Source of the DNA: Antedon mediterranea
Taxonomy: Eukaryota; Animalia; Echinodermata
Direction of reading: 5' to 3'
Assembly: GCF_964355755.1 (NCBI RefSeq)
Contig: NC_092672.1
Location: 434,001-498,000, forward strand
Length of the DNA: 64,000 bases
The notes below the pieces were generated by a model. That model had not been told where the DNA came from and ran no database searches. It saw only the letters and a list, made by a program, of their open reading frames with translations. The position numbers were made by a program, and so were the translations under genes. Positions 1-64,000 of the stretch are shown here, piece after piece (position 1 is the stretch's first letter; every line of letters starts with the position of its first letter).

Positions 1-654
1 CAAAATAAACTTTTCTATAAATAAATCGTTTAGGTTGGAATTTAAAAGAGTTAATGTCAACAATGATATTTTCAGAATGAACCTGACTATGTTCAAATGT
101 AATTACTTTAAACTAAAAGATACCATTCTAGATTACAATTAACATCTTAGAAAAGTTTTCAACAAAAACAATTAAGGACCTACAACTCTTTATAACTTGC
201 TATAGTGAAGTATCACAAACACAAACCGGTAAAGAAATTTCAAATAACAATTTATTTAAACCACTGGTGGCAGCATCCAAATTCATGAAACTGCAGAATA
301 AACTTTTAAATCTAAACTAAATGGCTTTTATTACAAAAAAACCCCATTTTAGTTTCATTTACTAAAAATAATCTACTAAAATAATATCTTCAAAGAACTT
401 GCACGCAAACTCTACTTTCAATTGAGATAAAAACAATTTAATTTGTAATCTAAAACAAAAATGCGCGATAGAAACCAAGAATAAAACTAGTACTAAAATG
501 TCTACAAAACGCTTGTGTAAACAACATTACTGATTTTAAAACAGTGTGGAAACAAGTGAAACTATCATATGCTTATCATACAATGATTTTTTTAATTTAG
601 GCAAATTTCCAAGGATAACCATAAGTGAATTAATTCACTATCCTTCTTAATTAA

Positions 655-1259
655 AGGCCAGGTGCGGGCAAAAAATTTCTATTGATCATACATTCCAATA
701 ATTATCGATCTATAGTTTCCCCTATGTTTCATAATTTTTGGGATTTTATTTGTGTTACAGGAGCTTGTTGAAAATTAGCACTTTCATATCAGTGGGGGGA
801 TAGTTCAAATTACACAGTCAAATCTCTATTCTTTTGTACACAAATTTTGAAAATAGAAAGGCATTTTAAAAAGCTATGAAAAATAAACGGTGTGGTAAAA
901 AATGGTATCAGATGACTAAATATAGGTAATATAACTTGAATTTTACATTTCTGGTATTTTTTATTCAACTTCAGAATTTTATTTTCATGCTATTTATAGC
1001 AAAAATTATCCACCGTATATCCACCATCTTTTTTCACCTTCTAGGGAGTCACCAGACATTTTATTACATTATGTTAACTACCTACTGTAACTACTGAAAA
1101 AAAGGTCTTCCTGTTTTTTTTGGCAGAATTTTGCCAAATTTTGTATTTGACCATATTAAGGGAAATTCATGGTTTTTCGTCTTGATTTCTGTTAAAACTA
1201 TTTGATTTATGTACAATTAACCAGATATTATATTTAAAATTCATGCCTGTACCTGAGCT
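655..1259. mobile_element. Non-autonomous TIR element with TTAA target duplication (Kolobok-like MITE) in a PRPF19 intron
   Basis: TTAA|AGGCCAGGTGCGGGCA ... TGCCTGTACCTGAGCT|TTAA; imperfect 16-bp TIRs, AG..CT ends. Confidence 0.6.
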
Positions 1260-1555
1260 TTAAAGGTGGCAATCTGTTTACAATACAAACATACACATGG
1301 TGCTCTACATAAACAAAGTCATATTACTATTAGTCTTTGGGATTGTAAATTGTCATTAGAACAAATCCTGACATGACAGGACTTGATTGAACCAAGCACC
1401 CTTTGATTGGTAGCCGGCATCATAACCACCAAGCCACAACTTCACTCCATACTGATGGTTGGCAACATTTACCAGTGGTCAATTTCAAATAGTTTTTTTG
1501 AATGGACAAACAATAATAATAAACAGAACAGGAAAAAACAAATCTACCCACAAAC

Positions 1556-2697
1556 CTTCACGAGCTGCTGTCACTTCCTTCGTAAGTCTAGCAATCACAC
1601 GACAAGCTGCGTCATGTTGATAGAGGGCGTGAGAGAGTTCCTGACGGGCTGTTTGTAGTTGTTGACGTAGGGTGAAGCTGTGTAACATACAAGCATCCCA
1701 TTCATCCTGGAGAAGCTTAAGAATTGCTGGGATACTGGTGGCCGTAGGTGGACGAGGCTTCACTACTGGGCTCACTGTCAATGTAAAAACATGGTTAATA
1801 ATACAGTACATACATTCATGTTGCTGCACATTAAAATTTCTTTTTTTGTTTCAATGTTTTGTTTAATCCTTTGGATTGTATTTTTTTTATTAATGTTAAT
1901 TTTCATAATTGTAGTGTACTGTCATAGTTACAGAAAAAAACAGATTATCATGGTAAACAGGACAGGCTTTATTTTTAAAATGTTGTATAAATATTTTGTT
2001 AGATTATTATTTCTCAACCTTTGACATCAACAAGCATATCTTCAGTGAGCACCTCTCCTGTAATAGGGTCCACTCCATTTTCAGCAATGAATTTTTCGAT
2101 TAATCGTCTTTCAAAAATGTTGTTAGACACCGGTGATACGACAGGGTGTTCAGGAACCTCATGACTTACTGAAATATTAAATCATATCTAAAATAAAATG
2201 ATGATCCAACTATCTACTTAAACGTACATAGAAGCGACATAGGCCTATTTATTATAGTAATAGTATTATATATGATTAATTGATGGTTACCATATTATTA
2301 ATTACCCAAAATCAAAGCTAAATTGAGATGTTTGAAATTTATGTTGGATATTCAGTAGAAGAAACATCAATATTTAATTTATTATATTTAATTTATTTCT
2401 TCTATTTTATTTAGATCAACAGGTCACAAAGAACAAAACACTTTATATTATTGATTTTAGGACCTACTATATGCTAGGTCGGGACGTGTGTGTACAGTGT
2501 TGTACTAAGTAGGAGCCGGTCTAGGCCTACCTGGCCCTCGTCACTAACTTAACTAGGCTAGCCAAAGTTAGTTAGGCCTAGCTAGGCTAGCCTAGCTTAT
2601 CAAAAATAAAATGAGCCACGATTTTATCAGTATATATTTGAATCTAAACATCAATCAAATGAATAACTATGGTCTTACTCGAGCAAATAAGTGCCAT
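1556..2697 (-). CDS. PRPF19: Pre-mRNA processing factor 19, first three coding exons (2697-2679, 2168-2019, 1774-1556); the rest lies left of the visible exons
   Basis: Spliced translation [41 protein letters not shown] (U-box) ... [53 protein letters not shown] (Prp19 coiled coil); GT-AG junctions keep frame. Confidence 0.97.
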
Positions 2698-3227
2698 TTT
2701 CTAATTAAATTGTACCAGGCTTTGACTCGTATCAATTCTCATAAATTGTTGTTTCCTTTTCTGCTAAACGTACGCCACACAGACTGTTTCTTTTCAGCAG
2801 GAGCTCAGCAGCAGCAGCTAGCTAGGCCTAGCTAGCAGTTAGCGTTTTCGCGGTGCTCTCCATGCTTGCCGAGGTTGCCAGAACATTGTACAGATTTGCC
2901 CAATGTAGCCTATAGTCGAAACAAAAATTACCATTAAATTACATTTCAGAATTTAAAGAAAATTGATTTATTAAGTACGCCTAGGCCTACTAGGAGCCTA
3001 CTACTGTTAGCAAATGTTAGCTACAAATTCAAAAATTGGTTGTATTTTATTAGTGAAAATTAAAAATGTGAATAGTAGCCGAAAATTATATCTTGTTATA
3101 CATATTTTAATGGACAACTTATGTGTAGTGTGGATAATGATGGGCTAGGAAAAGAAAGGATCGGCGCGCCGGTCTGGCGCTAACAGATGAGTTATTTGTT
3201 AAGTCATGAGTTTATTACATTCTTTAA

Positions 3228-3527
3228 AGATGTATTGTCCCCCAAAAACATAGAAAATGAAGATTAATTAAATAATACATTGAATGAGTTTTTTTTGTAG
3301 TTTTAATAAAGTTAATCACTTCAGTAGAAAAAAACTGGAAAAAAACAATGACAAAATAAATGGTTAAATTCAACCAAAAACTCATTTGCTGTAAACCAAT
3401 TTGACTATTTTTGGCTTTTAATTACAGTTTTTTTTTGTCATAATGGATAACTCTTGTGACATTAAAATGGCATATACCAAAAACGTTTGAAAAAAATATT
3501 TTTTCAGGGGGCCGGGACAATACATCT
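3228..3527. mobile_element. 300-bp MITE, Kolobok-like
   Basis: TTAA|AGATGTATTGTCCC ... GGGACAATACATCT|TTAA; perfect 14-bp TIR with TTAA TSD. Confidence 0.85.
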
Positions 3528-3692
3528 TTAAATGAGAGAAACCGTCTTTACTCTCATATTATTAATTTATCTTAATGTTTTCATATTGTTTTATTAGTTT
3601 CGTTTAAACCGTCGTATAAACAAAACTGCAGTATTGAAATTTGTTATTTAGAAAAGATTCATCAGCTCCCGTGAGAAGTTTGTGCTATTGTC

Positions 3693-4862
3693 ATGGCGCT
3701 CATACACAACGTTACGCTTTTTATTATCTTATCGAAATTGTTGTTGCCAGGCAGCGGGAACATTTTATTAAACTCTACAGTAAATGACATTTACGCTGGT
3801 GACTCGGTAACGTTGACGTGTTACGTAACGGATCAAACAAATTATGATGTAAAGTTTGCTCAACGAAGAAGCGCTGATTTTTACACAATAAGTACAAACG
3901 AAGAAGTTGAAATTTCTTTATTTACAGTAAAATGTAATTTCAACACTAACACACATACGTTGATAATCAATGGAGCGACATCTCATCACACTGGTACATA
4001 CAGATGTGGCGTATGTAGTAATGGATGTGCTTGGAGTAATAATGTTGATGTTAATGTTTACTCACGACCGAAAATTCCTGAATGTTACATTGATTCTGAG
4101 TATGTAATGGAAGATACTCATGTTATATTTACCTGTGAGGCTTACCGTGTCCCAACTCCTACAAGTATTAAAGCTTGGACAATTCTGGACAATAAACGTA
4201 ACGAACTTGGTCCAACACTGATGGGGGAGAAGATCTTTACTTATCCAATCGACTTGAATCACACAGCAAACGGAATTTCATTTGCATGTGAAGTTAAGTA
4301 TGAACTTCCAGTTTTTACATCGAAAAACTGCACCACTTTACCATTAAATATCATGTTTGCACCGAAAATACTTTTTTCCAAGTTTCATGTAATTTCATCT
4401 GCCGGGTTAGTGACAGTTAATATTTCAGCGAATCCTGAAGCATCTGCAGTGTACTGGCGACGGTATGATGAACATAGAGAGGCTTATTTGCTTTCAAATC
4501 AAACTTTCGCCGTCGTAAACTTATGTAAGCCGTCTACTGGCATTCGGTATATTTGTGTCATTGACGACGACATAAAAAATGGATCAATTATTGAAATAAT
4601 AGCGGAAAATTCGATTGGCAATGCATCTTTATTTACAGCTTTTATAGATACCGGTAACTCAGTTAGGCCAACAAACATGAGTACAGTTTTTAAAACAGTT
4701 AAGCTTAAGCCTGCTAATATCACATTGTTATCAACTGACCGTCGTAAATTAGATTTTACACTTTTGCCAATAATATTAGCACGTGGTGGTGTACTGGTTC
4801 TTTTTTTATATGTTCTGTTTATCATGTGCCTCAAAAAGTTTATATTTTACGTGAGTAATTAA
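3693..4862 (+). CDS. Single-exon IgSF type I membrane protein A1 (signal peptide, V-like + C-like + degenerate third Ig domain, TM containing Arg, about 9-aa tail)
   Basis: Hydrophobic N-terminus, VTLTC...HTGTYRC, FTC...FAC, ISANP...AENSIG, TM LLPIILARGGVLVLFLYVLFIMCL. Confidence 0.85.
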   Translation: MALIHNVTLFIILSKLLLPGSGNILLNSTVNDIYAGDSVTLTCYVTDQTNYDVKFAQRRSADFYTISTNEEVEISLFTVKCNFNTNTHTLIINGATSHHTGTYRCGVCSNGCAWSNNVDVNVYSRPKIPECYIDSEYVMEDTHVIFTCEAYRVPTPTSIKAWTILDNKRNELGPTLMGEKIFTYPIDLNHTANGISFACEVKYELPVFTSKNCTTLPLNIMFAPKILFSKFHVISSAGLVTVNISANPEASAVYWRRYDEHREAYLLSNQTFAVVNLCKPSTGIRYICVIDDDIKNGSIIEIIAENSIGNASLFTAFIDTGNSVRPTNMSTVFKTVKLKPANITLLSTDRRKLDFTLLPIILARGGVLVLFLYVLFIMCLKKFIFYVSN

Positions 4863-5189
4863 GTGCATTGCCAAATTTATTTACCAGAAAACATAGCAAT
4901 CTGAGATACCGTAAATTATAAACAAGATATTTTATTTACTTTATTATTCCATAATTAACACAAATGGAACATGATTAGGATGTATATTATGAACAGAGGT
5001 ACTACTTCTTAAGTATGTCCGAAACCGGACCTGAAGTATGTCTTAATATGATAAATTAAATTAGGCCTACTGTATAACAGAGGCAAGTTACGTTGTAATG
5101 AAATTGAATATGAATTAAGTAACGGCCTATTAGAAATCTTTCGTTCGTTATATGAAATAATAGACTGTCGTGAAATCTGTAAGCTCAAA

Positions 5190-5263
5190 TACGCAATGTT
5201 GGGTCGCGAGAATTCCCAAAATAGGATCATGGGGTCGTGGTCAAAAAAGGTTGCGGAACGCTG
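5190..5263. mobile_element. hAT-like transposon terminal fragment (second copy about 18685-18748)
   Basis: GGGGTCGYGGTCAAAAAAGGTTGCGGAACGCTG followed by an NNNTANNN site, resembling Buster/Charlie hAT termini. Confidence 0.45.
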
Positions 5264-5501
5264 CTCTAAGCTAATGGCATTATGAATAATTCATGAGAAA
5301 AAAAATCGATTGCTATATTTTCCGATAAGATAAATAAGAATGACAATAAAATTGACTGAGCGATTGTAATGTATACCAATCATCCATTACATCACCTTTG
5401 TCCTGTAAAATCGTCGACTCAATCAGAACCAAATGTTTGAATATCATTAACAGCTAGCAACAAGTATAGCTTCTTACATAAAGATTAAGCACAAATTTGT
5501 T

Positions 5502-6641
5502 ATGTTTTGCATATTTGTATACCTTATATTGTGCTTGAAGGTGCTGTTTGCGAACGGTGTACCGTCAATGCTCCAAACTGAACCACAAATAGAAATATTA
5601 CAAGCATATGTTGGACAAAAAAACGTGAAGCTGGATTGTATACGTTCCAATCCGACTAACAAGCTATCTTGGTACTTGGTGGACAAAGAATCTGAATCTC
5701 TACTGACGACAGACACATGGGTTAAATACCCACGTGAGTATGATGTTGAATACACTACTGGTCAAAACGTGAGTAATTATCACCTAGTTATCAAAGACAT
5801 GAAAATGTTATTTGAAGGATTGTATTTATGCGAAGCTACATTGTATAACAATGAAATTATATCTATGGGATTAACAAGACTGATCGTATATGAATTACCT
5901 TCTGAACCAAAGGTTGCATGCAGTGTCGTAGAAACTGATATCATGGAAGGGACGACATCTATAGTTCAGTGCAATGCATCTATTGGTAGTATTCCAGCGG
6001 AATGTGAAATATCGATTATTTATAGCCATTCCCCCGATCCCGTTTTCACCAACTCTACCATGGATGAATGTGGGTTTAATTGCGTCACAGTTAAAGTTTA
6101 CATAACGCGTAGCATGGATTCATTCCAATGTGTTGTCTTACACGATCTTCTACCAAACGATATAATAAGTTACACGCCGCATCTTAATGTAAGTTACTGG
6201 CCAACATTCCAGAATATTCCTGAGACGGTAGAGTATGACACAAAAGCCGATTTGAATATCCCAATTACCGTGGATTCTAATCCTAAAGCGCATGTTTATG
6301 TGGAGTTTTGGAAAAAGTTGTTAGCTAATACACCTTCCAGCAACATTATTAGACAATTAAGTGAAATAACTGAAAACAGCTTTGTTCTTTCAATCAAAGG
6401 ATCAGAAATAGGTGAAACTACATACTTTAAAATCAAAGCGATTAACAGTATTGGATATGATACGCACATCATCAAGCTCTATAAAAAAGAGTGTTGTTCA
6501 AAAGAAAGTGATAAGTATGATAAAAGGTACTGGTGGTTACTAGTTCTAGCTATAGGCCTACCTGTGGGGCTAATAACAATATGGTGGATAAAACGGCGCA
6601 ATCGTCGTGTAAATCAGAATCCTCAAAATATACCCACTTGA
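5502..6641 (+). CDS. Single-exon IgSF membrane protein B1 (3 Ig-like domains, TM, short basic tail)
   Basis: LDC..LSWY..NYHLVIK..EGLYLC V domain; VQC..CGFNC..FQC; DSNP..AINSIG; TM WWLLVLAIGLPVGLITIWWI then KRRNRR. Confidence 0.88.
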   Translation: MFCIFVYLILCLKVLFANGVPSMLQTEPQIEILQAYVGQKNVKLDCIRSNPTNKLSWYLVDKESESLLTTDTWVKYPREYDVEYTTGQNVSNYHLVIKDMKMLFEGLYLCEATLYNNEIISMGLTRLIVYELPSEPKVACSVVETDIMEGTTSIVQCNASIGSIPAECEISIIYSHSPDPVFTNSTMDECGFNCVTVKVYITRSMDSFQCVVLHDLLPNDIISYTPHLNVSYWPTFQNIPETVEYDTKADLNIPITVDSNPKAHVYVEFWKKLLANTPSSNIIRQLSEITENSFVLSIKGSEIGETTYFKIKAINSIGYDTHIIKLYKKECCSKESDKYDKRYWWLLVLAIGLPVGLITIWWIKRRNRRVNQNPQNIPT

Positions 6642-6959
6642 ATGATATACCATCTTTTATTTTTATTCTGCTACTTTATATGTTATTATTTATTACATTT
6701 TTTTGATATAGTTACCGGTATATATACTTTTCTATTTTTAAACTATGTTTGATCGTTATCATTTAAACTGCTGTTTTAATATTGTAAATGAAAGCCTCAA
6801 TTCAGCCATTGGCTGTTGCTATGGCCTCTTTTCATATTCGGATTGATCATGTAATATATCGAAATAAAAGTACTATAAATTAGACACAAGCACACCTGAG
6901 TAGATAATTGTCATTTAAATGGAGGATTGTTGGTAACATGATATTCAATAACTACCATT

Positions 6960-7635
6960 ATTCAAGAACGAACATTCCTGAATGTTACATTGATTCACAG
7001 TATAATGCAATTTATGATACTCAGGTTATATTTACCTTATCGTGTCCCAACTTCATGTGAACAAGTATCAGAGCTTGGACAATTCTGGACAATAATAATA
7101 ACGAATTTGGTCCAACACTGATAATGAACGTCGAAACATCGACAACCTGTACCACTTTGCCATTAAACATTACATTTGCACCGAAACTATTTTTTTTCTA
7201 AGTTTCAAGTAATTTCACCCATAACAGTTGATATCTCAGCGAATCTCGAAGCATCTGTGTATTGGCTAATTTTTGAAAACAGTAATGTAAGGCTCTACTC
7301 CAAACCAAACATTCATCTTCGTGAACTTATGTAAGATGTCTTATATACTGGCATTCGGTAAATATTGCATCACTGACGACATAAAAAATACTGGATCAAC
7401 AAAGTTGAAATAATAGCAGAGAACACTATTGACAATTCGTCATATACATTGATTTACAGTTTTAGACACCGGTAACGGATACTCGCTTACAACAATGAGC
7501 AGGAGGAGCGTTTATCGTTCAAAGAGTATCACATTGTTTGACAGTAGGCCTATAAATGAAATTATACCCATTTGCCAATAATAATTGCACCCTGGATTTC
7601 TGATTCGTTTCTGTGTTTTCTGTTTGTTCATTCTT
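6960..7635 (+). pseudogene. Degenerate partial copy of gene A (second Ig domain to TM)
   Basis: Matches A1 DNA (ttcctgaatgttacattgatt, gcttggacaattctggacaat, tttgcaccgaaa, gacaccggtaac, ttgccaataata) with deletions and stops. Confidence 0.8.
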
Positions 7636-8170
7636 CATGTAAATGACAATTAATGCCATAATGATTCAATTCAGTTGTACATTGTCATAGCAAAAATATT
7701 TCACCTATCATAAAACAATATGCAAGAACTAACATGATCAGCTTTCCAACGATATCAAAATCTTAGCCCCATTTTAGATATCAGATAAGAAAGATAAAAT
7801 TTATAGAATTTCGACAATATTATGATCGGCAGTCTGTCTGAGGGAGAGAGAATTATAATATTAATAATTTGTTCACTTGTAATAATATTATCATTCTGCT
7901 CTATACCCCATATTGTGTGATTGCTATGCATAAAATGGCACCCAATTATCCGTGTTATAACATTGTATTGACAATTCAAATTCATTTCAATTCTAACAAA
8001 AGCCTAAACGAAACGTAAACTAGGCCAGTGTGTGAAAAATGTAAACAGGATTGTTGCAATTCCAAACAACAAGAAGCTCCTGCACCATAGTAATTGTAAC
8101 TAAGGAGTGTATAAGGCTTTATCTGAAATTATTCAGTGCATTTCTGGTATACTGATAACACAAGTTTGTA

Positions 8171-9317
8171 ATGTCTTTCATTTTCTCATTACACCTCATT
8201 TTGTGTTTTTGTTTGCTGTGTACACCGGGTTTATCATGGCCATTACCTCAACAATTTGAAGAACATCAAGAACTAAAGTTAGTCACTGCAGGTGACACGA
8301 ACGTGACACTGGATTGCATAGTTCCCTATCATGAGAAGACGTTAAGTTGGTATATGTGGAATAAAGAATCTGAAGATCAATTGACACATGACAGTTGGAT
8401 TAAACACGAAAGTTTGTATGGTGTTAAATACGGCAATTTCAGTAGAAATAACGAGACTTATGAAAATTATCAACTGATCATTAAAAACATGGACGTGCTA
8501 AATGAATGGTATCTATGCGAAGCTACCAGATCTTGTGACAATGAGGTGATATCTGTAATAAGATTGTACGTAATATTACCGAAAGTTGCATGCAGTATTG
8601 CAGAAACTGATGTCATAGAAGGAAAAATATATATTGTTCAGTGTAATGTACCTTTTGATATCAATCTAGTAAAATGTGAAATATCAATTGTTTATAGAAA
8701 TTCATCTAATTCAGTTACTAATTCTACAATGGATCAATGCGGATTCAATTGCGTCACAGTGGAAGTGAACATAACTCGCAATATGGATTCATTTCAGTGT
8801 TGCCCAAAGTGATCTTCTACTAAATGAGATAAACAATTACACGAGAAGTCTTAACGTAAGTTACCCGCCAACATTCTTAAATATGTCAAAGATTTTAACG
8901 TATGACACAGAGACCGTTTTGAAGATACCGATTAACCTAGATTCTAACCCTCAATCGGAGGTATATTGGGAGTTGTGGAATCATGACTTGTCGGTAGATA
9001 ATATAAACTTCTATAACAAATTAAGTGCAACATCTGAAAACAGTTATATGCTTTCAATCAAAGGATCAGACATTGGTAGTGCCACATACATTGTATTCAA
9101 GGCAAACAACAATATTGGAAATGTTATGCACAGCATTAAACTCAATAAAACGGAAGGGTTGAAGGAAAACGACAAACAGGAGAAACAGTACTTGTGGCTA
9201 TTACTATTGATAATAATAATAATACCTATAGTACTAGTGTTAAGGATGATACATAACCGAGGTACTAGAGTTGTGCAACATCAAACCATACCCATAAATG
9301 ATGATCGTGACATATAA
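8171..9317 (+). pseudogene. IgSF gene C1, split by a 2-nt deletion near 8800 (ORFs 8171-8812 and 8883-9317)
   Basis: cagtgttgccc here versus cagtgtgttgccc in intact paralog C2 (about 26815); otherwise collinear with C2. Confidence 0.85.
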
Positions 9318-9321
9318 TGTA

Positions 9322-9465
9322 TAGATAATTAACTCTTCAGATACTCTCTCACTGTATACCCAACACGGGAGTGCCCCACCGGAGGTGCTGACTATAGATA
9401 ATCAACTCTTCAGATACTCTCCCACCGTAAACCCAACACGGGAGTGCCCCACCGGAGGTGCTGAC
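9322..9465 (+). repeat. 73-bp tandem duplication just after the C1 stop codon
   Basis: Two copies of tagataat.aactcttcagatactct...cccaacacgggagtgccccaccggaggtgctgac starting at 9322 and 9395. Confidence 0.85.
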
Positions 9466-10896
9466 CGGTCGTGGGCGAACAATGTTTTTACTTTTTTGTA
9501 CATACTTTCTACAGCTCACTATGTCGGTCGGTTGTTGGGTTGGTCGGTAAACACTAAATTGAGCACTTGTTGTTATCGTGTTACCGTACCGTACATTTAA
9601 ATGCATTTAAATAATGGTTACCAAACTGACAAGCACTAGCTTCTTTTGGTATACTATTAAATATTGTAAATGTAATTGTGAATAAATGTATACTGTAGTT
9701 AGGTTTGCGTCTGGATGGTCCATAGTTCACTGCGGATGATTGTAGAAGAGTAACTTGAAACAGAGGTCAATTCAGTTGGAGTTTGGAAGCTTTATAAATA
9801 GAGATACGGTTCCATTTTAATGAAATACAATGTTGGGTTATGTCGAACGTATTTTTTATTTTTTCAATGTCTCGAAACTATTTCTATATGTTTAACATTT
9901 TCCCGGGAAGAGCTGAATTGTCACTTAAAAGCAAAAATGTAAAAAAAAAATAAATTGAAATATTTATAATAATAATAATAGAATTAGGTTTTACGGTATC
10001 AACTATTAATATTATATATTAACATAATTATTCTGTATACAACCTTAATTTCATTAAGCACTACTATATTAAGTACAGTAGGGCCTACAGTAGACTCATT
10101 ACAGCTTTACAAAACTGTTGAAATATCTGACAATGCACCAAGGTTCCTGGCATATCAAAATAATGATTTTGAAAGCAGGACCGGTGGCTGTCAGCAAATG
10201 ATTTTAAGACATGAAAACCCATAATTCTTCCTATTTCAAAAAAAGAACCGATCAAGTCTTTACTCTCATATTTGACATTACTTTATCTCAATTTATTTGT
10301 TTCCATGTACAATTTATATTTTTACGTGAGTAATTAAGTGAATTGCCACATTTATAGAAAACATAACCGTTTTTAGATATCGTAAATTATAAATAAGATA
10401 CAGTTACTATTATTTATACTTCGTTTTAAAATAGTATGATTACTTGTAGTAAAACAGTATACAGTATATATAAGTATGTATATAAATTCAAAATAATATA
10501 TTTACTTTCTAAGATTAACTTTAACAAATTTTTTTTTGAACATTTTAAAATGCGTCTTTTGTAGAGTTAAATTTAAATAAACAAGAGTTATTTTAATTTA
10601 AAATATGTAGGCCTAAAGAATGCATTAGAAACATGTAGTAGTGTAGGCTTAATATTGTTTGATTAAGAAATAGAAGAGAGTATAGACGTAAGATTATTAA
10701 GTTATATATCATTTTTATATTATCATTATTCAGGTATATTGCCAGGAATGTTTTATTTGTTTACTGGCACAAAGGTATATTATGCCATGCATGATTGGAC
10801 ATGGGTTTATGAATAGCAATGAACAATAAGGAAGTCCATTAAACATGAATATTATGGACTGGGTAGAAAACAGCTGTTAACTGTCTGACATTTGCC

Positions 10897-12132
10897 ATGT
10901 TTCATATTTTCTCTTACCTTATTTTGTGTTTGTTGTCTATAAAGGACGTTTTAACGAAGGTGCACGATAATGAACCACCAATAAATATATTACAAGCATA
11001 TATTGGACAACAGAACGTAGAGTTGGATTGTATAGTTACCAATCAGGTAAACAGGTTATATTGGTACTTGTCGGTGAACGAAAATTCCGAATCTATCTTA
11101 ACAACAGACGAATGGATTAAATACCCAGGTGTGTATAATGTTGAACACATTATTAGTTTAAACGAGAGTAATTATCGCCTGATTATTAAAAACGTGAATA
11201 TCTTAGATGAAGGATTGTATCGATGCGAAACTACTGTTGCCAGATCTGACGATGAAATAACTATAGTTCTAAACCTAACAAGATTAGTCGTATTTGAAAT
11301 ACCTTCTGAACCAAAAGTTACATGTCGTATTATAGAAACTGATGTCATAGAAGGTAAGATATCGACAGTTCAGATCAAAGCATCAATTGGTACTATTCCA
11401 GCGAAATTTGAAATAAAGGCTATTTACAGCAATAAATCAGCTGACTCTATCGTCGGTAGGCATGTCAACTCTACAACATTTAATAAATGTGAGTTTAATT
11501 GCGTCACAGTGAAAGTAAACATAACGCGTAGCATGGATTCATTTATGTGTGTTGTCTTACATGATCTTCTGCCAAGCGTGATAACCAATTACACGTCGCG
11601 TCTGAATGTACATTACCAGCCAAAATTCGACAATATGCCTGAGATTTTAGGATACGATACAGAAGCCGATTTGAAGATACCAATTAACGTAGATTCTAAT
11701 CCAAAAGCACGGATTGAATTAAAGTTGTGGAATGAGCATGAATTGGTAGATGATACAACCTATCTAAGAAAATTAAATACAACGTATGAAAACAATTCTG
11801 TGCTTTCAATCAAAGGATCAGAAATTAGTAATGCCACACACATTGAAATCAAAGCGATTAACAATATTGGATATGATACACACATCATTCTACTCTATAA
11901 ACAAAACATTTCAAAGGAAAACAACAAACAGAAGAATGAGCATTTGGGGCATTTGATCGTTTTTGTAGTCAATATAGTGTTAGGTCTAATAGTGTTATGC
12001 ATAATTAATTTGTACCAGAGAAGTTTGAACCTTCAATCAGTTTTGGGGCCAGAGCTTTCCTCGACGATGGGTTCACAAAAGAAAAAAAGGAAAAAGAAAA
12101 GGAAAAGGAAAACAAGGAACAAATTATTATAA
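10897..12132 (+). CDS. Single-exon IgSF membrane protein D (B-clade) with polybasic C-terminus
   Basis: LDC..LYWY..NYRLIIK..DEGLYRC; TM LIVFVVNIVLGLIVLCIINL; tail KKKRKKKRKRKTRNKLL. Confidence 0.87.
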   Translation: MFHIFSYLILCLLSIKDVLTKVHDNEPPINILQAYIGQQNVELDCIVTNQVNRLYWYLSVNENSESILTTDEWIKYPGVYNVEHIISLNESNYRLIIKNVNILDEGLYRCETTVARSDDEITIVLNLTRLVVFEIPSEPKVTCRIIETDVIEGKISTVQIKASIGTIPAKFEIKAIYSNKSADSIVGRHVNSTTFNKCEFNCVTVKVNITRSMDSFMCVVLHDLLPSVITNYTSRLNVHYQPKFDNMPEILGYDTEADLKIPINVDSNPKARIELKLWNEHELVDDTTYLRKLNTTYENNSVLSIKGSEISNATHIEIKAINNIGYDTHIILLYKQNISKENNKQKNEHLGHLIVFVVNIVLGLIVLCIINLYQRSLNLQSVLGPELSSTMGSQKKKRKKKRKRKTRNKLL

Positions 12133-12739
12133 TATCTGTTTCAGTCATATTAAGCATTACAAGGCCTGTTTCATGCACTTACATATCTAAAATCACACAG
12201 TTGAGTATCGTTGGGGTAGAGTTTGTGTATTTTTGCGATTAACCAACATATTTTTATTTTGTTACACGTTTCCATGGTAACAAAAAGGTATTTTCCATAA
12301 ATTATTAAAAATTGTGTATTTATAGTATACAATTAACTAGTGAAAAAATGAGCATAATGTGATTCATAATTAAAGAACTATCTTTGATTTGTATGTATTT
12401 TGCGATTAAAGGACATCTTTTTAATAATTAATCATTTAATATATCTGAAGAAAGAACAATGATTAATTTTTATAAAATAAATATTTCTTGTCTATATAGC
12501 TATATTTAATTTTCTGTTTTTATGTGTCTGATTTGATCGTTATCATTTATACTGCTGTTTTAATATTGTAAATGAATCCTCAATTTAGCCATTGGCTGTT
12601 GCTATGGTCTCTTTTCATATTCGGATTGATCATGTAATATATCGAAATAAAGTACTATAAATTACACACAAACACACCGGTAGATAATTGTCATTTAAAT
12701 GGAGGATTGTTGGTCACATGATATTCAATAACTACCATT

Positions 12740-13390
12740 ATTCAAGAACAAACATTCCTGAATGTTACATTGATTCACAGCATAATGCATGCATAATTAC
12801 CTGCGAGTCTTACCGTGTCCCAACGTCATGTCAACAAGTATCAGAGCTTGGACAATTCTGGACAATAAACGTAACAAATTTTGTCCAACACTGATGATGA
12901 TGATGATGATGATGTTTACACATTACATTTGAACCGAAAATATTTTTCTTTTCTATGTTTCAAGTAATTTCATCCATAAAAGTTGATATCTCAGCGAATC
13001 TCGAAGCATCATGTGTATTGGCTAATTTTTGAAAATAGTAATGTAAGGCTCTACTCCCAACCAAACATTCGTCTTCGTGAACTTATGTAAGATGTCTTAT
13101 ATACTGGCATTCGGTAAATATTGCATCACTGACGACATAAAAAATACTGGATCAACAAAGTTGAAACAATAACAGAGAACACTATTGTCAATTCGTCATA
13201 TACATTTATAGTTCTAGACACCGGTAACGGATACTCGCTTACAACAATGAGCAGGAGGAGCGTTTCTCGTTCAAAGAGTATCACATTGTTTGATAGTAGG
13301 CCTATAAATTAAATTATACCCATTTGCCAATAATAATTGCACCCTGGATTCTGATTCTTTTCTGTATTTTCTGTTTGTTCATTCTTCATA
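12740..13390 (+). pseudogene. Second degenerate partial copy of gene A
   Basis: Near-identical to 6960-7635; contains a (GAT)n expansion near 12893-12914. Confidence 0.8.
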
Positions 13391-14314
13391 GCAAAAATAT
13401 TTCACCTATCATAAAACAATAAGCAAGAAATAACATGATCAGCTTTCCAACGATATCACAATCTTAGCCCCATTTTTAGAAATCAGATAAGAAAGATAAC
13501 ATTTATAGAATTTCGACAATATTATGATCGGCAGTCTGTCTGAGGGAGAGAGAATTATAATATTAATAATTTGTTCACTTGTAATAATACAGTATTATCA
13601 TTCCGCTCTATACCCCACATTGTGTGATTGTTATTCATGAAATATCGCCATCCGTGTTATTGTATTGATAATTCATATTTATTAACTTATATTATAACAA
13701 AAGCCTAAATGAAACGTAAACAGGATTGTTGCAATTATAAACAAGCTAAGCTCCTGCACCATAGTAATTGTAACTCAAAGGAGTGTAAGGCTTTATCTGA
13801 AATTATTCAGTGCATTTCTGGTATACTAATAACAAAGGTACAGGTGTAGGATTGCTTTACAACATTAGACATTCTCTGTTCTTTTTAACAATAGGTAAGT
13901 AAATGGGTTAGTAAAAAAAAATAATAATTAAATAATAAAATTAGGTGGTTTCCCGAATGATCGTAAAATCAAAACGGTACTGTATATAATACTTACACTG
14001 GACCTATAGAGTTATGAAAGCCACAGTACAATATGCTTGATTACACTTATGGTTACTAAATCAACATTTTACGTTAAAACATGACATGATGGTCTTGCGT
14101 AACAGTTGAGTTTAGTTGCTTTCAGTTCCTGGTCGACATAACGACTCATCGGCATCTACGCATATCCAGGGTAGCGGTGGAAAACAAACAAAGACCTAAT
14201 CATAAAATCTTAATATGCTTTAGCATAGAAACTAAAAAAATGTGAATTAGTACGGAGAAATTGAAAATATCACATTATTCTCATCGAGTGCGAGAACATC
14301 TTAACCAGTTAAAA

Positions 14315-16192
14315 ATGTTGATCCGTATAAATGCCTGTCTTGTCTACATCTCATTCGTATTTGTTTTAGTCCTCTTCGATTCCGAAGCGATCAACAACGT
14401 AATAATAACGCCTCCATTGACTATTTCACCCGTGTTTAGCAAAATAGAGCTAAGTTGTATAGTACAAGAAGACATAGATGTGCATGCGGTGATTTGGTAT
14501 AAATTGAAGAACAAAATTATTGAAAATACAAATATACTTGAGTCTACCTATTCTGTGAATTGTAACTTTACGAGTAAAAGTTTCAAACTGTTAATTTATA
14601 AACCTGCAGGATTCAATGCTGGTATGTACAAATGTGAAGTGTGTTTCGATTTGGAAAGAAAAACGTGTGCATTTAGCAATGATGCAAATGTAACTGTATA
14701 CTCGATTCCTGCAAGTCCAAAATGCATTGATGTTGAACGTGATGTCAAAGAAGGGGACGCCATACCTTTCGGGTGTTTTATGATTGACGGTACACGCTTC
14801 CCAAGTCTCTTGGATGTGTCGATAAATTACAAAAACGGCACATCTCGACCAAACCTGGCGACCTCCTCAACAGACAAAAGCATATCACACAATATATCAA
14901 TATCTTACGATCTAAACAACGCTGTGTTGTGCTGCACTGCCCGATTTCCAATAATAAATACGACATTAAACTGTTTAAGTGGGCCACTTAATGTCAGTTA
15001 CTCTCCAAAAGTTCTTTCACTGACCTACTCAATTGTAGACTCCATCAATGACCCAAGCAACGCATCAATAACAATGAATATTACATCAAATCCTGAAGCC
15101 ACTGTGAGTTGGTCAAGGTTTGGCAGCAACTTTATCGTCTGTAACTCATCTGGAAGTTCAGAAAACGCTATGCTTTATGTGTGTAATATCTATAATATTA
15201 CAAACGGGACAGAAGTTATTGTTTCAGCTAATAATTCTTTTGGTAACCATAGTGAAGCGTTAACGTTAGTTTGGTCCCACAGAAGCAAAACAGACGCCGA
15301 TTACACTGTCAGACCACCTAAAATAACGTTGCGAATAAATAATCAACAAACGGAGATTAATGATATTAATAATAATACTACTGATTATCAAATTGATTAC
15401 AGTGAATATAATATGTTTACGATAACACTCATTATTGTATCTGTTTCTTCGCTGTTGTTGATTATTACCGTTATTATTGTTATAATAAAACTCAGAAAAA
15501 AGAGCAAACCTCAGAATCAAAATCTTAATGTAAATAGAGATTCATCCACACCGAACAGACAACACCCGATACAACATATCTACGAAACCAAACTATATGA
15601 AGTGTGTAGTGTCAATGAATCGATCTCAGGAGAGCTCAATGAACACAAACATGTAGACCTACCAATGCAAGTGGTGGAATTGCACAATACGGATTTAGAA
15701 GCAGAAAACATGTGCAACAACGAAACGACTGAAAATTTAACATACATTGAAATTGATCATCCAATAATTGAAAATAAAGTCGAAGTGATACGAACAATTG
15801 AAAGAGTTGATTACACAGAAATAGTTGACAAACATTCTACGGCTATAGCTGGAAAAAAGACAACACAAGATAAAAATTTAGGCCTAGTTCCTGATAGAAT
15901 TAGTTGCATCAACCAATGTAAGTTCGACCATATCACGATGAAGGATAATCAGGTAGAATGTTCACTTTGCCAAAAACAATACCATAGACATTGTGTAAAA
16001 ATGAAGCTAACCACGACATCCACAGTTTGGTTGTGTCCATATTGTAAAGATATACCGGGTACCATGTCGGATATGGCTAATAACATTGCTTCGTTGAGTG
16101 CAATGGTAAAACAACAGCAAGATATGATTGCAAATCAAAAATTAGCAATGCAGAGTATTTTAGAGAAACAATTAGAAAGTCATAAATACTAG
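14315..16192 (+). CDS. Single-exon IgSF receptor E1: 3 Ig-like domains, TM, Tyr motifs, ITIM-like pair, PHD finger, coiled coil
   Basis: ATG 14315 precedes the signal peptide; ELSC..IWY..AGMYKC; TM ITLIIVSVSSLLLIITVIIVII; HIYET, LYEV, LTYIEI, VDYTEI; C-x3-C..C-x2-C..H-x2-C..WLC-x2-C. Confidence 0.88.
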   Translation: MLIRINACLVYISFVFVLVLFDSEAINNVIITPPLTISPVFSKIELSCIVQEDIDVHAVIWYKLKNKIIENTNILESTYSVNCNFTSKSFKLLIYKPAGFNAGMYKCEVCFDLERKTCAFSNDANVTVYSIPASPKCIDVERDVKEGDAIPFGCFMIDGTRFPSLLDVSINYKNGTSRPNLATSSTDKSISHNISISYDLNNAVLCCTARFPIINTTLNCLSGPLNVSYSPKVLSLTYSIVDSINDPSNASITMNITSNPEATVSWSRFGSNFIVCNSSGSSENAMLYVCNIYNITNGTEVIVSANNSFGNHSEALTLVWSHRSKTDADYTVRPPKITLRINNQQTEINDINNNTTDYQIDYSEYNMFTITLIIVSVSSLLLIITVIIVIIKLRKKSKPQNQNLNVNRDSSTPNRQHPIQHIYETKLYEVCSVNESISGELNEHKHVDLPMQVVELHNTDLEAENMCNNETTENLTYIEIDHPIIENKVEVIRTIERVDYTEIVDKHSTAIAGKKTTQDKNLGLVPDRISCINQCKFDHITMKDNQVECSLCQKQYHRHCVKMKLTTTSTVWLCPYCKDIPGTMSDMANNIASLSAMVKQQQDMIANQKLAMQSILEKQLESHKY

Positions 16193-16227
16193 CGGTATTA
16201 TGATACAAATAACAATAATAGGCCCAC

Positions 16228-18350
16228 AAGTAATTTCATCTGCCGGGTTGGTGCCGGGTGGTTAATATTTCAGAAAATCCTGAAGCATCTGCAGTGTACT
16301 GGCGACGGTATGATGAACACAGAGAGACTTGTTTGCTTTCAAATCAAACGTTCGCCGTCGTGAACTTATGCGAAGCTGATGAGTCTAAACCCTTCAAAAT
16401 CTCCGGGCCCAGACAGCATACATCCACGTGTACTAAAAGAAGCAGCAGAAGTAATCGCTGATCCACTAACAAACATATTTAATAAATCCATAAAGGAAGG
16501 TATCATTCCTGACGACTGGAAGGTAGCTCATGTTTCCGCTATATTTAAGAAGGGCAACCCTACTAATCCAGGCAACTATAGGCCCATCAGTTTAACATCA
16601 GTGATATGTAAAGTAATGGAATCCTTAATCAGAGATGATCTAATGATGTTTCTGGAAGGTAACGATCTTATAAGTAACCATCAATATGGATTTAGAGCAG
16701 GCAGATCATGTGTAACACAACTGATAATGGTACTTGATAAATGGACAGCTATGATTGATGAAGAAGGTGGTGTAGACGTAGCATACCTGGATTTTAGCAA
16801 GGCCTTCGATACTGTCCCACACCAACGACTACTGAAAAAAATACAAGCATATGGAATTAATGGTAATCTTTTAAAATGGATAGAATGTTTCTTACTTGGA
16901 AGGAAGCGGCGTGTTGCAATTAAAGGAACCTTATCGTCTTGGTCTCATGTTACAAGCGGGATACCCCAAGAAAGTGTCCTCGGACCTATACTATTCTTGA
17001 TCTACATAAACGATCTACCCGATATATTAGAAACCCACACAGAGATGTTTGCTGATGATACCAAACTGTTCAATCACATTAAGAGTCGGGTTGACTGTGA
17101 AGCCCTCCAACGTGATATTGATGCTGCTAACGATTGGGCAAAAACTTGGCAGTTGAAGTTTAACGTCAATAAGTGCTGCATTATGCATCTTGGCAGGAAT
17201 TGTACAATTATACGATGTCAGTGGAGGCTTTGCAGGCAAAAGAGGAAGAAAAAGACTTGGGCGTTATATTTGACCAGACCCTCAAGTTCAGCAAACACGT
17301 TGGAATCGTCAGTAATAGAGTGATCAGACATACATTTAACTACCTTGATGAGGAAATGTTTGTTCCACTTTTTAAATCATTAGTGAGACCTCACCTTGAA
17401 TATGCTAATTGTGTATGGCCTCCGTTTCTTCGTAAAGATATAACATGCATTGAAAAAGTTCAAAGGAGGGCAACAAAAGCAATTCCTTCATTAAAAGACC
17501 TGGATTATACAGAATGCCTAAAACGACTAAATCTACCAACATTGGCCTTTAGAAGATTACGAGGAGATATGATTCAAGTTTTTAAAATGGTGACAGGCCT
17601 AAGTGGTAGTGGAATGCGTAACTTCTTCCCTATGAAAACATACGAGAGAAACCTAAGAAGACATAGATACACCATATACCGGTATAAGCGACGACCTAAA
17701 CTGGATATCCGCAAGTACAATTTTTCTTACAGAATTGTTAACCTATGGAATAGTCTACCAGAGGAAGCCGTTAACACCACCACAGTAAACGCCTTTAAAA
17801 ATAAACTTGATAAATTCATTGAAAGAAAATACAACAAATTTACTGTTATGGGATAAAGTGTATTGCAGAAGAATTTAAATCAAGGAAACGAATGAAAAAC
17901 AAAAACAAACAAAAACCATGCAGTGATGACTTGATGAAATTGGGAGGGCATGGCATGTACCATACAGAAATGTATGGTCTACTTACGAGCCCGACAAGAC
18001 AGGTGATTACAGGTGATTACAGGTGATATGTAAGACGTCTACTGGCATTCGGTATATTTGTTTCATTGATGACGACATACAAAATGGATCAATTATTGAA
18101 ATAATAGCTGAAAATGCTATTGGCAATGCATCTTATAATGTACAGCTTTTGTAGACACCGGTAACTCAGTTAGGCCAACAAACATGAGTACAGTTTCCAC
18201 TACTAAGTCTGCTAATATCACATTAACTGACCGTAAATTGGATTTTACACTTTTGTCAATAATATTGGCACGTGGTGGAGTTCTGGTTCTTTTTTATATG
18301 TTCTGTTTATCATGTGCCTCAAAAAGTTTATATTTTATTTGGTTAATTAA
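16228..18350 (+). pseudogene. Gene A2: 5'-truncated copy of A1 interrupted by a LINE
   Basis: 16228-16370 and 18027-18350 align with A1 4388-4862 (NPEASAVYWRRYDEHRE; ggcacgtggtgg TM). Confidence 0.85.
16371..18026 (+). mobile_element. 5'-truncated CR1-group LINE (RT domain, frameshifted)
   Basis: KSPGPD, NYRPISLTS, LDFSKAFD, FADD, RPHLEY motifs; (TTACAGGTGA)n 3' tail; TATG duplicated at both junctions. Confidence 0.93.
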
Positions 18351-18998
18351 GTGAATTACCAAATTAATCAGAAAACATAACAATCTGAGATACCGTAAAT
18401 TATAAATAAGATATTTTATTTACTTTATTATTCCATAATTAACACAAATGGAACATAATTAGGATGTATATTATGAACAGAGGTACTACCTCTTAAGTAT
18501 GTCCGAAACCGGACCTGAAGTATGTCTTAATATGATAAATTAAATTAGGCCTTACTGTATAACAGAGGCAAGTTACGTTGTAATGAAATTGAATATGAAT
18601 TAAGTATCGGCCTATTAGAAATCTTTCGTTCGTTATTTGAAATAATAGACTGTCGTGAAATCTGTAAGCTCAAATACGCAATGTTGGGTCGCGAGAATTC
18701 CCAAAATAGGATCATGGGGTCGCGGTCAAAAAAGGTTGCGGAACGCTGCACTAAGCTAATGGAATTATGAATAATTCATGAGAAAAAAAATCGATTGCTA
18801 TATTTTCCGATAAGATGAATAAGAATGACAATAAAATTGACTGAGCGATTGTAATGTACCAATCATCCATTACATCATTTAAATGTGACTTTTGTCCTGT
18901 AAAATCGTCGACTCAATCAGAACAAAATGTTTGAATACCATTAACAGCTAGCAACAAGCTATAGCTTCTTACATATACAGATTAAGCACAACTTTGTC

Positions 18999-20129
18999 AT
19001 GTTTTGTATATTTGTATACCTTATATTGTGCTTGAAGGTGCTGTTTGCGAACGGTGTACTATCAATGCTCCAAACTGAACCACAAATAGAAATATTACAA
19101 GCATATGTTGGACAAAAAAACGTGAAGCTGGATTGTATACGTTCCAATCCGACTAACAAGCTATCTTGGTACTTGGTGGACAAAGAATCTGAATCTCAAC
19201 TGACAACAGACACATGGGTTAAATACCCAAGTGTGTATGATGTTGAATACACTACTGGTCAAAACGTGAGTAATTATCACCTGGTTATTAAAGACATGAA
19301 CATGTTATTTGAAGGATTGTATTTATGCGAAGCTACATTCTATAACAATGAAGTTAAATCTATGGGATTAACAAGACTGATCGTATATGAATTACCTTCT
19401 GAACCAAAGGTTGCATGCAGTGTTGTAGAAACTGATGTCATAGAAGGGACGACATCTATAGTTCAGTGCAATGCATCTATTGGTAGTATTCCAGCGGAAT
19501 TTGAAATATCGATTATTTATAGCAATTCTCCCAATCCCGTTATCACCAACTCTACAATGGATGAATGCGGATTTAATTGCGTCACAGTTGAAGTTCACAT
19601 AACGCGTAGCATGGATTCATTCCAATGTGTTGTCTTACACGATCTTCTACCAAACGAGATAATAAGTTACACGCCGCATCTTAATGTAAGTTACCCACCA
19701 ACATTCCAGAATGTTCCTGAGACGGTAGAGTATGACACAGAAGCCGATTTGAATATTTCGATTAATGTAGATTCTAATCCAACAGCACGAGTTTATCCGG
19801 AGTTGTGGAAGAAATTGTTACTTCACACCCTTGTTAGAAAATTAAGGGTAATAACTGAAGACAGCTTTGTGCTTTCAATCAAAGGATCAGAAATAGGTGA
19901 AACTACGTACATTAAAATCAAAGCGATTAACAGTATTGGATATGATATCCGAAGCATTCAACTATATATAAAAAAAACAGAATGTTGTTTAAAAGAAATT
20001 GATGAACATGGCAACATGTTCTGGTGGTTTCTATTAATAGCAATATTTTTACTTTTTGTGGGCGGCATATTGTGGTGGAGAAAACGGCGCCAACGTCGTG
20101 TAGAAAACAATCAAAACTTACCCACTTGA
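18999..20129 (+). CDS. Single-exon IgSF membrane protein B2 (recent paralog of B1)
   Basis: Nearly identical to B1 in domains 1-2; TM FWWFLLIAIFLLFVGGILWW then RKRRQRR. Confidence 0.88.
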   Translation: MFCIFVYLILCLKVLFANGVLSMLQTEPQIEILQAYVGQKNVKLDCIRSNPTNKLSWYLVDKESESQLTTDTWVKYPSVYDVEYTTGQNVSNYHLVIKDMNMLFEGLYLCEATFYNNEVKSMGLTRLIVYELPSEPKVACSVVETDVIEGTTSIVQCNASIGSIPAEFEISIIYSNSPNPVITNSTMDECGFNCVTVEVHITRSMDSFQCVVLHDLLPNEIISYTPHLNVSYPPTFQNVPETVEYDTEADLNISINVDSNPTARVYPELWKKLLLHTLVRKLRVITEDSFVLSIKGSEIGETTYIKIKAINSIGYDIRSIQLYIKKTECCLKEIDEHGNMFWWFLLIAIFLLFVGGILWWRKRRQRRVENNQNLPT

Positions 20130-20527
20130 ACGATGAACCATCTTTTATTTTTAATCTTGTACTATAAATTCTTTTTTTTTCTTTCATGGGGGTCACCCAC
20201 ATTTATTCATTCTGTTATACGGTACCTTATACAAATATATATATATATATTTATACATTCATTTATGTAAAAATATAAAAACAATAAAATGCAATAAACT
20301 AGTTAAAAAGGCACTATATCTATATACATGTACATAAAATCAATGCACTAAAAGTATGCTTTAAATTCTATTATTTATCACATTTTTGTATAGGGGCCTA
20401 TAGGCCCAATTTTCTGTTTTTATGTGTCTGATTTGATCTTTGTCTTTTATATTGCTCTTTTAATATTGTAAATGAAAGCCTCAATTCAGCCATTGGCTGT
20501 TGCTATGGCCTCTTTCCATATTTGGAT

Positions 20528-22969
20528 CTGGATGAATACTGGCGAAGGACCACATGGGTATATGCGCCAGGGGGTGCGTCTCTCGGTGTGCAAACATCAA
20601 ACTTAAATGAATTTATTTTATTTTATTTATTTATTTTTTTTATTTATTAACCTCACAAAACTGACCAAACAATGACAAAAAACAAACAAACCAACATCCA
20701 TATATTAATATACATAAATCGATTGCTGCATTAAATTGAAGCCCATGACTTGGCAGTACATGCTATTAGGTGGTGCAATAGTGATTGTGCAATCATCTAA
20801 GTTTGTCCACAGTGTTGATTTAAAGGTTTGTAGTGATGATGCTTGTTTAATGCATTCTGGAAGTACATTCCATGCTCTTACAATACGCGGAAAAAAAGAA
20901 TATTTGTATTTGTCTATTGAGTATCTCGCATTTGACAATTTAAAATTATTGGAGTTTCGTAACACTCCTGTATGAATATTACTTGTCTGGCAACAAATCT
21001 TCTATGTTGAAGAAGTGGCCATTTTAACTGTTTAATAATCTCTGTAATGCTACTATTTCTGTCATAATTTTTTGTCACATATCTGGCTGCTTTGTTTTGA
21101 ATTGATTGTATTTTATTAATTTGCTTTAGTTGATATGGATCACATACTGTCTGCGCATATTCTAGTGTTGGTCGAACAAATGTCGTGTATGATTTATTTT
21201 TAATTTCAACAGAACAATTGTGAACATTTCTTCTTAACATGTTTAATGTATTATTTGCTTTTTTTTGTAATCTTGTCAATGTGAGCTCCCCATGTTAGGT
21301 TATGGGTAAGTTCCACTCCAAGGTATCTAAGTTGTTTTGTTGATTGAAGTGTAACATTATGCATTGTATATTCTATTTTTCTGTTACTTATTTTAATTAC
21401 TTGGCATTTGTTGGGATTAAATTTCATTTGCCATTTTTCAGACCATGCCACTACTTTATCAAGATCTTTTTGGAGTTGCTTGGCATCATTGTTATTTTCG
21501 ACAGATTTAAATAAAATACAATCATCAGCAAATAATTTCATTTCCGACGTAATATTTTCTGTAATGTCGTTAATGTAAAGTAAAAACATGAGAGGTCCTA
21601 AAACTGTACCCTGTGGTACTCCTGATTGTACCTTTACTTTATTGGATGTGTATCCATCCATAACTACCGATTGGGACCTATCAACTAACCATGATTTTAT
21701 CCAATTATGTGTACAACCTCTTTTTCCATAATAATTAACTTTGTATAAAAGCCTTTGATGAGGAACCGTATCAAATGCTTTTGAAAAATCAAGTACTATA
21801 CAATCGGTGATTTTCTTTACATCCATGTTTTTTGTTAATATTTCTATTGTGTTAATTAATTGAGATTCACAACTATGGCCTTGTCTGAATCCATGTTGAT
21901 TAATATTTAGTATATTTCTTTTTTCTAGGTGATCCATAACATTACTAAATATTACATGTTCCATAACATTACAAGTCACACATGTAAGAGACACAGGCCT
22001 ATAATTAACTGGTAATGATCTATCACCTTTTTTAAATAAGGCTGTTACATTTGCTTGCTTCCAATCATGTGGCACTTCCCCTTCCTCTAAAGACTGCTGA
22101 AATATTTTAGTCAGGATGGGTGCCACAATATCTGCATGGTCTTTAATAATTTGCGTCGGAATCATGTCTATACCAATTTCTTTTTTGGGATTAAGTTTAC
22201 TTAATAGTTTAAATATTCCATCTGTATTAATTTTATTTTCAGGCATCTTTGGATATGGACTTTGGCCTTTGTCGGGAATATTCCTAGTATCTTCATTGGT
22301 AAATACTTTCTGAAATTGTTTAGATAACATTAATTCTGCTTTATCCTTTCCTTCAGTTGCGAATTTACCATCTGTTTGCAGACATGAGATACCAACTCTA
22401 TCTCGTCTTAGACCCTTTACGAATGTATATAGTTTTTTAAGTGCACCACCACTATTTTCAATTTCATCGAACAAGCTTTCGACATACTGGTCATATGCCT
22501 TTTTAATTTCGATTGTTATTCTTTTTTGGATACTTCTATATTGTCCCAATCCTTAGCTGGTTTTGTTGTTCATGGCTTTTCTATATTTTTTTCTTCTAAC
22601 CCTCATAAGTTTTTTAACTTTATAGTTGATCCATGGTAGATTAGATTTATTACTTGTTTTTTTGGTTGGAACATGCTTGTTTACGATTTAGAAAATCCTG
22701 TTTTTAAAGCTTATCCAATTTTGATTTACATTCAAATGTTTCATATTATTAACAAAATCAACATGGAATTGAAGTGTTCTATTTCTTCCCTTATTTTATC
22801 TATATTTGCTTTTCTAAACAAGAAAATTTGCCTAGGTTTTTTAGGGTTGATTTTTGCTTTCATTTCATACTCTGCTGTTACTACATCATGCTTACATAAT
22901 CCTGGGTGTGTTTTAACATCAGTCAGTAGATCTGGAGAAGTGGTAAAAATGAGGTTCAGAGTATTTTGT
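20528..22969 (-). mobile_element. 5'-truncated CR1-group LINE with frameshifts
   Basis: NYRPVSLT, LDFSKAFD, GVPQGTVLGP, FADD, RPTLEY, YSFFPR; TTTGGAT at 20521-20527 and 22970-22976 (TSD); the empty site is visible near 6840. Confidence 0.93.
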
Positions 22970-23084
22970 TTTGGATTGATCATGTAATATATCGAAATAA
23001 AGTACTATAAATTAGACACAAACACACCGGTAGATAATTGTCATTTAAATGGGGGATTGTTGGTCACATGATATTCAATAACTA

Positions 23085-23650
23085 CCGTTATTCAAGAACG
23101 AACATTCCTGAATGTCACATTGATTTACACTATAATGTAATTGAAGATACTCAGGTTATATTTACTTGTGAGGCTTACCGTGTGCCAACTCCAACAACTA
23201 TTAAAGCTTAGACAATTCTGGACAATAAACGTAACGAACTTGGTCCAACACTGATGGGGAGAAGGTCTTTACTTATCCAACAATCGACTTGAATCACACA
23301 GCAAACGGAATTTCATTTGCATGTGAAGTAAATTATAACATCGAAAATCTCGAAATATCTGTGTATACTATTGGCTAATTTTTTTAAACAGTAATTCGTG
23401 AAATTATACTGGCATCCAGTCCATTTTGTTTCACTGACGACATAAAAATACTGGATCAACAAAGTTGAAACAATTATAGCAGAGAACGGATACTCGCTTA
23501 CAACAATGAGCAGGAGGAGCGTTTCTCGTTCAAAGGGTATCACATTGTTTGATAGTAGGCCTAAATTTAATTATACCCATTTGCCAATAATAATTGCACG
23601 CTGTAGATTTCTGGTTCTTTTCTGAATTTTATGTTTGCTCATATGCTTCA
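23085..23650 (+). pseudogene. Third degenerate partial copy of gene A
   Basis: Matches A1 4075-4300 closely (acttggtccaacactgatgggg, cacagcaaacggaatttcatttgcatgtgaag), then deleted and degenerate. Confidence 0.8.
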
Positions 23651-23903
23651 TGTAGAAATGAAATTTAACAATGATTCAATTCATTCATCATGAAAGATGA
23701 CTTAATCGCAACTTATTGAACGCATATAAATAGAGGGGTTTATTCTCATAGCAAAACATTTTACCTATAATAATACAATGTGCAAGAAATCACAGTATTA
23801 GCAAAAGATAAGCTTTCCAACGACATAAAAACTTAGCTCCATTTTTAAATACGATAAGAAAGATAGAATTTATAGCGAATTTCGACAATATTATGATCGG
23901 CAG

Positions 23904-25890
23904 ACGAAGTGGTGGAAATTTCATTCCATCTAAATCAAACGTACGGTATAGTAACATTTATTTCTCTTTAGCTTTAAGTTCATAATAATAAATCTATATA
24001 TAAATTTACGTAAGGGCAAAATTCGGTAAATCGCGCCTTACTTCTAGAATTTTTACTCGATGGTATATAAAGTTGGTTCGTACTTTCGGTACTGATTTTA
24101 ACCACCTGATGTAACCCTGTTTACTAATTAAATTGAGTTAGATAATTAGTTATTGACGATTAAAACGAATTTAGGTTCAACGATTTGCCCCAAATAGGGG
24201 TGTTTTCCGATCGTGGTATACACTGTCTAATGGATGTCCAACTTGAAAAATACCCGCACACAATAATACGAGGACGCTTCACATTTTTCTATCTCCTCCT
24301 ACGATAATTGTTTTTAATAGCTGAAAACCGGTTGAACTGCTCGAGTACAGCATCATAATGTTGAAGACAGGCCGATTTTCTTTAAAAAAATACTATTTTG
24401 ATAGATTTAATTAACGTTTTTACAAATGTATTGATTTGCGATGAATGGAACATTCCAATCTCTCAGTCTGCCAGTTTGGTTTAACACAAGTAGGTAAATT
24501 TATGAGCCCTTGGAGAATAAACTGACAATGCAGTACTGCAAATACCTATTAACCATTTTTGGTCGTCATTTGAATCGAACATTTCTTACTGTGAATAGAT
24601 GTAAACAAGAAATATTTCTTACAAAAAACGCTGCTCGCTTATTGAAAAATATTTTTTATTTCAAATGTTTTTAATGTGTTCATTTTATTGTCACATAATA
24701 GTTATTTTACCTGAAAAAATGTAATTTAAAGCAACAAATACTTAAATTGTCTGTCAGACAATGGTTTTTGGGTTTCTTTTCTCTTTTTATATGTGAATAA
24801 ATATTATATTTTTGTTACAGAAGTGAATACTCAATTTCTGTCACTTTAGTTAATTTTATTGCTAAGGTCAAATCTGGGGGTCACTTCATCACACTAGATA
24901 TTTCAATTGTGAAGTATCCTATTACAAACACAAACTTTAATGGACTGTTTCGATAATAATTCAATGAATATCTGACAGTGAATATACCAGAAATGCTTAG
25001 GGATTTGTAATTTTAGCATGACATGTCCTAATAGACTCTTTCCCAGACGTTTTTTGGGTCTACTGTGAATCAATAAATCATAGTGGAGTTTCCATTTTCA
25101 CAAAACTGTCTGTCCTTAGAACTATAACTGCTGCTTGCTTTAGCTTCTGATTGAGTAGTCCTAATGGGACGTAGTGGGCTAGAGCAGCAGCGTGAAAAAA
25201 TGTATACAAACATTTCTTACTGTGAATACTGTTAGATGTAAAAAAATATATACAAATAAACTTTATTACTGTGATTATGGGTAGGCTCTACTGTTAGATA
25301 TATAAACACGTAATATACAAATAAACTTTATTACTGACAGTTGCTTCTCAATGTTTGCATATTAATTAATAATTACAAAAAATATAAACGTCGTAGTTGT
25401 GTATCGTTACATGTACTTTACTATTTCAATCGACTATGACAGTGACAGTTTTAACAAAGTATTAAATCGCAAATGTTTTACTATATTTAGTCACCGTTAG
25501 TGGTATATTATTTATAGGCCTATAAAAAATGAAAACAATACTTCGTTACTGACGTGGAAAAAGAATATATTTAAAAATTGTTCCTCTTTGTACCTATCCT
25601 CTTTCCCATCCCTCAACCCTAATTGGGTTTCTTTAAATGAATAAACAATTTGGACTTATTTTGTGGTAAGTTTCTCTTTCGGAAGTAATTCCCAGGGTGC
25701 TAATTTTGGTTGGCTACATAAATCATTAATTGTGTCTACTTATTCGTTTCTGTAAACGACAATGTATTATAGTCCTGCGGTACGTGCATTTGAAATCGCC
25801 AGATTTTTTACCCTGAAATTACTGTGTATTCGAGAACCATCTGTGGGCACGACCTAGATGGTACGCGAGCGAAGCGAGCGTACCATCTAG
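23904..25890 (+). mobile_element. About 2-kb non-coding insertion ending in a Helitron-like 3' terminus
   Basis: Absent at paralogous sites near 7830 and 13535; ends with hairpin CTAGATGGTACGC..GCGTACCATCTAG followed by T. Confidence 0.55.
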
Positions 25891-26201
25891 TATTAATAAT
25901 TTGTTCACTTGTAATAATAAAGTATTATCATTCCGCTCTATACCCCACATTGTGTGATTGTTATTCATAAAATGGCACCCATTATCCGTGTTATAACATT
26001 GTATTGACAATTCAAATTCATTTCTAACAAAAGCCTAAACGAAACGTAAAATAGGCCAGTGTGTGTGAAAATGTAAACAGGATTGTTGCAATTCCAAACA
26101 ACAAGCTATAGCTTCTGCACCATAGTAATTGTAACTCAAAGGCACCTCTTTATCTGAAATTATTCAGTGCATTTCTGGTATACTAATAACACAAGTTTGT
26201 A

Positions 26202-27353
26202 ATGTCTTTTATTACCTCGTTATACCTCATTTTGTGTTTTGGTTTCCTGTGTACACCGGATTTATCATGGTCATTACCTGAAAAAGAAGAAATAAAGTTA
26301 GTTATTGCAGGTGAAACGAACGTGACACTGGATTGCATAGTTCCCTATCATGAGAAGACGTTAAGTTGGTATATGTGGAATAAAGAATCTGAAGATCAAT
26401 TGACACATGACAGTTGGATTAAATACGAAAGTTTGTATGGTGTTAAATACGGCAATTTCAGTAGAAATAACGAGACTTATGAAAATTATCAACTGATCAT
26501 TAAAAACATGGACGTGCTAAATGAATGGTATCTATGCGAAGCTACAAGATCTTGTGACAATGAGTTGATATCTGTAATAAGATTGTACGTAATATTACCG
26601 AAAGTTGCATGCAGTATTGCAGAAACTGATGTCATAGAAGGAAAAATATATATTGTTCAGTGTAATGTACCTTTTGATATCAATCTAGTAAAATGTGAAA
26701 TATCAATTGTTTATAGAAATTCATCTAATTCAGTTACTAATTCTACAATGGATCAATGCGGATTCAATTGCGTCACAGTGGAAGTGAACATAACTCGCAA
26801 TATGGATTCATTTCAGTGTGTTGCCCAAAGTGATCTTCTACTAAATGAGATAAACAATTACACGAGAATTCTTAACGTAAGTTACCCGCCAACATTCTTA
26901 AATATGTCAACGATTTTAACGTATGACACAGAGACCGTTTTGAAGATACCGATTAACCTAGATTCTAAGCCTCAAGCCGAGGTATATTGGAAGTTGTGGA
27001 ATTATGACTTGTCGGTAGATAATGTAAACTTCTATAACAAATTAAGTGCAACATCTGAAAACAGTTATATGCTTTCAATCAAAGGATCAGACGTTGGTAG
27101 TGCCACATACATTGTATTCAAAGCAAACAACAATATTGGAAATGTTATACACAGCATTAAACTCAATAAAACGGAAGAGTTGAAGGAAAACGACAAACAG
27201 GAGAAACAGGACACATGGTGGCATTTCACTTTAGCGGTAATAATAATATCGATAATAATAACAACAATGGTAGGCCTACTAGTGTTAAGGATGATACATA
27301 ACCGAGGTACTAGCGTTGTGCAGCACCAAGCCATACCCATGGATGACATATAA
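26202..27353 (+). CDS. Single-exon IgSF membrane protein C2 (intact paralog of C1)
   Basis: LDC..LSWY..NYQLIIK..WYLC; CGFNC; TM FTLAVIIISIIITTMVGLLVL; short tail without Tyr. Confidence 0.88.
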   Translation: MSFITSLYLILCFGFLCTPDLSWSLPEKEEIKLVIAGETNVTLDCIVPYHEKTLSWYMWNKESEDQLTHDSWIKYESLYGVKYGNFSRNNETYENYQLIIKNMDVLNEWYLCEATRSCDNELISVIRLYVILPKVACSIAETDVIEGKIYIVQCNVPFDINLVKCEISIVYRNSSNSVTNSTMDQCGFNCVTVEVNITRNMDSFQCVAQSDLLLNEINNYTRILNVSYPPTFLNMSTILTYDTETVLKIPINLDSKPQAEVYWKLWNYDLSVDNVNFYNKLSATSENSYMLSIKGSDVGSATYIVFKANNNIGNVIHSIKLNKTEELKENDKQEKQDTWWHFTLAVIIISIIITTMVGLLVLRMIHNRGTSVVQHQAIPMDDI

Positions 27354-29074
27354 TGTATAGAAGTCTTCAGGTAGTACGGTTTAGGTCTAAGTGGTCCACA
27401 ATTCACACTTCCTCTACGGATGATGATTGTAGAAAAGTAACTTGAATTGAAACAGAGGTCAATTCCGTTGGAAGAGATACGGTTCAATTTTAATGAAATA
27501 TGCTACAATGTCGGATTATGTCGAATGTAGTTTTTTATTTTTATTTTTTAAATTTCTCAAAACTATTTCTATATTTTCCCGGGAAGAGCTGAATTCTTAC
27601 CTAAAAGCAAATGTATAAAAAAATATTAAACTGTTTATATTATAATAATAATAAAATTATGTTTTACGGTATATCAACTATTAATATTATATATTAAAAC
27701 GTAGCAAAGGTACAGGTGTAGGATTGCTTTACAAAATTAGACATTCTCTGTTATTTTTAATAATAGGTAAGTAAATGGGTTAGTAAAAAAAAATAATAAT
27801 TAAATAATAAAATTAAATTTACCACAATACTGTAGTTTAGTCGGCGTATATTACAATATATTTTAAAACACTTTTAAATAAGTTTTGAATTTCCCGCGGA
27901 TGAACTAAGACCTCACACATTTTATTAAAACAAATCGGTTGTTTTATAGATACTATTATGTTAATTCAACTATGACAGTCCAATGTAACGTACACATTTT
28001 TAAAAGACACCAACAATATTTGTGATGAAAATGTTTTATTTTGGAAATTATTGGATTAAACAACTGCCCTCAGCCCAGGTACAGCAGCAGCATATCAAAA
28101 TATTGATTTTGAAAGCAGGCCCGGTGCACCGCGGTGGCTAACAGCAATAAAAAGTAAAAGATTATTAAGACATGAAAAACCATCATTTTTCCTATTTGAA
28201 ATAAAGAACCGATCAAGTCTTTATACTCATATTTGACATTCTGTATCTCATTTGTTTTGTTTCCATGTACAATTTGTTTTAAATGAAAAGCGTCGCATTA
28301 ACAAAACGATATTTGTGAGCTATCTTGTACTATTGTTATGGCGCTATAAGTACTCTGATCTGTAAAAACCCATCCCGCTCCTCCGACCTCCAATTTAGCA
28401 TGGTGAAACAGCCATCAAAATCGGAGATCTATGTCAAAAATTATAGACGTTTTCATATCAGGATCAGAAAATGCCTATACTTTCATAGGACGATTTGGGA
28501 TCATCTTACTTTAAAAATCAATGGCCACGAGATTTCATAATTAAGAATTAAAACAAACATTATTAGGCATAACAATGCCGAAACAGCCATAAAAATCGGT
28601 CGAGTTACATTGAAAAAAAAACCAATGTGTTTGTGTGATTTCGCGCCGTTCAGTGGAAATCTCCCGGATTTTTGGGTACATAAAACAAATTGTAATGAAT
28701 CTTTTGTGCGGATAGAGAGTGATTATAATTGTTTTTCATTGCATACCGATAGTTTGCCTTGGTTTTATGCATCTTGTTGTACTACTCAGTTGAGAAAGAA
28801 ACAGTACAATACTTATGGTTACTAATCAACATTTTACGTTAAAACATGACATGATGGTCTTGCGTAACAGTTGAGTTTAGTTGCTTTCAGTTCCTGGTCG
28901 GCATAATAACACTCATCGGCATCTATCCAGGGTAGCAGTAAAAAACAAACGATTATTAATATGATTTAGCAACTGTAGATCATTAATATAGAAACTAAAA
29001 TTTGAATTAGTTAAGCGAAATTGAAAATATCATATTACTCTCATCGAGTGCGAGAACATCTCAACTAGTTAGCA

Positions 29075-31094
29075 ATGTTGCTCCGTATAAATGCCTGTCT
29101 TTCCTACATCTCATTCGTATTTGGTTTAGTCCTCTTCGAATCCGAAGCGATCAAGAACGTAACTATAACACCTTCATTGACTATTTCACCGGTGTTTAGT
29201 AAAATAGAGCTAAGTTGTATAGTACAAGAAGACATAGATGTGCATGCGGTGAATTGGTATAAATTCAAGAACAAAATTATTGAAAATAAAAATATACTTG
29301 AGTCTACTTATTCTGTTAATTGTAACTTTACGAGTAAAAGTTTCAAACTATTGATTGATAAATGTTTATTCTTATGGTGTTTTTATCCTTAAGGGCCACA
29401 ATGGAAATAAGTTTGACCTTTGGTTACTTTTTTGTGTTACCCTGAATTCATTCTTTGTATTTTTTTTGTTGTGTTATTTATGAATTCGAATAAAGAAATG
29501 AAATGAAATGAAAGCTGCAGGATTCAATTCAGGTATGTACAAATGTGAAGTATGTTTCGATTTGGAAAGAAAAACGTGTGCATTTAGCAATGTTGCAAAT
29601 GTAACTGTTTACTCGATTCCTGCAAGTCCATGCATTGATGTTGAACGTGACGTCAAAGAAGGGGAAGTCATACCTTTCGGGTGTTTTATGAGTGGCGGTA
29701 AACGCTTCCCAAGTTTCTTGGAGGTATAGATTATTTACAAAAATGGCACATCTCGACAAAATCTGGCGACCTCCTCAGCAGACAAAAGCATATCACACAA
29801 TATATCAATATCTTACGATCTAAACAACGCTGTGTTGTGCTGCACAGCCAGATTTCCAATAATAAATACGACATTAAACTGTTCAAGTGGGTCACTTAAT
29901 GTCAGTTACTCTCCAAAAGTTCTTTCAATGACCTACTCAATTGCAGACCCCATCAATGATCCAAGTAACGCATCAATAACATTGAATATTACATCAAATC
30001 CAGAAGCCACTGTGAGTTGGTCAACGTTTGGCAGCAACTTTATCGTCTGTAACTCATATGAAAGTTCAGAAAACGCTATGCTTTATGTGTGCAATATCTA
30101 TAATATTACAAACGGGACAGAAGTTATTGTTTCAGCTAATAATTCTTTTGGTAACCATAGTAAAGCGTTAACGTTAGTTTGGTTTCACAGAAGCAAAACA
30201 GACGCCGATTACACAGTCAGACCTAAAATAACGTTGCGAATAAATAATCAACAAACGGAGATTAATGATATTAATAATAATGCTACTGATTATCAAATTG
30301 ATTACAGTGAATATAATATGTTTACGATAGCACTCATTATTGTATCTGTTTCTTCGCTTGTGTTGATTATTACCATTGTTATTGTTATAATAAAACTCAG
30401 AAAAAAAAGCAAACGTCAGAATCAAAGTCTTAATGTAAATAGAGATTCATGCACACAAAACAGACAACGGCCGATACAACATATCTACGAAACCAAACTA
30501 TATGAAGTGTGTAGTGTCAATGAATCGGTTTCAGGAGAGCTCAATGAACACAACAATGTAGGCCTAACAATGCAAGTGGTGGAATTGCACAATACGGATT
30601 CAGAAGCAGAAAACTTGTGTGACAAAGAAACGACTGAAAATTTAACATACATTGAAATTGATCATCCAATAATTGAAAATAAAGTCAAAGTGATACGAAC
30701 AATTGAAAGAGTTGAATACACAGAAATAGTTGACAAACATTCTACGACTATAGCTGGAAAAAAGACACCACAAGATAACAATTTAGGCTTTATAACTAAT
30801 AGAATTAGTTGCATCAAACAATGTAAATTCGATCATATCACGATGAAGGAAAATCAGGTAGAATGTCCTCTTTGCCAAAAACAATACCATAGACATTGTG
30901 TAAAAATGAAGCTAACCACGACATCCACAGTTTGGTTGTGTCCATATTGTAAAGATATACCGGGTACCATGTCGGATATGGCTAATAACATTGCTTCGTT
31001 GAGTGCAATGGTAAAACAACAGCAAGATATGATTGCAAATCAAAAATTAGCAATGCAAAGTATTTTAGAGAAACAATTAGAAAGTGATAAATAA
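29075..31094 (+). pseudogene. IgSF receptor E2, disrupted by a 151-bp insertion and a nonsense codon; ITIM-like pair, PHD and coiled coil remain in ORF 29832-31094
   Basis: Collinear with E1 and E3; insertion 29363-29513; TAG at 29727 where E3 has TCG. Confidence 0.87.
29363..29513 (+). mobile_element. Short retroposed LINE/SINE 3' tail inserted in E2
   Basis: Absent in E3 (gataaa|gctgcagg); ends AATAAA(GAAAT)n. Confidence 0.7.
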
Positions 31095-32141
31095 TAGCGG
31101 TTTTATGATACAAATAACAATGATAATATTAACATTTATAACGCGCTCTCATTCATTTTATAAACTGCTGTCTCGCGACGCTATAAAAAAAGTATAGGCC
31201 TATTTAAACAAGAAGAAAATAGACTGGACAGATGTGAAATAGAAGCTGATTACAAATCAATGGTGCTTGAGCCAAAAAAAACCTTGTGTGGGGTCTGATA
31301 TTGGTGAGATTTTAAAGTCTATAGTGGGTCATACAAAAAGTAAATTATTTTTTCACAAGAAAAGTAAAAGATCTGTCTGATAATATTTTATTAACAAATG
31401 CCTAAGTGAAACTGAGCTAAATAACGTAGATTTGATTGGAATAAATTGATATTGAATGGATTACTTTTTTTTCCATCGTCCTAACCACATTGTTTTCTCT
31501 GTATTCAGTAATGTAAACCTGAAACCAAAATCTATTGAGTAAGTATAATAAAAGCGCACTCTTCCCTGACAAAAGTACTCTGACATTAAATGAAAACAAA
31601 TTTAATGAAAACAAATTGTCAAGAATAAAATTCGGAACTGATAATTTTGTTAGAGGCCTACACCAAGTATTCCTTCACTTCAAATATATGTAAGCTAACA
31701 AATAAAAGCTGGATATGGAACTTTATTGTGTTAGGACTTTACAAATTAAAAGACGAAATTGTGATGTGTGAATATTAATCTAGGGTGCGCATCAGAAAGT
31801 GACAACGTGCATGTATATGTCGAATAGGAGGACAAGAAGTAGATGAGAGGGACATCTACGTTGAACTTTGTCAATCAGTCAATCAGTTTAAAATATAAAT
31901 TGGTAATTTATAGAAATAAGATCTGAAGGTATCTTTTTTGCTACTTTTGCAGTTACATTGTGGTCTTGTTTTGATGTTTTGCTTTAACCGGTGATACTTA
32001 TTATTTACACATTTGCGGATTCGAATGTACTAAGCATTGATCAAAAGTTTTACTCACTGATATAGTCGTTACAAGGATTAGGTGTAATTAATTAAAATTA
32101 CAACGACGCGATCAGTCGATACTAAACATTGTTTTAATTAA

Positions 32142-32687
32142 AGATGTATTGTCCCTTGAAACACAAAAAAATGAAGGTCAAAATATTCTAAATTTAAAGT
32201 GGCCATATCAAAGCAATATTAAAGTTATTCACTTTAAGTCGAAAATTTGAGCCAAAAACAACAAGTTTACGTAATTAACAGGTAAATTAGTTTGATTACA
32301 TTTCATCTGGAAAATCGTCACGAGCGAAAGTAAACAAAGATTTCAAACCATGAGTACGCATTATGCATATGCTAAATTAGGATTGTTTACAACTGGTCAC
32401 GGTTAAGAAGGTATTTTCACACAGATCATGAGGAAATTTTATGATTATGCATACAGAGTAGCCAAACAAGCGCGTTTCATTATGGGATATGTTTTGATTG
32501 AAAACTTTGACTGGAAGTCAAAGTTATTTTTTTAACAAAAAAACGTCTGTATTTCAGTTAAATTTTTTTTTTTTCGAAAATTTTTGGGTGATACGGTAGT
32601 TAATAACTATTATGATACTTCAAAATGACCCACCTTTTTTCGAAATCTATTATTTTTTATTTTTTTGGAATTAGTCAAAGGGACAAT
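32142..32687. mobile_element. Kolobok-like MITE with the same TIR as 3228-3527; right TIR cut off at the DIRS junction
   Basis: TTAA|AGATGTATTGTCCCTT ... AAGGGACAAT, then an abrupt switch to GC-rich DIRS sequence. Confidence 0.7.
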
Positions 32688-34997
32688 CCCCGTTATACCT
32701 CGGAGCACAGATAAATCTCGTTACGGGCTTGGCATCTCCATCCCAACAACGCATCGCGTCTGCAATGAGTGCAGTACGCAATCTAATATCTGCTCATGCT
32801 CCGACGGCTTACGAATGGCTCAGAGCACTGGGTTGTCTGGCCAGCTTCGTTGCCTTAGTTCCGTATTGCCGGCTGCGTATGAGACCTTTACAGCTGCATC
32901 TGCTGGCTCATTACCGACCGCACTTAGACTCCCTACACAAAGTGGTCCTGTCGAATACATTCATTCAGACGCATCTCGAATGGTGGCTGGTGGAAGGCAG
33001 GTTGACTGTGTGAATGCCAATTCAAAAATCTCTGCCGGACGTCCGTATAGAGACGGACGCTGGGGCGGTTGCTCCAAGGCACTTCGCGCCTCCGGCCTTT
33101 GGATGGCCGAGGAGGCGCGATCCCACATCAACCTCCTAGAACTCTGGGCAGTCGAAAGGACCTTGAAGGCCCTTCGACATCACGTGGCCGGTCGTCACGT
33201 CCTTATCCATTCCGACAACTCAACAGTGGTAGCATATATAAATCGTCAAGGAGGCACGAAGTCCCCGACGTTATGCTACCACCTGTGGACGCTGATGTTG
33301 TGGTGCATAGACAACAACATCATGCTCTCGGCTGCCCACATTGCGGGCAGCCTCAACTTTGTTGCGGACGCTCTGACCCGACAAACACTATGTCCTACTA
33401 CGGAATGGCGCCTTCTACCCAGCATCGCCGCACTGATATTCGACCACTTCGGGCGGCCTCACATAGATCTGTTTGCGACGTCAGACAACACGCAGCTCCC
33501 GACCTTTTGCACACGGTTCCGGGATGCACGTGCGTGGGCGGTGGATGCCCTGTCCATACATTGGGACGGACTATGGGCGTATGCATTCCCACCAATATCA
33601 CTGATTCCAACTGTTCTGACGCGCATTCAGCGCCATCCTTGCCGGGTCCTTCTGATCGCCCCGGGCTGGGCTCGACAGGCGTGGTATCCACTGCTTCTCG
33701 ACCTGCTCTACGATCATCCCCTGCGTCTACCAGATCGCGTGGATCTGCTGACGCAGGGCCGAGCTCAGTTCCCACTGCGGAACTTACAATCCCTGCGCCT
33801 GACTGTGTATGGCCATTGTCAGGGATCAGCTCCGAGACTCAGGCATTCCAGATGGCCCTGCCGCCCTCGCGGCGAAATCTCGTCGGGAATCTACTCTTAC
33901 CGTCTACAATAGCCGACTAAAACACTTCTTTACATGGTGCAGGCGTCAACAGGTAGAGCCGGGGTCGATCACCCTCGGACAAGTTTGCGCCTTCCTGCAT
34001 TACCTATACGAGTCATGTCTTCAGGTCCGCACCATTTCGGGCTATAGATCCGCCATTGGCGCGATCACGCCAACACTTAAAGACGGTTCCTCTATGTCGT
34101 CATCTCCCGTTATCACTCAACTGATACGGGGAATGTTCAGAGAACGACCTCCAGTCAAGGTCTTGATTCCTCGATGGGATGTTAACGTTGTCCTAGCCGC
34201 ACTTACACGCCCGCCATTTGAGCCTATGAGTAAGGCTACTCTGTTGTATAATGTCTCGCTGAAAACGGCGTTCTTGCTCGCTTTAGCATCATGCAAACGC
34301 CGAGGCGAGTTGCACGCTCTCTCCTTGGAACCAGGTCATGTTAGGTTTGAGCGGGCCGGCGTGAGGCTAGTGTTTAGGAAAGATTTCCTTGCCAAGACAC
34401 AGACGTTAAAATTTTCGCCGCCTGCTGTGTTCGTTCCCACCATCACATCTTTTTCAGCGGCAGACGGAGATAAACTTTGGTGCCCGGTCAGGGCTCTTAA
34501 GTGGTATATCCACCACACTAAGACGATTAGAGACGGAGTGTCTCACCTCTTCGTCGCGTCTGTTCCTCCATACCGCGCGGCCGCTAAGGCAACAATAGCG
34601 AGATGGGTCGTTGCAACTATTCTTCAGACACACCGCCACCGGCACATATGCACCAAGTGCGCGCGGTTTCCACTTCGTGGGCGTTGTTCTCGGGCGTCCC
34701 TGTAGCTGACATCATGGAAGCGGCGTGGTGGCGAACACAGTCGACATTCACCTCACACTACCTGTCGGACATCTCCGCTAACGTGGCACCAGTGGCAACG
34801 GCGATACTAAAGCCTCGACTATAGGTATGTATAAGTCAATTTCCTAACTTGTCACCCGCCGCCGACTAGATTCCTAGTCCGGTGCTACACTGGCTATTGT
34901 CGGGTTTATCCAGGTAAGCAGGCACGTAATAGACTACACAAACCAGAAATGGTGTTGGTAGTCTATAAGTGCTGCTTACCTGGATAAACACCCGCCC
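32688..34997 (+). mobile_element. 5'-truncated DIRS1-like tyrosine-recombinase retrotransposon (RT C-terminus/RNase H, methyltransferase-like domain, overlapping YR)
   Basis: HINLLEL, SDNSTVVAYINRQGG, ADALTR (RNase H); IDLFAT, YAFPP (MT-like); RRGEL, CPVRAL, HQVR, FTSHY (YR, frameshifted near 34630); hairpin 34902-34993 like ICR/ITR; high GC. Confidence 0.93.
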
Positions 34998-35897
34998 GCG
35001 ATTTTTTTTTTCGTACATAAGTTGGGGACCCCATCATGAAACGTCACAAAATAAACATGAATAATTCATCAGTTAAATGTTCTTGTTCCGTGTGCACCCA
35101 AGCGTATAGCAACAAGAAGTGATTACACAAGTGCGGTACGATTCTAGGCCTATCTCCGCTGTTGTTGCCACGTGCGATTTCATAATAGAATAGCGGAGTT
35201 TTGTGTGGATTGTCGAAATAATCAGCCTTTAGTTTATGGTGTTTTTAATATAGTTTATTACTATAGAATTACGTCTTAGTTTCTATTGATACTATTAGGC
35301 CGAATGTGTATAATTTGTGTACTGTAATTTTTTAATTCTGCTTTTATTATCAAACAATATGCATTACTCAAAGGAACTTTAAAAATTCGCGGATATATGA
35401 ACACATGAGATGGGAAGATTAGACCCACGAGAATAAAAAATGTATTTTTGTGTAATGTTTATTGTTTAATTTTGCTGACTTATTACTCGGACTGTGTCAT
35501 ACATAACACACAAGTCACACACACCCACACAGCTACTAGGCCTACTAGAATATACAGGGGTTTAGAGACTAGTAATTAGGCCTAATATTAAATAGTATCA
35601 ATAGAAACTATAATTTTAACACGTAATTCTTTAGTAATAAACTATATTAAAAACACCATAAACTAAAGGCTGATTATTTCGACAATCCACACAAAACTCC
35701 GCTATTCTATTATGAAATCGCACGCGGCAACCACAGCGGAGATAGGCCTAGAATCGTACCGCACTTGTGTAATCACTTCTTGTTGCTATACGCTTGGGTG
35801 CACACGGAACAAGAACATTTAACTGATGAATTATTCATGTTTATTTTGTGACGTTTCATGATGGGGTCCCCAACTTATGTACGAAAAAAAAAATCGC
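34998..35897. mobile_element. 900-bp foldback/MULE-like non-autonomous element with about 300-bp TIRs and 9-bp TSD
   Basis: GCGATTTTTTTTTTCGTACATAAGTTGGGGACCCC... is mirrored at the right end; CACCCGCCC at 34989-34997 and 35898-35906. Confidence 0.9.
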
Positions 35898-36581
35898 CAC
35901 CCGCCCGCCGTCCCCTCAGACAAGAGGTCTTGAGAAATGATGACGGTAACACGTGGGAGTGGTCCCACGAGAGGGCGCTAGAGCGGAATGTACCATTCTT
36001 TATGAGGTGAATTCGGGTAGAATTCTTCTTTTCGTATTTGTTTCGCACTTCGTGGAAACAAATACGTGGATAAATAAGAAACATCAGTGTGCAAAATGTG
36101 AGCACGTCCATTCAGAGTTTTCGGAGGAGAACAAATTACGCGACCAATTTAGTAGTATTAATATAGGCTATACGGTGTAGATGCCTTTGTTTTTTTATTA
36201 AAGCGTTTAGAACACCACTAAGTTATTCTGAGCTACGATATAACACATTTACACATTTTATAAAAGATGGGACCATAGTCGAAATGACCGTAATAATCAG
36301 AAAATCTGTATAATATCAAACGTTTTTGCTGAAACCTAGGCTTATATAATGGTATACTGATCATTTTTCAGATTCTTACGGTCTACCAATTTCGAACATG
36401 GTTTGATGAATAACAATAATACGAGAAAAGAGAACAATTGTTTTATATTATAATGCTACGTTAATAATCAAAATATAACCAATTGCGCAGCTGCAAATCT
36501 CACCATTCTTCGCCACGGAAAGGTTTTATAGTATTTGTTTTTTTAAATCGTCACAGAGTTTCATTAAATATCGTAATAACC

Positions 36582-36655
36582 ATGAATTCCATATGCAAGA
36601 TATTTTACTTTCTTAGTTTTTTTTATTGCTGTTTGTCAGAAAACCAGTCTGAGAT
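36582..36655 (+). pseudogene. 5' fragment (signal peptide) of gene F, cut by an insertion
   Basis: MNSICKIFY...CCLSENQSE matches 43031 onward; upstream sequence is also shared. Confidence 0.85.
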
Positions 36656-36950
36656 GGTTCTAGGACACCTACCCCCCCTAGACAGTTACCCCCGGATGTT
36701 TACCACCCGGACAACTACCCCCTTAGGACAACTACCCCCCGGACAACTACCCCCCGGACAACTACCCCCTTAGGACAACTACCCCCTTAGGATAACAACC
36801 CCCCGGACAACTACCCCCCGGACAACCACCCCCTTAGGACAACTACCCCCTTAGGATAACTACCCCCCGGGTAACTACCCCCGGTCAACTACCCCCCCCC
36901 CCCCCTGGTCAACTACCCCCGGTCAACTACCACCCCCCCCCCCCCCCCAA
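36656..36950 (+). repeat. Tandem GGACAACTACCCCC(TTA) repeats, probably a DNA-transposon terminus
   Basis: Many 15-17-bp units starting exactly at the F breakpoint; reverse-complement family at 63640-63867. Confidence 0.85.
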
Positions 36951-37019
36951 TCCAAAAGTAGACAAATATATAGGACCGGTTTCTGTAAAAATGAAATCAT
37001 CTGGGTTTAACGGGTGTTT

Positions 37020-37154
37020 CGAAACTAGAGACCCGAGACCAGAGACCTGACACGAGACCCAATATGAAAATAGTGGGTCTCCCTTTTCGTATATTTGGGT
37101 CTCACATTTTGTATATTTGGGTCTCCCTTTTCGTATATTTGGGTCTCCCTTTTC

Positions 37155-37207
<53 letters not shown>
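37020..37207. repeat. GAGACCC/GGGTCTC short repeats followed by a (TA)n microsatellite
   Basis: About 22-bp unit tatttgggtctcccttttcgta repeated, then (TA)n at 37157-37207. Confidence 0.8.
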
Positions 37208-37208
<1 letters not shown>

Positions 37209-38802
37209 GGTCAACTAACCGAAAACACATTTAAATGCAGATATAACGCAAAGGATTTGTGAAAAGATATTACACCTGATGAGTTAAATAATGTGTTGGC
37301 TAAAATGATGAGTGACCAACAAAATAGATATCAGTAGACTTGTTACAGTACGGTACGGTACTTGCAGTATGTGCATGTGTTGCGACGCAATGCGAAACTG
37401 CTTTACAATTGGAAAACGCTAAACGCGTCTCCTGTGATGGACAAAATTTAAAGTTATTATAAATTCATAACGAAAATGATTTGTTTTGTGTATTTCCTTT
37501 TATTTTGCCTATTATTTATAATAATTAATATATATTTATTAATGTGTACGTGTTTCCTTAATTTGTCATTTCCAGAAACTTCTACGCAAATCAGTAGTTC
37601 AGTTTTGTGATTGGTTAATTGTTCTTGAATGATAAACCATTTAAAATAGTGACGTCATGTTTTTCAGCCTAATAATGTGCCTCGATGATTCCATCAATAC
37701 CGTAAAAAATAAACCATTTACTGCGGAACCTTTTTTATAAAATGATGCTAGATTAAGGGATTTTTTCATCATCTACGGTAAATTAAAACATTCAGAGAAC
37801 TATAGGTAACAATCAATAAGAGGATATTTACAAAGAACCGTTAAAATGTAGGCCTATGTCGTTATAAGATTTAGCCTGCAAAGCGAAGAACAAGGCCTGT
37901 AAAAAATTAAAAATGCTTATGAACAGCGGAAGATTCATAAAAATGAAAAAAAAATATCGGTAGATAAACGTGTAGAAAAAAAGTTACAATATTTATAAAA
38001 ACCGAAGTAGTTCTAAGAATATCTAATGGCAATAACCTGCACGTAAACAAATTTCAATTTTTGGCTCCGGTTGAAGGTCTTGTTTTCTGTTAAAATGTGC
38101 TAAGTGTCAAGAAATACAATTGGTAACCAAAACGTCTTTCTGTATTCGATAATTATGATTTCTCTGAGTTTTGTTTTTTTTTGCAATTATGATAAAAGTA
38201 ATATAAAATAATACACAGATATCGGTCATTTCTCACGATTGAATTCATAATTTTATTTACAATACCACTTACAGTAAAAATATCGTAGATCTACATGGTC
38301 TTTATTGTAATAATATTAATCACACATTTTTAGATAAATCATTGATACATGTACGAAAATATGTGCTATTATTAGTGTTATTATAACGGTTTTTTGTTTG
38401 TTTTTGTTTTGTTTAATCTACCAGTCCGTTTCAAACGTTACAAGTACCTATTACTCTTGAAATTACGATTAAAACGCTTTAAAGAAACACTTACACACTT
38501 ATTAAAAACATAAAAAATTGTATTTAACAATTAGAAATACATTACAAGTTACTTTTAAGAAATTATTCGTAAAGTTAATCATTATCCACACAATGACAAA
38601 CAATCACATGATTATTAACGATCAATGGAATTAGATCAAAGTGAATTAACTTCAATACAATAATAGAACCATTTGTAGGAATATCATCACAAAAATAATT
38701 CAACTGGTACTACTATACTAAATGAGAACAGATCATGAACAGTTGATATTCTTGAGATCTGCAATCACTATTAAAGACTGTAATGTTTGCGTAACATTTA
38801 TC

Positions 38803-40580
38803 TCATCTTTTAATATCTCTAAACGTGAGATTTATTCTTGGTAGCTTGATGGATTGATTTTTAGGCAGTGAATGGTGGCAGTACTCATTAGTGGGATAAT
38901 TCATCATTAATAATGTACCGTGTTTAAGATCAACAGTTACTGGCTCAATAATTTTTTTGGGACTCTTACCTCGCGCATCACCATGTCGAAATCTAAACAT
39001 ACGTGTTTGCCCCAATGATACAGAGGCGATTGGACTAAAGTGATTCATGTCTTTCTCATCATCTTTGTGTTCGCCAATGTAATCACTTCCAGTAGCACAT
39101 CTATAGAGTAACGACAAAATACAATAGAAAATAAAATATTTTAAGATGAGACTAAAAAAACCCCAATTATCCATTAAAACAATCTTATCTAGCAAATTGC
39201 AGAAATCATCCAGTATGAATACTGATAGTGTTCATTCGTTTTAGAGGTAAACGATGGACCCTTTTAATCAATAAATAAAATAAATAAATAAAATAATAAA
39301 CAAGAATATTTACCGGTTGACCAAAACAAAATTGAAGTAATGTCCTGTAACCGATTTTAAAAGTACGCGGAGATCTTTCAGGAATGGTGGGCACGGTAAA
39401 GCTGGTACTGTATTGCCTGAATATTTGTAAGTTAAGCCAGAATCGCCAAACGAAAAACCTGCAGAGGGGAAACCATACAAAGAAAGTCATTTATTATTTG
39501 GCGAGATGTAAATGAACACGCCAAAAATAAAATAATTTACAGTAAAAGAGTAAATTAAACCTATAGCTACACAACGGTAAATTATGGAAAAAAACAAAGG
39601 AAACGATATACAAGTAATTAACAAGTCATTAATACAAAACCACGGATAAAAACATAATGGAACTAACCTGTTTCCTAGGAATATTAAACCACTTTCACCT
39701 TTGCAAGATCTCCGGTAAAATAGTCAATCTCTTCCTCACATTTTTTAAACAATGTATCGGCTGCTCCTTTATCAAGAAGTTGAAGGTAATCACAGTCTAA
39801 ATTTTCCCCTATTATCTTTTGCACCGATAACTTATCAGGGGGTAGCAATTGATGTTCTGAATTGAATAAACGTCCTCCATTATCGTTTTTGTCAACACCC
39901 CCTTCAACAGTAGCCGCATTATCATTACCAACCTCCTCAATCATCTTTTGTATTTCACCGTGTTTTTCAATTATCTTGAACCACTGACTCTTTGGAAGGT
40001 TTACACCTTTTTTACCGGGTTTAAACTTGCCTCCTTCTTCAGACTGGTAATAGCGGCGAATACACACAAATTGTTCTTCTTTCCAGTTACTAACTACCAC
40101 ATGAATTATGTCCGAAAGTGGGATTCTTACTGCCTCCACCATGTTAATGTCTCTTTGTAAGTCTTCCAGTGACTGGAGAATTAAATTGATATTGTTAAAA
40201 AGTTTTTGCCACAGCAGAACGGGTAAATTAATATACCTAGAGGTCCAGGTTTGAAGGCACCATATTCTTCCGTTTGGTAATACTCTCTGAGACAAACATA
40301 AACATCGTCACCCCATCGTTGGGCCACTACATGGCGTTTTTCAGACAAGAAAATCCGATTCTTTGAAGTTATGGAAATCTTTGATACATCATCGGTCATT
40401 ACGGCAAAATACTGGGCGCTCATTCCTGAGGCTTTACTCAAACCGTTACACTCATCTGTTTGACCGTTAAAAGATTTTCTAGGATCCAATATATTCGCTG
40501 ATGTAGAAGCCATCGTTGGTATTTTTAAACTGCTACACTCGTCAGCTTGACCATTAGAACTCCCCATAACTCTTTTCATA
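38803..40580 (-). pseudogene. Spliced, frameshifted PC4-PC4-AlkBH2-like fusion gene (exons about 40580-39668, 39458-39314, 39100-38803)
   Basis: Two PC4-like domains (VCLREYY..KPGPLG-INL..WQKL; VCIRRYY..KPGKKGVNL..QW), then GENLDCDY..EEIDYFTGDLAKV, WFNIPRKQ|FGDSGLTYKYSG..FNFVLVNR|GSDYIGEHKDDE..HSLP..RINLTFR; GT-AG introns; about 3 frameshifts. Confidence 0.82.
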
Positions 40581-40923
40581 GTCCTACGGGCTTTCTCACC
40601 AATTGCTAATTTCGGAGTAGGTAAACAGTTGAAACTCTTGTTTATAGACTGTAGAGAGTTACTGAGAGTGAAACGAATGATCGTTGACAACTCTGAACGA
40701 TTACGTTTGAATCAGGTCCGATATATACAGTTATTAATTGATTTTTCCTGTCAATTGTTTCCCTGCAACATGTGCTAATTAAAGCATTATTAACTTTTTT
40801 TGTTTGTTTCCCTTCAATCGTTTTCCATGACACGTGCGAAACACAATTTAAATGTCCTCGCACAACAGCTTAAAAATAGTCTCTGAATTAATCAGGGTAT
40901 TTACAAGAAAATAAACGAAATGT

Positions 40924-41375
40924 CTATACCGAATTTAGTTCGTTGTAAACGGTATCGGCTGAAACATACTTCGTATCCAGAACCTCCCGATAAAAATAGT
41001 CAATCTGTTCTTCTAGAGACTTCATACAACAGAAATCATGATCTTTTTGACTGCTCCTGTCAAATTCACAACCATAACAAGCCGCTTTACTTAACAACCA
41101 ACACTTGGCTAACACTTGAGCAGCAAACAATTGTTTAATCAAACGCTCCATTTTCAACAAAAATTCTCTCTCCACCTCGTCTACGTACGTAAAATACAAC
41201 TTGTAGGCCTGTTACTCCTCTCGACTCCTTCATCTATACCGGCGGGGATAATCTCTTCGGCCTCCATGTAACGATCATCTATATCACTGCCTATAACAAC
41301 AGTCTCCTCATCATCGCTAATTATTATAACAGTATCTACACAACTCCCTTGCAAAAAATATATACTTCCAGACAT
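40924..41375 (-). CDS. Small Cys/His-motif protein (CYGC..SQKDHDFCC), probably a frameshifted join of ORFs 41181-41375 and 40924-41199
   Basis: CxGC-x5-SQ-x2-H-x2-C motif; same strand and directly upstream of the PC4 gene. Confidence 0.45.
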
Positions 41376-42663
41376 AATGAAATACTGTAAAGAGATACTC
41401 TAGGCAAAAATAGACAAAACAACTGGAAAATAGTACAACAATAACCGAGTCACTTTCTTACACCGTCTTAAATCATAAATAAAGTAATGACGTCACTCAC
41501 CACGTACCAGAACCTCGCGCCAAAAATTAATAATTAAGAGACAAAGAAACACCTGGCGGAAATAATAATTAAAATTGACCATCAAAAATAATAACAAAGG
41601 TCAAAACGGAAACCCAAAATAATTAGATTAATTAATCTCCTACAAAGAAAAAATAATAATTAGTTTAAAAATAAGGAAATACCGAATTATGGACCATTGC
41701 AAAACACCATCAAAATATAAATATAGGCCTATATAAATAAATATATTAATAAATAACGCCCCTAAACATTAATTAAGAATAATTTAATTAATACAAACCC
41801 AGGAAAAGAATGACCTTCATTAATTAAGAATAATTTAATTATTACAATAACAGGAAAATTAAGTAAATTAATTAATTAAGTAATTCTGAAATTGTCATTT
41901 CCGCTCTAGGGTACAACTACTACTACTGATAATGCATTGTTGTACTTGAAGCCATTTTATTTAAGCAAAAAGATGAGAGAGATTCCTAAGGTTATATTCT
42001 GAATATAAAACAATTGGTATTGTTTACATAAGAATACGTACTGGTGAAATAATTCTAAATTTGTATTAAAAAAATGCCATACCAAATATGTGGAAAGAAA
42101 TTATTAGAAGAGATAACAATTCAAATAAGCAAAGTAAAAGATCTGTCTGATAATATTTTATTAACAAATGCCTAAATGAAACTGAGCTAAATAATATAAT
42201 TTATTGGAATAAAGTTAGCATTACTGTTGATATTGAATGGAGTAGGCTACATTTTTTTTTCATTTTCCATCGTCCTAACCACAATTGCAATTGTTTTCTC
42301 TTTATTTAGTTGTAATGTAACCTGAGATCTTGCCAAAATATATTATTTTAAGCTTTTAATACTCATAATAAAACAGTTATACAATCGATGATACATAACA
42401 ACAGAGTGGCCATTTGCGTCATATTTATTTCTACCATGAACACGGTTTGATGAAACAACAATAATACGTAATCCTTGGGAAAAATGAATGTTTGTCGCCA
42501 AGGGGATCGAAGAAGGGGAGAAAACGGACATTGGGGTGAAAACGGACATTGGGGTAAATGAATTTTTCTGATTTTAAAGTCTCACTGCAGTGCTGCCCTA
42601 AAAATGTTATTTCTGAAAGCAGAGATGACAAAAAGAATGAAGCTGATTGATGTGATTTGGTTT

Positions 42664-42702
42664 AACCATGGAGGTATAAATCTTTTTTATACCTCCATGG
42701 TT
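42664..42702. repeat. Perfect 17-bp inverted repeat (mini foldback)
   Basis: AACCATGGAGGTATAAA-tcttt-TTTATACCTCCATGGTT. Confidence 0.8.
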
Positions 42703-43030
42703 TGACGCATTTAATCTATGTCCATGCTTAGCCCCCTCTAGTATCTTAATTTATGCCTATTATTATTCTCATGAATTATTCATGATTTCCGCCTTAGCCT
42801 ATAGGAGCGAGAAGGTTGCAGTCTAGAGCCTATCAAACGGTTTGTTTGATAGGCCTATTTAAATAATGCTAATCAGAAATTCAGCAGTAAAGTCAATACA
42901 GTCTAAAGTCTACAATACAAATACTCTAAAATATAAAAAAACAAATTGCGCAGCTGCAAATTCTCACCAAGGAAACGTATGTTTTCTAAATCATCACAGA
43001 GTTTCATTTAATCGTAGTGACGTAATAACC

Positions 43031-44176
43031 ATGAATTCCATATGTAAGATATTTTACATTCTTGGTCTTTTTTATTGCTGTTTGTCAGAAAACCAGTCTG
43101 AGATACCAACAGGAACGTTACAGACGCTTATCGGAGCTGAGAATGTTCCATTAGACTGTCTGGTTGATCATATAGGTGATTATTACGTGGCTTGGTATCA
43201 TCACACTCAATACGCTGAAACTGAACTCAGTCACAACCAAACAACATTTTTTGAATCCTTATTTAAAATTGAGTATGACGGGGAAAGACGGAATTATCGT
43301 CTTGTTATAAAAAAGGTTACGAGAGATTTTGAAGGTTTGTACACTTGCAAATTATCTGAAACACCAGTTGTTTCCAATAGGCATATAGTGGAAATAAATG
43401 TCAAATTATACGAGTTACCTACTGAGCCCAAGATATTGTGTTCCATTGGTAAAACTGATCTTGTAGAAGGCGAAATAGTTACTCTAAATTACACCACCTT
43501 AATTGGTGACGTTCCTGCTGAAGTTTCGATCTTGATGATGGATACCGAAGGAGAATATCATGATGTGGAAGTTAAAAATGATGAATTTACTTTGGAAATT
43601 GCTGTTACTCGTAACATGAAAGCATTTTATTTTGGAGCATCACATAAACTCCTTCAACATGTCCTGAATTGTTCGACACCTCCACTTATCGTTAGCTATC
43701 GACCACGGTTTCAAAGTATGCCCAGTAAATATCATATAGGGGATAATCTCAACATATCGATAAATGTGTCTTCATACCCCGCAGCAACTATTTCCTTGGA
43801 TTGTTGGCGGAACAATCAATCGATAGCGTGCATTCAAGCTGAAGTATTCCCAAGTGAACTTTATGGTATTTATTACTTATCTATAAAAGACAGTGAATTG
43901 ACAGACTTTGTTAATGGTACCTTGATTAAGTTAACCGCAACTAATACTATTGGTGAAGATAGCCACATTATTACTTTATATTCTTCCATTTTTACTTCTA
44001 TAAATGAGAATGGTAGACCTGAAGAAAATAATGGGCCAGCATTTATTTTTATTATTATTATTGTTATACTTATTCTAGTGGTTTTGATCTATATAGTCTT
44101 TATAAAAATTATATCTTCTATAAAACATTTATCAAGCTACCATACACTAGTAAGGACGATGGGGACGTATGTTTGA
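43031..44176 (+). CDS. Single-exon IgSF membrane protein F (divergent B-clade)
   Basis: Signal peptide from ATG 43031; LDC..VAWY..NYRLVIK..EGLYTC; ELPTEPK; TM AFIFIIIIVILILVVLIYIVFI; tail contains SSYHTL. Confidence 0.87.
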   Translation: MNSICKIFYILGLFYCCLSENQSEIPTGTLQTLIGAENVPLDCLVDHIGDYYVAWYHHTQYAETELSHNQTTFFESLFKIEYDGERRNYRLVIKKVTRDFEGLYTCKLSETPVVSNRHIVEINVKLYELPTEPKILCSIGKTDLVEGEIVTLNYTTLIGDVPAEVSILMMDTEGEYHDVEVKNDEFTLEIAVTRNMKAFYFGASHKLLQHVLNCSTPPLIVSYRPRFQSMPSKYHIGDNLNISINVSSYPAATISLDCWRNNQSIACIQAEVFPSELYGIYYLSIKDSELTDFVNGTLIKLTATNTIGEDSHIITLYSSIFTSINENGRPEENNGPAFIFIIIIVILILVVLIYIVFIKIISSIKHLSSYHTLVRTMGTYV

Positions 44177-44929
44177 ATGTAATGATGGTGTATGACGAAA
44201 TAGACAGAAAAATCCAATTTTTTTAATCAGGTGGCCATATAATGACGTCACAGCATTTAGTGAGCATTGTAGTACAATAATTCATGTCATTATTATTGCC
44301 TTCATAAGTAATAGTGAAAAAATGGGGGGTAACGTTTCAATCTGAGGAGCTATAAGAGGTTATTTTTGTTTTCATTTATTTATTCAAAATCCAACATAGT
44401 CTCAAAAAATCAATACAGGATCGTCATACAAAATAAATTTGATTTACAGGAAATTATATTCTACACAAATTAGCATCAAATGCCTTTAGAAGTTTGACTT
44501 GCAATTGAAAACAAAATGTTGCGTTATTCCGTGTTTTTTGTAAGATTACTTATAAAAGGTGTGTACACTTTTGTGGGGCGGGGATTGTTTTTATTGCATA
44601 CATAGTGAAATATTCTTGATTTGAATACTTATAGAATAATAAAATGTTAAGTTAACATAACGTTTATGTTACTTTATTTATTTTTTCCCAAATTAGCTCG
44701 AAAGTCGACGTGATTGGGCGTGTTCGTTTCAGTTTAGTTTTCCGTTCCAAGTTATAAACGTACAAACGACTCTGCATCGGCAGCTATCGCATATCCAGGG
44801 TAGCGATAAAAACAAACTTTTAATTGCGTTTGCGCCGATCATCTAATCACAAATTATTGATATGCTTTAGCAACTTTAGATATCATTACATACTCTCATC
44901 GAGTGCGAGAACATCTCAACTAGTTAGCA

Positions 44930-47566
44930 ATGTTGCTCCGTATAAATGCCTGTCTTTCCTACCTCTCATTCGTATTTGTTTTAGTCCTCTTCGAATCCGA
45001 AGCGATCAAGAACGTAACTATAACACCTTCATTGACTATTTCACCGGTGTTTAGTAAAATAGAGCTAAGTTGTATAGTACAAGAAGACATAGATGTGCAT
45101 GCGGTGATTTGGTATAAATTCAAGAACAAAATTATTGAAAATAAAAATATACTTGAGTCTACTTATTCTGTTAATTGTAACTTTACGAGTAAAAGTTTCA
45201 AACTATTGATTGATAAAGCTGCAGGATTCAATTCAGGTATGTACAAATGTGAAGTATGTTTCGATTTGGAAAGAAAAACGTGTGCATTTAGCAATGTTGC
45301 AAATGTAACTGTTTACTCGATTCCTGCAAGTCCATGCATTGATGTTGAACGTGACGTCAAAGAAGGGGAAGTCATACCTTTCGGGTGTTTTATGAGTGGC
45401 GGTAAACGCTTCCCAAGTTTCTTGGAGGTATCGATTATTTACAAAAATGGCACATCTCGACAAAATCTGGCGACCTCCTCAGCAGACAAAAGCATATCAC
45501 ACAATATATCAATATCTTACGATCTAAACAACGCTGTATTGTGCTGCACTGCCAGATTTCCAATAATACATACGACACTAAAGTCTTCAAGTGGGCCACT
45601 TAATGTCAGCTACTCTCCAAAAGTTCTTTCAATAACCTACTCAATTGCAGACTGCATCAATGATCCAAGTAACGCATCAATAACAATGAATATTACATCG
45701 AATCCAGAAGCCACTGTGAGTTGGTCAAGGTTTAGCAAAAACTTTATCGTCTGTAACTCATATGACAGTTCAGAAAACGCTATGCTTTATGTGTGTAATA
45801 TCTATAATATTACAAACGGGACAGAAGTTATTGTTTCAGCTGAAAATTCTTCTGGCAACCTTAGTAAAGCGTTAACGTTAGTTTGGTCTCACAAAACATT
45901 TACAGAATATAGTACAGCCACATCCACAACTTTCAAGAATTATAACGTTGATTATGTAACTGCTAATGATGGTTTACCTAATTATGACAATGAGCATATC
46001 TTTACGATGACGATAAGTGTAGCATCTCTTGCATTAGTTGTGGTCGTTATCATTATTGTTATAGTAAAAATCAAATGGATTGCCCACATAAAAAGTCGTC
46101 AACAAAGTGTTCGCCTTGGTGCATCAGCCTACACTACAACCGAACATTACTACGAAACAGAACAGTACCAAGAAATCCCATTTGACACAATCCATCAGAG
46201 TGTTCATACCCCTTACTCAAGAACAGAGCCACACTCAACAAGAGAAAACATATATGAAATGGAACAGCAACAAGAAAGCCCATTGGACAGAAGTGGTCGA
46301 GGCCGTGTTCATACATCTTACTCAAGAGAAGAGCCACACTCAACAAGAGAAAACATATATGAAATGGAACAGCAACAAGAAAGCCCATTGGACAGAAGTG
46401 GTCGAGGCCGTGTTCATACACCTTACTCAAGAACAGAGCCAAACTCAACAAGAGAAAACATATATGAAATGGAACAGCACCAAGAAAGCCCATTGGACAG
46501 AAGCGGTCGAGGCCATGTTCATACATCTTACTCAAGAGAAGAGCCACACTCAACAAGAGAAAACATATATGAAATGGAACAGCACCAAGAAAGCCCATTG
46601 GACAGAAGCGGTCGAGGCCGTGTTCATACCCCTTACTCAAGAACAGAGCCACACTCAACAAGAGAAAACATATATGAAATGGAACAGCACCAAGAAAGCC
46701 CATTGGACAGAAGCGGTCGAGGCCATGTTCATACATCTTACTCAAGAGAAGAGCCACACTCAGCAAGAGAAAACATATATGAAATGGAACAGCACCAAGA
46801 AAGCCCATTGGACAGAAGCGGTCGAGGCCATGTTCATACATCTTACTCAAGAGAAGAGCCACACTCAACAAGAGAAAACATACATGAAATGGAACAGCAC
46901 CAAGAAAGCCCATTGGACAGAAGCGGTCGAGGCCATGTTCATACATCTTACTCAAGAGAAGAGCCACACTCAACAAGAGAAAACATATATGAAATGGAAC
47001 AGCACCAAGAAAGCCCATTGGACAGAAGCGGTCGAGGCCATGTTCATACCCCTTACTCAAGAGAAGAGACACACTCAACAAGAGAAAACATATATGAAAT
47101 GGAACAGCACCAAGAAAGCCCATTAGACAGAAACCATCGAAGCGTTGATATCCCTTCCTTAAGAAAAGACGCTAACTCAACAAGGGAAAATATCTACGAA
47201 AATCATCTGAATAACCGATCACGACCCCCACTTGATGGTAGCCGTGTGAATGTTTCTGCTTCAAGGGAAAATTCAGATTTAGCTAAAATTCAATCGTATC
47301 GACCAGCACACCTGACCACCATTAACGATTATGCTACTGATAGAGAAGGTAAACCACTAGATACAAACATAGATCCAGCAGCAGCAGATGACATGATTGA
47401 CAATGAAAACGATTTGATTGAACGAAAAACATATAATGCTGAAAACCTGACATATCTTGAAATAGATCATTCAAGAATAAACAATACAAGACTCCAAGTA
47501 ATAAGAACAACTGAAAATGTAGATTACGCAGATGTTGTGTTTGATAATTTAAAAAAATCTCCTTAA
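44930..47566 (+). CDS. Single-exon IgSF receptor E3: E-type ectodomain, TM, 35-aa Tyr repeat array, C-terminal ITIM-like pair, no PHD
   Basis: Ectodomain nearly identical to E2; TM ISVASLALVVVVIIIVIV; (HSTRENIYEMEQHQESPLDRSGRGHVHTSYSREEP)n; LTYLEI and VDYADV. Confidence 0.9.
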   Translation: MLLRINACLSYLSFVFVLVLFESEAIKNVTITPSLTISPVFSKIELSCIVQEDIDVHAVIWYKFKNKIIENKNILESTYSVNCNFTSKSFKLLIDKAAGFNSGMYKCEVCFDLERKTCAFSNVANVTVYSIPASPCIDVERDVKEGEVIPFGCFMSGGKRFPSFLEVSIIYKNGTSRQNLATSSADKSISHNISISYDLNNAVLCCTARFPIIHTTLKSSSGPLNVSYSPKVLSITYSIADCINDPSNASITMNITSNPEATVSWSRFSKNFIVCNSYDSSENAMLYVCNIYNITNGTEVIVSAENSSGNLSKALTLVWSHKTFTEYSTATSTTFKNYNVDYVTANDGLPNYDNEHIFTMTISVASLALVVVVIIIVIVKIKWIAHIKSRQQSVRLGASAYTTTEHYYETEQYQEIPFDTIHQSVHTPYSRTEPHSTRENIYEMEQQQESPLDRSGRGRVHTSYSREEPHSTRENIYEMEQQQESPLDRSGRGRVHTPYSRTEPNSTRENIYEMEQHQESPLDRSGRGHVHTSYSREEPHSTRENIYEMEQHQESPLDRSGRGRVHTPYSRTEPHSTRENIYEMEQHQESPLDRSGRGHVHTSYSREEPHSARENIYEMEQHQESPLDRSGRGHVHTSYSREEPHSTRENIHEMEQHQESPLDRSGRGHVHTSYSREEPHSTRENIYEMEQHQESPLDRSGRGHVHTPYSREETHSTRENIYEMEQHQESPLDRNHRSVDIPSLRKDANSTRENIYENHLNNRSRPPLDGSRVNVSASRENSDLAKIQSYRPAHLTTINDYATDREGKPLDTNIDPAAADDMIDNENDLIERKTYNAENLTYLEIDHSRINNTRLQVIRTTENVDYADVVFDNLKKSP
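46201..47200 (+). repeat. 105-bp coding minisatellite, about 9.5 copies
   Basis: agagaaaacata recurs at 46241, 46346, 46451, 46556, 46661, 46766, 46871, 46976 and 47081; degenerate copy near 47183. Confidence 0.95.
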
Positions 47567-48479
47567 CAAAATTTATAGATATTTACAGATTGTTATAATC
47601 CTTTATGTATTAGCAAAAATCAGTTTACCTCATGTGTTTACCCTATCATTGTAATGTTTGAAGAAGAGTATTATTTGTCTTTATGTTATTATTCCACCAT
47701 TCGAAGTTTCGATTTTTGTCTGGAAAAATTATATTATATGTATGAAACGCCATGTATGCCAAAATGTACTAATATTAAGTTAAAATTCAGTCCAGAACCT
47801 TGACTAGATGGGAGTATTGACTCACCATGGCAAGGTCTGCTTTTAATATATTTGTGTATTTGTTTAGAAAACAAACTGTACATACCAGCCGTAGTCTTAA
47901 AACATGGAATTGCTCTCCATTTGAAATAGGCACCTTAAATTCTAAAGGAATTTGTTTAACAATTGAAACTCAGTATTCTTTGTATGTGCAGCAATGGGTA
48001 GCCTGGGAGGCTTTTTGAAAATGACACTGAATAAAGCCTATAATTTATACGTACCTTGTTACCCATTGTGCTTGCCCTAGTTTTTAAACCTGTTTACGAA
48101 CATTTGTTTCCTATTATGGGTTTTGGAATTTCCAATAAAATCATTAAATTCTACCTCAGATTAATAAACAACAAAAATGAACAAACAAACTTGCGCTGAA
48201 CCCCTCCATGTGTCAGGTAATGCAAATTAATTTTGGTTGTAAAATACTTTCATCAGTTTTTCCATGTGTAGGCCTAATATCTCCTTTAAAAAATAATTAT
48301 TTAACTTTTTAATGTTGTGAATTTTGATGTTTGAAAGCTTGTACCGGTACCAATTTTATATGTAAATCTCTCGCAATTCAGTTTTATTTTATATATACGG
48401 CAAAGAGAAATATTGAATAAAAGCAGAATGAATCAATGAAACACAAATTTGCACTATTTTTTTCTCCGATTGTTATTAG

Positions 48480-48895
48480 CCATGTTAAATACGTGATGAC
48501 CTTAATTAACCAAATGATAAAAATGGCAAAGAACAAAATGTTTAAGCTAAGAAAATTAAAAGACTTTGGTTTCAACAACAAATAATTATTAAATGTTTTT
48601 TAAACCTTTTTTGCTATATTCGCCCTAATTTATGCCCCTGTATGCTCCGGCAGGCTTTCTGCTGTAAAACATGATTTTTCGCTTGAAAGAGTTAAAAAAC
48701 GTATTTGTAGGTTTATTCTTACCAAAAACTATCAACAGGCCCTTGAAGAATTACATATAGAGATCTTTTCTCAACAAGGACCAACCTGTGCATAAGATTA
48801 TCTTTTTATTGTTCCATATTTTGTACAGAATACGTCAATTTAGCACTTGTGCTGCCTTTGTATTTTTATATTTCATTGTTTTATTGAATAAAGAT
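48480..48895 (+). mobile_element. Degraded LINE ORF2 3' remnant
   Basis: Residual LRKLKDFG, RP, LERVKKRICRFIL, YQQALEEL with stops; AATAAA near 48887. Confidence 0.5.
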
Positions 48896-50334
48896 ACCTA
48901 ACTAAAAGGGTATTTCGTTCAATATTTTGAAAATTACCACCCACGCCTCCTGGGCTTAATGTACACATTTAGGGTAAAGTCACTTTGATACACCAATATA
49001 TAGTACTTTTCGTCATCAATATACTCATGCATATAGAGAAACACTTTTAGTTCTTTATTATAAGCATTTAATGACATTTGTCATTTCAATTTGTGGCTCA
49101 ATTTTGTGAATTTCTTTTCTTGAAATTTAGCTACTTGATGTGTCTACTATTATTATTCTTTATTTGGTCCAATATAAACAAAATCATCAGAAATGCACTG
49201 CAGAGATAATACAAAATATATATATAAAATACAAATCTATATAAAATCACATAAAATATTAAAAAAGTCTACAATCAGGGTGTTCTCTCCATGAGTTAGC
49301 GTTGGACAAATGTGTTATAGGTGACAATAGACTGTGGGAAAAATTATTTATTATAGCGTTTAGTACGGCTTCGAGGCAGACGGATACGAATATTAGATGG
49401 AAGAAAAGTGTATTCCTTATGGAAGAATTAGTGGTCTGTTTGGGAGAGTATACGTTTTATCATGCTATTGTTTGGTCTGCATGTTGTTCTTCTGCAAATT
49501 CCATTTCTTCATAGATGCACTTCTTACGTGGTTGATTGCCTATGATATAAAATGTTCATCCAGATGATTATTATTATTATATTATATTCCTTATTAGATT
49601 ATTGTTACAAATAAATGAGTTATATAAAATGATGTTAGTGTAGTATGAGTAATACTTTTGTCGGTGTTATTCGGTTACGTATTTGTTGACGACATATGGA
49701 GACACAACAATCGATTGTTTACACACAATTATGATTGTTGGAAATTGAAACTTGCGTAGGCTTACTCTCCCATAAAAAACAGTACAATGACACATTCATC
49801 GATTGCACGCACATTGTTTTTGTAAGTGATTCAAATAGCCCTAAATAAATATTTCTATTGAAATACAATTTAATTATTATGGTTGAAAGAATCGATTTTA
49901 CATGCCTTTAACACCATGGTATAATATATGCGCTGTAGGCCTACAAATGATTGTTATTAATGGATTTGGATATTCTAGAATGTTTCAACCAGAGTTATAC
50001 CATAACTTCATCTTTATAGGTCTATATCAAGTCTGTTTAGCCCTAATATGTTTGTGGTTTTGGAATTTCCAACGATTTTGTTTTAAAAATCGTTTGTTTA
50101 TTGACGCTGCAGTCTCAGTGTATAGTTGATTTATTCTTTTCTTCATTATCATTATATTAGAGTTCACACAAAAACACGCAACGGAAGTAATTCGACATGG
50201 CCACAAGCGACGGATCGAACTGCATGTGATTGGTGAAAATTAAAAGCTTAAATTACTTGCGCTTTGTCGACATTAATATCCATGCCTGGTATAATTATAA
50301 ATGGTCGATTATATATTACGCTAATATAAATATA

Positions 50335-50545
50335 TTACTTCGATATGTAGATGACACTTTTATCATCTGGCAGCACAATAAGGTGGACTTAGATAGTTTT
50401 CTAATACACCTCAACATCGTAACATTATGCATTCAACTTGGAAGAGGAAAACGACCACATTTCTTGACGTATTTTTTACAAAGGAACCCGAGGGCACTCT
50501 GTCCCACTAAGTTTATCGCATACCCACTCACTCGGACAAAAGTTA
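50335..50545 (+). mobile_element. Penelope-like RT fragment
   Basis: RYVDDTFIIW..FLIHLN, then FLD and VYR.PTHSD in a shifted frame. Confidence 0.65.
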
Positions 50546-51143
50546 TCGCCAAAAAACTGCAAATTATAACGTAGGGAGGGATAGGATTTAATTAAACCAG
50601 GGAGTTGTTATTAGAACTCCCTGATTAAACACTATCCGCGAATTCTACATTTTAATGTCAAATTAATCGGAAAAAAAATATTTACCTGAAAAACTGTAAT
50701 TTAAAGCAAGAAATGGTCAAATCGGCTGCCAGCCAATGGATTTTTGGTTGAAATTAACCATTTATGATGTTATTTTTTATAAGTGAAAACATTTTTCTGG
50801 TTTTTTGTCTACGGAAGTGATTAACTTTATTAAAACTAAAAAATAACCTATCCAACGTCTGAATTAATTAATCTTCATTTTTCATGTTTTTGGAGTTGGA
50901 GGACAATACCTCTTTAAGACTAAATTAATTGTTTGTTTAAAACTACCAGATTTGTAGAAAAATTACACAACGCCCGTGTGAGGGCATAGGCTCAATATTA
51001 TTACGCAGTGATTACGTACTTCCGTAACAAATGTTTCTGTAAAGATGTCAGAGAGTGACCTATCTTAAATATTAAGCCTAGGCTAGTGACGTGTTTGTGG
51101 GCCTCTCTCTCTAACAGAAATAAAACCCCAGGCCTACCAAAAA

Positions 51144-54100
51144 ATGAAACTTGTGAGTAAAGAAGTAGAAAAAGATGGATCAGGGTGAGTTCTAATGAAA
51201 ACAAAAACCTGCCTATGGCCTAGGTTAGTCAGTTGGATTGCTCCCTACAGGCTAAGTAACCTTCCTTCTTTGGCAATAATTATTTATTACTACTGGCTGG
51301 TGGTGTATTACTATTAGGCCTAACCGTCCGTCGGGCCTCCTAGCTAGGCAGTAGTACTAGTACTGTAGTACTAGCCTAGTAGGCCTAGAGTAGAGGTTGT
51401 GTTGGACTTTCTTTGTGCAATTTGAAATCGCACAAGGATTTTATGAAATTGCAAAAAAAAAAAGGTGCAAAAAGAATAAACAAATAGGCTAGGCCTAAGC
51501 TAAATAATTTTAATATTAATTAAAATAAATATGTTTATTATATAATAAGTAGGCCTAGCTAGGCCTACTACACACTGTAATTAATAATAATATATTTTGT
51601 TATTAATAAATAATATTAATATTACCGTATTACTTGCATTATTTATAAATGTAGGATTATATCATATAGTACAGTAAAGGACTAGGGCCTAGGTTGTTAT
51701 CAAACTTTTGTTTTATTAAATACTGAAATACTTTGCACGTGCACATAACATCCTGCGGTCGTTGCAAATCAAAAAGTAAAAGAGGAAATTCTAAACTGCC
51801 CGGTGATATACTGAATTAATTGATTCATTAATTAATTTTGAAACAAAATCTGTGAGAATTAGGCCTATTATTTGAATATTTTATGAATTGAATACATAGT
51901 GATTGTATACTAATAGGCCTTTAATATCATTTTTGTTAACATTCTCACAACCATAATATAAGTCAGCTTTTATTTTACCCCCATTCAATTTGTCCCTCCA
52001 ATATTTTCCGACTTACTGTATGTCTGCTTTTCGTAATTTTTTTATATTATTTATAGTATACGTGAATAAAAAATAGCAATTCTTTAGTGACATGTCCTTT
52101 CAATTTTTAATAAACAGTATTTTTCTTTTGTCAGTCAGGTGACCTTAATACCAGTTGAAGCTGAGGATATGTGGCACGCATACAACCTTATCGGTGTCGG
52201 AGACAGTTTGAGGTCAACAACGGTACGAAAGGTCACCACGGAATCAGCAACAGGGAGTAGTAGTAGTAGCCGTGTTCGTACCACTTTGACCATTTCAATT
52301 GAAGATATAGACTTTGATACACAAGGCTGTATGTTAAGGGTAAAAGGTAGAAATATACAAGAAAACCAGTATGTCAAGGTAATTACTAAATGTGAAACTA
52401 GAGTGAGAATTGAAGATTTGAATACAAAATGGGAAAGAAGTGAAGGATTGTATACAGTGTCTTAAATCATGAAATTTCTTATTTCAGAAGGCATGATATA
52501 ATTCACCTTCTGTTTTTTTCACTCACGCTTGCAGATGGGAGCTTATCACACATTAGATTTAGAACTCAATCGAAAGTTCACACTTGCCAAAGAATGCTGG
52601 GATATCATAGCACTAGAAAGAATTGGTTAGTAACATAAAATGGTAAATTTTAATATGACAATACCAATAACAACTTCTTTTATTTTCTTTGTTTGATATA
52701 ACACAGTGTTCAACTGACAATATAACAAATAACAAATATGATTTTTTAACAAAGATAACAATTGATTGCGTGAGACACTTTCAATTCAATGGATACTGAA
52801 ACCATTTGATATATTCACATGCAAATGTTTCGTCCTTGAAATTCAGTTATTATTTATCACGTTTTATTGCATAATTCATAATTGGAAGAAATCTATTTTT
52901 TATATAAACTTTTAGATTTTAAGCCAATCTAATTTGACTGTAGTGTAAAAATGAAACTATAAATGTGTTAAACTAAAACTGAATTATTCTTTTCTTTTAG
53001 TCTTATATGCAATTTGTATCAACTTCAATAAACTTAACTTCAATAAACTTAAACAAAAAACACATTTTTCATATTATACAGAATTTAGTTTAGAATACCT
53101 CATACTCTTTCACACTTTTTCTGTTTTTCTTTAATAATGTAATTGTAGTATACATGATACTGTGTCTCTGAGTAATCTCTGAATATATTTACACTGTATT
53201 TATACAAACACAAACAATACATGCTTTGTTTACTGTCTATTCTACTTAGGGCCTGTTTCTGCTGCAACTGCTCAAAATACGGTATAAAATACGGTATTTT
53301 TTATACCGTATTTTTTAGTACCCCGTTTCTGCTAACAATACTTCTTGGGTGGTCGTGTTAAATTTCATCTTTTTTACCCAAATTACCATTCATTTATTTG
53401 ATCGATAATTAAAAGTCGCAATAAAGGAAGTTTTACGTCTCACTTTCAACAGCCTAGCCCTAGTGATAGAGATGTTGTGAGAGCACAGAAAACATCGTAA
53501 TGGGGACAATTAATTCGTTCCGTCCCCGAATTATTGTATTTTGCAATGTTGTACTGCTTTCGCAGGCTCTTCAGCTTTGAGTTTACTTGCTTTGGAGACA
53601 AGTCTATTCCATACTCCTGCTTTATTTTTTTAGAAATGTCTTTATAAATGTGGTTGTCCCTTTTATTACCTTTTAGTTGGCCAGACATTTTAGCTTCCCC
53701 ACACAAATTTATTTAGTAAAACTGCGACGTCTTCGCTCCACATTTTCGCCGAATATATATATACACGTGTGTAAAACAGCTGACAGCGACAGAAAATAAA
53801 AATACGAATGTTGACCTTTTGTCATGTAAAAAAAAAATACGGTATTTCTTATTGGCAGCAGAAACGGGTACAAAAAATACGGTATAAATTTGTAAATACC
53901 GTATTTTATCCACAAATTTTGTGGGGAAAATATGGTATACAAAATACGGTATATTTTTTATGAGCGCAGTTTCTGCTGCCAAAAATATACCGTATATATA
54001 CGGTATTCAAAAAATACCGTATAATATACGGTATTTAGTTGGCAGCAGAAACAGGGCCTTACAGTTTAATTGTAAAATTTTTAGCAAAGTCTTATTTACA

Positions 54101-57100
54101 GTAACACTATTATTTGCTATTATATTTACCTTTCAATCACACAGAGATGGCGTGTGATGTTGCGCAATCAGCGGATGTAGCGGCCGTAATCCTTCAAGAA
54201 GGTCTAGCACACGTTTGTCTTGTGACGTCTAGTATGACAGTAATCCGTGCCAAGCTAGAACAGAACATTCCACGTAAACGCAAAGGATTCTGCCAACAAC
54301 ACGATAAAGCTTTGCTTAAGTTTTACGATTCTGTTCTACAAGCTGTTCAGAGGCATATTAATTTTGAAAGTTAGTTTTTCCACATTTTGCCTGCTTCAAT
54401 GGGACAGTAGGGTTAGTTAGTTAATCGACGGATAAAGTAGTTTATTCTTCTATTTGGATTTACAACAACACCCCCACCACCTAACATTTATTATTTAGGG
54501 CAGCTGCCTAAAAATGAGTGAAAAATGATAAGGTTGCTCTCAATAATCAACCCACCCCACTGTACTTCTCTCTCATTTATTTACTAGTTGTGAAATGTGT
54601 CATTGTAGCAAGCCCAGGATTTGTAAAGGTAAATATTGTTTTAGGTAAGGTAAAGGTAAAATTTTAAACAGTTTTTCTATTCAATAATCAGAAGTATCAA
54701 TAATATTAAAGTATTGATAAGAAATAGCACATTTGGTAAATTTTACACTGATTTTGAATAAACTGCATTTATTTAATTCCATTGATTTCAAAATATTAGG
54801 ATACTTTCTAAAATTAACTAGTGAATCACACTTTCAGACAGGTCATAAAGGTAGGTTATCTGAATATCTTTATTGATACTCAACAAGTTCCTTGTTGTCA
54901 ATACTGTACTTTAAACAAATCAATACAATAAAAACACACTGCATTCACTTTCTGTAAAGAACTGAAAGTTCATTGTACATTATGGTACACAACATCATTC
55001 TGAATCAAAGATATTTACAAGTTTAACTCTCCTCAGAGGGGATTTTGTAGCATTGTAATTTCAAGTCAAGAAGAGTTGTGTCTATAGGGAAAAATCTATT
55101 AAACAAATTCTTGAATAAGTACAATAATAATGCAGTTTATTATACAATTGTGTCTTGTTTGTAAAGCACCACAAATGGTGGATTTTAGCAGCAGTTTAGG
55201 TATTATTTGAGGCTCATGCACTAGTGATTAGGATTAGTGCCCTATCTTCAAAAGATCTACTTTTTAGTACATGATAATGCCATAAAAAAATATATACCAG
55301 TCTCTATCACTAAGATTTTATTGCTGTTAGAGACAGGGCAAGAGTAGGTGAAGCTATATTTTAAATAATTTTCAGAAAGTTTAATTACTGCAATGTTAAA
55401 TATTTTGTAATAATTTTAATAATTTGTATTATTGCAGGATCAGTTCTGTGAATATTTATTTCAACAAGCTGTAAAACTAGATTTGAAAATATTATTAGAA
55501 AACAGACACAAGTTTATTCAGGTGCATTCATCATCTGGACATAAACATGCACTAAAAGGTAAATTGAACTAAAACAGAATCAAATCAGGGCTACACCACT
55601 TCTAGATTAATATTCCACAACAAAAATATCATGAGTCTAAATGTTAATGCTAAAGCGCCATTTTTTTTCTTTATTGCAAACTCACTAAAACTAAAAGTAT
55701 AACTTGCAGTAGATAGAATACATGGATTGTATTTGTTTAGAATATGAATGCATGATGCAAGGTAACTGTTAATAATATTTACTTTATTGCTTTTATGTAT
55801 TTATTTTTAGCATTATTATGGTGGTTAATAGCCAGTGTAAGTAAAAAGAAATAATCCCTCTTTACAAACTATTATTGACAGGTACAAATATAATACACAA
55901 TGCTAACTATTTCCTACTTATTCTTCCTTTTACAGAAGTGTTATCAGACCCAGATCTATCAACCCGATTAGCTGATACAAAGGCAGCAGGAGAGGTGAAA
56001 GCACTAGAACAGTTTTATACAATGTTAAATACAGAACAAGATAGAGCTTTATATGGGTATGTTCCACAACCTAAGGACCCATGGTTATTAGTTCAATTCT
56101 ATTCCTAGTCAAGACATATCAACCCTTAACTGATCAAGCTAATAATTAAATTGAAGTTATCAAATTAGAACTGTCTGTTCTCCAAACATGCTGTCAGTGC
56201 TAAATAATAGAAAGACTAATGTTTTATTATTCCATATTTTTATATTCAGCTTAAAATAATTGTTAATATCAACAGAGTTTCTAAAAATTGAATGATAATA
56301 AAAGTGCACTGCCATTGAAAATTAATAGACTTGTGTAAATATGGAGGATGGAGATAGATAAATTCATAATTATTTGTTTTTATCTTTTAGGGTAAAACAC
56401 GTTGAAAAGGCGAATGAGGCATCAGCAATAGAGACATTATTGATTAGTGACACTCTTTTCAGGTTACCTTTATTATACATTTCTATATTTTAATATTAAT
56501 AATACCAGGGTATTATAAAAAAAGCTACTACTGTGGTGTATCAGTCAAGTTTGTTAACTTAACTCGCTGTGTTGAATTGAAGACTTGCCGTTGCGTGACA
56601 ATACTGTGTCATTTCGAAATTGAAATATGAAATTAAAAGTTCATATATGAAACATAAAAACATCGATAGTACATTGATATCAAAGGATAGAACAACAATT
56701 TAGCATGCAATGTTCTTGCTTTAAATTAATCAATCACTTTTTAAAATCAAATCCCACAGTAAACTATAATAAATACATTAAAAAAACAGTATAGAAGAAC
56801 ATAAAAAAATTGGACCTTTTATTACCAGACCCCTTACCCACATTTTTAATCTATCACTAACTAATGGTGTATTTCCATCATCCTTAAAAATCGCCAAAGT
56901 AATTCCTATTCATAAAAAAAATGATTCCCATTCCTTTGAAAACTATCGTCCAATCTCAATTTTGCCTTGCTTTTCTAAAATACTCGAACGCCTTATATAC
57001 AATAGACTTTACAACTTTCTTTCTTCACATAAATCTTTTCATGATAACCAATATGGCTTCAGACCAAAACATTCTACTGATCTTGCAATCCTGGACATTC

Positions 57101-58424
57101 AAAGTAAAATCTCTAACGCCTTATCTAAAAACCACCATACTATTGGCTTATTTTTGGACTTGTCTAAAGCATTTGACACTATTAACCACACAATTCTTTT
57201 AACTAAACTTAGTCACTATGGAATCCGTGGAACTCCTCTATCTCTACTTTCTAACTATCTTCAAAACAGACAACAAATCACCTCTTTCGGCTCCTACTCC
57301 TCAGAAGTTCTTCCCATAACATGCGGTGTGCCCCAAGGATCAATTCTTGGTCCTCTACTTTTTCTCATCTATGTCAACGACATCATCAACGCTTCCAACT
57401 CTTTTGAATACGTCCTGTTTGCCGACGACACGAACATTTTTTCCTCCCATCCTGACTACAACACCTTAACTAGAATTTTTAATAAGGAAATAAAACATAT
57501 ATCTCACTGGCTTAAACTTAATAGACTCTCACTAAATATAAACAAAACTGAATATATACACTTTTCTCCAAATAGAACACACAATGACAATCAAAACACA
57601 ATCCATATAGAAAACACTCCTATCAAAAGGGTTACTTGTTCTCAGTTCCTTGGTGTAACTATAGATGATAACTTAAACTGGAAAACCCATATAACAAATA
57701 TAGCTAATAAAATTTCAAAAAACATCGGTGTCTTAAAAAAACTTAAATATATTCTACCCTCTAATATCCTCTTTTCTTTATATAACACATTAATTTTACC
57801 TTATCTATCCTATTGTAACATTGCTTGGGGAATTACAGATACTAAAAATAAAACTCTCTGTCCATGGGCTTCCACACATATTTCTAAATTAGACAAACTC
57901 TTTAAACTCCAAAAACGGGCTATTCGCATTTGTACCAATTCTCACTATATAGCCCACACAAAGTCCCTTTTCTTTAAACTTAATACCCTAAACATCTTCG
58001 ATATTAACAAATTACAAATCGCCACATTCATGCACAGATATTCAAACAATCAACTTCCAAATATTTTCAAACATTTCTTCATCAAAAATAATGAATTTCA
58101 CAACTACAATACAAGAAACGCCAACAATTACGCCACAATAAATTTAACCCATAACAAAATCCGGAATTCTATCAAATACCATGGTCCTCTAGTATGGAAT
58201 AATTTAAGTCAATCCTTACTAAATACTAATAACTTAAATACATTCAAATCCAAATATAAACAATTCCTTTTATCACAATACAGATCGTATTAATAAAACT
58301 TTTTCATCAAAAAATTTTTTTTTCTCACCTCCTGCAAGTATATATTATGATAGTACATATACTATACCCTTTACGTTTGTCCTCTTGTTGTGTTTGTATT
58401 GTCCTGTAGCGTAATTGTGTATAT

Positions 58425-58491
<67 letters not shown>

Positions 58492-59313
58492 TTTCTACTA
58501 CTTTAATTAATATTTAATTATTGTCTATTGTAATTGATACAATTATTAGTGTATTTTGTACTGGTGAAACCAGGCTTAAAGCTCTATATTGAGCTTATTT
58601 GGTCTTTTCCAGGCTTTGCATTTTTTTATTTAATACTTATTATGTAAAAATATTAAGTTTGATGCATTGTGAAATAAAAACGAACGAACGAACGAACGAA
58701 CGAACATATGGTTAAAATTAAAAAATTATAATTTTTAAATTGCAATATATACTTTAATAAACAAGATAAAGAATTGATACATAGAGCAAGCTTTTAAACA
58801 CAAAACATAAATGTTTTAGGTCATCAGATATTACTCAAAGGAAACGATATGTATGTCTGGTGGAGGAAGTGAGAGATGGCGGAGGAGAGGTACGAATATT
58901 CTCAAGCCAGCATGTATCGGGTGAACGTAAGTAATGATAATAATATCCTAGATGTATAGTGCCTAATGTTGTGAGACCTCTATGTGCTGTACAAACAAAC
59001 TGAAAAATACATTTTTCTATAGATATTGTGAAATAGAGGGCGCCAGAACTCTAATCTTTTGGTTCTGAAGTAAAATTGAATACCATTTTATACTTTAAAA
59101 AGTTTTTAGTGACTTACAATTTACAGATATTTTTTTTACTTTTAAGTTTCTTTACATTAACAATCATTCCAATATTTAATTTATAACACTAATTATTCCA
59201 ATATGGCATTGTTCTCAATAGAATTGGATTTGCTGAGTGGAGTGGCAGCCATTTTAAGATTTCCAATGCCTGATATTGAGGATGAGATTGGTTCAAGCTC
59301 AGATGAGGATTAA
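51144..59313 (+). CDS. PELO: Pelota (Dom34) ribosome rescue factor, 10 exons: 51144-51184, 52135-52378, 52535-52625, 54145-54369, 54588-54628, 55438-55558, ~55936-56056, 56391-56462, 58820-58926, 59222-59313
   Basis: [14 protein letters not shown]|[19 protein letters not shown]..|[15 protein letters not shown]..|..ASPGFVK|..SSGHKHALK|..HVSGE|[15 protein letters not shown]; GT-AG junctions in frame. Confidence 0.96.
53249..54058 (-). mobile_element. PIF/Harbinger deletion derivative with a Myb/SANT-like ORF remnant (53446-53706) in PELO intron 3
   Basis: TTA|GGGCCTGTTTCTGCTGC ... GCAGCAGAAACAGGGCC|TTA; many AAAATACGGTA subterminal repeats; [29 protein letters not shown]. Confidence 0.88.
56810..58705 (+). 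mobile_element. 5'-truncated L2/Daphne-type LINE in PELO intron 8 with an uninterrupted RT reading frame
   Basis: [42 protein letters not shown]; 3' UTR with (TA)n and AATAAA-(ACGA)n tail. Confidence 0.92.
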
Positions 59314-60050
59314 ATTAAATTTCAAAAATTATCTAACTGAAATTAAAAACGATATACCATTAGAATGCAGAACCATTTGCACTGAAACACACTGGTATCA
59401 ATAAAATAGTCTGCTCAAACAATAAAATATAATTACACTACTAACTTGTACGTATGGCATTACAGTAAATACTAATAAATATTGAACTTATTATTTATTG
59501 TACATAGAGAAAACAAATTTAATTTTACTGTACCTGAGATCCAGTACAAAATTATAAAGAATGAGATTGTAAATGAAGAAAGAATAAACAAGAACCTAAA
59601 ATGAAACTCTGCATACAATTACTAGAATGTTATTTTTGTTTTAATTCACAATTAATTAAGATGGTGAAACAGTTTTGTCAGATGCAAATAGCAAAAGTAG
59701 ATATTCTGACCAAATCAACTGGACATGGAATATCTGATTGTATTATATATTTGGAATAACGCATACTTTTACAAAAATAAGTCACTCTGTCAATCATAAA
59801 AACACAAATATACTGTACTACATCACACAATTACTACACCTCAATTGCAGTATCTGGCGATCTCAACCAAACTACAGGCCTACTCCCTCTCTATCTATGT
59901 ACCTACTTAGTTGTGGACTTTTTTTTTTTTTAAGTCATTCAAATACTGCGTAATTTAGAAAATGAAACCAAGTTTTGAAAGTAAAATTCATTGGGATTAA
60001 AAAAATTAAATATTCTGTATAAGAATTCATTTCGCACAAGCTTTCAAACA

Positions 60051-61901
60051 ATGGAGGTTAAGCTTCAGTTTATTTTATTTGTGTTAATAAGTTTATCATG
60101 TGCAGATATCGGTAAAACAAGTAATATTGCTCTAACACCTTTAAAGAACAATGTTATTAAAGGTGATGCTGTGACTTTGACTTGTGAAGTGGATCTGAGC
60201 AAGGCAGTTTATTACACTTTATCGTGGTACAAGGATAATACTGAAGTGAGTATAAATTCAACAGTAATAGTTTACAAGGGTTTTTTGACTGTCGAGTGCA
60301 ACTTTACGAGTAATACGCATAAACTGATAATTGAACAAGCTGATACACACCACACAGGATCATACACATGTAAAGCATGTGCTTCCAAACCTCAATGTCT
60401 GGAAAGTCAAACAGCTGATGTTTCTGTATATGAACAACCAACTTCTCCCACATGTATACAAAATACTTATGATGTTAAAGAAGATGAAATGATAGAGTTT
60501 AGTTGTGGTGGCACATTTGCAAATATCCCTAACTCGTTAGAAATGTTGCTTTACACAGGAGGAGGAGGAGGACAAGGAACAATCCTACAAGAAAAGACTT
60601 TCAGCAGTAGATATGATGGTCAGCTGATACAACTCAATAAACTGGTTAATGTGACTTATGATTTGAACAAAGCAACAATTTACTGTGAAGCCACATTCTC
60701 AGTTCCAAATACAACAACAAACTGTACAAGTGGGTCGCTTAATGTCAGCTTCTCTCCGAAAATTATTTCAACTAAGGTAGATTACTCAATCACTGACTCA
60801 ATCAATAACGCATCTATAACAGTTAATATCTTATCAAATCCAGAGGCAATTGTGACTTGGTCAAATATTGATGACAACTTCGTCTCTTGTTATAGAATGT
60901 CTGAAAACTCTATTCTTTGTATATGCAATATTTACAACGCTACAAATGGGACTAACATTTATATTTTAGCTAATAATAGTTTTGGTAATATTTGTCAGCC
61001 GCTAACTCTGGTTTGGAAACGAAAACTTGCAGATTACACTACGCTTACATCTTTGATAACGACCCAGAAGGATCAAACAACCGATATCAGTGATAATGAT
61101 GAATATGAAACTGATTATGATGTTATGATAACTATATCTCTTACATCGGCTGGGGTAGTTATTATTGTTATTATTATCACTATTGTCATAATATATGTAC
61201 GAAAGATAAGACAACCTAATAATCGAAGCATTCATCTTAATGCCAGTTCATCACCACCTAACTTCACACAAACAATGACACAACATATCTATGAAACACA
61301 ACTATATGAAATAAACAGTGCTGATGCATTTGTATCAAGAGAAGTCGATGAACACAAAAGTGAACAAATGCGATTGGAAGCAACCAACATAGATCTCGGA
61401 GCAGATTGCGAACGTTTTGAGAGTGAAATGACAGAAAATTACATTGAAATTGATCATCCGGTGAGGGAAAATGAAATCGGAGTGATAGGAACAATTGAAA
61501 GAGTTGATTATGCAGAGGTGATAAACAAAAAACATACATCTGCACAAACTGATAGTAGTGAGACACAAAATAAAAGGGAAATATCTAATACCACGGGCAG
61601 AATTAGTTGCATCCAACAATGCAAGTTTGACCATGTTATGGTGAAAGATAAACAACTGGAATGTTCGTTTTGCCAAAAACAGTATCACAAACTTTGTCTT
61701 TCAATACATCCAACGAGAACCGCGACACCCACAGACGTGTGGCTGTGTCCAAATTGTAAGAATGTGTCGGGTGCAATTTCGGATATGGCTAGTAATATTG
61801 CTTCATTGACAGCAATGGTCAAAGAACAGAAAGATTTGATTGCAAACCAACAATTAGTAATTCAAAGTATTTTAGCACAACCAAATTCAGAAAATGATTA
61901 A
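60051..61901 (+). CDS. Single-exon IgSF receptor E4 (older E paralog) with Tyr motifs, PHD finger and coiled coil
   Basis: ATG 60051 signal peptide; VTLTC..LSWYK..HTGSYTC; TM ITISLTSAGVVIIVIIITIVIIYV; HIYET, LYEI, NYIEI, VDYAEV; CIQQC..CSFC..HKLC..WLCPNC. Confidence 0.9.
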   Translation: MEVKLQFILFVLISLSCADIGKTSNIALTPLKNNVIKGDAVTLTCEVDLSKAVYYTLSWYKDNTEVSINSTVIVYKGFLTVECNFTSNTHKLIIEQADTHHTGSYTCKACASKPQCLESQTADVSVYEQPTSPTCIQNTYDVKEDEMIEFSCGGTFANIPNSLEMLLYTGGGGGQGTILQEKTFSSRYDGQLIQLNKLVNVTYDLNKATIYCEATFSVPNTTTNCTSGSLNVSFSPKIISTKVDYSITDSINNASITVNILSNPEAIVTWSNIDDNFVSCYRMSENSILCICNIYNATNGTNIYILANNSFGNICQPLTLVWKRKLADYTTLTSLITTQKDQTTDISDNDEYETDYDVMITISLTSAGVVIIVIIITIVIIYVRKIRQPNNRSIHLNASSSPPNFTQTMTQHIYETQLYEINSADAFVSREVDEHKSEQMRLEATNIDLGADCERFESEMTENYIEIDHPVRENEIGVIGTIERVDYAEVINKKHTSAQTDSSETQNKREISNTTGRISCIQQCKFDHVMVKDKQLECSFCQKQYHKLCLSIHPTRTATPTDVWLCPNCKNVSGAISDMASNIASLTAMVKEQKDLIANQQLVIQSILAQPNSEND

Positions 61902-63639
61902 TTATACTGGGTGTTGATTAATTATAATGGGTGTGAGGCCACAGAGTGAAATGCATAATTACTGTCTTCATAAAATAGAGGTCGCACTTTTTTAGGAAAC
62001 AAAATGGCGTACCGGCTTAAAATTTGAGGAAAATTTGGAACACTTGTCGGAAGAGAACGCCCACTGGTGGCGCTACGTAAAAAGAAACAAGAGTGTGAGA
62101 AGTCTATTAGTATGAGACATCGTTTTCTATGCGCCATTAGCAAGTTTGCAATGTGCCATTATACAATACATAATATATTTGAATATCATAAGATATAATG
62201 TAAATATTTAAAATTATGTTATGATTAAATAGACACTAAATATTTATTGTTCTTTTATTTTATATTATTATCTCGTACCATGTTATTTCTCTATACGAGG
62301 CAGCTTTTATTTATAACGAACTTTGGACACTCACACAAAAGCACTTGAACAAAAATAAAGAAAGGGATCTTCAACACACATAGATCTGAACACTAAAAGC
62401 CGAAACACATAAGCTACGTCTCTTCAAACGTTACACTTAACGTTCTAAACAAATTGGAATCTGCAAATTAACACAATAGAGCAGCACATTGAGACCACTA
62501 GACCCCACGTATTTTGTTTCCAGTGGCTATAACACACAAAAATACAAACACTTTCAAGCTAAGCATAATATTAAAGCTTTGCATGATCATTAAATCTCTC
62601 AACACGGTGGAGGTATACATGGTATGTGGAGCGAATCGTTATACTGCAATATCCTATACCAACTAAATTAAGGCACAACGTAAATGGTTAAACGGAAAAT
62701 ATTTGATTGACAATGTAATTTTACATAGATACTGTAAACATGACAATAATTGTGTATATTTTAATTACAAAACTATAGTTAAGGTGTGTAAAAACCTTAA
62801 ACATCTTGTTTTTTACCATGTTCTAATTATCATTGAAACTTTCAGTGGCTAAAAAAGTGAGATATTGATTAAATTTTTTTCATCATCGATGCAAATTATA
62901 ACTTGCGTAATAATACTTATAATAAAGCTTACTAGACTACTGAACTAAAGAGTTATTTAATTATATTCCTATTTGCCTATATTTCTTATTGAGTATTTTC
63001 TTAAGGGATATGGTCTTCCAATTTCTAACAAAGAAGAATATTGGTATTATTATATTTATACTGAATTCGTTAAAGATCGATATAACACACAATGTAGCCT
63101 TTTGTGCTCCATTAATTTATTTCTATCATGAACATATGGTTTGATGAATAAAAATAATAGGGTCTAGGGTAGTCCTTGAAAATAAAGGATCAAATCACAA
63201 GTCTGGTTTCAAATTATCATACACATGATAAGGTACATAATTCAGAAGGAATATTTTTGTTTGAGTCATCCACTTCTGTCCATGATTTGTAGAGGCGTTT
63301 AGAACTAAAGATTATACCCCTACATATGAATATACAGCCTATTGATTCTATCGTTCATTTATTCTATCCTTACAATTTATTCGTCATTACAGTGCCCATA
63401 TTGTCATCCGATTCTCGCATAGTAGACCTATATCTAGAGAAAATAAAGAGAGGTGTCATGATATAGGTGTGGTTGTTCATAACCATAATTTCTTTATTCT
63501 TTATTCTTTATTAAAGACAAACCAATTGGCAGCAAATCTGCTGAATTGCATGGTAAGGGACAATATACATTCAAAAGACAAGTAAAGTATAGTCATTATT
63601 AAACAAGGGTGTTGTTGTCCTAAGGGCATAGCAGTTGGA

Positions 63640-63867
63640 CTAGAGGGTAGTTTTCCTAGGGGAGGGGGGGGGGGGGATAGTTGTCCTAGGGGGTAGATTT
63701 CCGGGTGGGAGTTGTCCTAAGGGGGTAGTTGTCCTAGAGGGTAGTTGTCCTAGAGGGTAATTGTCCTAGAGGGGTAATTGTCCTAGAGGGGTAATTGTCC
63801 TAGGGGGGTAATTGTCCTAGAGGGGTAGTTGTCCTAGGGGGGTAGTTGTCCGGGTGGTCAGGATACC
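63640..63867 (-). repeat. Tandem GGACAA(C/T)TACCCC repeats (reverse complement of the 36656 family), probable transposon end
   Basis: (GGGGTARTTGTCCTAG)n ending ..GGTCAGGATACC. Confidence 0.8.
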
Positions 63868-64000
63868 TATTTATTTTACGCATGCGCTAGTGGTGTCTCG
63901 CGTTTATTTGCATTACATTGATCGAATAGGAATTGTGGATCGAGCTTAATTCACGTCACAAAAAATGGACTTCCTAATCATCATATTATTTTCACCCTGA

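What the first reader, a model, noticed from the sequence alone, without database searches (positions are those of the whole stretch)
15905..16192. Cell-surface Ig receptor with a cytoplasmic PHD finger plus coiled coil
Seen: E1 ends in CINQC..CSLC..HRHC..WLCPYC (C4HC3 PHD pattern) followed by a heptad helix. The same module is in E2 (30810-31094) and in the much more diverged E4 (61608-61901) with all eight ligands kept, which argues for purifying selection. Known: PHD fingers are normally nuclear histone readers, and a PHD followed by a coiled coil is the N-terminal layout of ORF1 in some CR1/L2 LINEs. I know of no Ig-TM-ITIM-PHD receptor. Inference: a retrotransposon-derived domain was captured in frame and domesticated, as an oligomerisation module, an integrated decoy, or a cleavable nuclear-signalling tail.
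Basis: partly seen in the sequence, partly recalled or inferred. Interest (0 to 1): 0.9.

Follow-up and report, generated by a model that had tools for sequence, protein, structure and literature searches.

The report
Immune-type receptor with retrotransposon-derived tail
In what is likely a feather star, cell-surface immunoglobulin receptor genes end in a zinc-finger-plus-coiled-coil piece whose closest relatives are retrotransposon (LINE) ORF1 proteins; the finger has stayed under purifying selection, and the piece likely pairs the receptor's inhibitory-type tails rather than reading histones.

Summary
Confirmed. E1 (14315-16192) and E4 (60051-61901) are intact single-ORF genes: signal peptide, three Ig-like domains, TM helix, ITIM-type tail, C4HC3 PHD finger, 45-residue helix, stop. 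E2 has the same tail but is broken upstream. The module is LINE-derived. Of the 20 best HMMER hits among 1.84 billion proteins, 16 carry an SGNH esterase behind the PHD and coiled coil (most also CCHC knuckles); the best (E 1.5e-27, 48% identical) is from the crinoid Antedon mediterranea. One hit's PHD is identical to ORF1 of a metagenome contig that continues into an endonuclease-RT ORF2. Host PHDs score far lower. Paralog E3 ends just after the same ITIMs, so the ORF1 piece was likely appended in frame to an ITIM receptor and lost its esterase. PHD dN/dS is 0.18-0.30 (p<=0.0013); the coiled coil is less clearly constrained. Histone-reader residues are absent. A model supports a parallel dimer (0.36 vs control 0.13). 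Best reading: a domesticated dimerising, protein-binding cap. Expression of the fusion is not shown, and the donor clade (probably not CR1/L2) is unresolved. I found no Ig-TM-PHD protein in the searches run.

The parts
14315..16192 (+). E1: intact single-ORF receptor gene, 625 aa (signal peptide, 3 Ig-like domains, stalk, TM, tyrosine/ITIM tail, PHD, coiled coil)
14315..14392 (+). E1 predicted signal peptide (hydrophobic N-terminus, judged by eye)
14396..15274 (+). E1 ectodomain, three Ig-like domains. Pfam Ig hits are on domain 1 of paralogs E4 and E3; domains 2-3 are assigned from Cys/Trp patterns and alignment
15419..15490 (+). E1 transmembrane helix (21-residue hydropathy 3.06), followed by a basic KLRKK stretch
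15737..15823 (+). Two ITIM-consensus motifs (LTYIEI, VDYTEI); paralog E3 ends shortly after the second
15824..15904 (+). Linker holding the fusion junction; the match to the ORF1 profile begins near 15845
15905..16045 (+). LINE ORF1-derived C4HC3 PHD finger of E1
16052..16192 (+). ORF1-derived coiled coil, 14 residues (two heptads) shorter than in P0003, then stop
29075..31094 (+). E2: broken copy (148-base insertion 29363-29510, in-frame TAG 29727-29729) with intact tail, PHD (30810-30950) and coiled coil
44930..47566 (+). E3: paralog with an 89%-identical ectodomain and a long tandem-repeat tyrosine tail; ends after the shared ITIM pair; no PHD
60051..61901 (+). E4: intact diverged receptor gene, 616 aa, 42% identical to E1 overall and about 62% in PHD+coiled coil; PHD at 61608-61757
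16371..18026 (+). RT-encoding LINE fragment 3' of E1, inserted into a copy of another Ig gene; not the donor's remains

Best explanation
E1 and E4 are intact immunoglobulin-type receptor genes whose cytoplasmic tail ends in a PHD finger and coiled coil that were likely captured from a LINE retrotransposon's ORF1, and this piece likely serves as a dimerising, protein-binding cap that holds two ITIM-bearing tails side by side at the membrane. Steps: (1) shown: one ORF joins Ig domains, TM, ITIM motifs, PHD and helix. (2) Shown by homology: the module's nearest relatives are PHD-CC-esterase-CCHC ORF1 proteins, one of them linked to an endonuclease-RT ORF2. (3) Inferred: a LINE copy cut off just upstream of its PHD landed in sense and in frame at the end of an ITIM receptor like E3 (or a chimeric retrocopy formed); a stop after the coiled coil dropped the esterase and knuckles, two heptads were lost, and the gene then duplicated into E1/E2 and E4. 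(4) Shown: the PHD has since evolved under purifying selection. (5) Predicted: the helix forms a parallel dimer. (6) Inferred, untested: dimerisation presents the phosphorylated ITIMs to SH2-domain phosphatases, and the PHD binds a non-histone cytoplasmic partner or stabilises the dimer head.
For: Origin: the HMMER profile of the module gave 89 hits at E <= 1e-3 among 1.84e9 proteins; the best is P0003, Antedon mediterranea XP_071963312.1 (1.5e-27; 48% identical to E1 over 111 columns). Of the 89 hits, 56 were scanned with Pfam: 39 of 56 (16 of the top 20) carry Lipase_GDSL_2 and 0 of 56 an Ig family. The profile of these relatives hits ZfL2-1 ORF1 esterase 4c1b best in the PDB (5.9e-15). In locus L003, ORF1 (PHD, esterase, CCHC) is followed in frame after a TAG by an ORF2 with Exo_endo_phos, RVT_1 and zf-RVT; its PHD is identical to hit P0076. 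The best host PHD in the PDB scores 22-27 bits per domain. Trees without host rows put E1+E2+E4+P0003 on one branch: SH-aLRT/UFBoot 99.2/92 with 44 rows; UFBoot/SH-aLRT 100/99 with 20 rows. Single capture: the receptors share the junction region, a 14-residue deletion and the stop position; in the coiled coil 15 sites are receptor-shared, against 7 shared by E1 and P0003 and 4 by E4 and P0003. Direction: E3 carries the same ITIM pair and stops about 10 residues later, and no ORF1 remnant lies behind E1-E4. Selection, E1 vs E4: PHD dN/dS 0.18 (bootstrap CI 0.07-0.45); 0.25 and 0.30 with transition weights 2 and 3 (p <= 0.0013); 0.22-0.35 without ligands and Trp (p <= 0.008). Neighbouring stalk+TM is 1.06-1.35, and PHD dS is not lowered. 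Dimer: score 0.36, best of 3 controls 0.13; runs agree in at least 69% of contacts; partner pLDDT at least 78; contacts lie on heptad a/d positions 58-93 of the module. The mark was reached by 21 of 30 solved homo-pairs and 0 of 23 single chains in microbes; in animals by 7 of 16.
Against: Expression of the fused protein is not shown. The coiled coil, on which the dimer idea rests, is the less constrained half: dN/dS 0.45 (p 0.042) unweighted, but 0.61 and 0.71 (p 0.14, 0.24) with transition weights, so the PHD must be doing something not yet explained. The dimer score only just passes the mark and may come from memory of coiled coils (1 of 7 eukaryotic pairs without an older solved relative passed). 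Receptor monophyly is moderate (about 89/88), and AU tests do not reject E1+E2+P0003 (p 0.565 quick tree; p 0.196). PHD sites are star-like (6 receptor-shared, 7 E1+P0003, 6 E4+P0003), and a P0003-like contig in X1 is 84/98 bases identical to E1 where E4 is 73/98, so partial gene conversion from the donor family could inflate the PHD's apparent conservation. In the 91-row PHD-only tree, 3 of 5 host multi-PHD rows (long branches, 1.4-2.6) nested beside E1/E2; I read this as long-branch attraction and left host rows out of later trees. No crinoid host PHD was available as a control. Only 1 of 3 full ORF1 loci was long enough to show ORF2. E4 matches the ITIM consensus at one site only.
Confidence: 0.55

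Rival explanations
1. Integrated decoy or sensor: the receptor's ORF1 piece would co-assemble with the cognate LINE's ORF1p (or bind a host or pathogen factor that targets ORF1p), tethering retroelement particles to the membrane or coupling transposon activity to ITIM signalling.
For: The piece kept is the self-assembly part of ORF1p (coiled-coil dimerisation of ZfL2-1 ORF1p: PMC3905857, passages). A P0003-like relative with the undeleted coiled coil is present in runs of this organism. The PHD is more constrained than the helix. Genome defence has been proposed for L1TD1 (PMC4161310, search listing only).
Against: The receptor coil lacks two heptads and has drifted from P0003 (44-48% identity). 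E4 has diverged from the donor in the PHD loop, which a bait tracking its element should not do. Hetero-assembly was not tested.
Confidence: 0.12
2. Cleavable nuclear signalling tail: ectodomain shedding and gamma-secretase cleavage would free a tail that enters the nucleus and reads histone H3 with its PHD.
For: PHD fold; basic juxtamembrane stretch in E1; PHD fingers are mostly H3 readers (PMC3241642, passages).
Against: H3K4me3 readers need an invariant cage Trp; the residue two before the His ligand (position assignment recalled) is Gln in E1, E2, E4 and P0003, while 31 of the 84 matched rows have Trp there. H3K4me0 readers need an acidic cluster before C1 and a hydrophobic residue before C3: E1 has one Asp not kept in E2 or E4, and Glu precedes C3 in all three. 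The basic stretch is weaker in E4.
Confidence: 0.1
3. The PHD is the functional unit as a membrane-proximal adaptor (binding a signalling or trafficking protein or acidic lipids), and the coiled coil is a tolerated leftover that need not dimerise.
For: Constraint is significant on the PHD even without its ligands, but not on the coil once transitions are weighted. PHD fingers can bind non-histone proteins.
Against: The coil keeps a clean heptad pattern and an in-register two-heptad deletion, and the model passes as a dimer above controls.
Confidence: 0.17
4. Neutral passenger or unexpressed extension: the ORF1 piece is not translated with the receptor or has no function, and its conservation comes from gene conversion with LINE copies.
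For: E2 is a pseudogene yet keeps the module (it is recent: dS about 0.08 from E1). E1's PHD loop is closer to a P0003-like contig than to E4.
Against: The frame is open through about 230 tail codons in two genes whose synonymous sites differ by about 0.5-1 substitutions per site. E1 and E4 share a deletion and 15 coil residues absent from P0003. PHD dS is as high as in flanking regions.
Confidence: 0.06

Closest known systems
LINE ORF1p fusion proteins: Lyosin (L1 ORF1p-MYL4), L1-RFX5, NUP42-L1, USP4-L1 (PMC12129022; abstract and section 11 read); L1TD1 (PMC4161310; listing only)
   Same: Host gene fused to an ORF1p-derived coding piece as first or last part; Lyosin is under purifying selection.
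   Different: Those are vertebrate, from L1-type ORF1 (CC-RRM-CTD), and the fusions are alternative exons on proteins that are not receptors. Here an invertebrate single-ORF gene has a PHD-CC piece of an esterase-type ORF1 on the cytoplasmic tail of a cell-surface Ig receptor, spread by tandem duplication.
ORF1p of esterase- or PHD-bearing non-LTR retrotransposons: ZfL2-1, CR1/L2 types (PMC4120745, passages incl. Table 1), RTEX (PMC3905857, passages)
   Same: PHD, coiled coil, SGNH esterase and CCHC knuckles are all described ORF1 modules; ZfL2-1's coil dimerises.
   Different: The donor type combines PHD+CC+esterase+2xCCHC, a combination absent from Table 1 of PMC4120745. The receptor keeps only PHD+CC. 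That paper (2014) says it knew of no functional study of LINE PHDs.
ITIM-bearing IgSF receptor arrays: Hydractinia Alr (PMC9546547, passages), vertebrate LILRB/Siglec/CD22-type receptors (PMC11999971, passages)
   Same: Clustered single-pass Ig receptors with diverse tails, some with [ILVS]xYxx[ILV] motifs.
   Different: No PHD is mentioned in either paper (0 occurrences). Alr domains are encoded exon by exon, while these genes are single ORFs. No sequence homology to Alr was tested.
MARCH/K3/K5 membrane RING-CH (C4HC3, 'PHD/LAP') ubiquitin ligases (recalled, no call)
   Same: C4HC3 zinc finger on a membrane protein.
   Different: Their finger is an N-terminal RING variant before two TM helices, with no Ig domains. 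Here the fold matches PHD structures and RINGv was not among the Pfam hits at E <= 1.
Integrated-decoy NLRs of plants (PMC9528088, listing only)
   Same: A foreign domain fused into an immune receptor.
   Different: Decoys mimic effector targets in intracellular sensors; no such role is shown here.

Membership tests
PHD finger (PF00628) | C4HC3 ligands with PHD spacing | tested here: met
   8 of 8 ligands in E1, E2, E4
PHD finger (PF00628) | Pfam gathering score | tested here: inconclusive
   E4 module 25.8 bits passes 24; E1 module 20.6 does not
PHD finger (PF00628) | PHD fold | tested here: met
   Model pLDDT 87.4; best Foldseek rows are PHD structures (probability up to 1.0, rmsd 1-3 A, E 0.022 or weaker)
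H3K4me3-reading PHD | Aromatic cage with invariant Trp | tested here: not met
   Gln two before the His ligand in all three copies; requirement from PMC3241642, position assignment recalled
H3K4me0-reading PHD | Acidic cluster before C1 and hydrophobic residue before C3 | tested here: not met
   One non-conserved Asp; Glu before C3
LINE ORF1p-derived sequence | Nearest homologs are ORF1 proteins linked to an endonuclease-RT ORF2 | tested here: met
   ORF2 linkage seen in 1 of 3 full-ORF1 loci (the other two contigs end within 200 bases of the stop)
Intact LINE ORF1p / LINE copy | Esterase, CCHC knuckles and downstream ORF2 present | tested here: not met
   Profile match ends at the stop in all three copies; no remnant in the flanks
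CR1/L2 clade donor | RT phylogeny places the linked ORF2 in CR1 or L2 | tested here: inconclusive
   L003 RT is 23-31% identical to the window's RTs, which are 32-45% identical to each other; no clade references were available
ITIM-bearing IgSF inhibitory receptor | Signal peptide, Ig domains, single TM | tested here: met
   (signal peptide judged by eye)
ITIM-bearing IgSF inhibitory receptor | [ILVS]xYxx[ILV] motifs in the tail | tested here: met
   E1 2, E2 2, E3 2, E4 1 (consensus)
ITIM-bearing IgSF inhibitory receptor | Phosphorylation and SHP/SHIP recruitment | not testable with these tools
   needs biochemistry
Domesticated ORF1p fusion gene (Lyosin-type) | Purifying selection on the ORF1-derived part | tested here: met
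   PHD dN/dS 0.18-0.30, p <= 0.0013; coiled coil alone not significant with transition weighting
Domesticated ORF1p fusion gene (Lyosin-type) | Fusion transcript expressed | tested here: inconclusive
   No run is on record as RNA; no piece in X1 bridges tail to PHD
MARCH/RING-CH ligase | N-terminal RING-CH before two TM helices | tested here: not met
   C-terminal finger, one TM, PHD-type structural matches; family definition recalled

The most novel reading that the evidence does not exclude
A crinoid immune-type surface receptor carries a bait taken from its own genome's LINE: its ORF1-derived PHD-coiled coil co-assembles with the live element's ORF1p and so traps retrotransposon particles at the membrane or turns transposon activity into an ITIM signal, an animal integrated sensor of a retroelement.
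Probability: 0.1. Interest if true: 0.92.

Novelty: new variant of a known kind. Interest (0 to 1): 0.74.

Why it matters
Few LINE ORF1 domestications are described, and the fusion cases I read about are vertebrate L1-type exons on proteins that are not receptors. This would be a case in an invertebrate, from a different ORF1 type, and it builds an Ig-TM-ITIM-PHD architecture that my searches did not find elsewhere. It shows a route by which a duplicating receptor array gains a new signalling tail. It also isolates a LINE PHD finger, whose function was unstudied as of a 2014 survey (PMC4120745), in a host protein with a natural control (E3: same ectodomain, no PHD), which makes the function directly testable.

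Tried and rejected
Expression: no RNA holder is listed for E1 (X1 is only guessed to be RNA). In X1, contigs cover 14598-15721 and 15965-16196, but none bridges them; this is no evidence either way. Whether X1 is RNA, and whether E4 is transcribed, stays open. No whole genome is held for this window, so genome-wide paralog and donor counts could not be made. Word-index homolog searches found nothing for the E1 PHD region (41 candidates) or full-length E4 (7719 candidates). One search missed P0003, which is in the collection and within its length range, so these blanks are weak; one search found only P0003 (1 of 583 candidates). E1 and E4 are not in the collection as exact sequences. Atlas: the module gave PHD/PHD_Pygo clusters at 0.90; full E4 gave only Ig clusters at 0.81-0.83, below the 0.9 mark, with no PHD listed. 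A fold on the 3-row alignment was poor (pLDDT 63). VIA-align matched only the helix to generic coils (Z <= 6.2), which is uninformative. The LINE right behind E1 was rejected as the donor's remains: it sits inside a copy of another Ig gene, is absent behind E2 and E4, and has no ORF1 match. An esterase remnant in the flanks was not found. Literature searches for the architecture: 0 papers with all six terms; nothing relevant in the listings. The library lacks most subscription papers, and InterPro, Repbase and Dfam could not be queried. Kapitonov and Jurka 2003 is not held. No supplements were read; those of PMC4120745 (ORF1 logos) may bear on the donor type. Four look-ups of earlier findings returned nothing. 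Dropped rows: 2 non-PHD hits (P0034, P0042) before the tree; all host rows and many fragments before (44 rows; 20 rows).

Full report
Observation. E1 is one ORF of 625 codons (14315-16192) and E4 one of 616 codons (60051-61901). Each reads signal peptide, three Ig-like domains, stalk, one TM helix, a tail of about 235 residues with tyrosine motifs, a C4HC3 finger, a heptad helix and a stop. All eight ligands are kept in E1, E2 and E4. E2 is broken upstream by a 148-base insertion ending in a TGAAA repeat and by an in-frame TAG; a loose end matches the insertion. A 378-base contig with no differences bridges the ITIMs to the PHD start in two runs of one sample. With a 37-row alignment the module folds at pLDDT 87.4; the best Foldseek rows are PHD fingers, though none reaches E 0.001.

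Setting. The window holds a tandem array of about eleven single-ORF Ig-TM genes and broken copies, all on the + strand, between Prp19, PC4/2OG-oxygenase and pelota sequences and several retroelements. Of the ten ORFs examined, six have tails of 9-41 residues; only the E type has long tyrosine tails. E3 shares E1's ectodomain (89% identity) and the ITIM pair, but stops about 10 residues after the second ITIM and has no PHD remnant behind it. The organism is probably a crinoid: this is inferred only from the nearest homologs.

Origin. A profile of the three modules scored against 1.84 billion proteins gave 89 hits at E <= 1e-3. The best, by 13 orders of magnitude, is Antedon mediterranea XP_071963312.1 (P0003), 48% identical to E1; rank 5 is from Anneissia japonica. 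I scanned 56 of the 89 with Pfam: 39 carry an SGNH/GDSL esterase (16 of the top 20; the other four are fragments of 172-211 aa) and none an Ig family. Many end in CCHC knuckles. None of the 89 resembles the window's ectodomains (best E 0.43). The profile of these relatives hits the ZfL2-1 ORF1 esterase first in the PDB. A metagenome scan returned 17 loci, 3 with the whole ORF1. In L003 it is followed by an ORF2 with endonuclease, RT and zf-RVT, and its PHD is identical to hit P0076. One hit's cluster has 22 members, those listed lying on many large contigs, as a dispersed repeat would. Host PHDs in the PDB score 22-27 bits per domain. So the module is a LINE ORF1 fragment. The donor clade is open: the L003 RT is 23-31% identical to the window's RTs; its motifs look RTE/RTEX-like to me (recalled), and PMC3905857 (passages) lists RTEX among esterase-bearing clades.

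One capture. Trees of PHD+coil without host rows join E1, E2, E4 and P0003 with strong support and E1+E2+E4 with about 89/88. AU tests do not reject E4 lying outside E1+E2+P0003, and in a PHD-only tree three long-branch host rows fell next to E1/E2. Stronger signs of a single event are the shared junction region, the shared stop position, a shared loss of 14 residues (two heptads), and 15 coil sites shared by E1 and E4 against P0003. The ORF1 match starts near 15845, just after the second ITIM, and ends at the stop, with no esterase remnant. The simplest history (inferred) is an in-frame, sense insertion of a 5'-truncated LINE, or a chimeric retrocopy, at the end of an E3-like receptor, followed by truncation and duplication. 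A relative of the donor exists in this organism. A contig in X1 matches E1 at 84 of 98 bases; 4 of its 5 listed amino-acid changes go to P0003's residue; and it continues unlike E1 where the deletion begins. X2 shows the same loose end. Its depth in X1 (155 vs 6-8 for E1-like contigs) cannot be read as expression or copy number.

Selection. E1 vs E4 dN/dS is 0.18 for the PHD (CI 0.07-0.45), 0.45 for the coil, 0.49 for the ectodomain and about 1.1 for stalk+TM. The PHD result survives transition weighting (0.25-0.30, p <= 0.0013) and removal of ligands and Trp (0.22-0.35, p <= 0.008); the coil's does not (p 0.14-0.24). Caveat: some conversion of E1's PHD from the donor family is not excluded.

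Function. Histone reading is unlikely. The cage Trp position holds Gln, there is no conserved acidic cluster before C1, and Glu precedes C3 (requirements from PMC3241642 passages; Trp position recalled). The two-copy model passes narrowly: 0.36 vs best control 0.13, at least 69% contact agreement, pLDDT at least 78, contacts on heptad positions; the mark was reached by 21 of 30 microbial homo-pairs and 0 of 23 single chains, but by only 7 of 16 animal pairs, and may reflect memory of coiled coils. ZfL2-1 ORF1p's coil is a dimer (PMC3905857 passages). I therefore favour a dimerising cap that pairs ITIM tails for SH2-phosphatase recruitment, with the PHD binding a non-histone partner (0.55). The LINE origin alone I put near 0.9. 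Rivals: PHD adaptor with an idle coil (0.17), decoy for the cognate ORF1p (0.12), nuclear tail (0.10), passenger (0.06).

Comparison and novelty. ORF1 fusions are known from vertebrate L1: Lyosin, L1-RFX5, NUP42-L1 and USP4-L1 (PMC12129022, abstract and section 11). Clustered ITIM Ig receptors are known from Hydractinia (PMC9546547 passages). The combination here, a PHD-coil from an esterase-type ORF1 on an Ig-ITIM receptor, was not found in the protein searches or literature searches. Those searches are limited, and InterPro, Repbase and Dfam could not be queried. It works like a domesticated ORF1 fusion and meets that kind's origin and selection tests; expression is untested. Verdict: real, new variant of a known kind, interest 0.74.

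Noticed in passing
window 44930-47566 (E3): Receptor with an ectodomain 89% identical to E1 but a poorly alignable stalk/TM and a 499-residue tail with about ten 35-aa repeats, each with an ENIYEM tyrosine motif: ectodomain/tail shuffling reminiscent of paired receptors.
   Followed up: partly
window 3693-61901: Array of about eleven intronless 3-Ig TM genes and broken copies, with two partly duplicated blocks (about 4-16 kb and 16-31 kb); most have tails under 45 residues.
   Followed up: partly
L001-L003 and hits P0003-P0024: A widespread marine LINE ORF1 type (PHD-CC-SGNH esterase-2xCCHC, often with an N-terminal Cys cluster); in L003 ORF2 follows in frame directly after the TAG. This combination is not in Table 1 of PMC4120745.
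   Followed up: partly
proteins P0055, P0082: ORF1-like proteins with a NADAR domain between the esterase and the CCHC knuckles.
   Followed up: no
run X1 record 6 and X2, over window 15965-16062: P0003-like PHD contig (853 bases, depth 155 in X1; same variants at depth about 8 in X2): could be a low-copy, possibly domesticated ORF1 gene rather than an active element.
   Followed up: partly
runs X2-X4, over window 15937-16163: Contigs of further PHD-coil paralogs not in this window (e.g. 28 differences over 197 bases, no gaps), so the receptor family is probably larger.
   Followed up: no
window 32629-34821: GC-rich element with RNase H-like and tyrosine-recombinase-like ORFs in overlapping frames (DIRS-like; weak Pfam hits).
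   Followed up: no
window 38806-40711 (-): Two PC4-like ORFs next to a 2OG-Fe(II) oxygenase ORF; possibly one gene or mobile-element cargo.
   Followed up: no
window 16371-18026 (+), 20700-22552 (-), 56782-58290 (+): Three RT-encoding LINE fragments; the first interrupts an Ig gene copy, the last lies between pelota-like exons and E4.
   Followed up: partly
window 29363-29510: 148-base insertion in E2 ending in TGAAA repeats, like the 3' end of a retroposon.
   Followed up: partly
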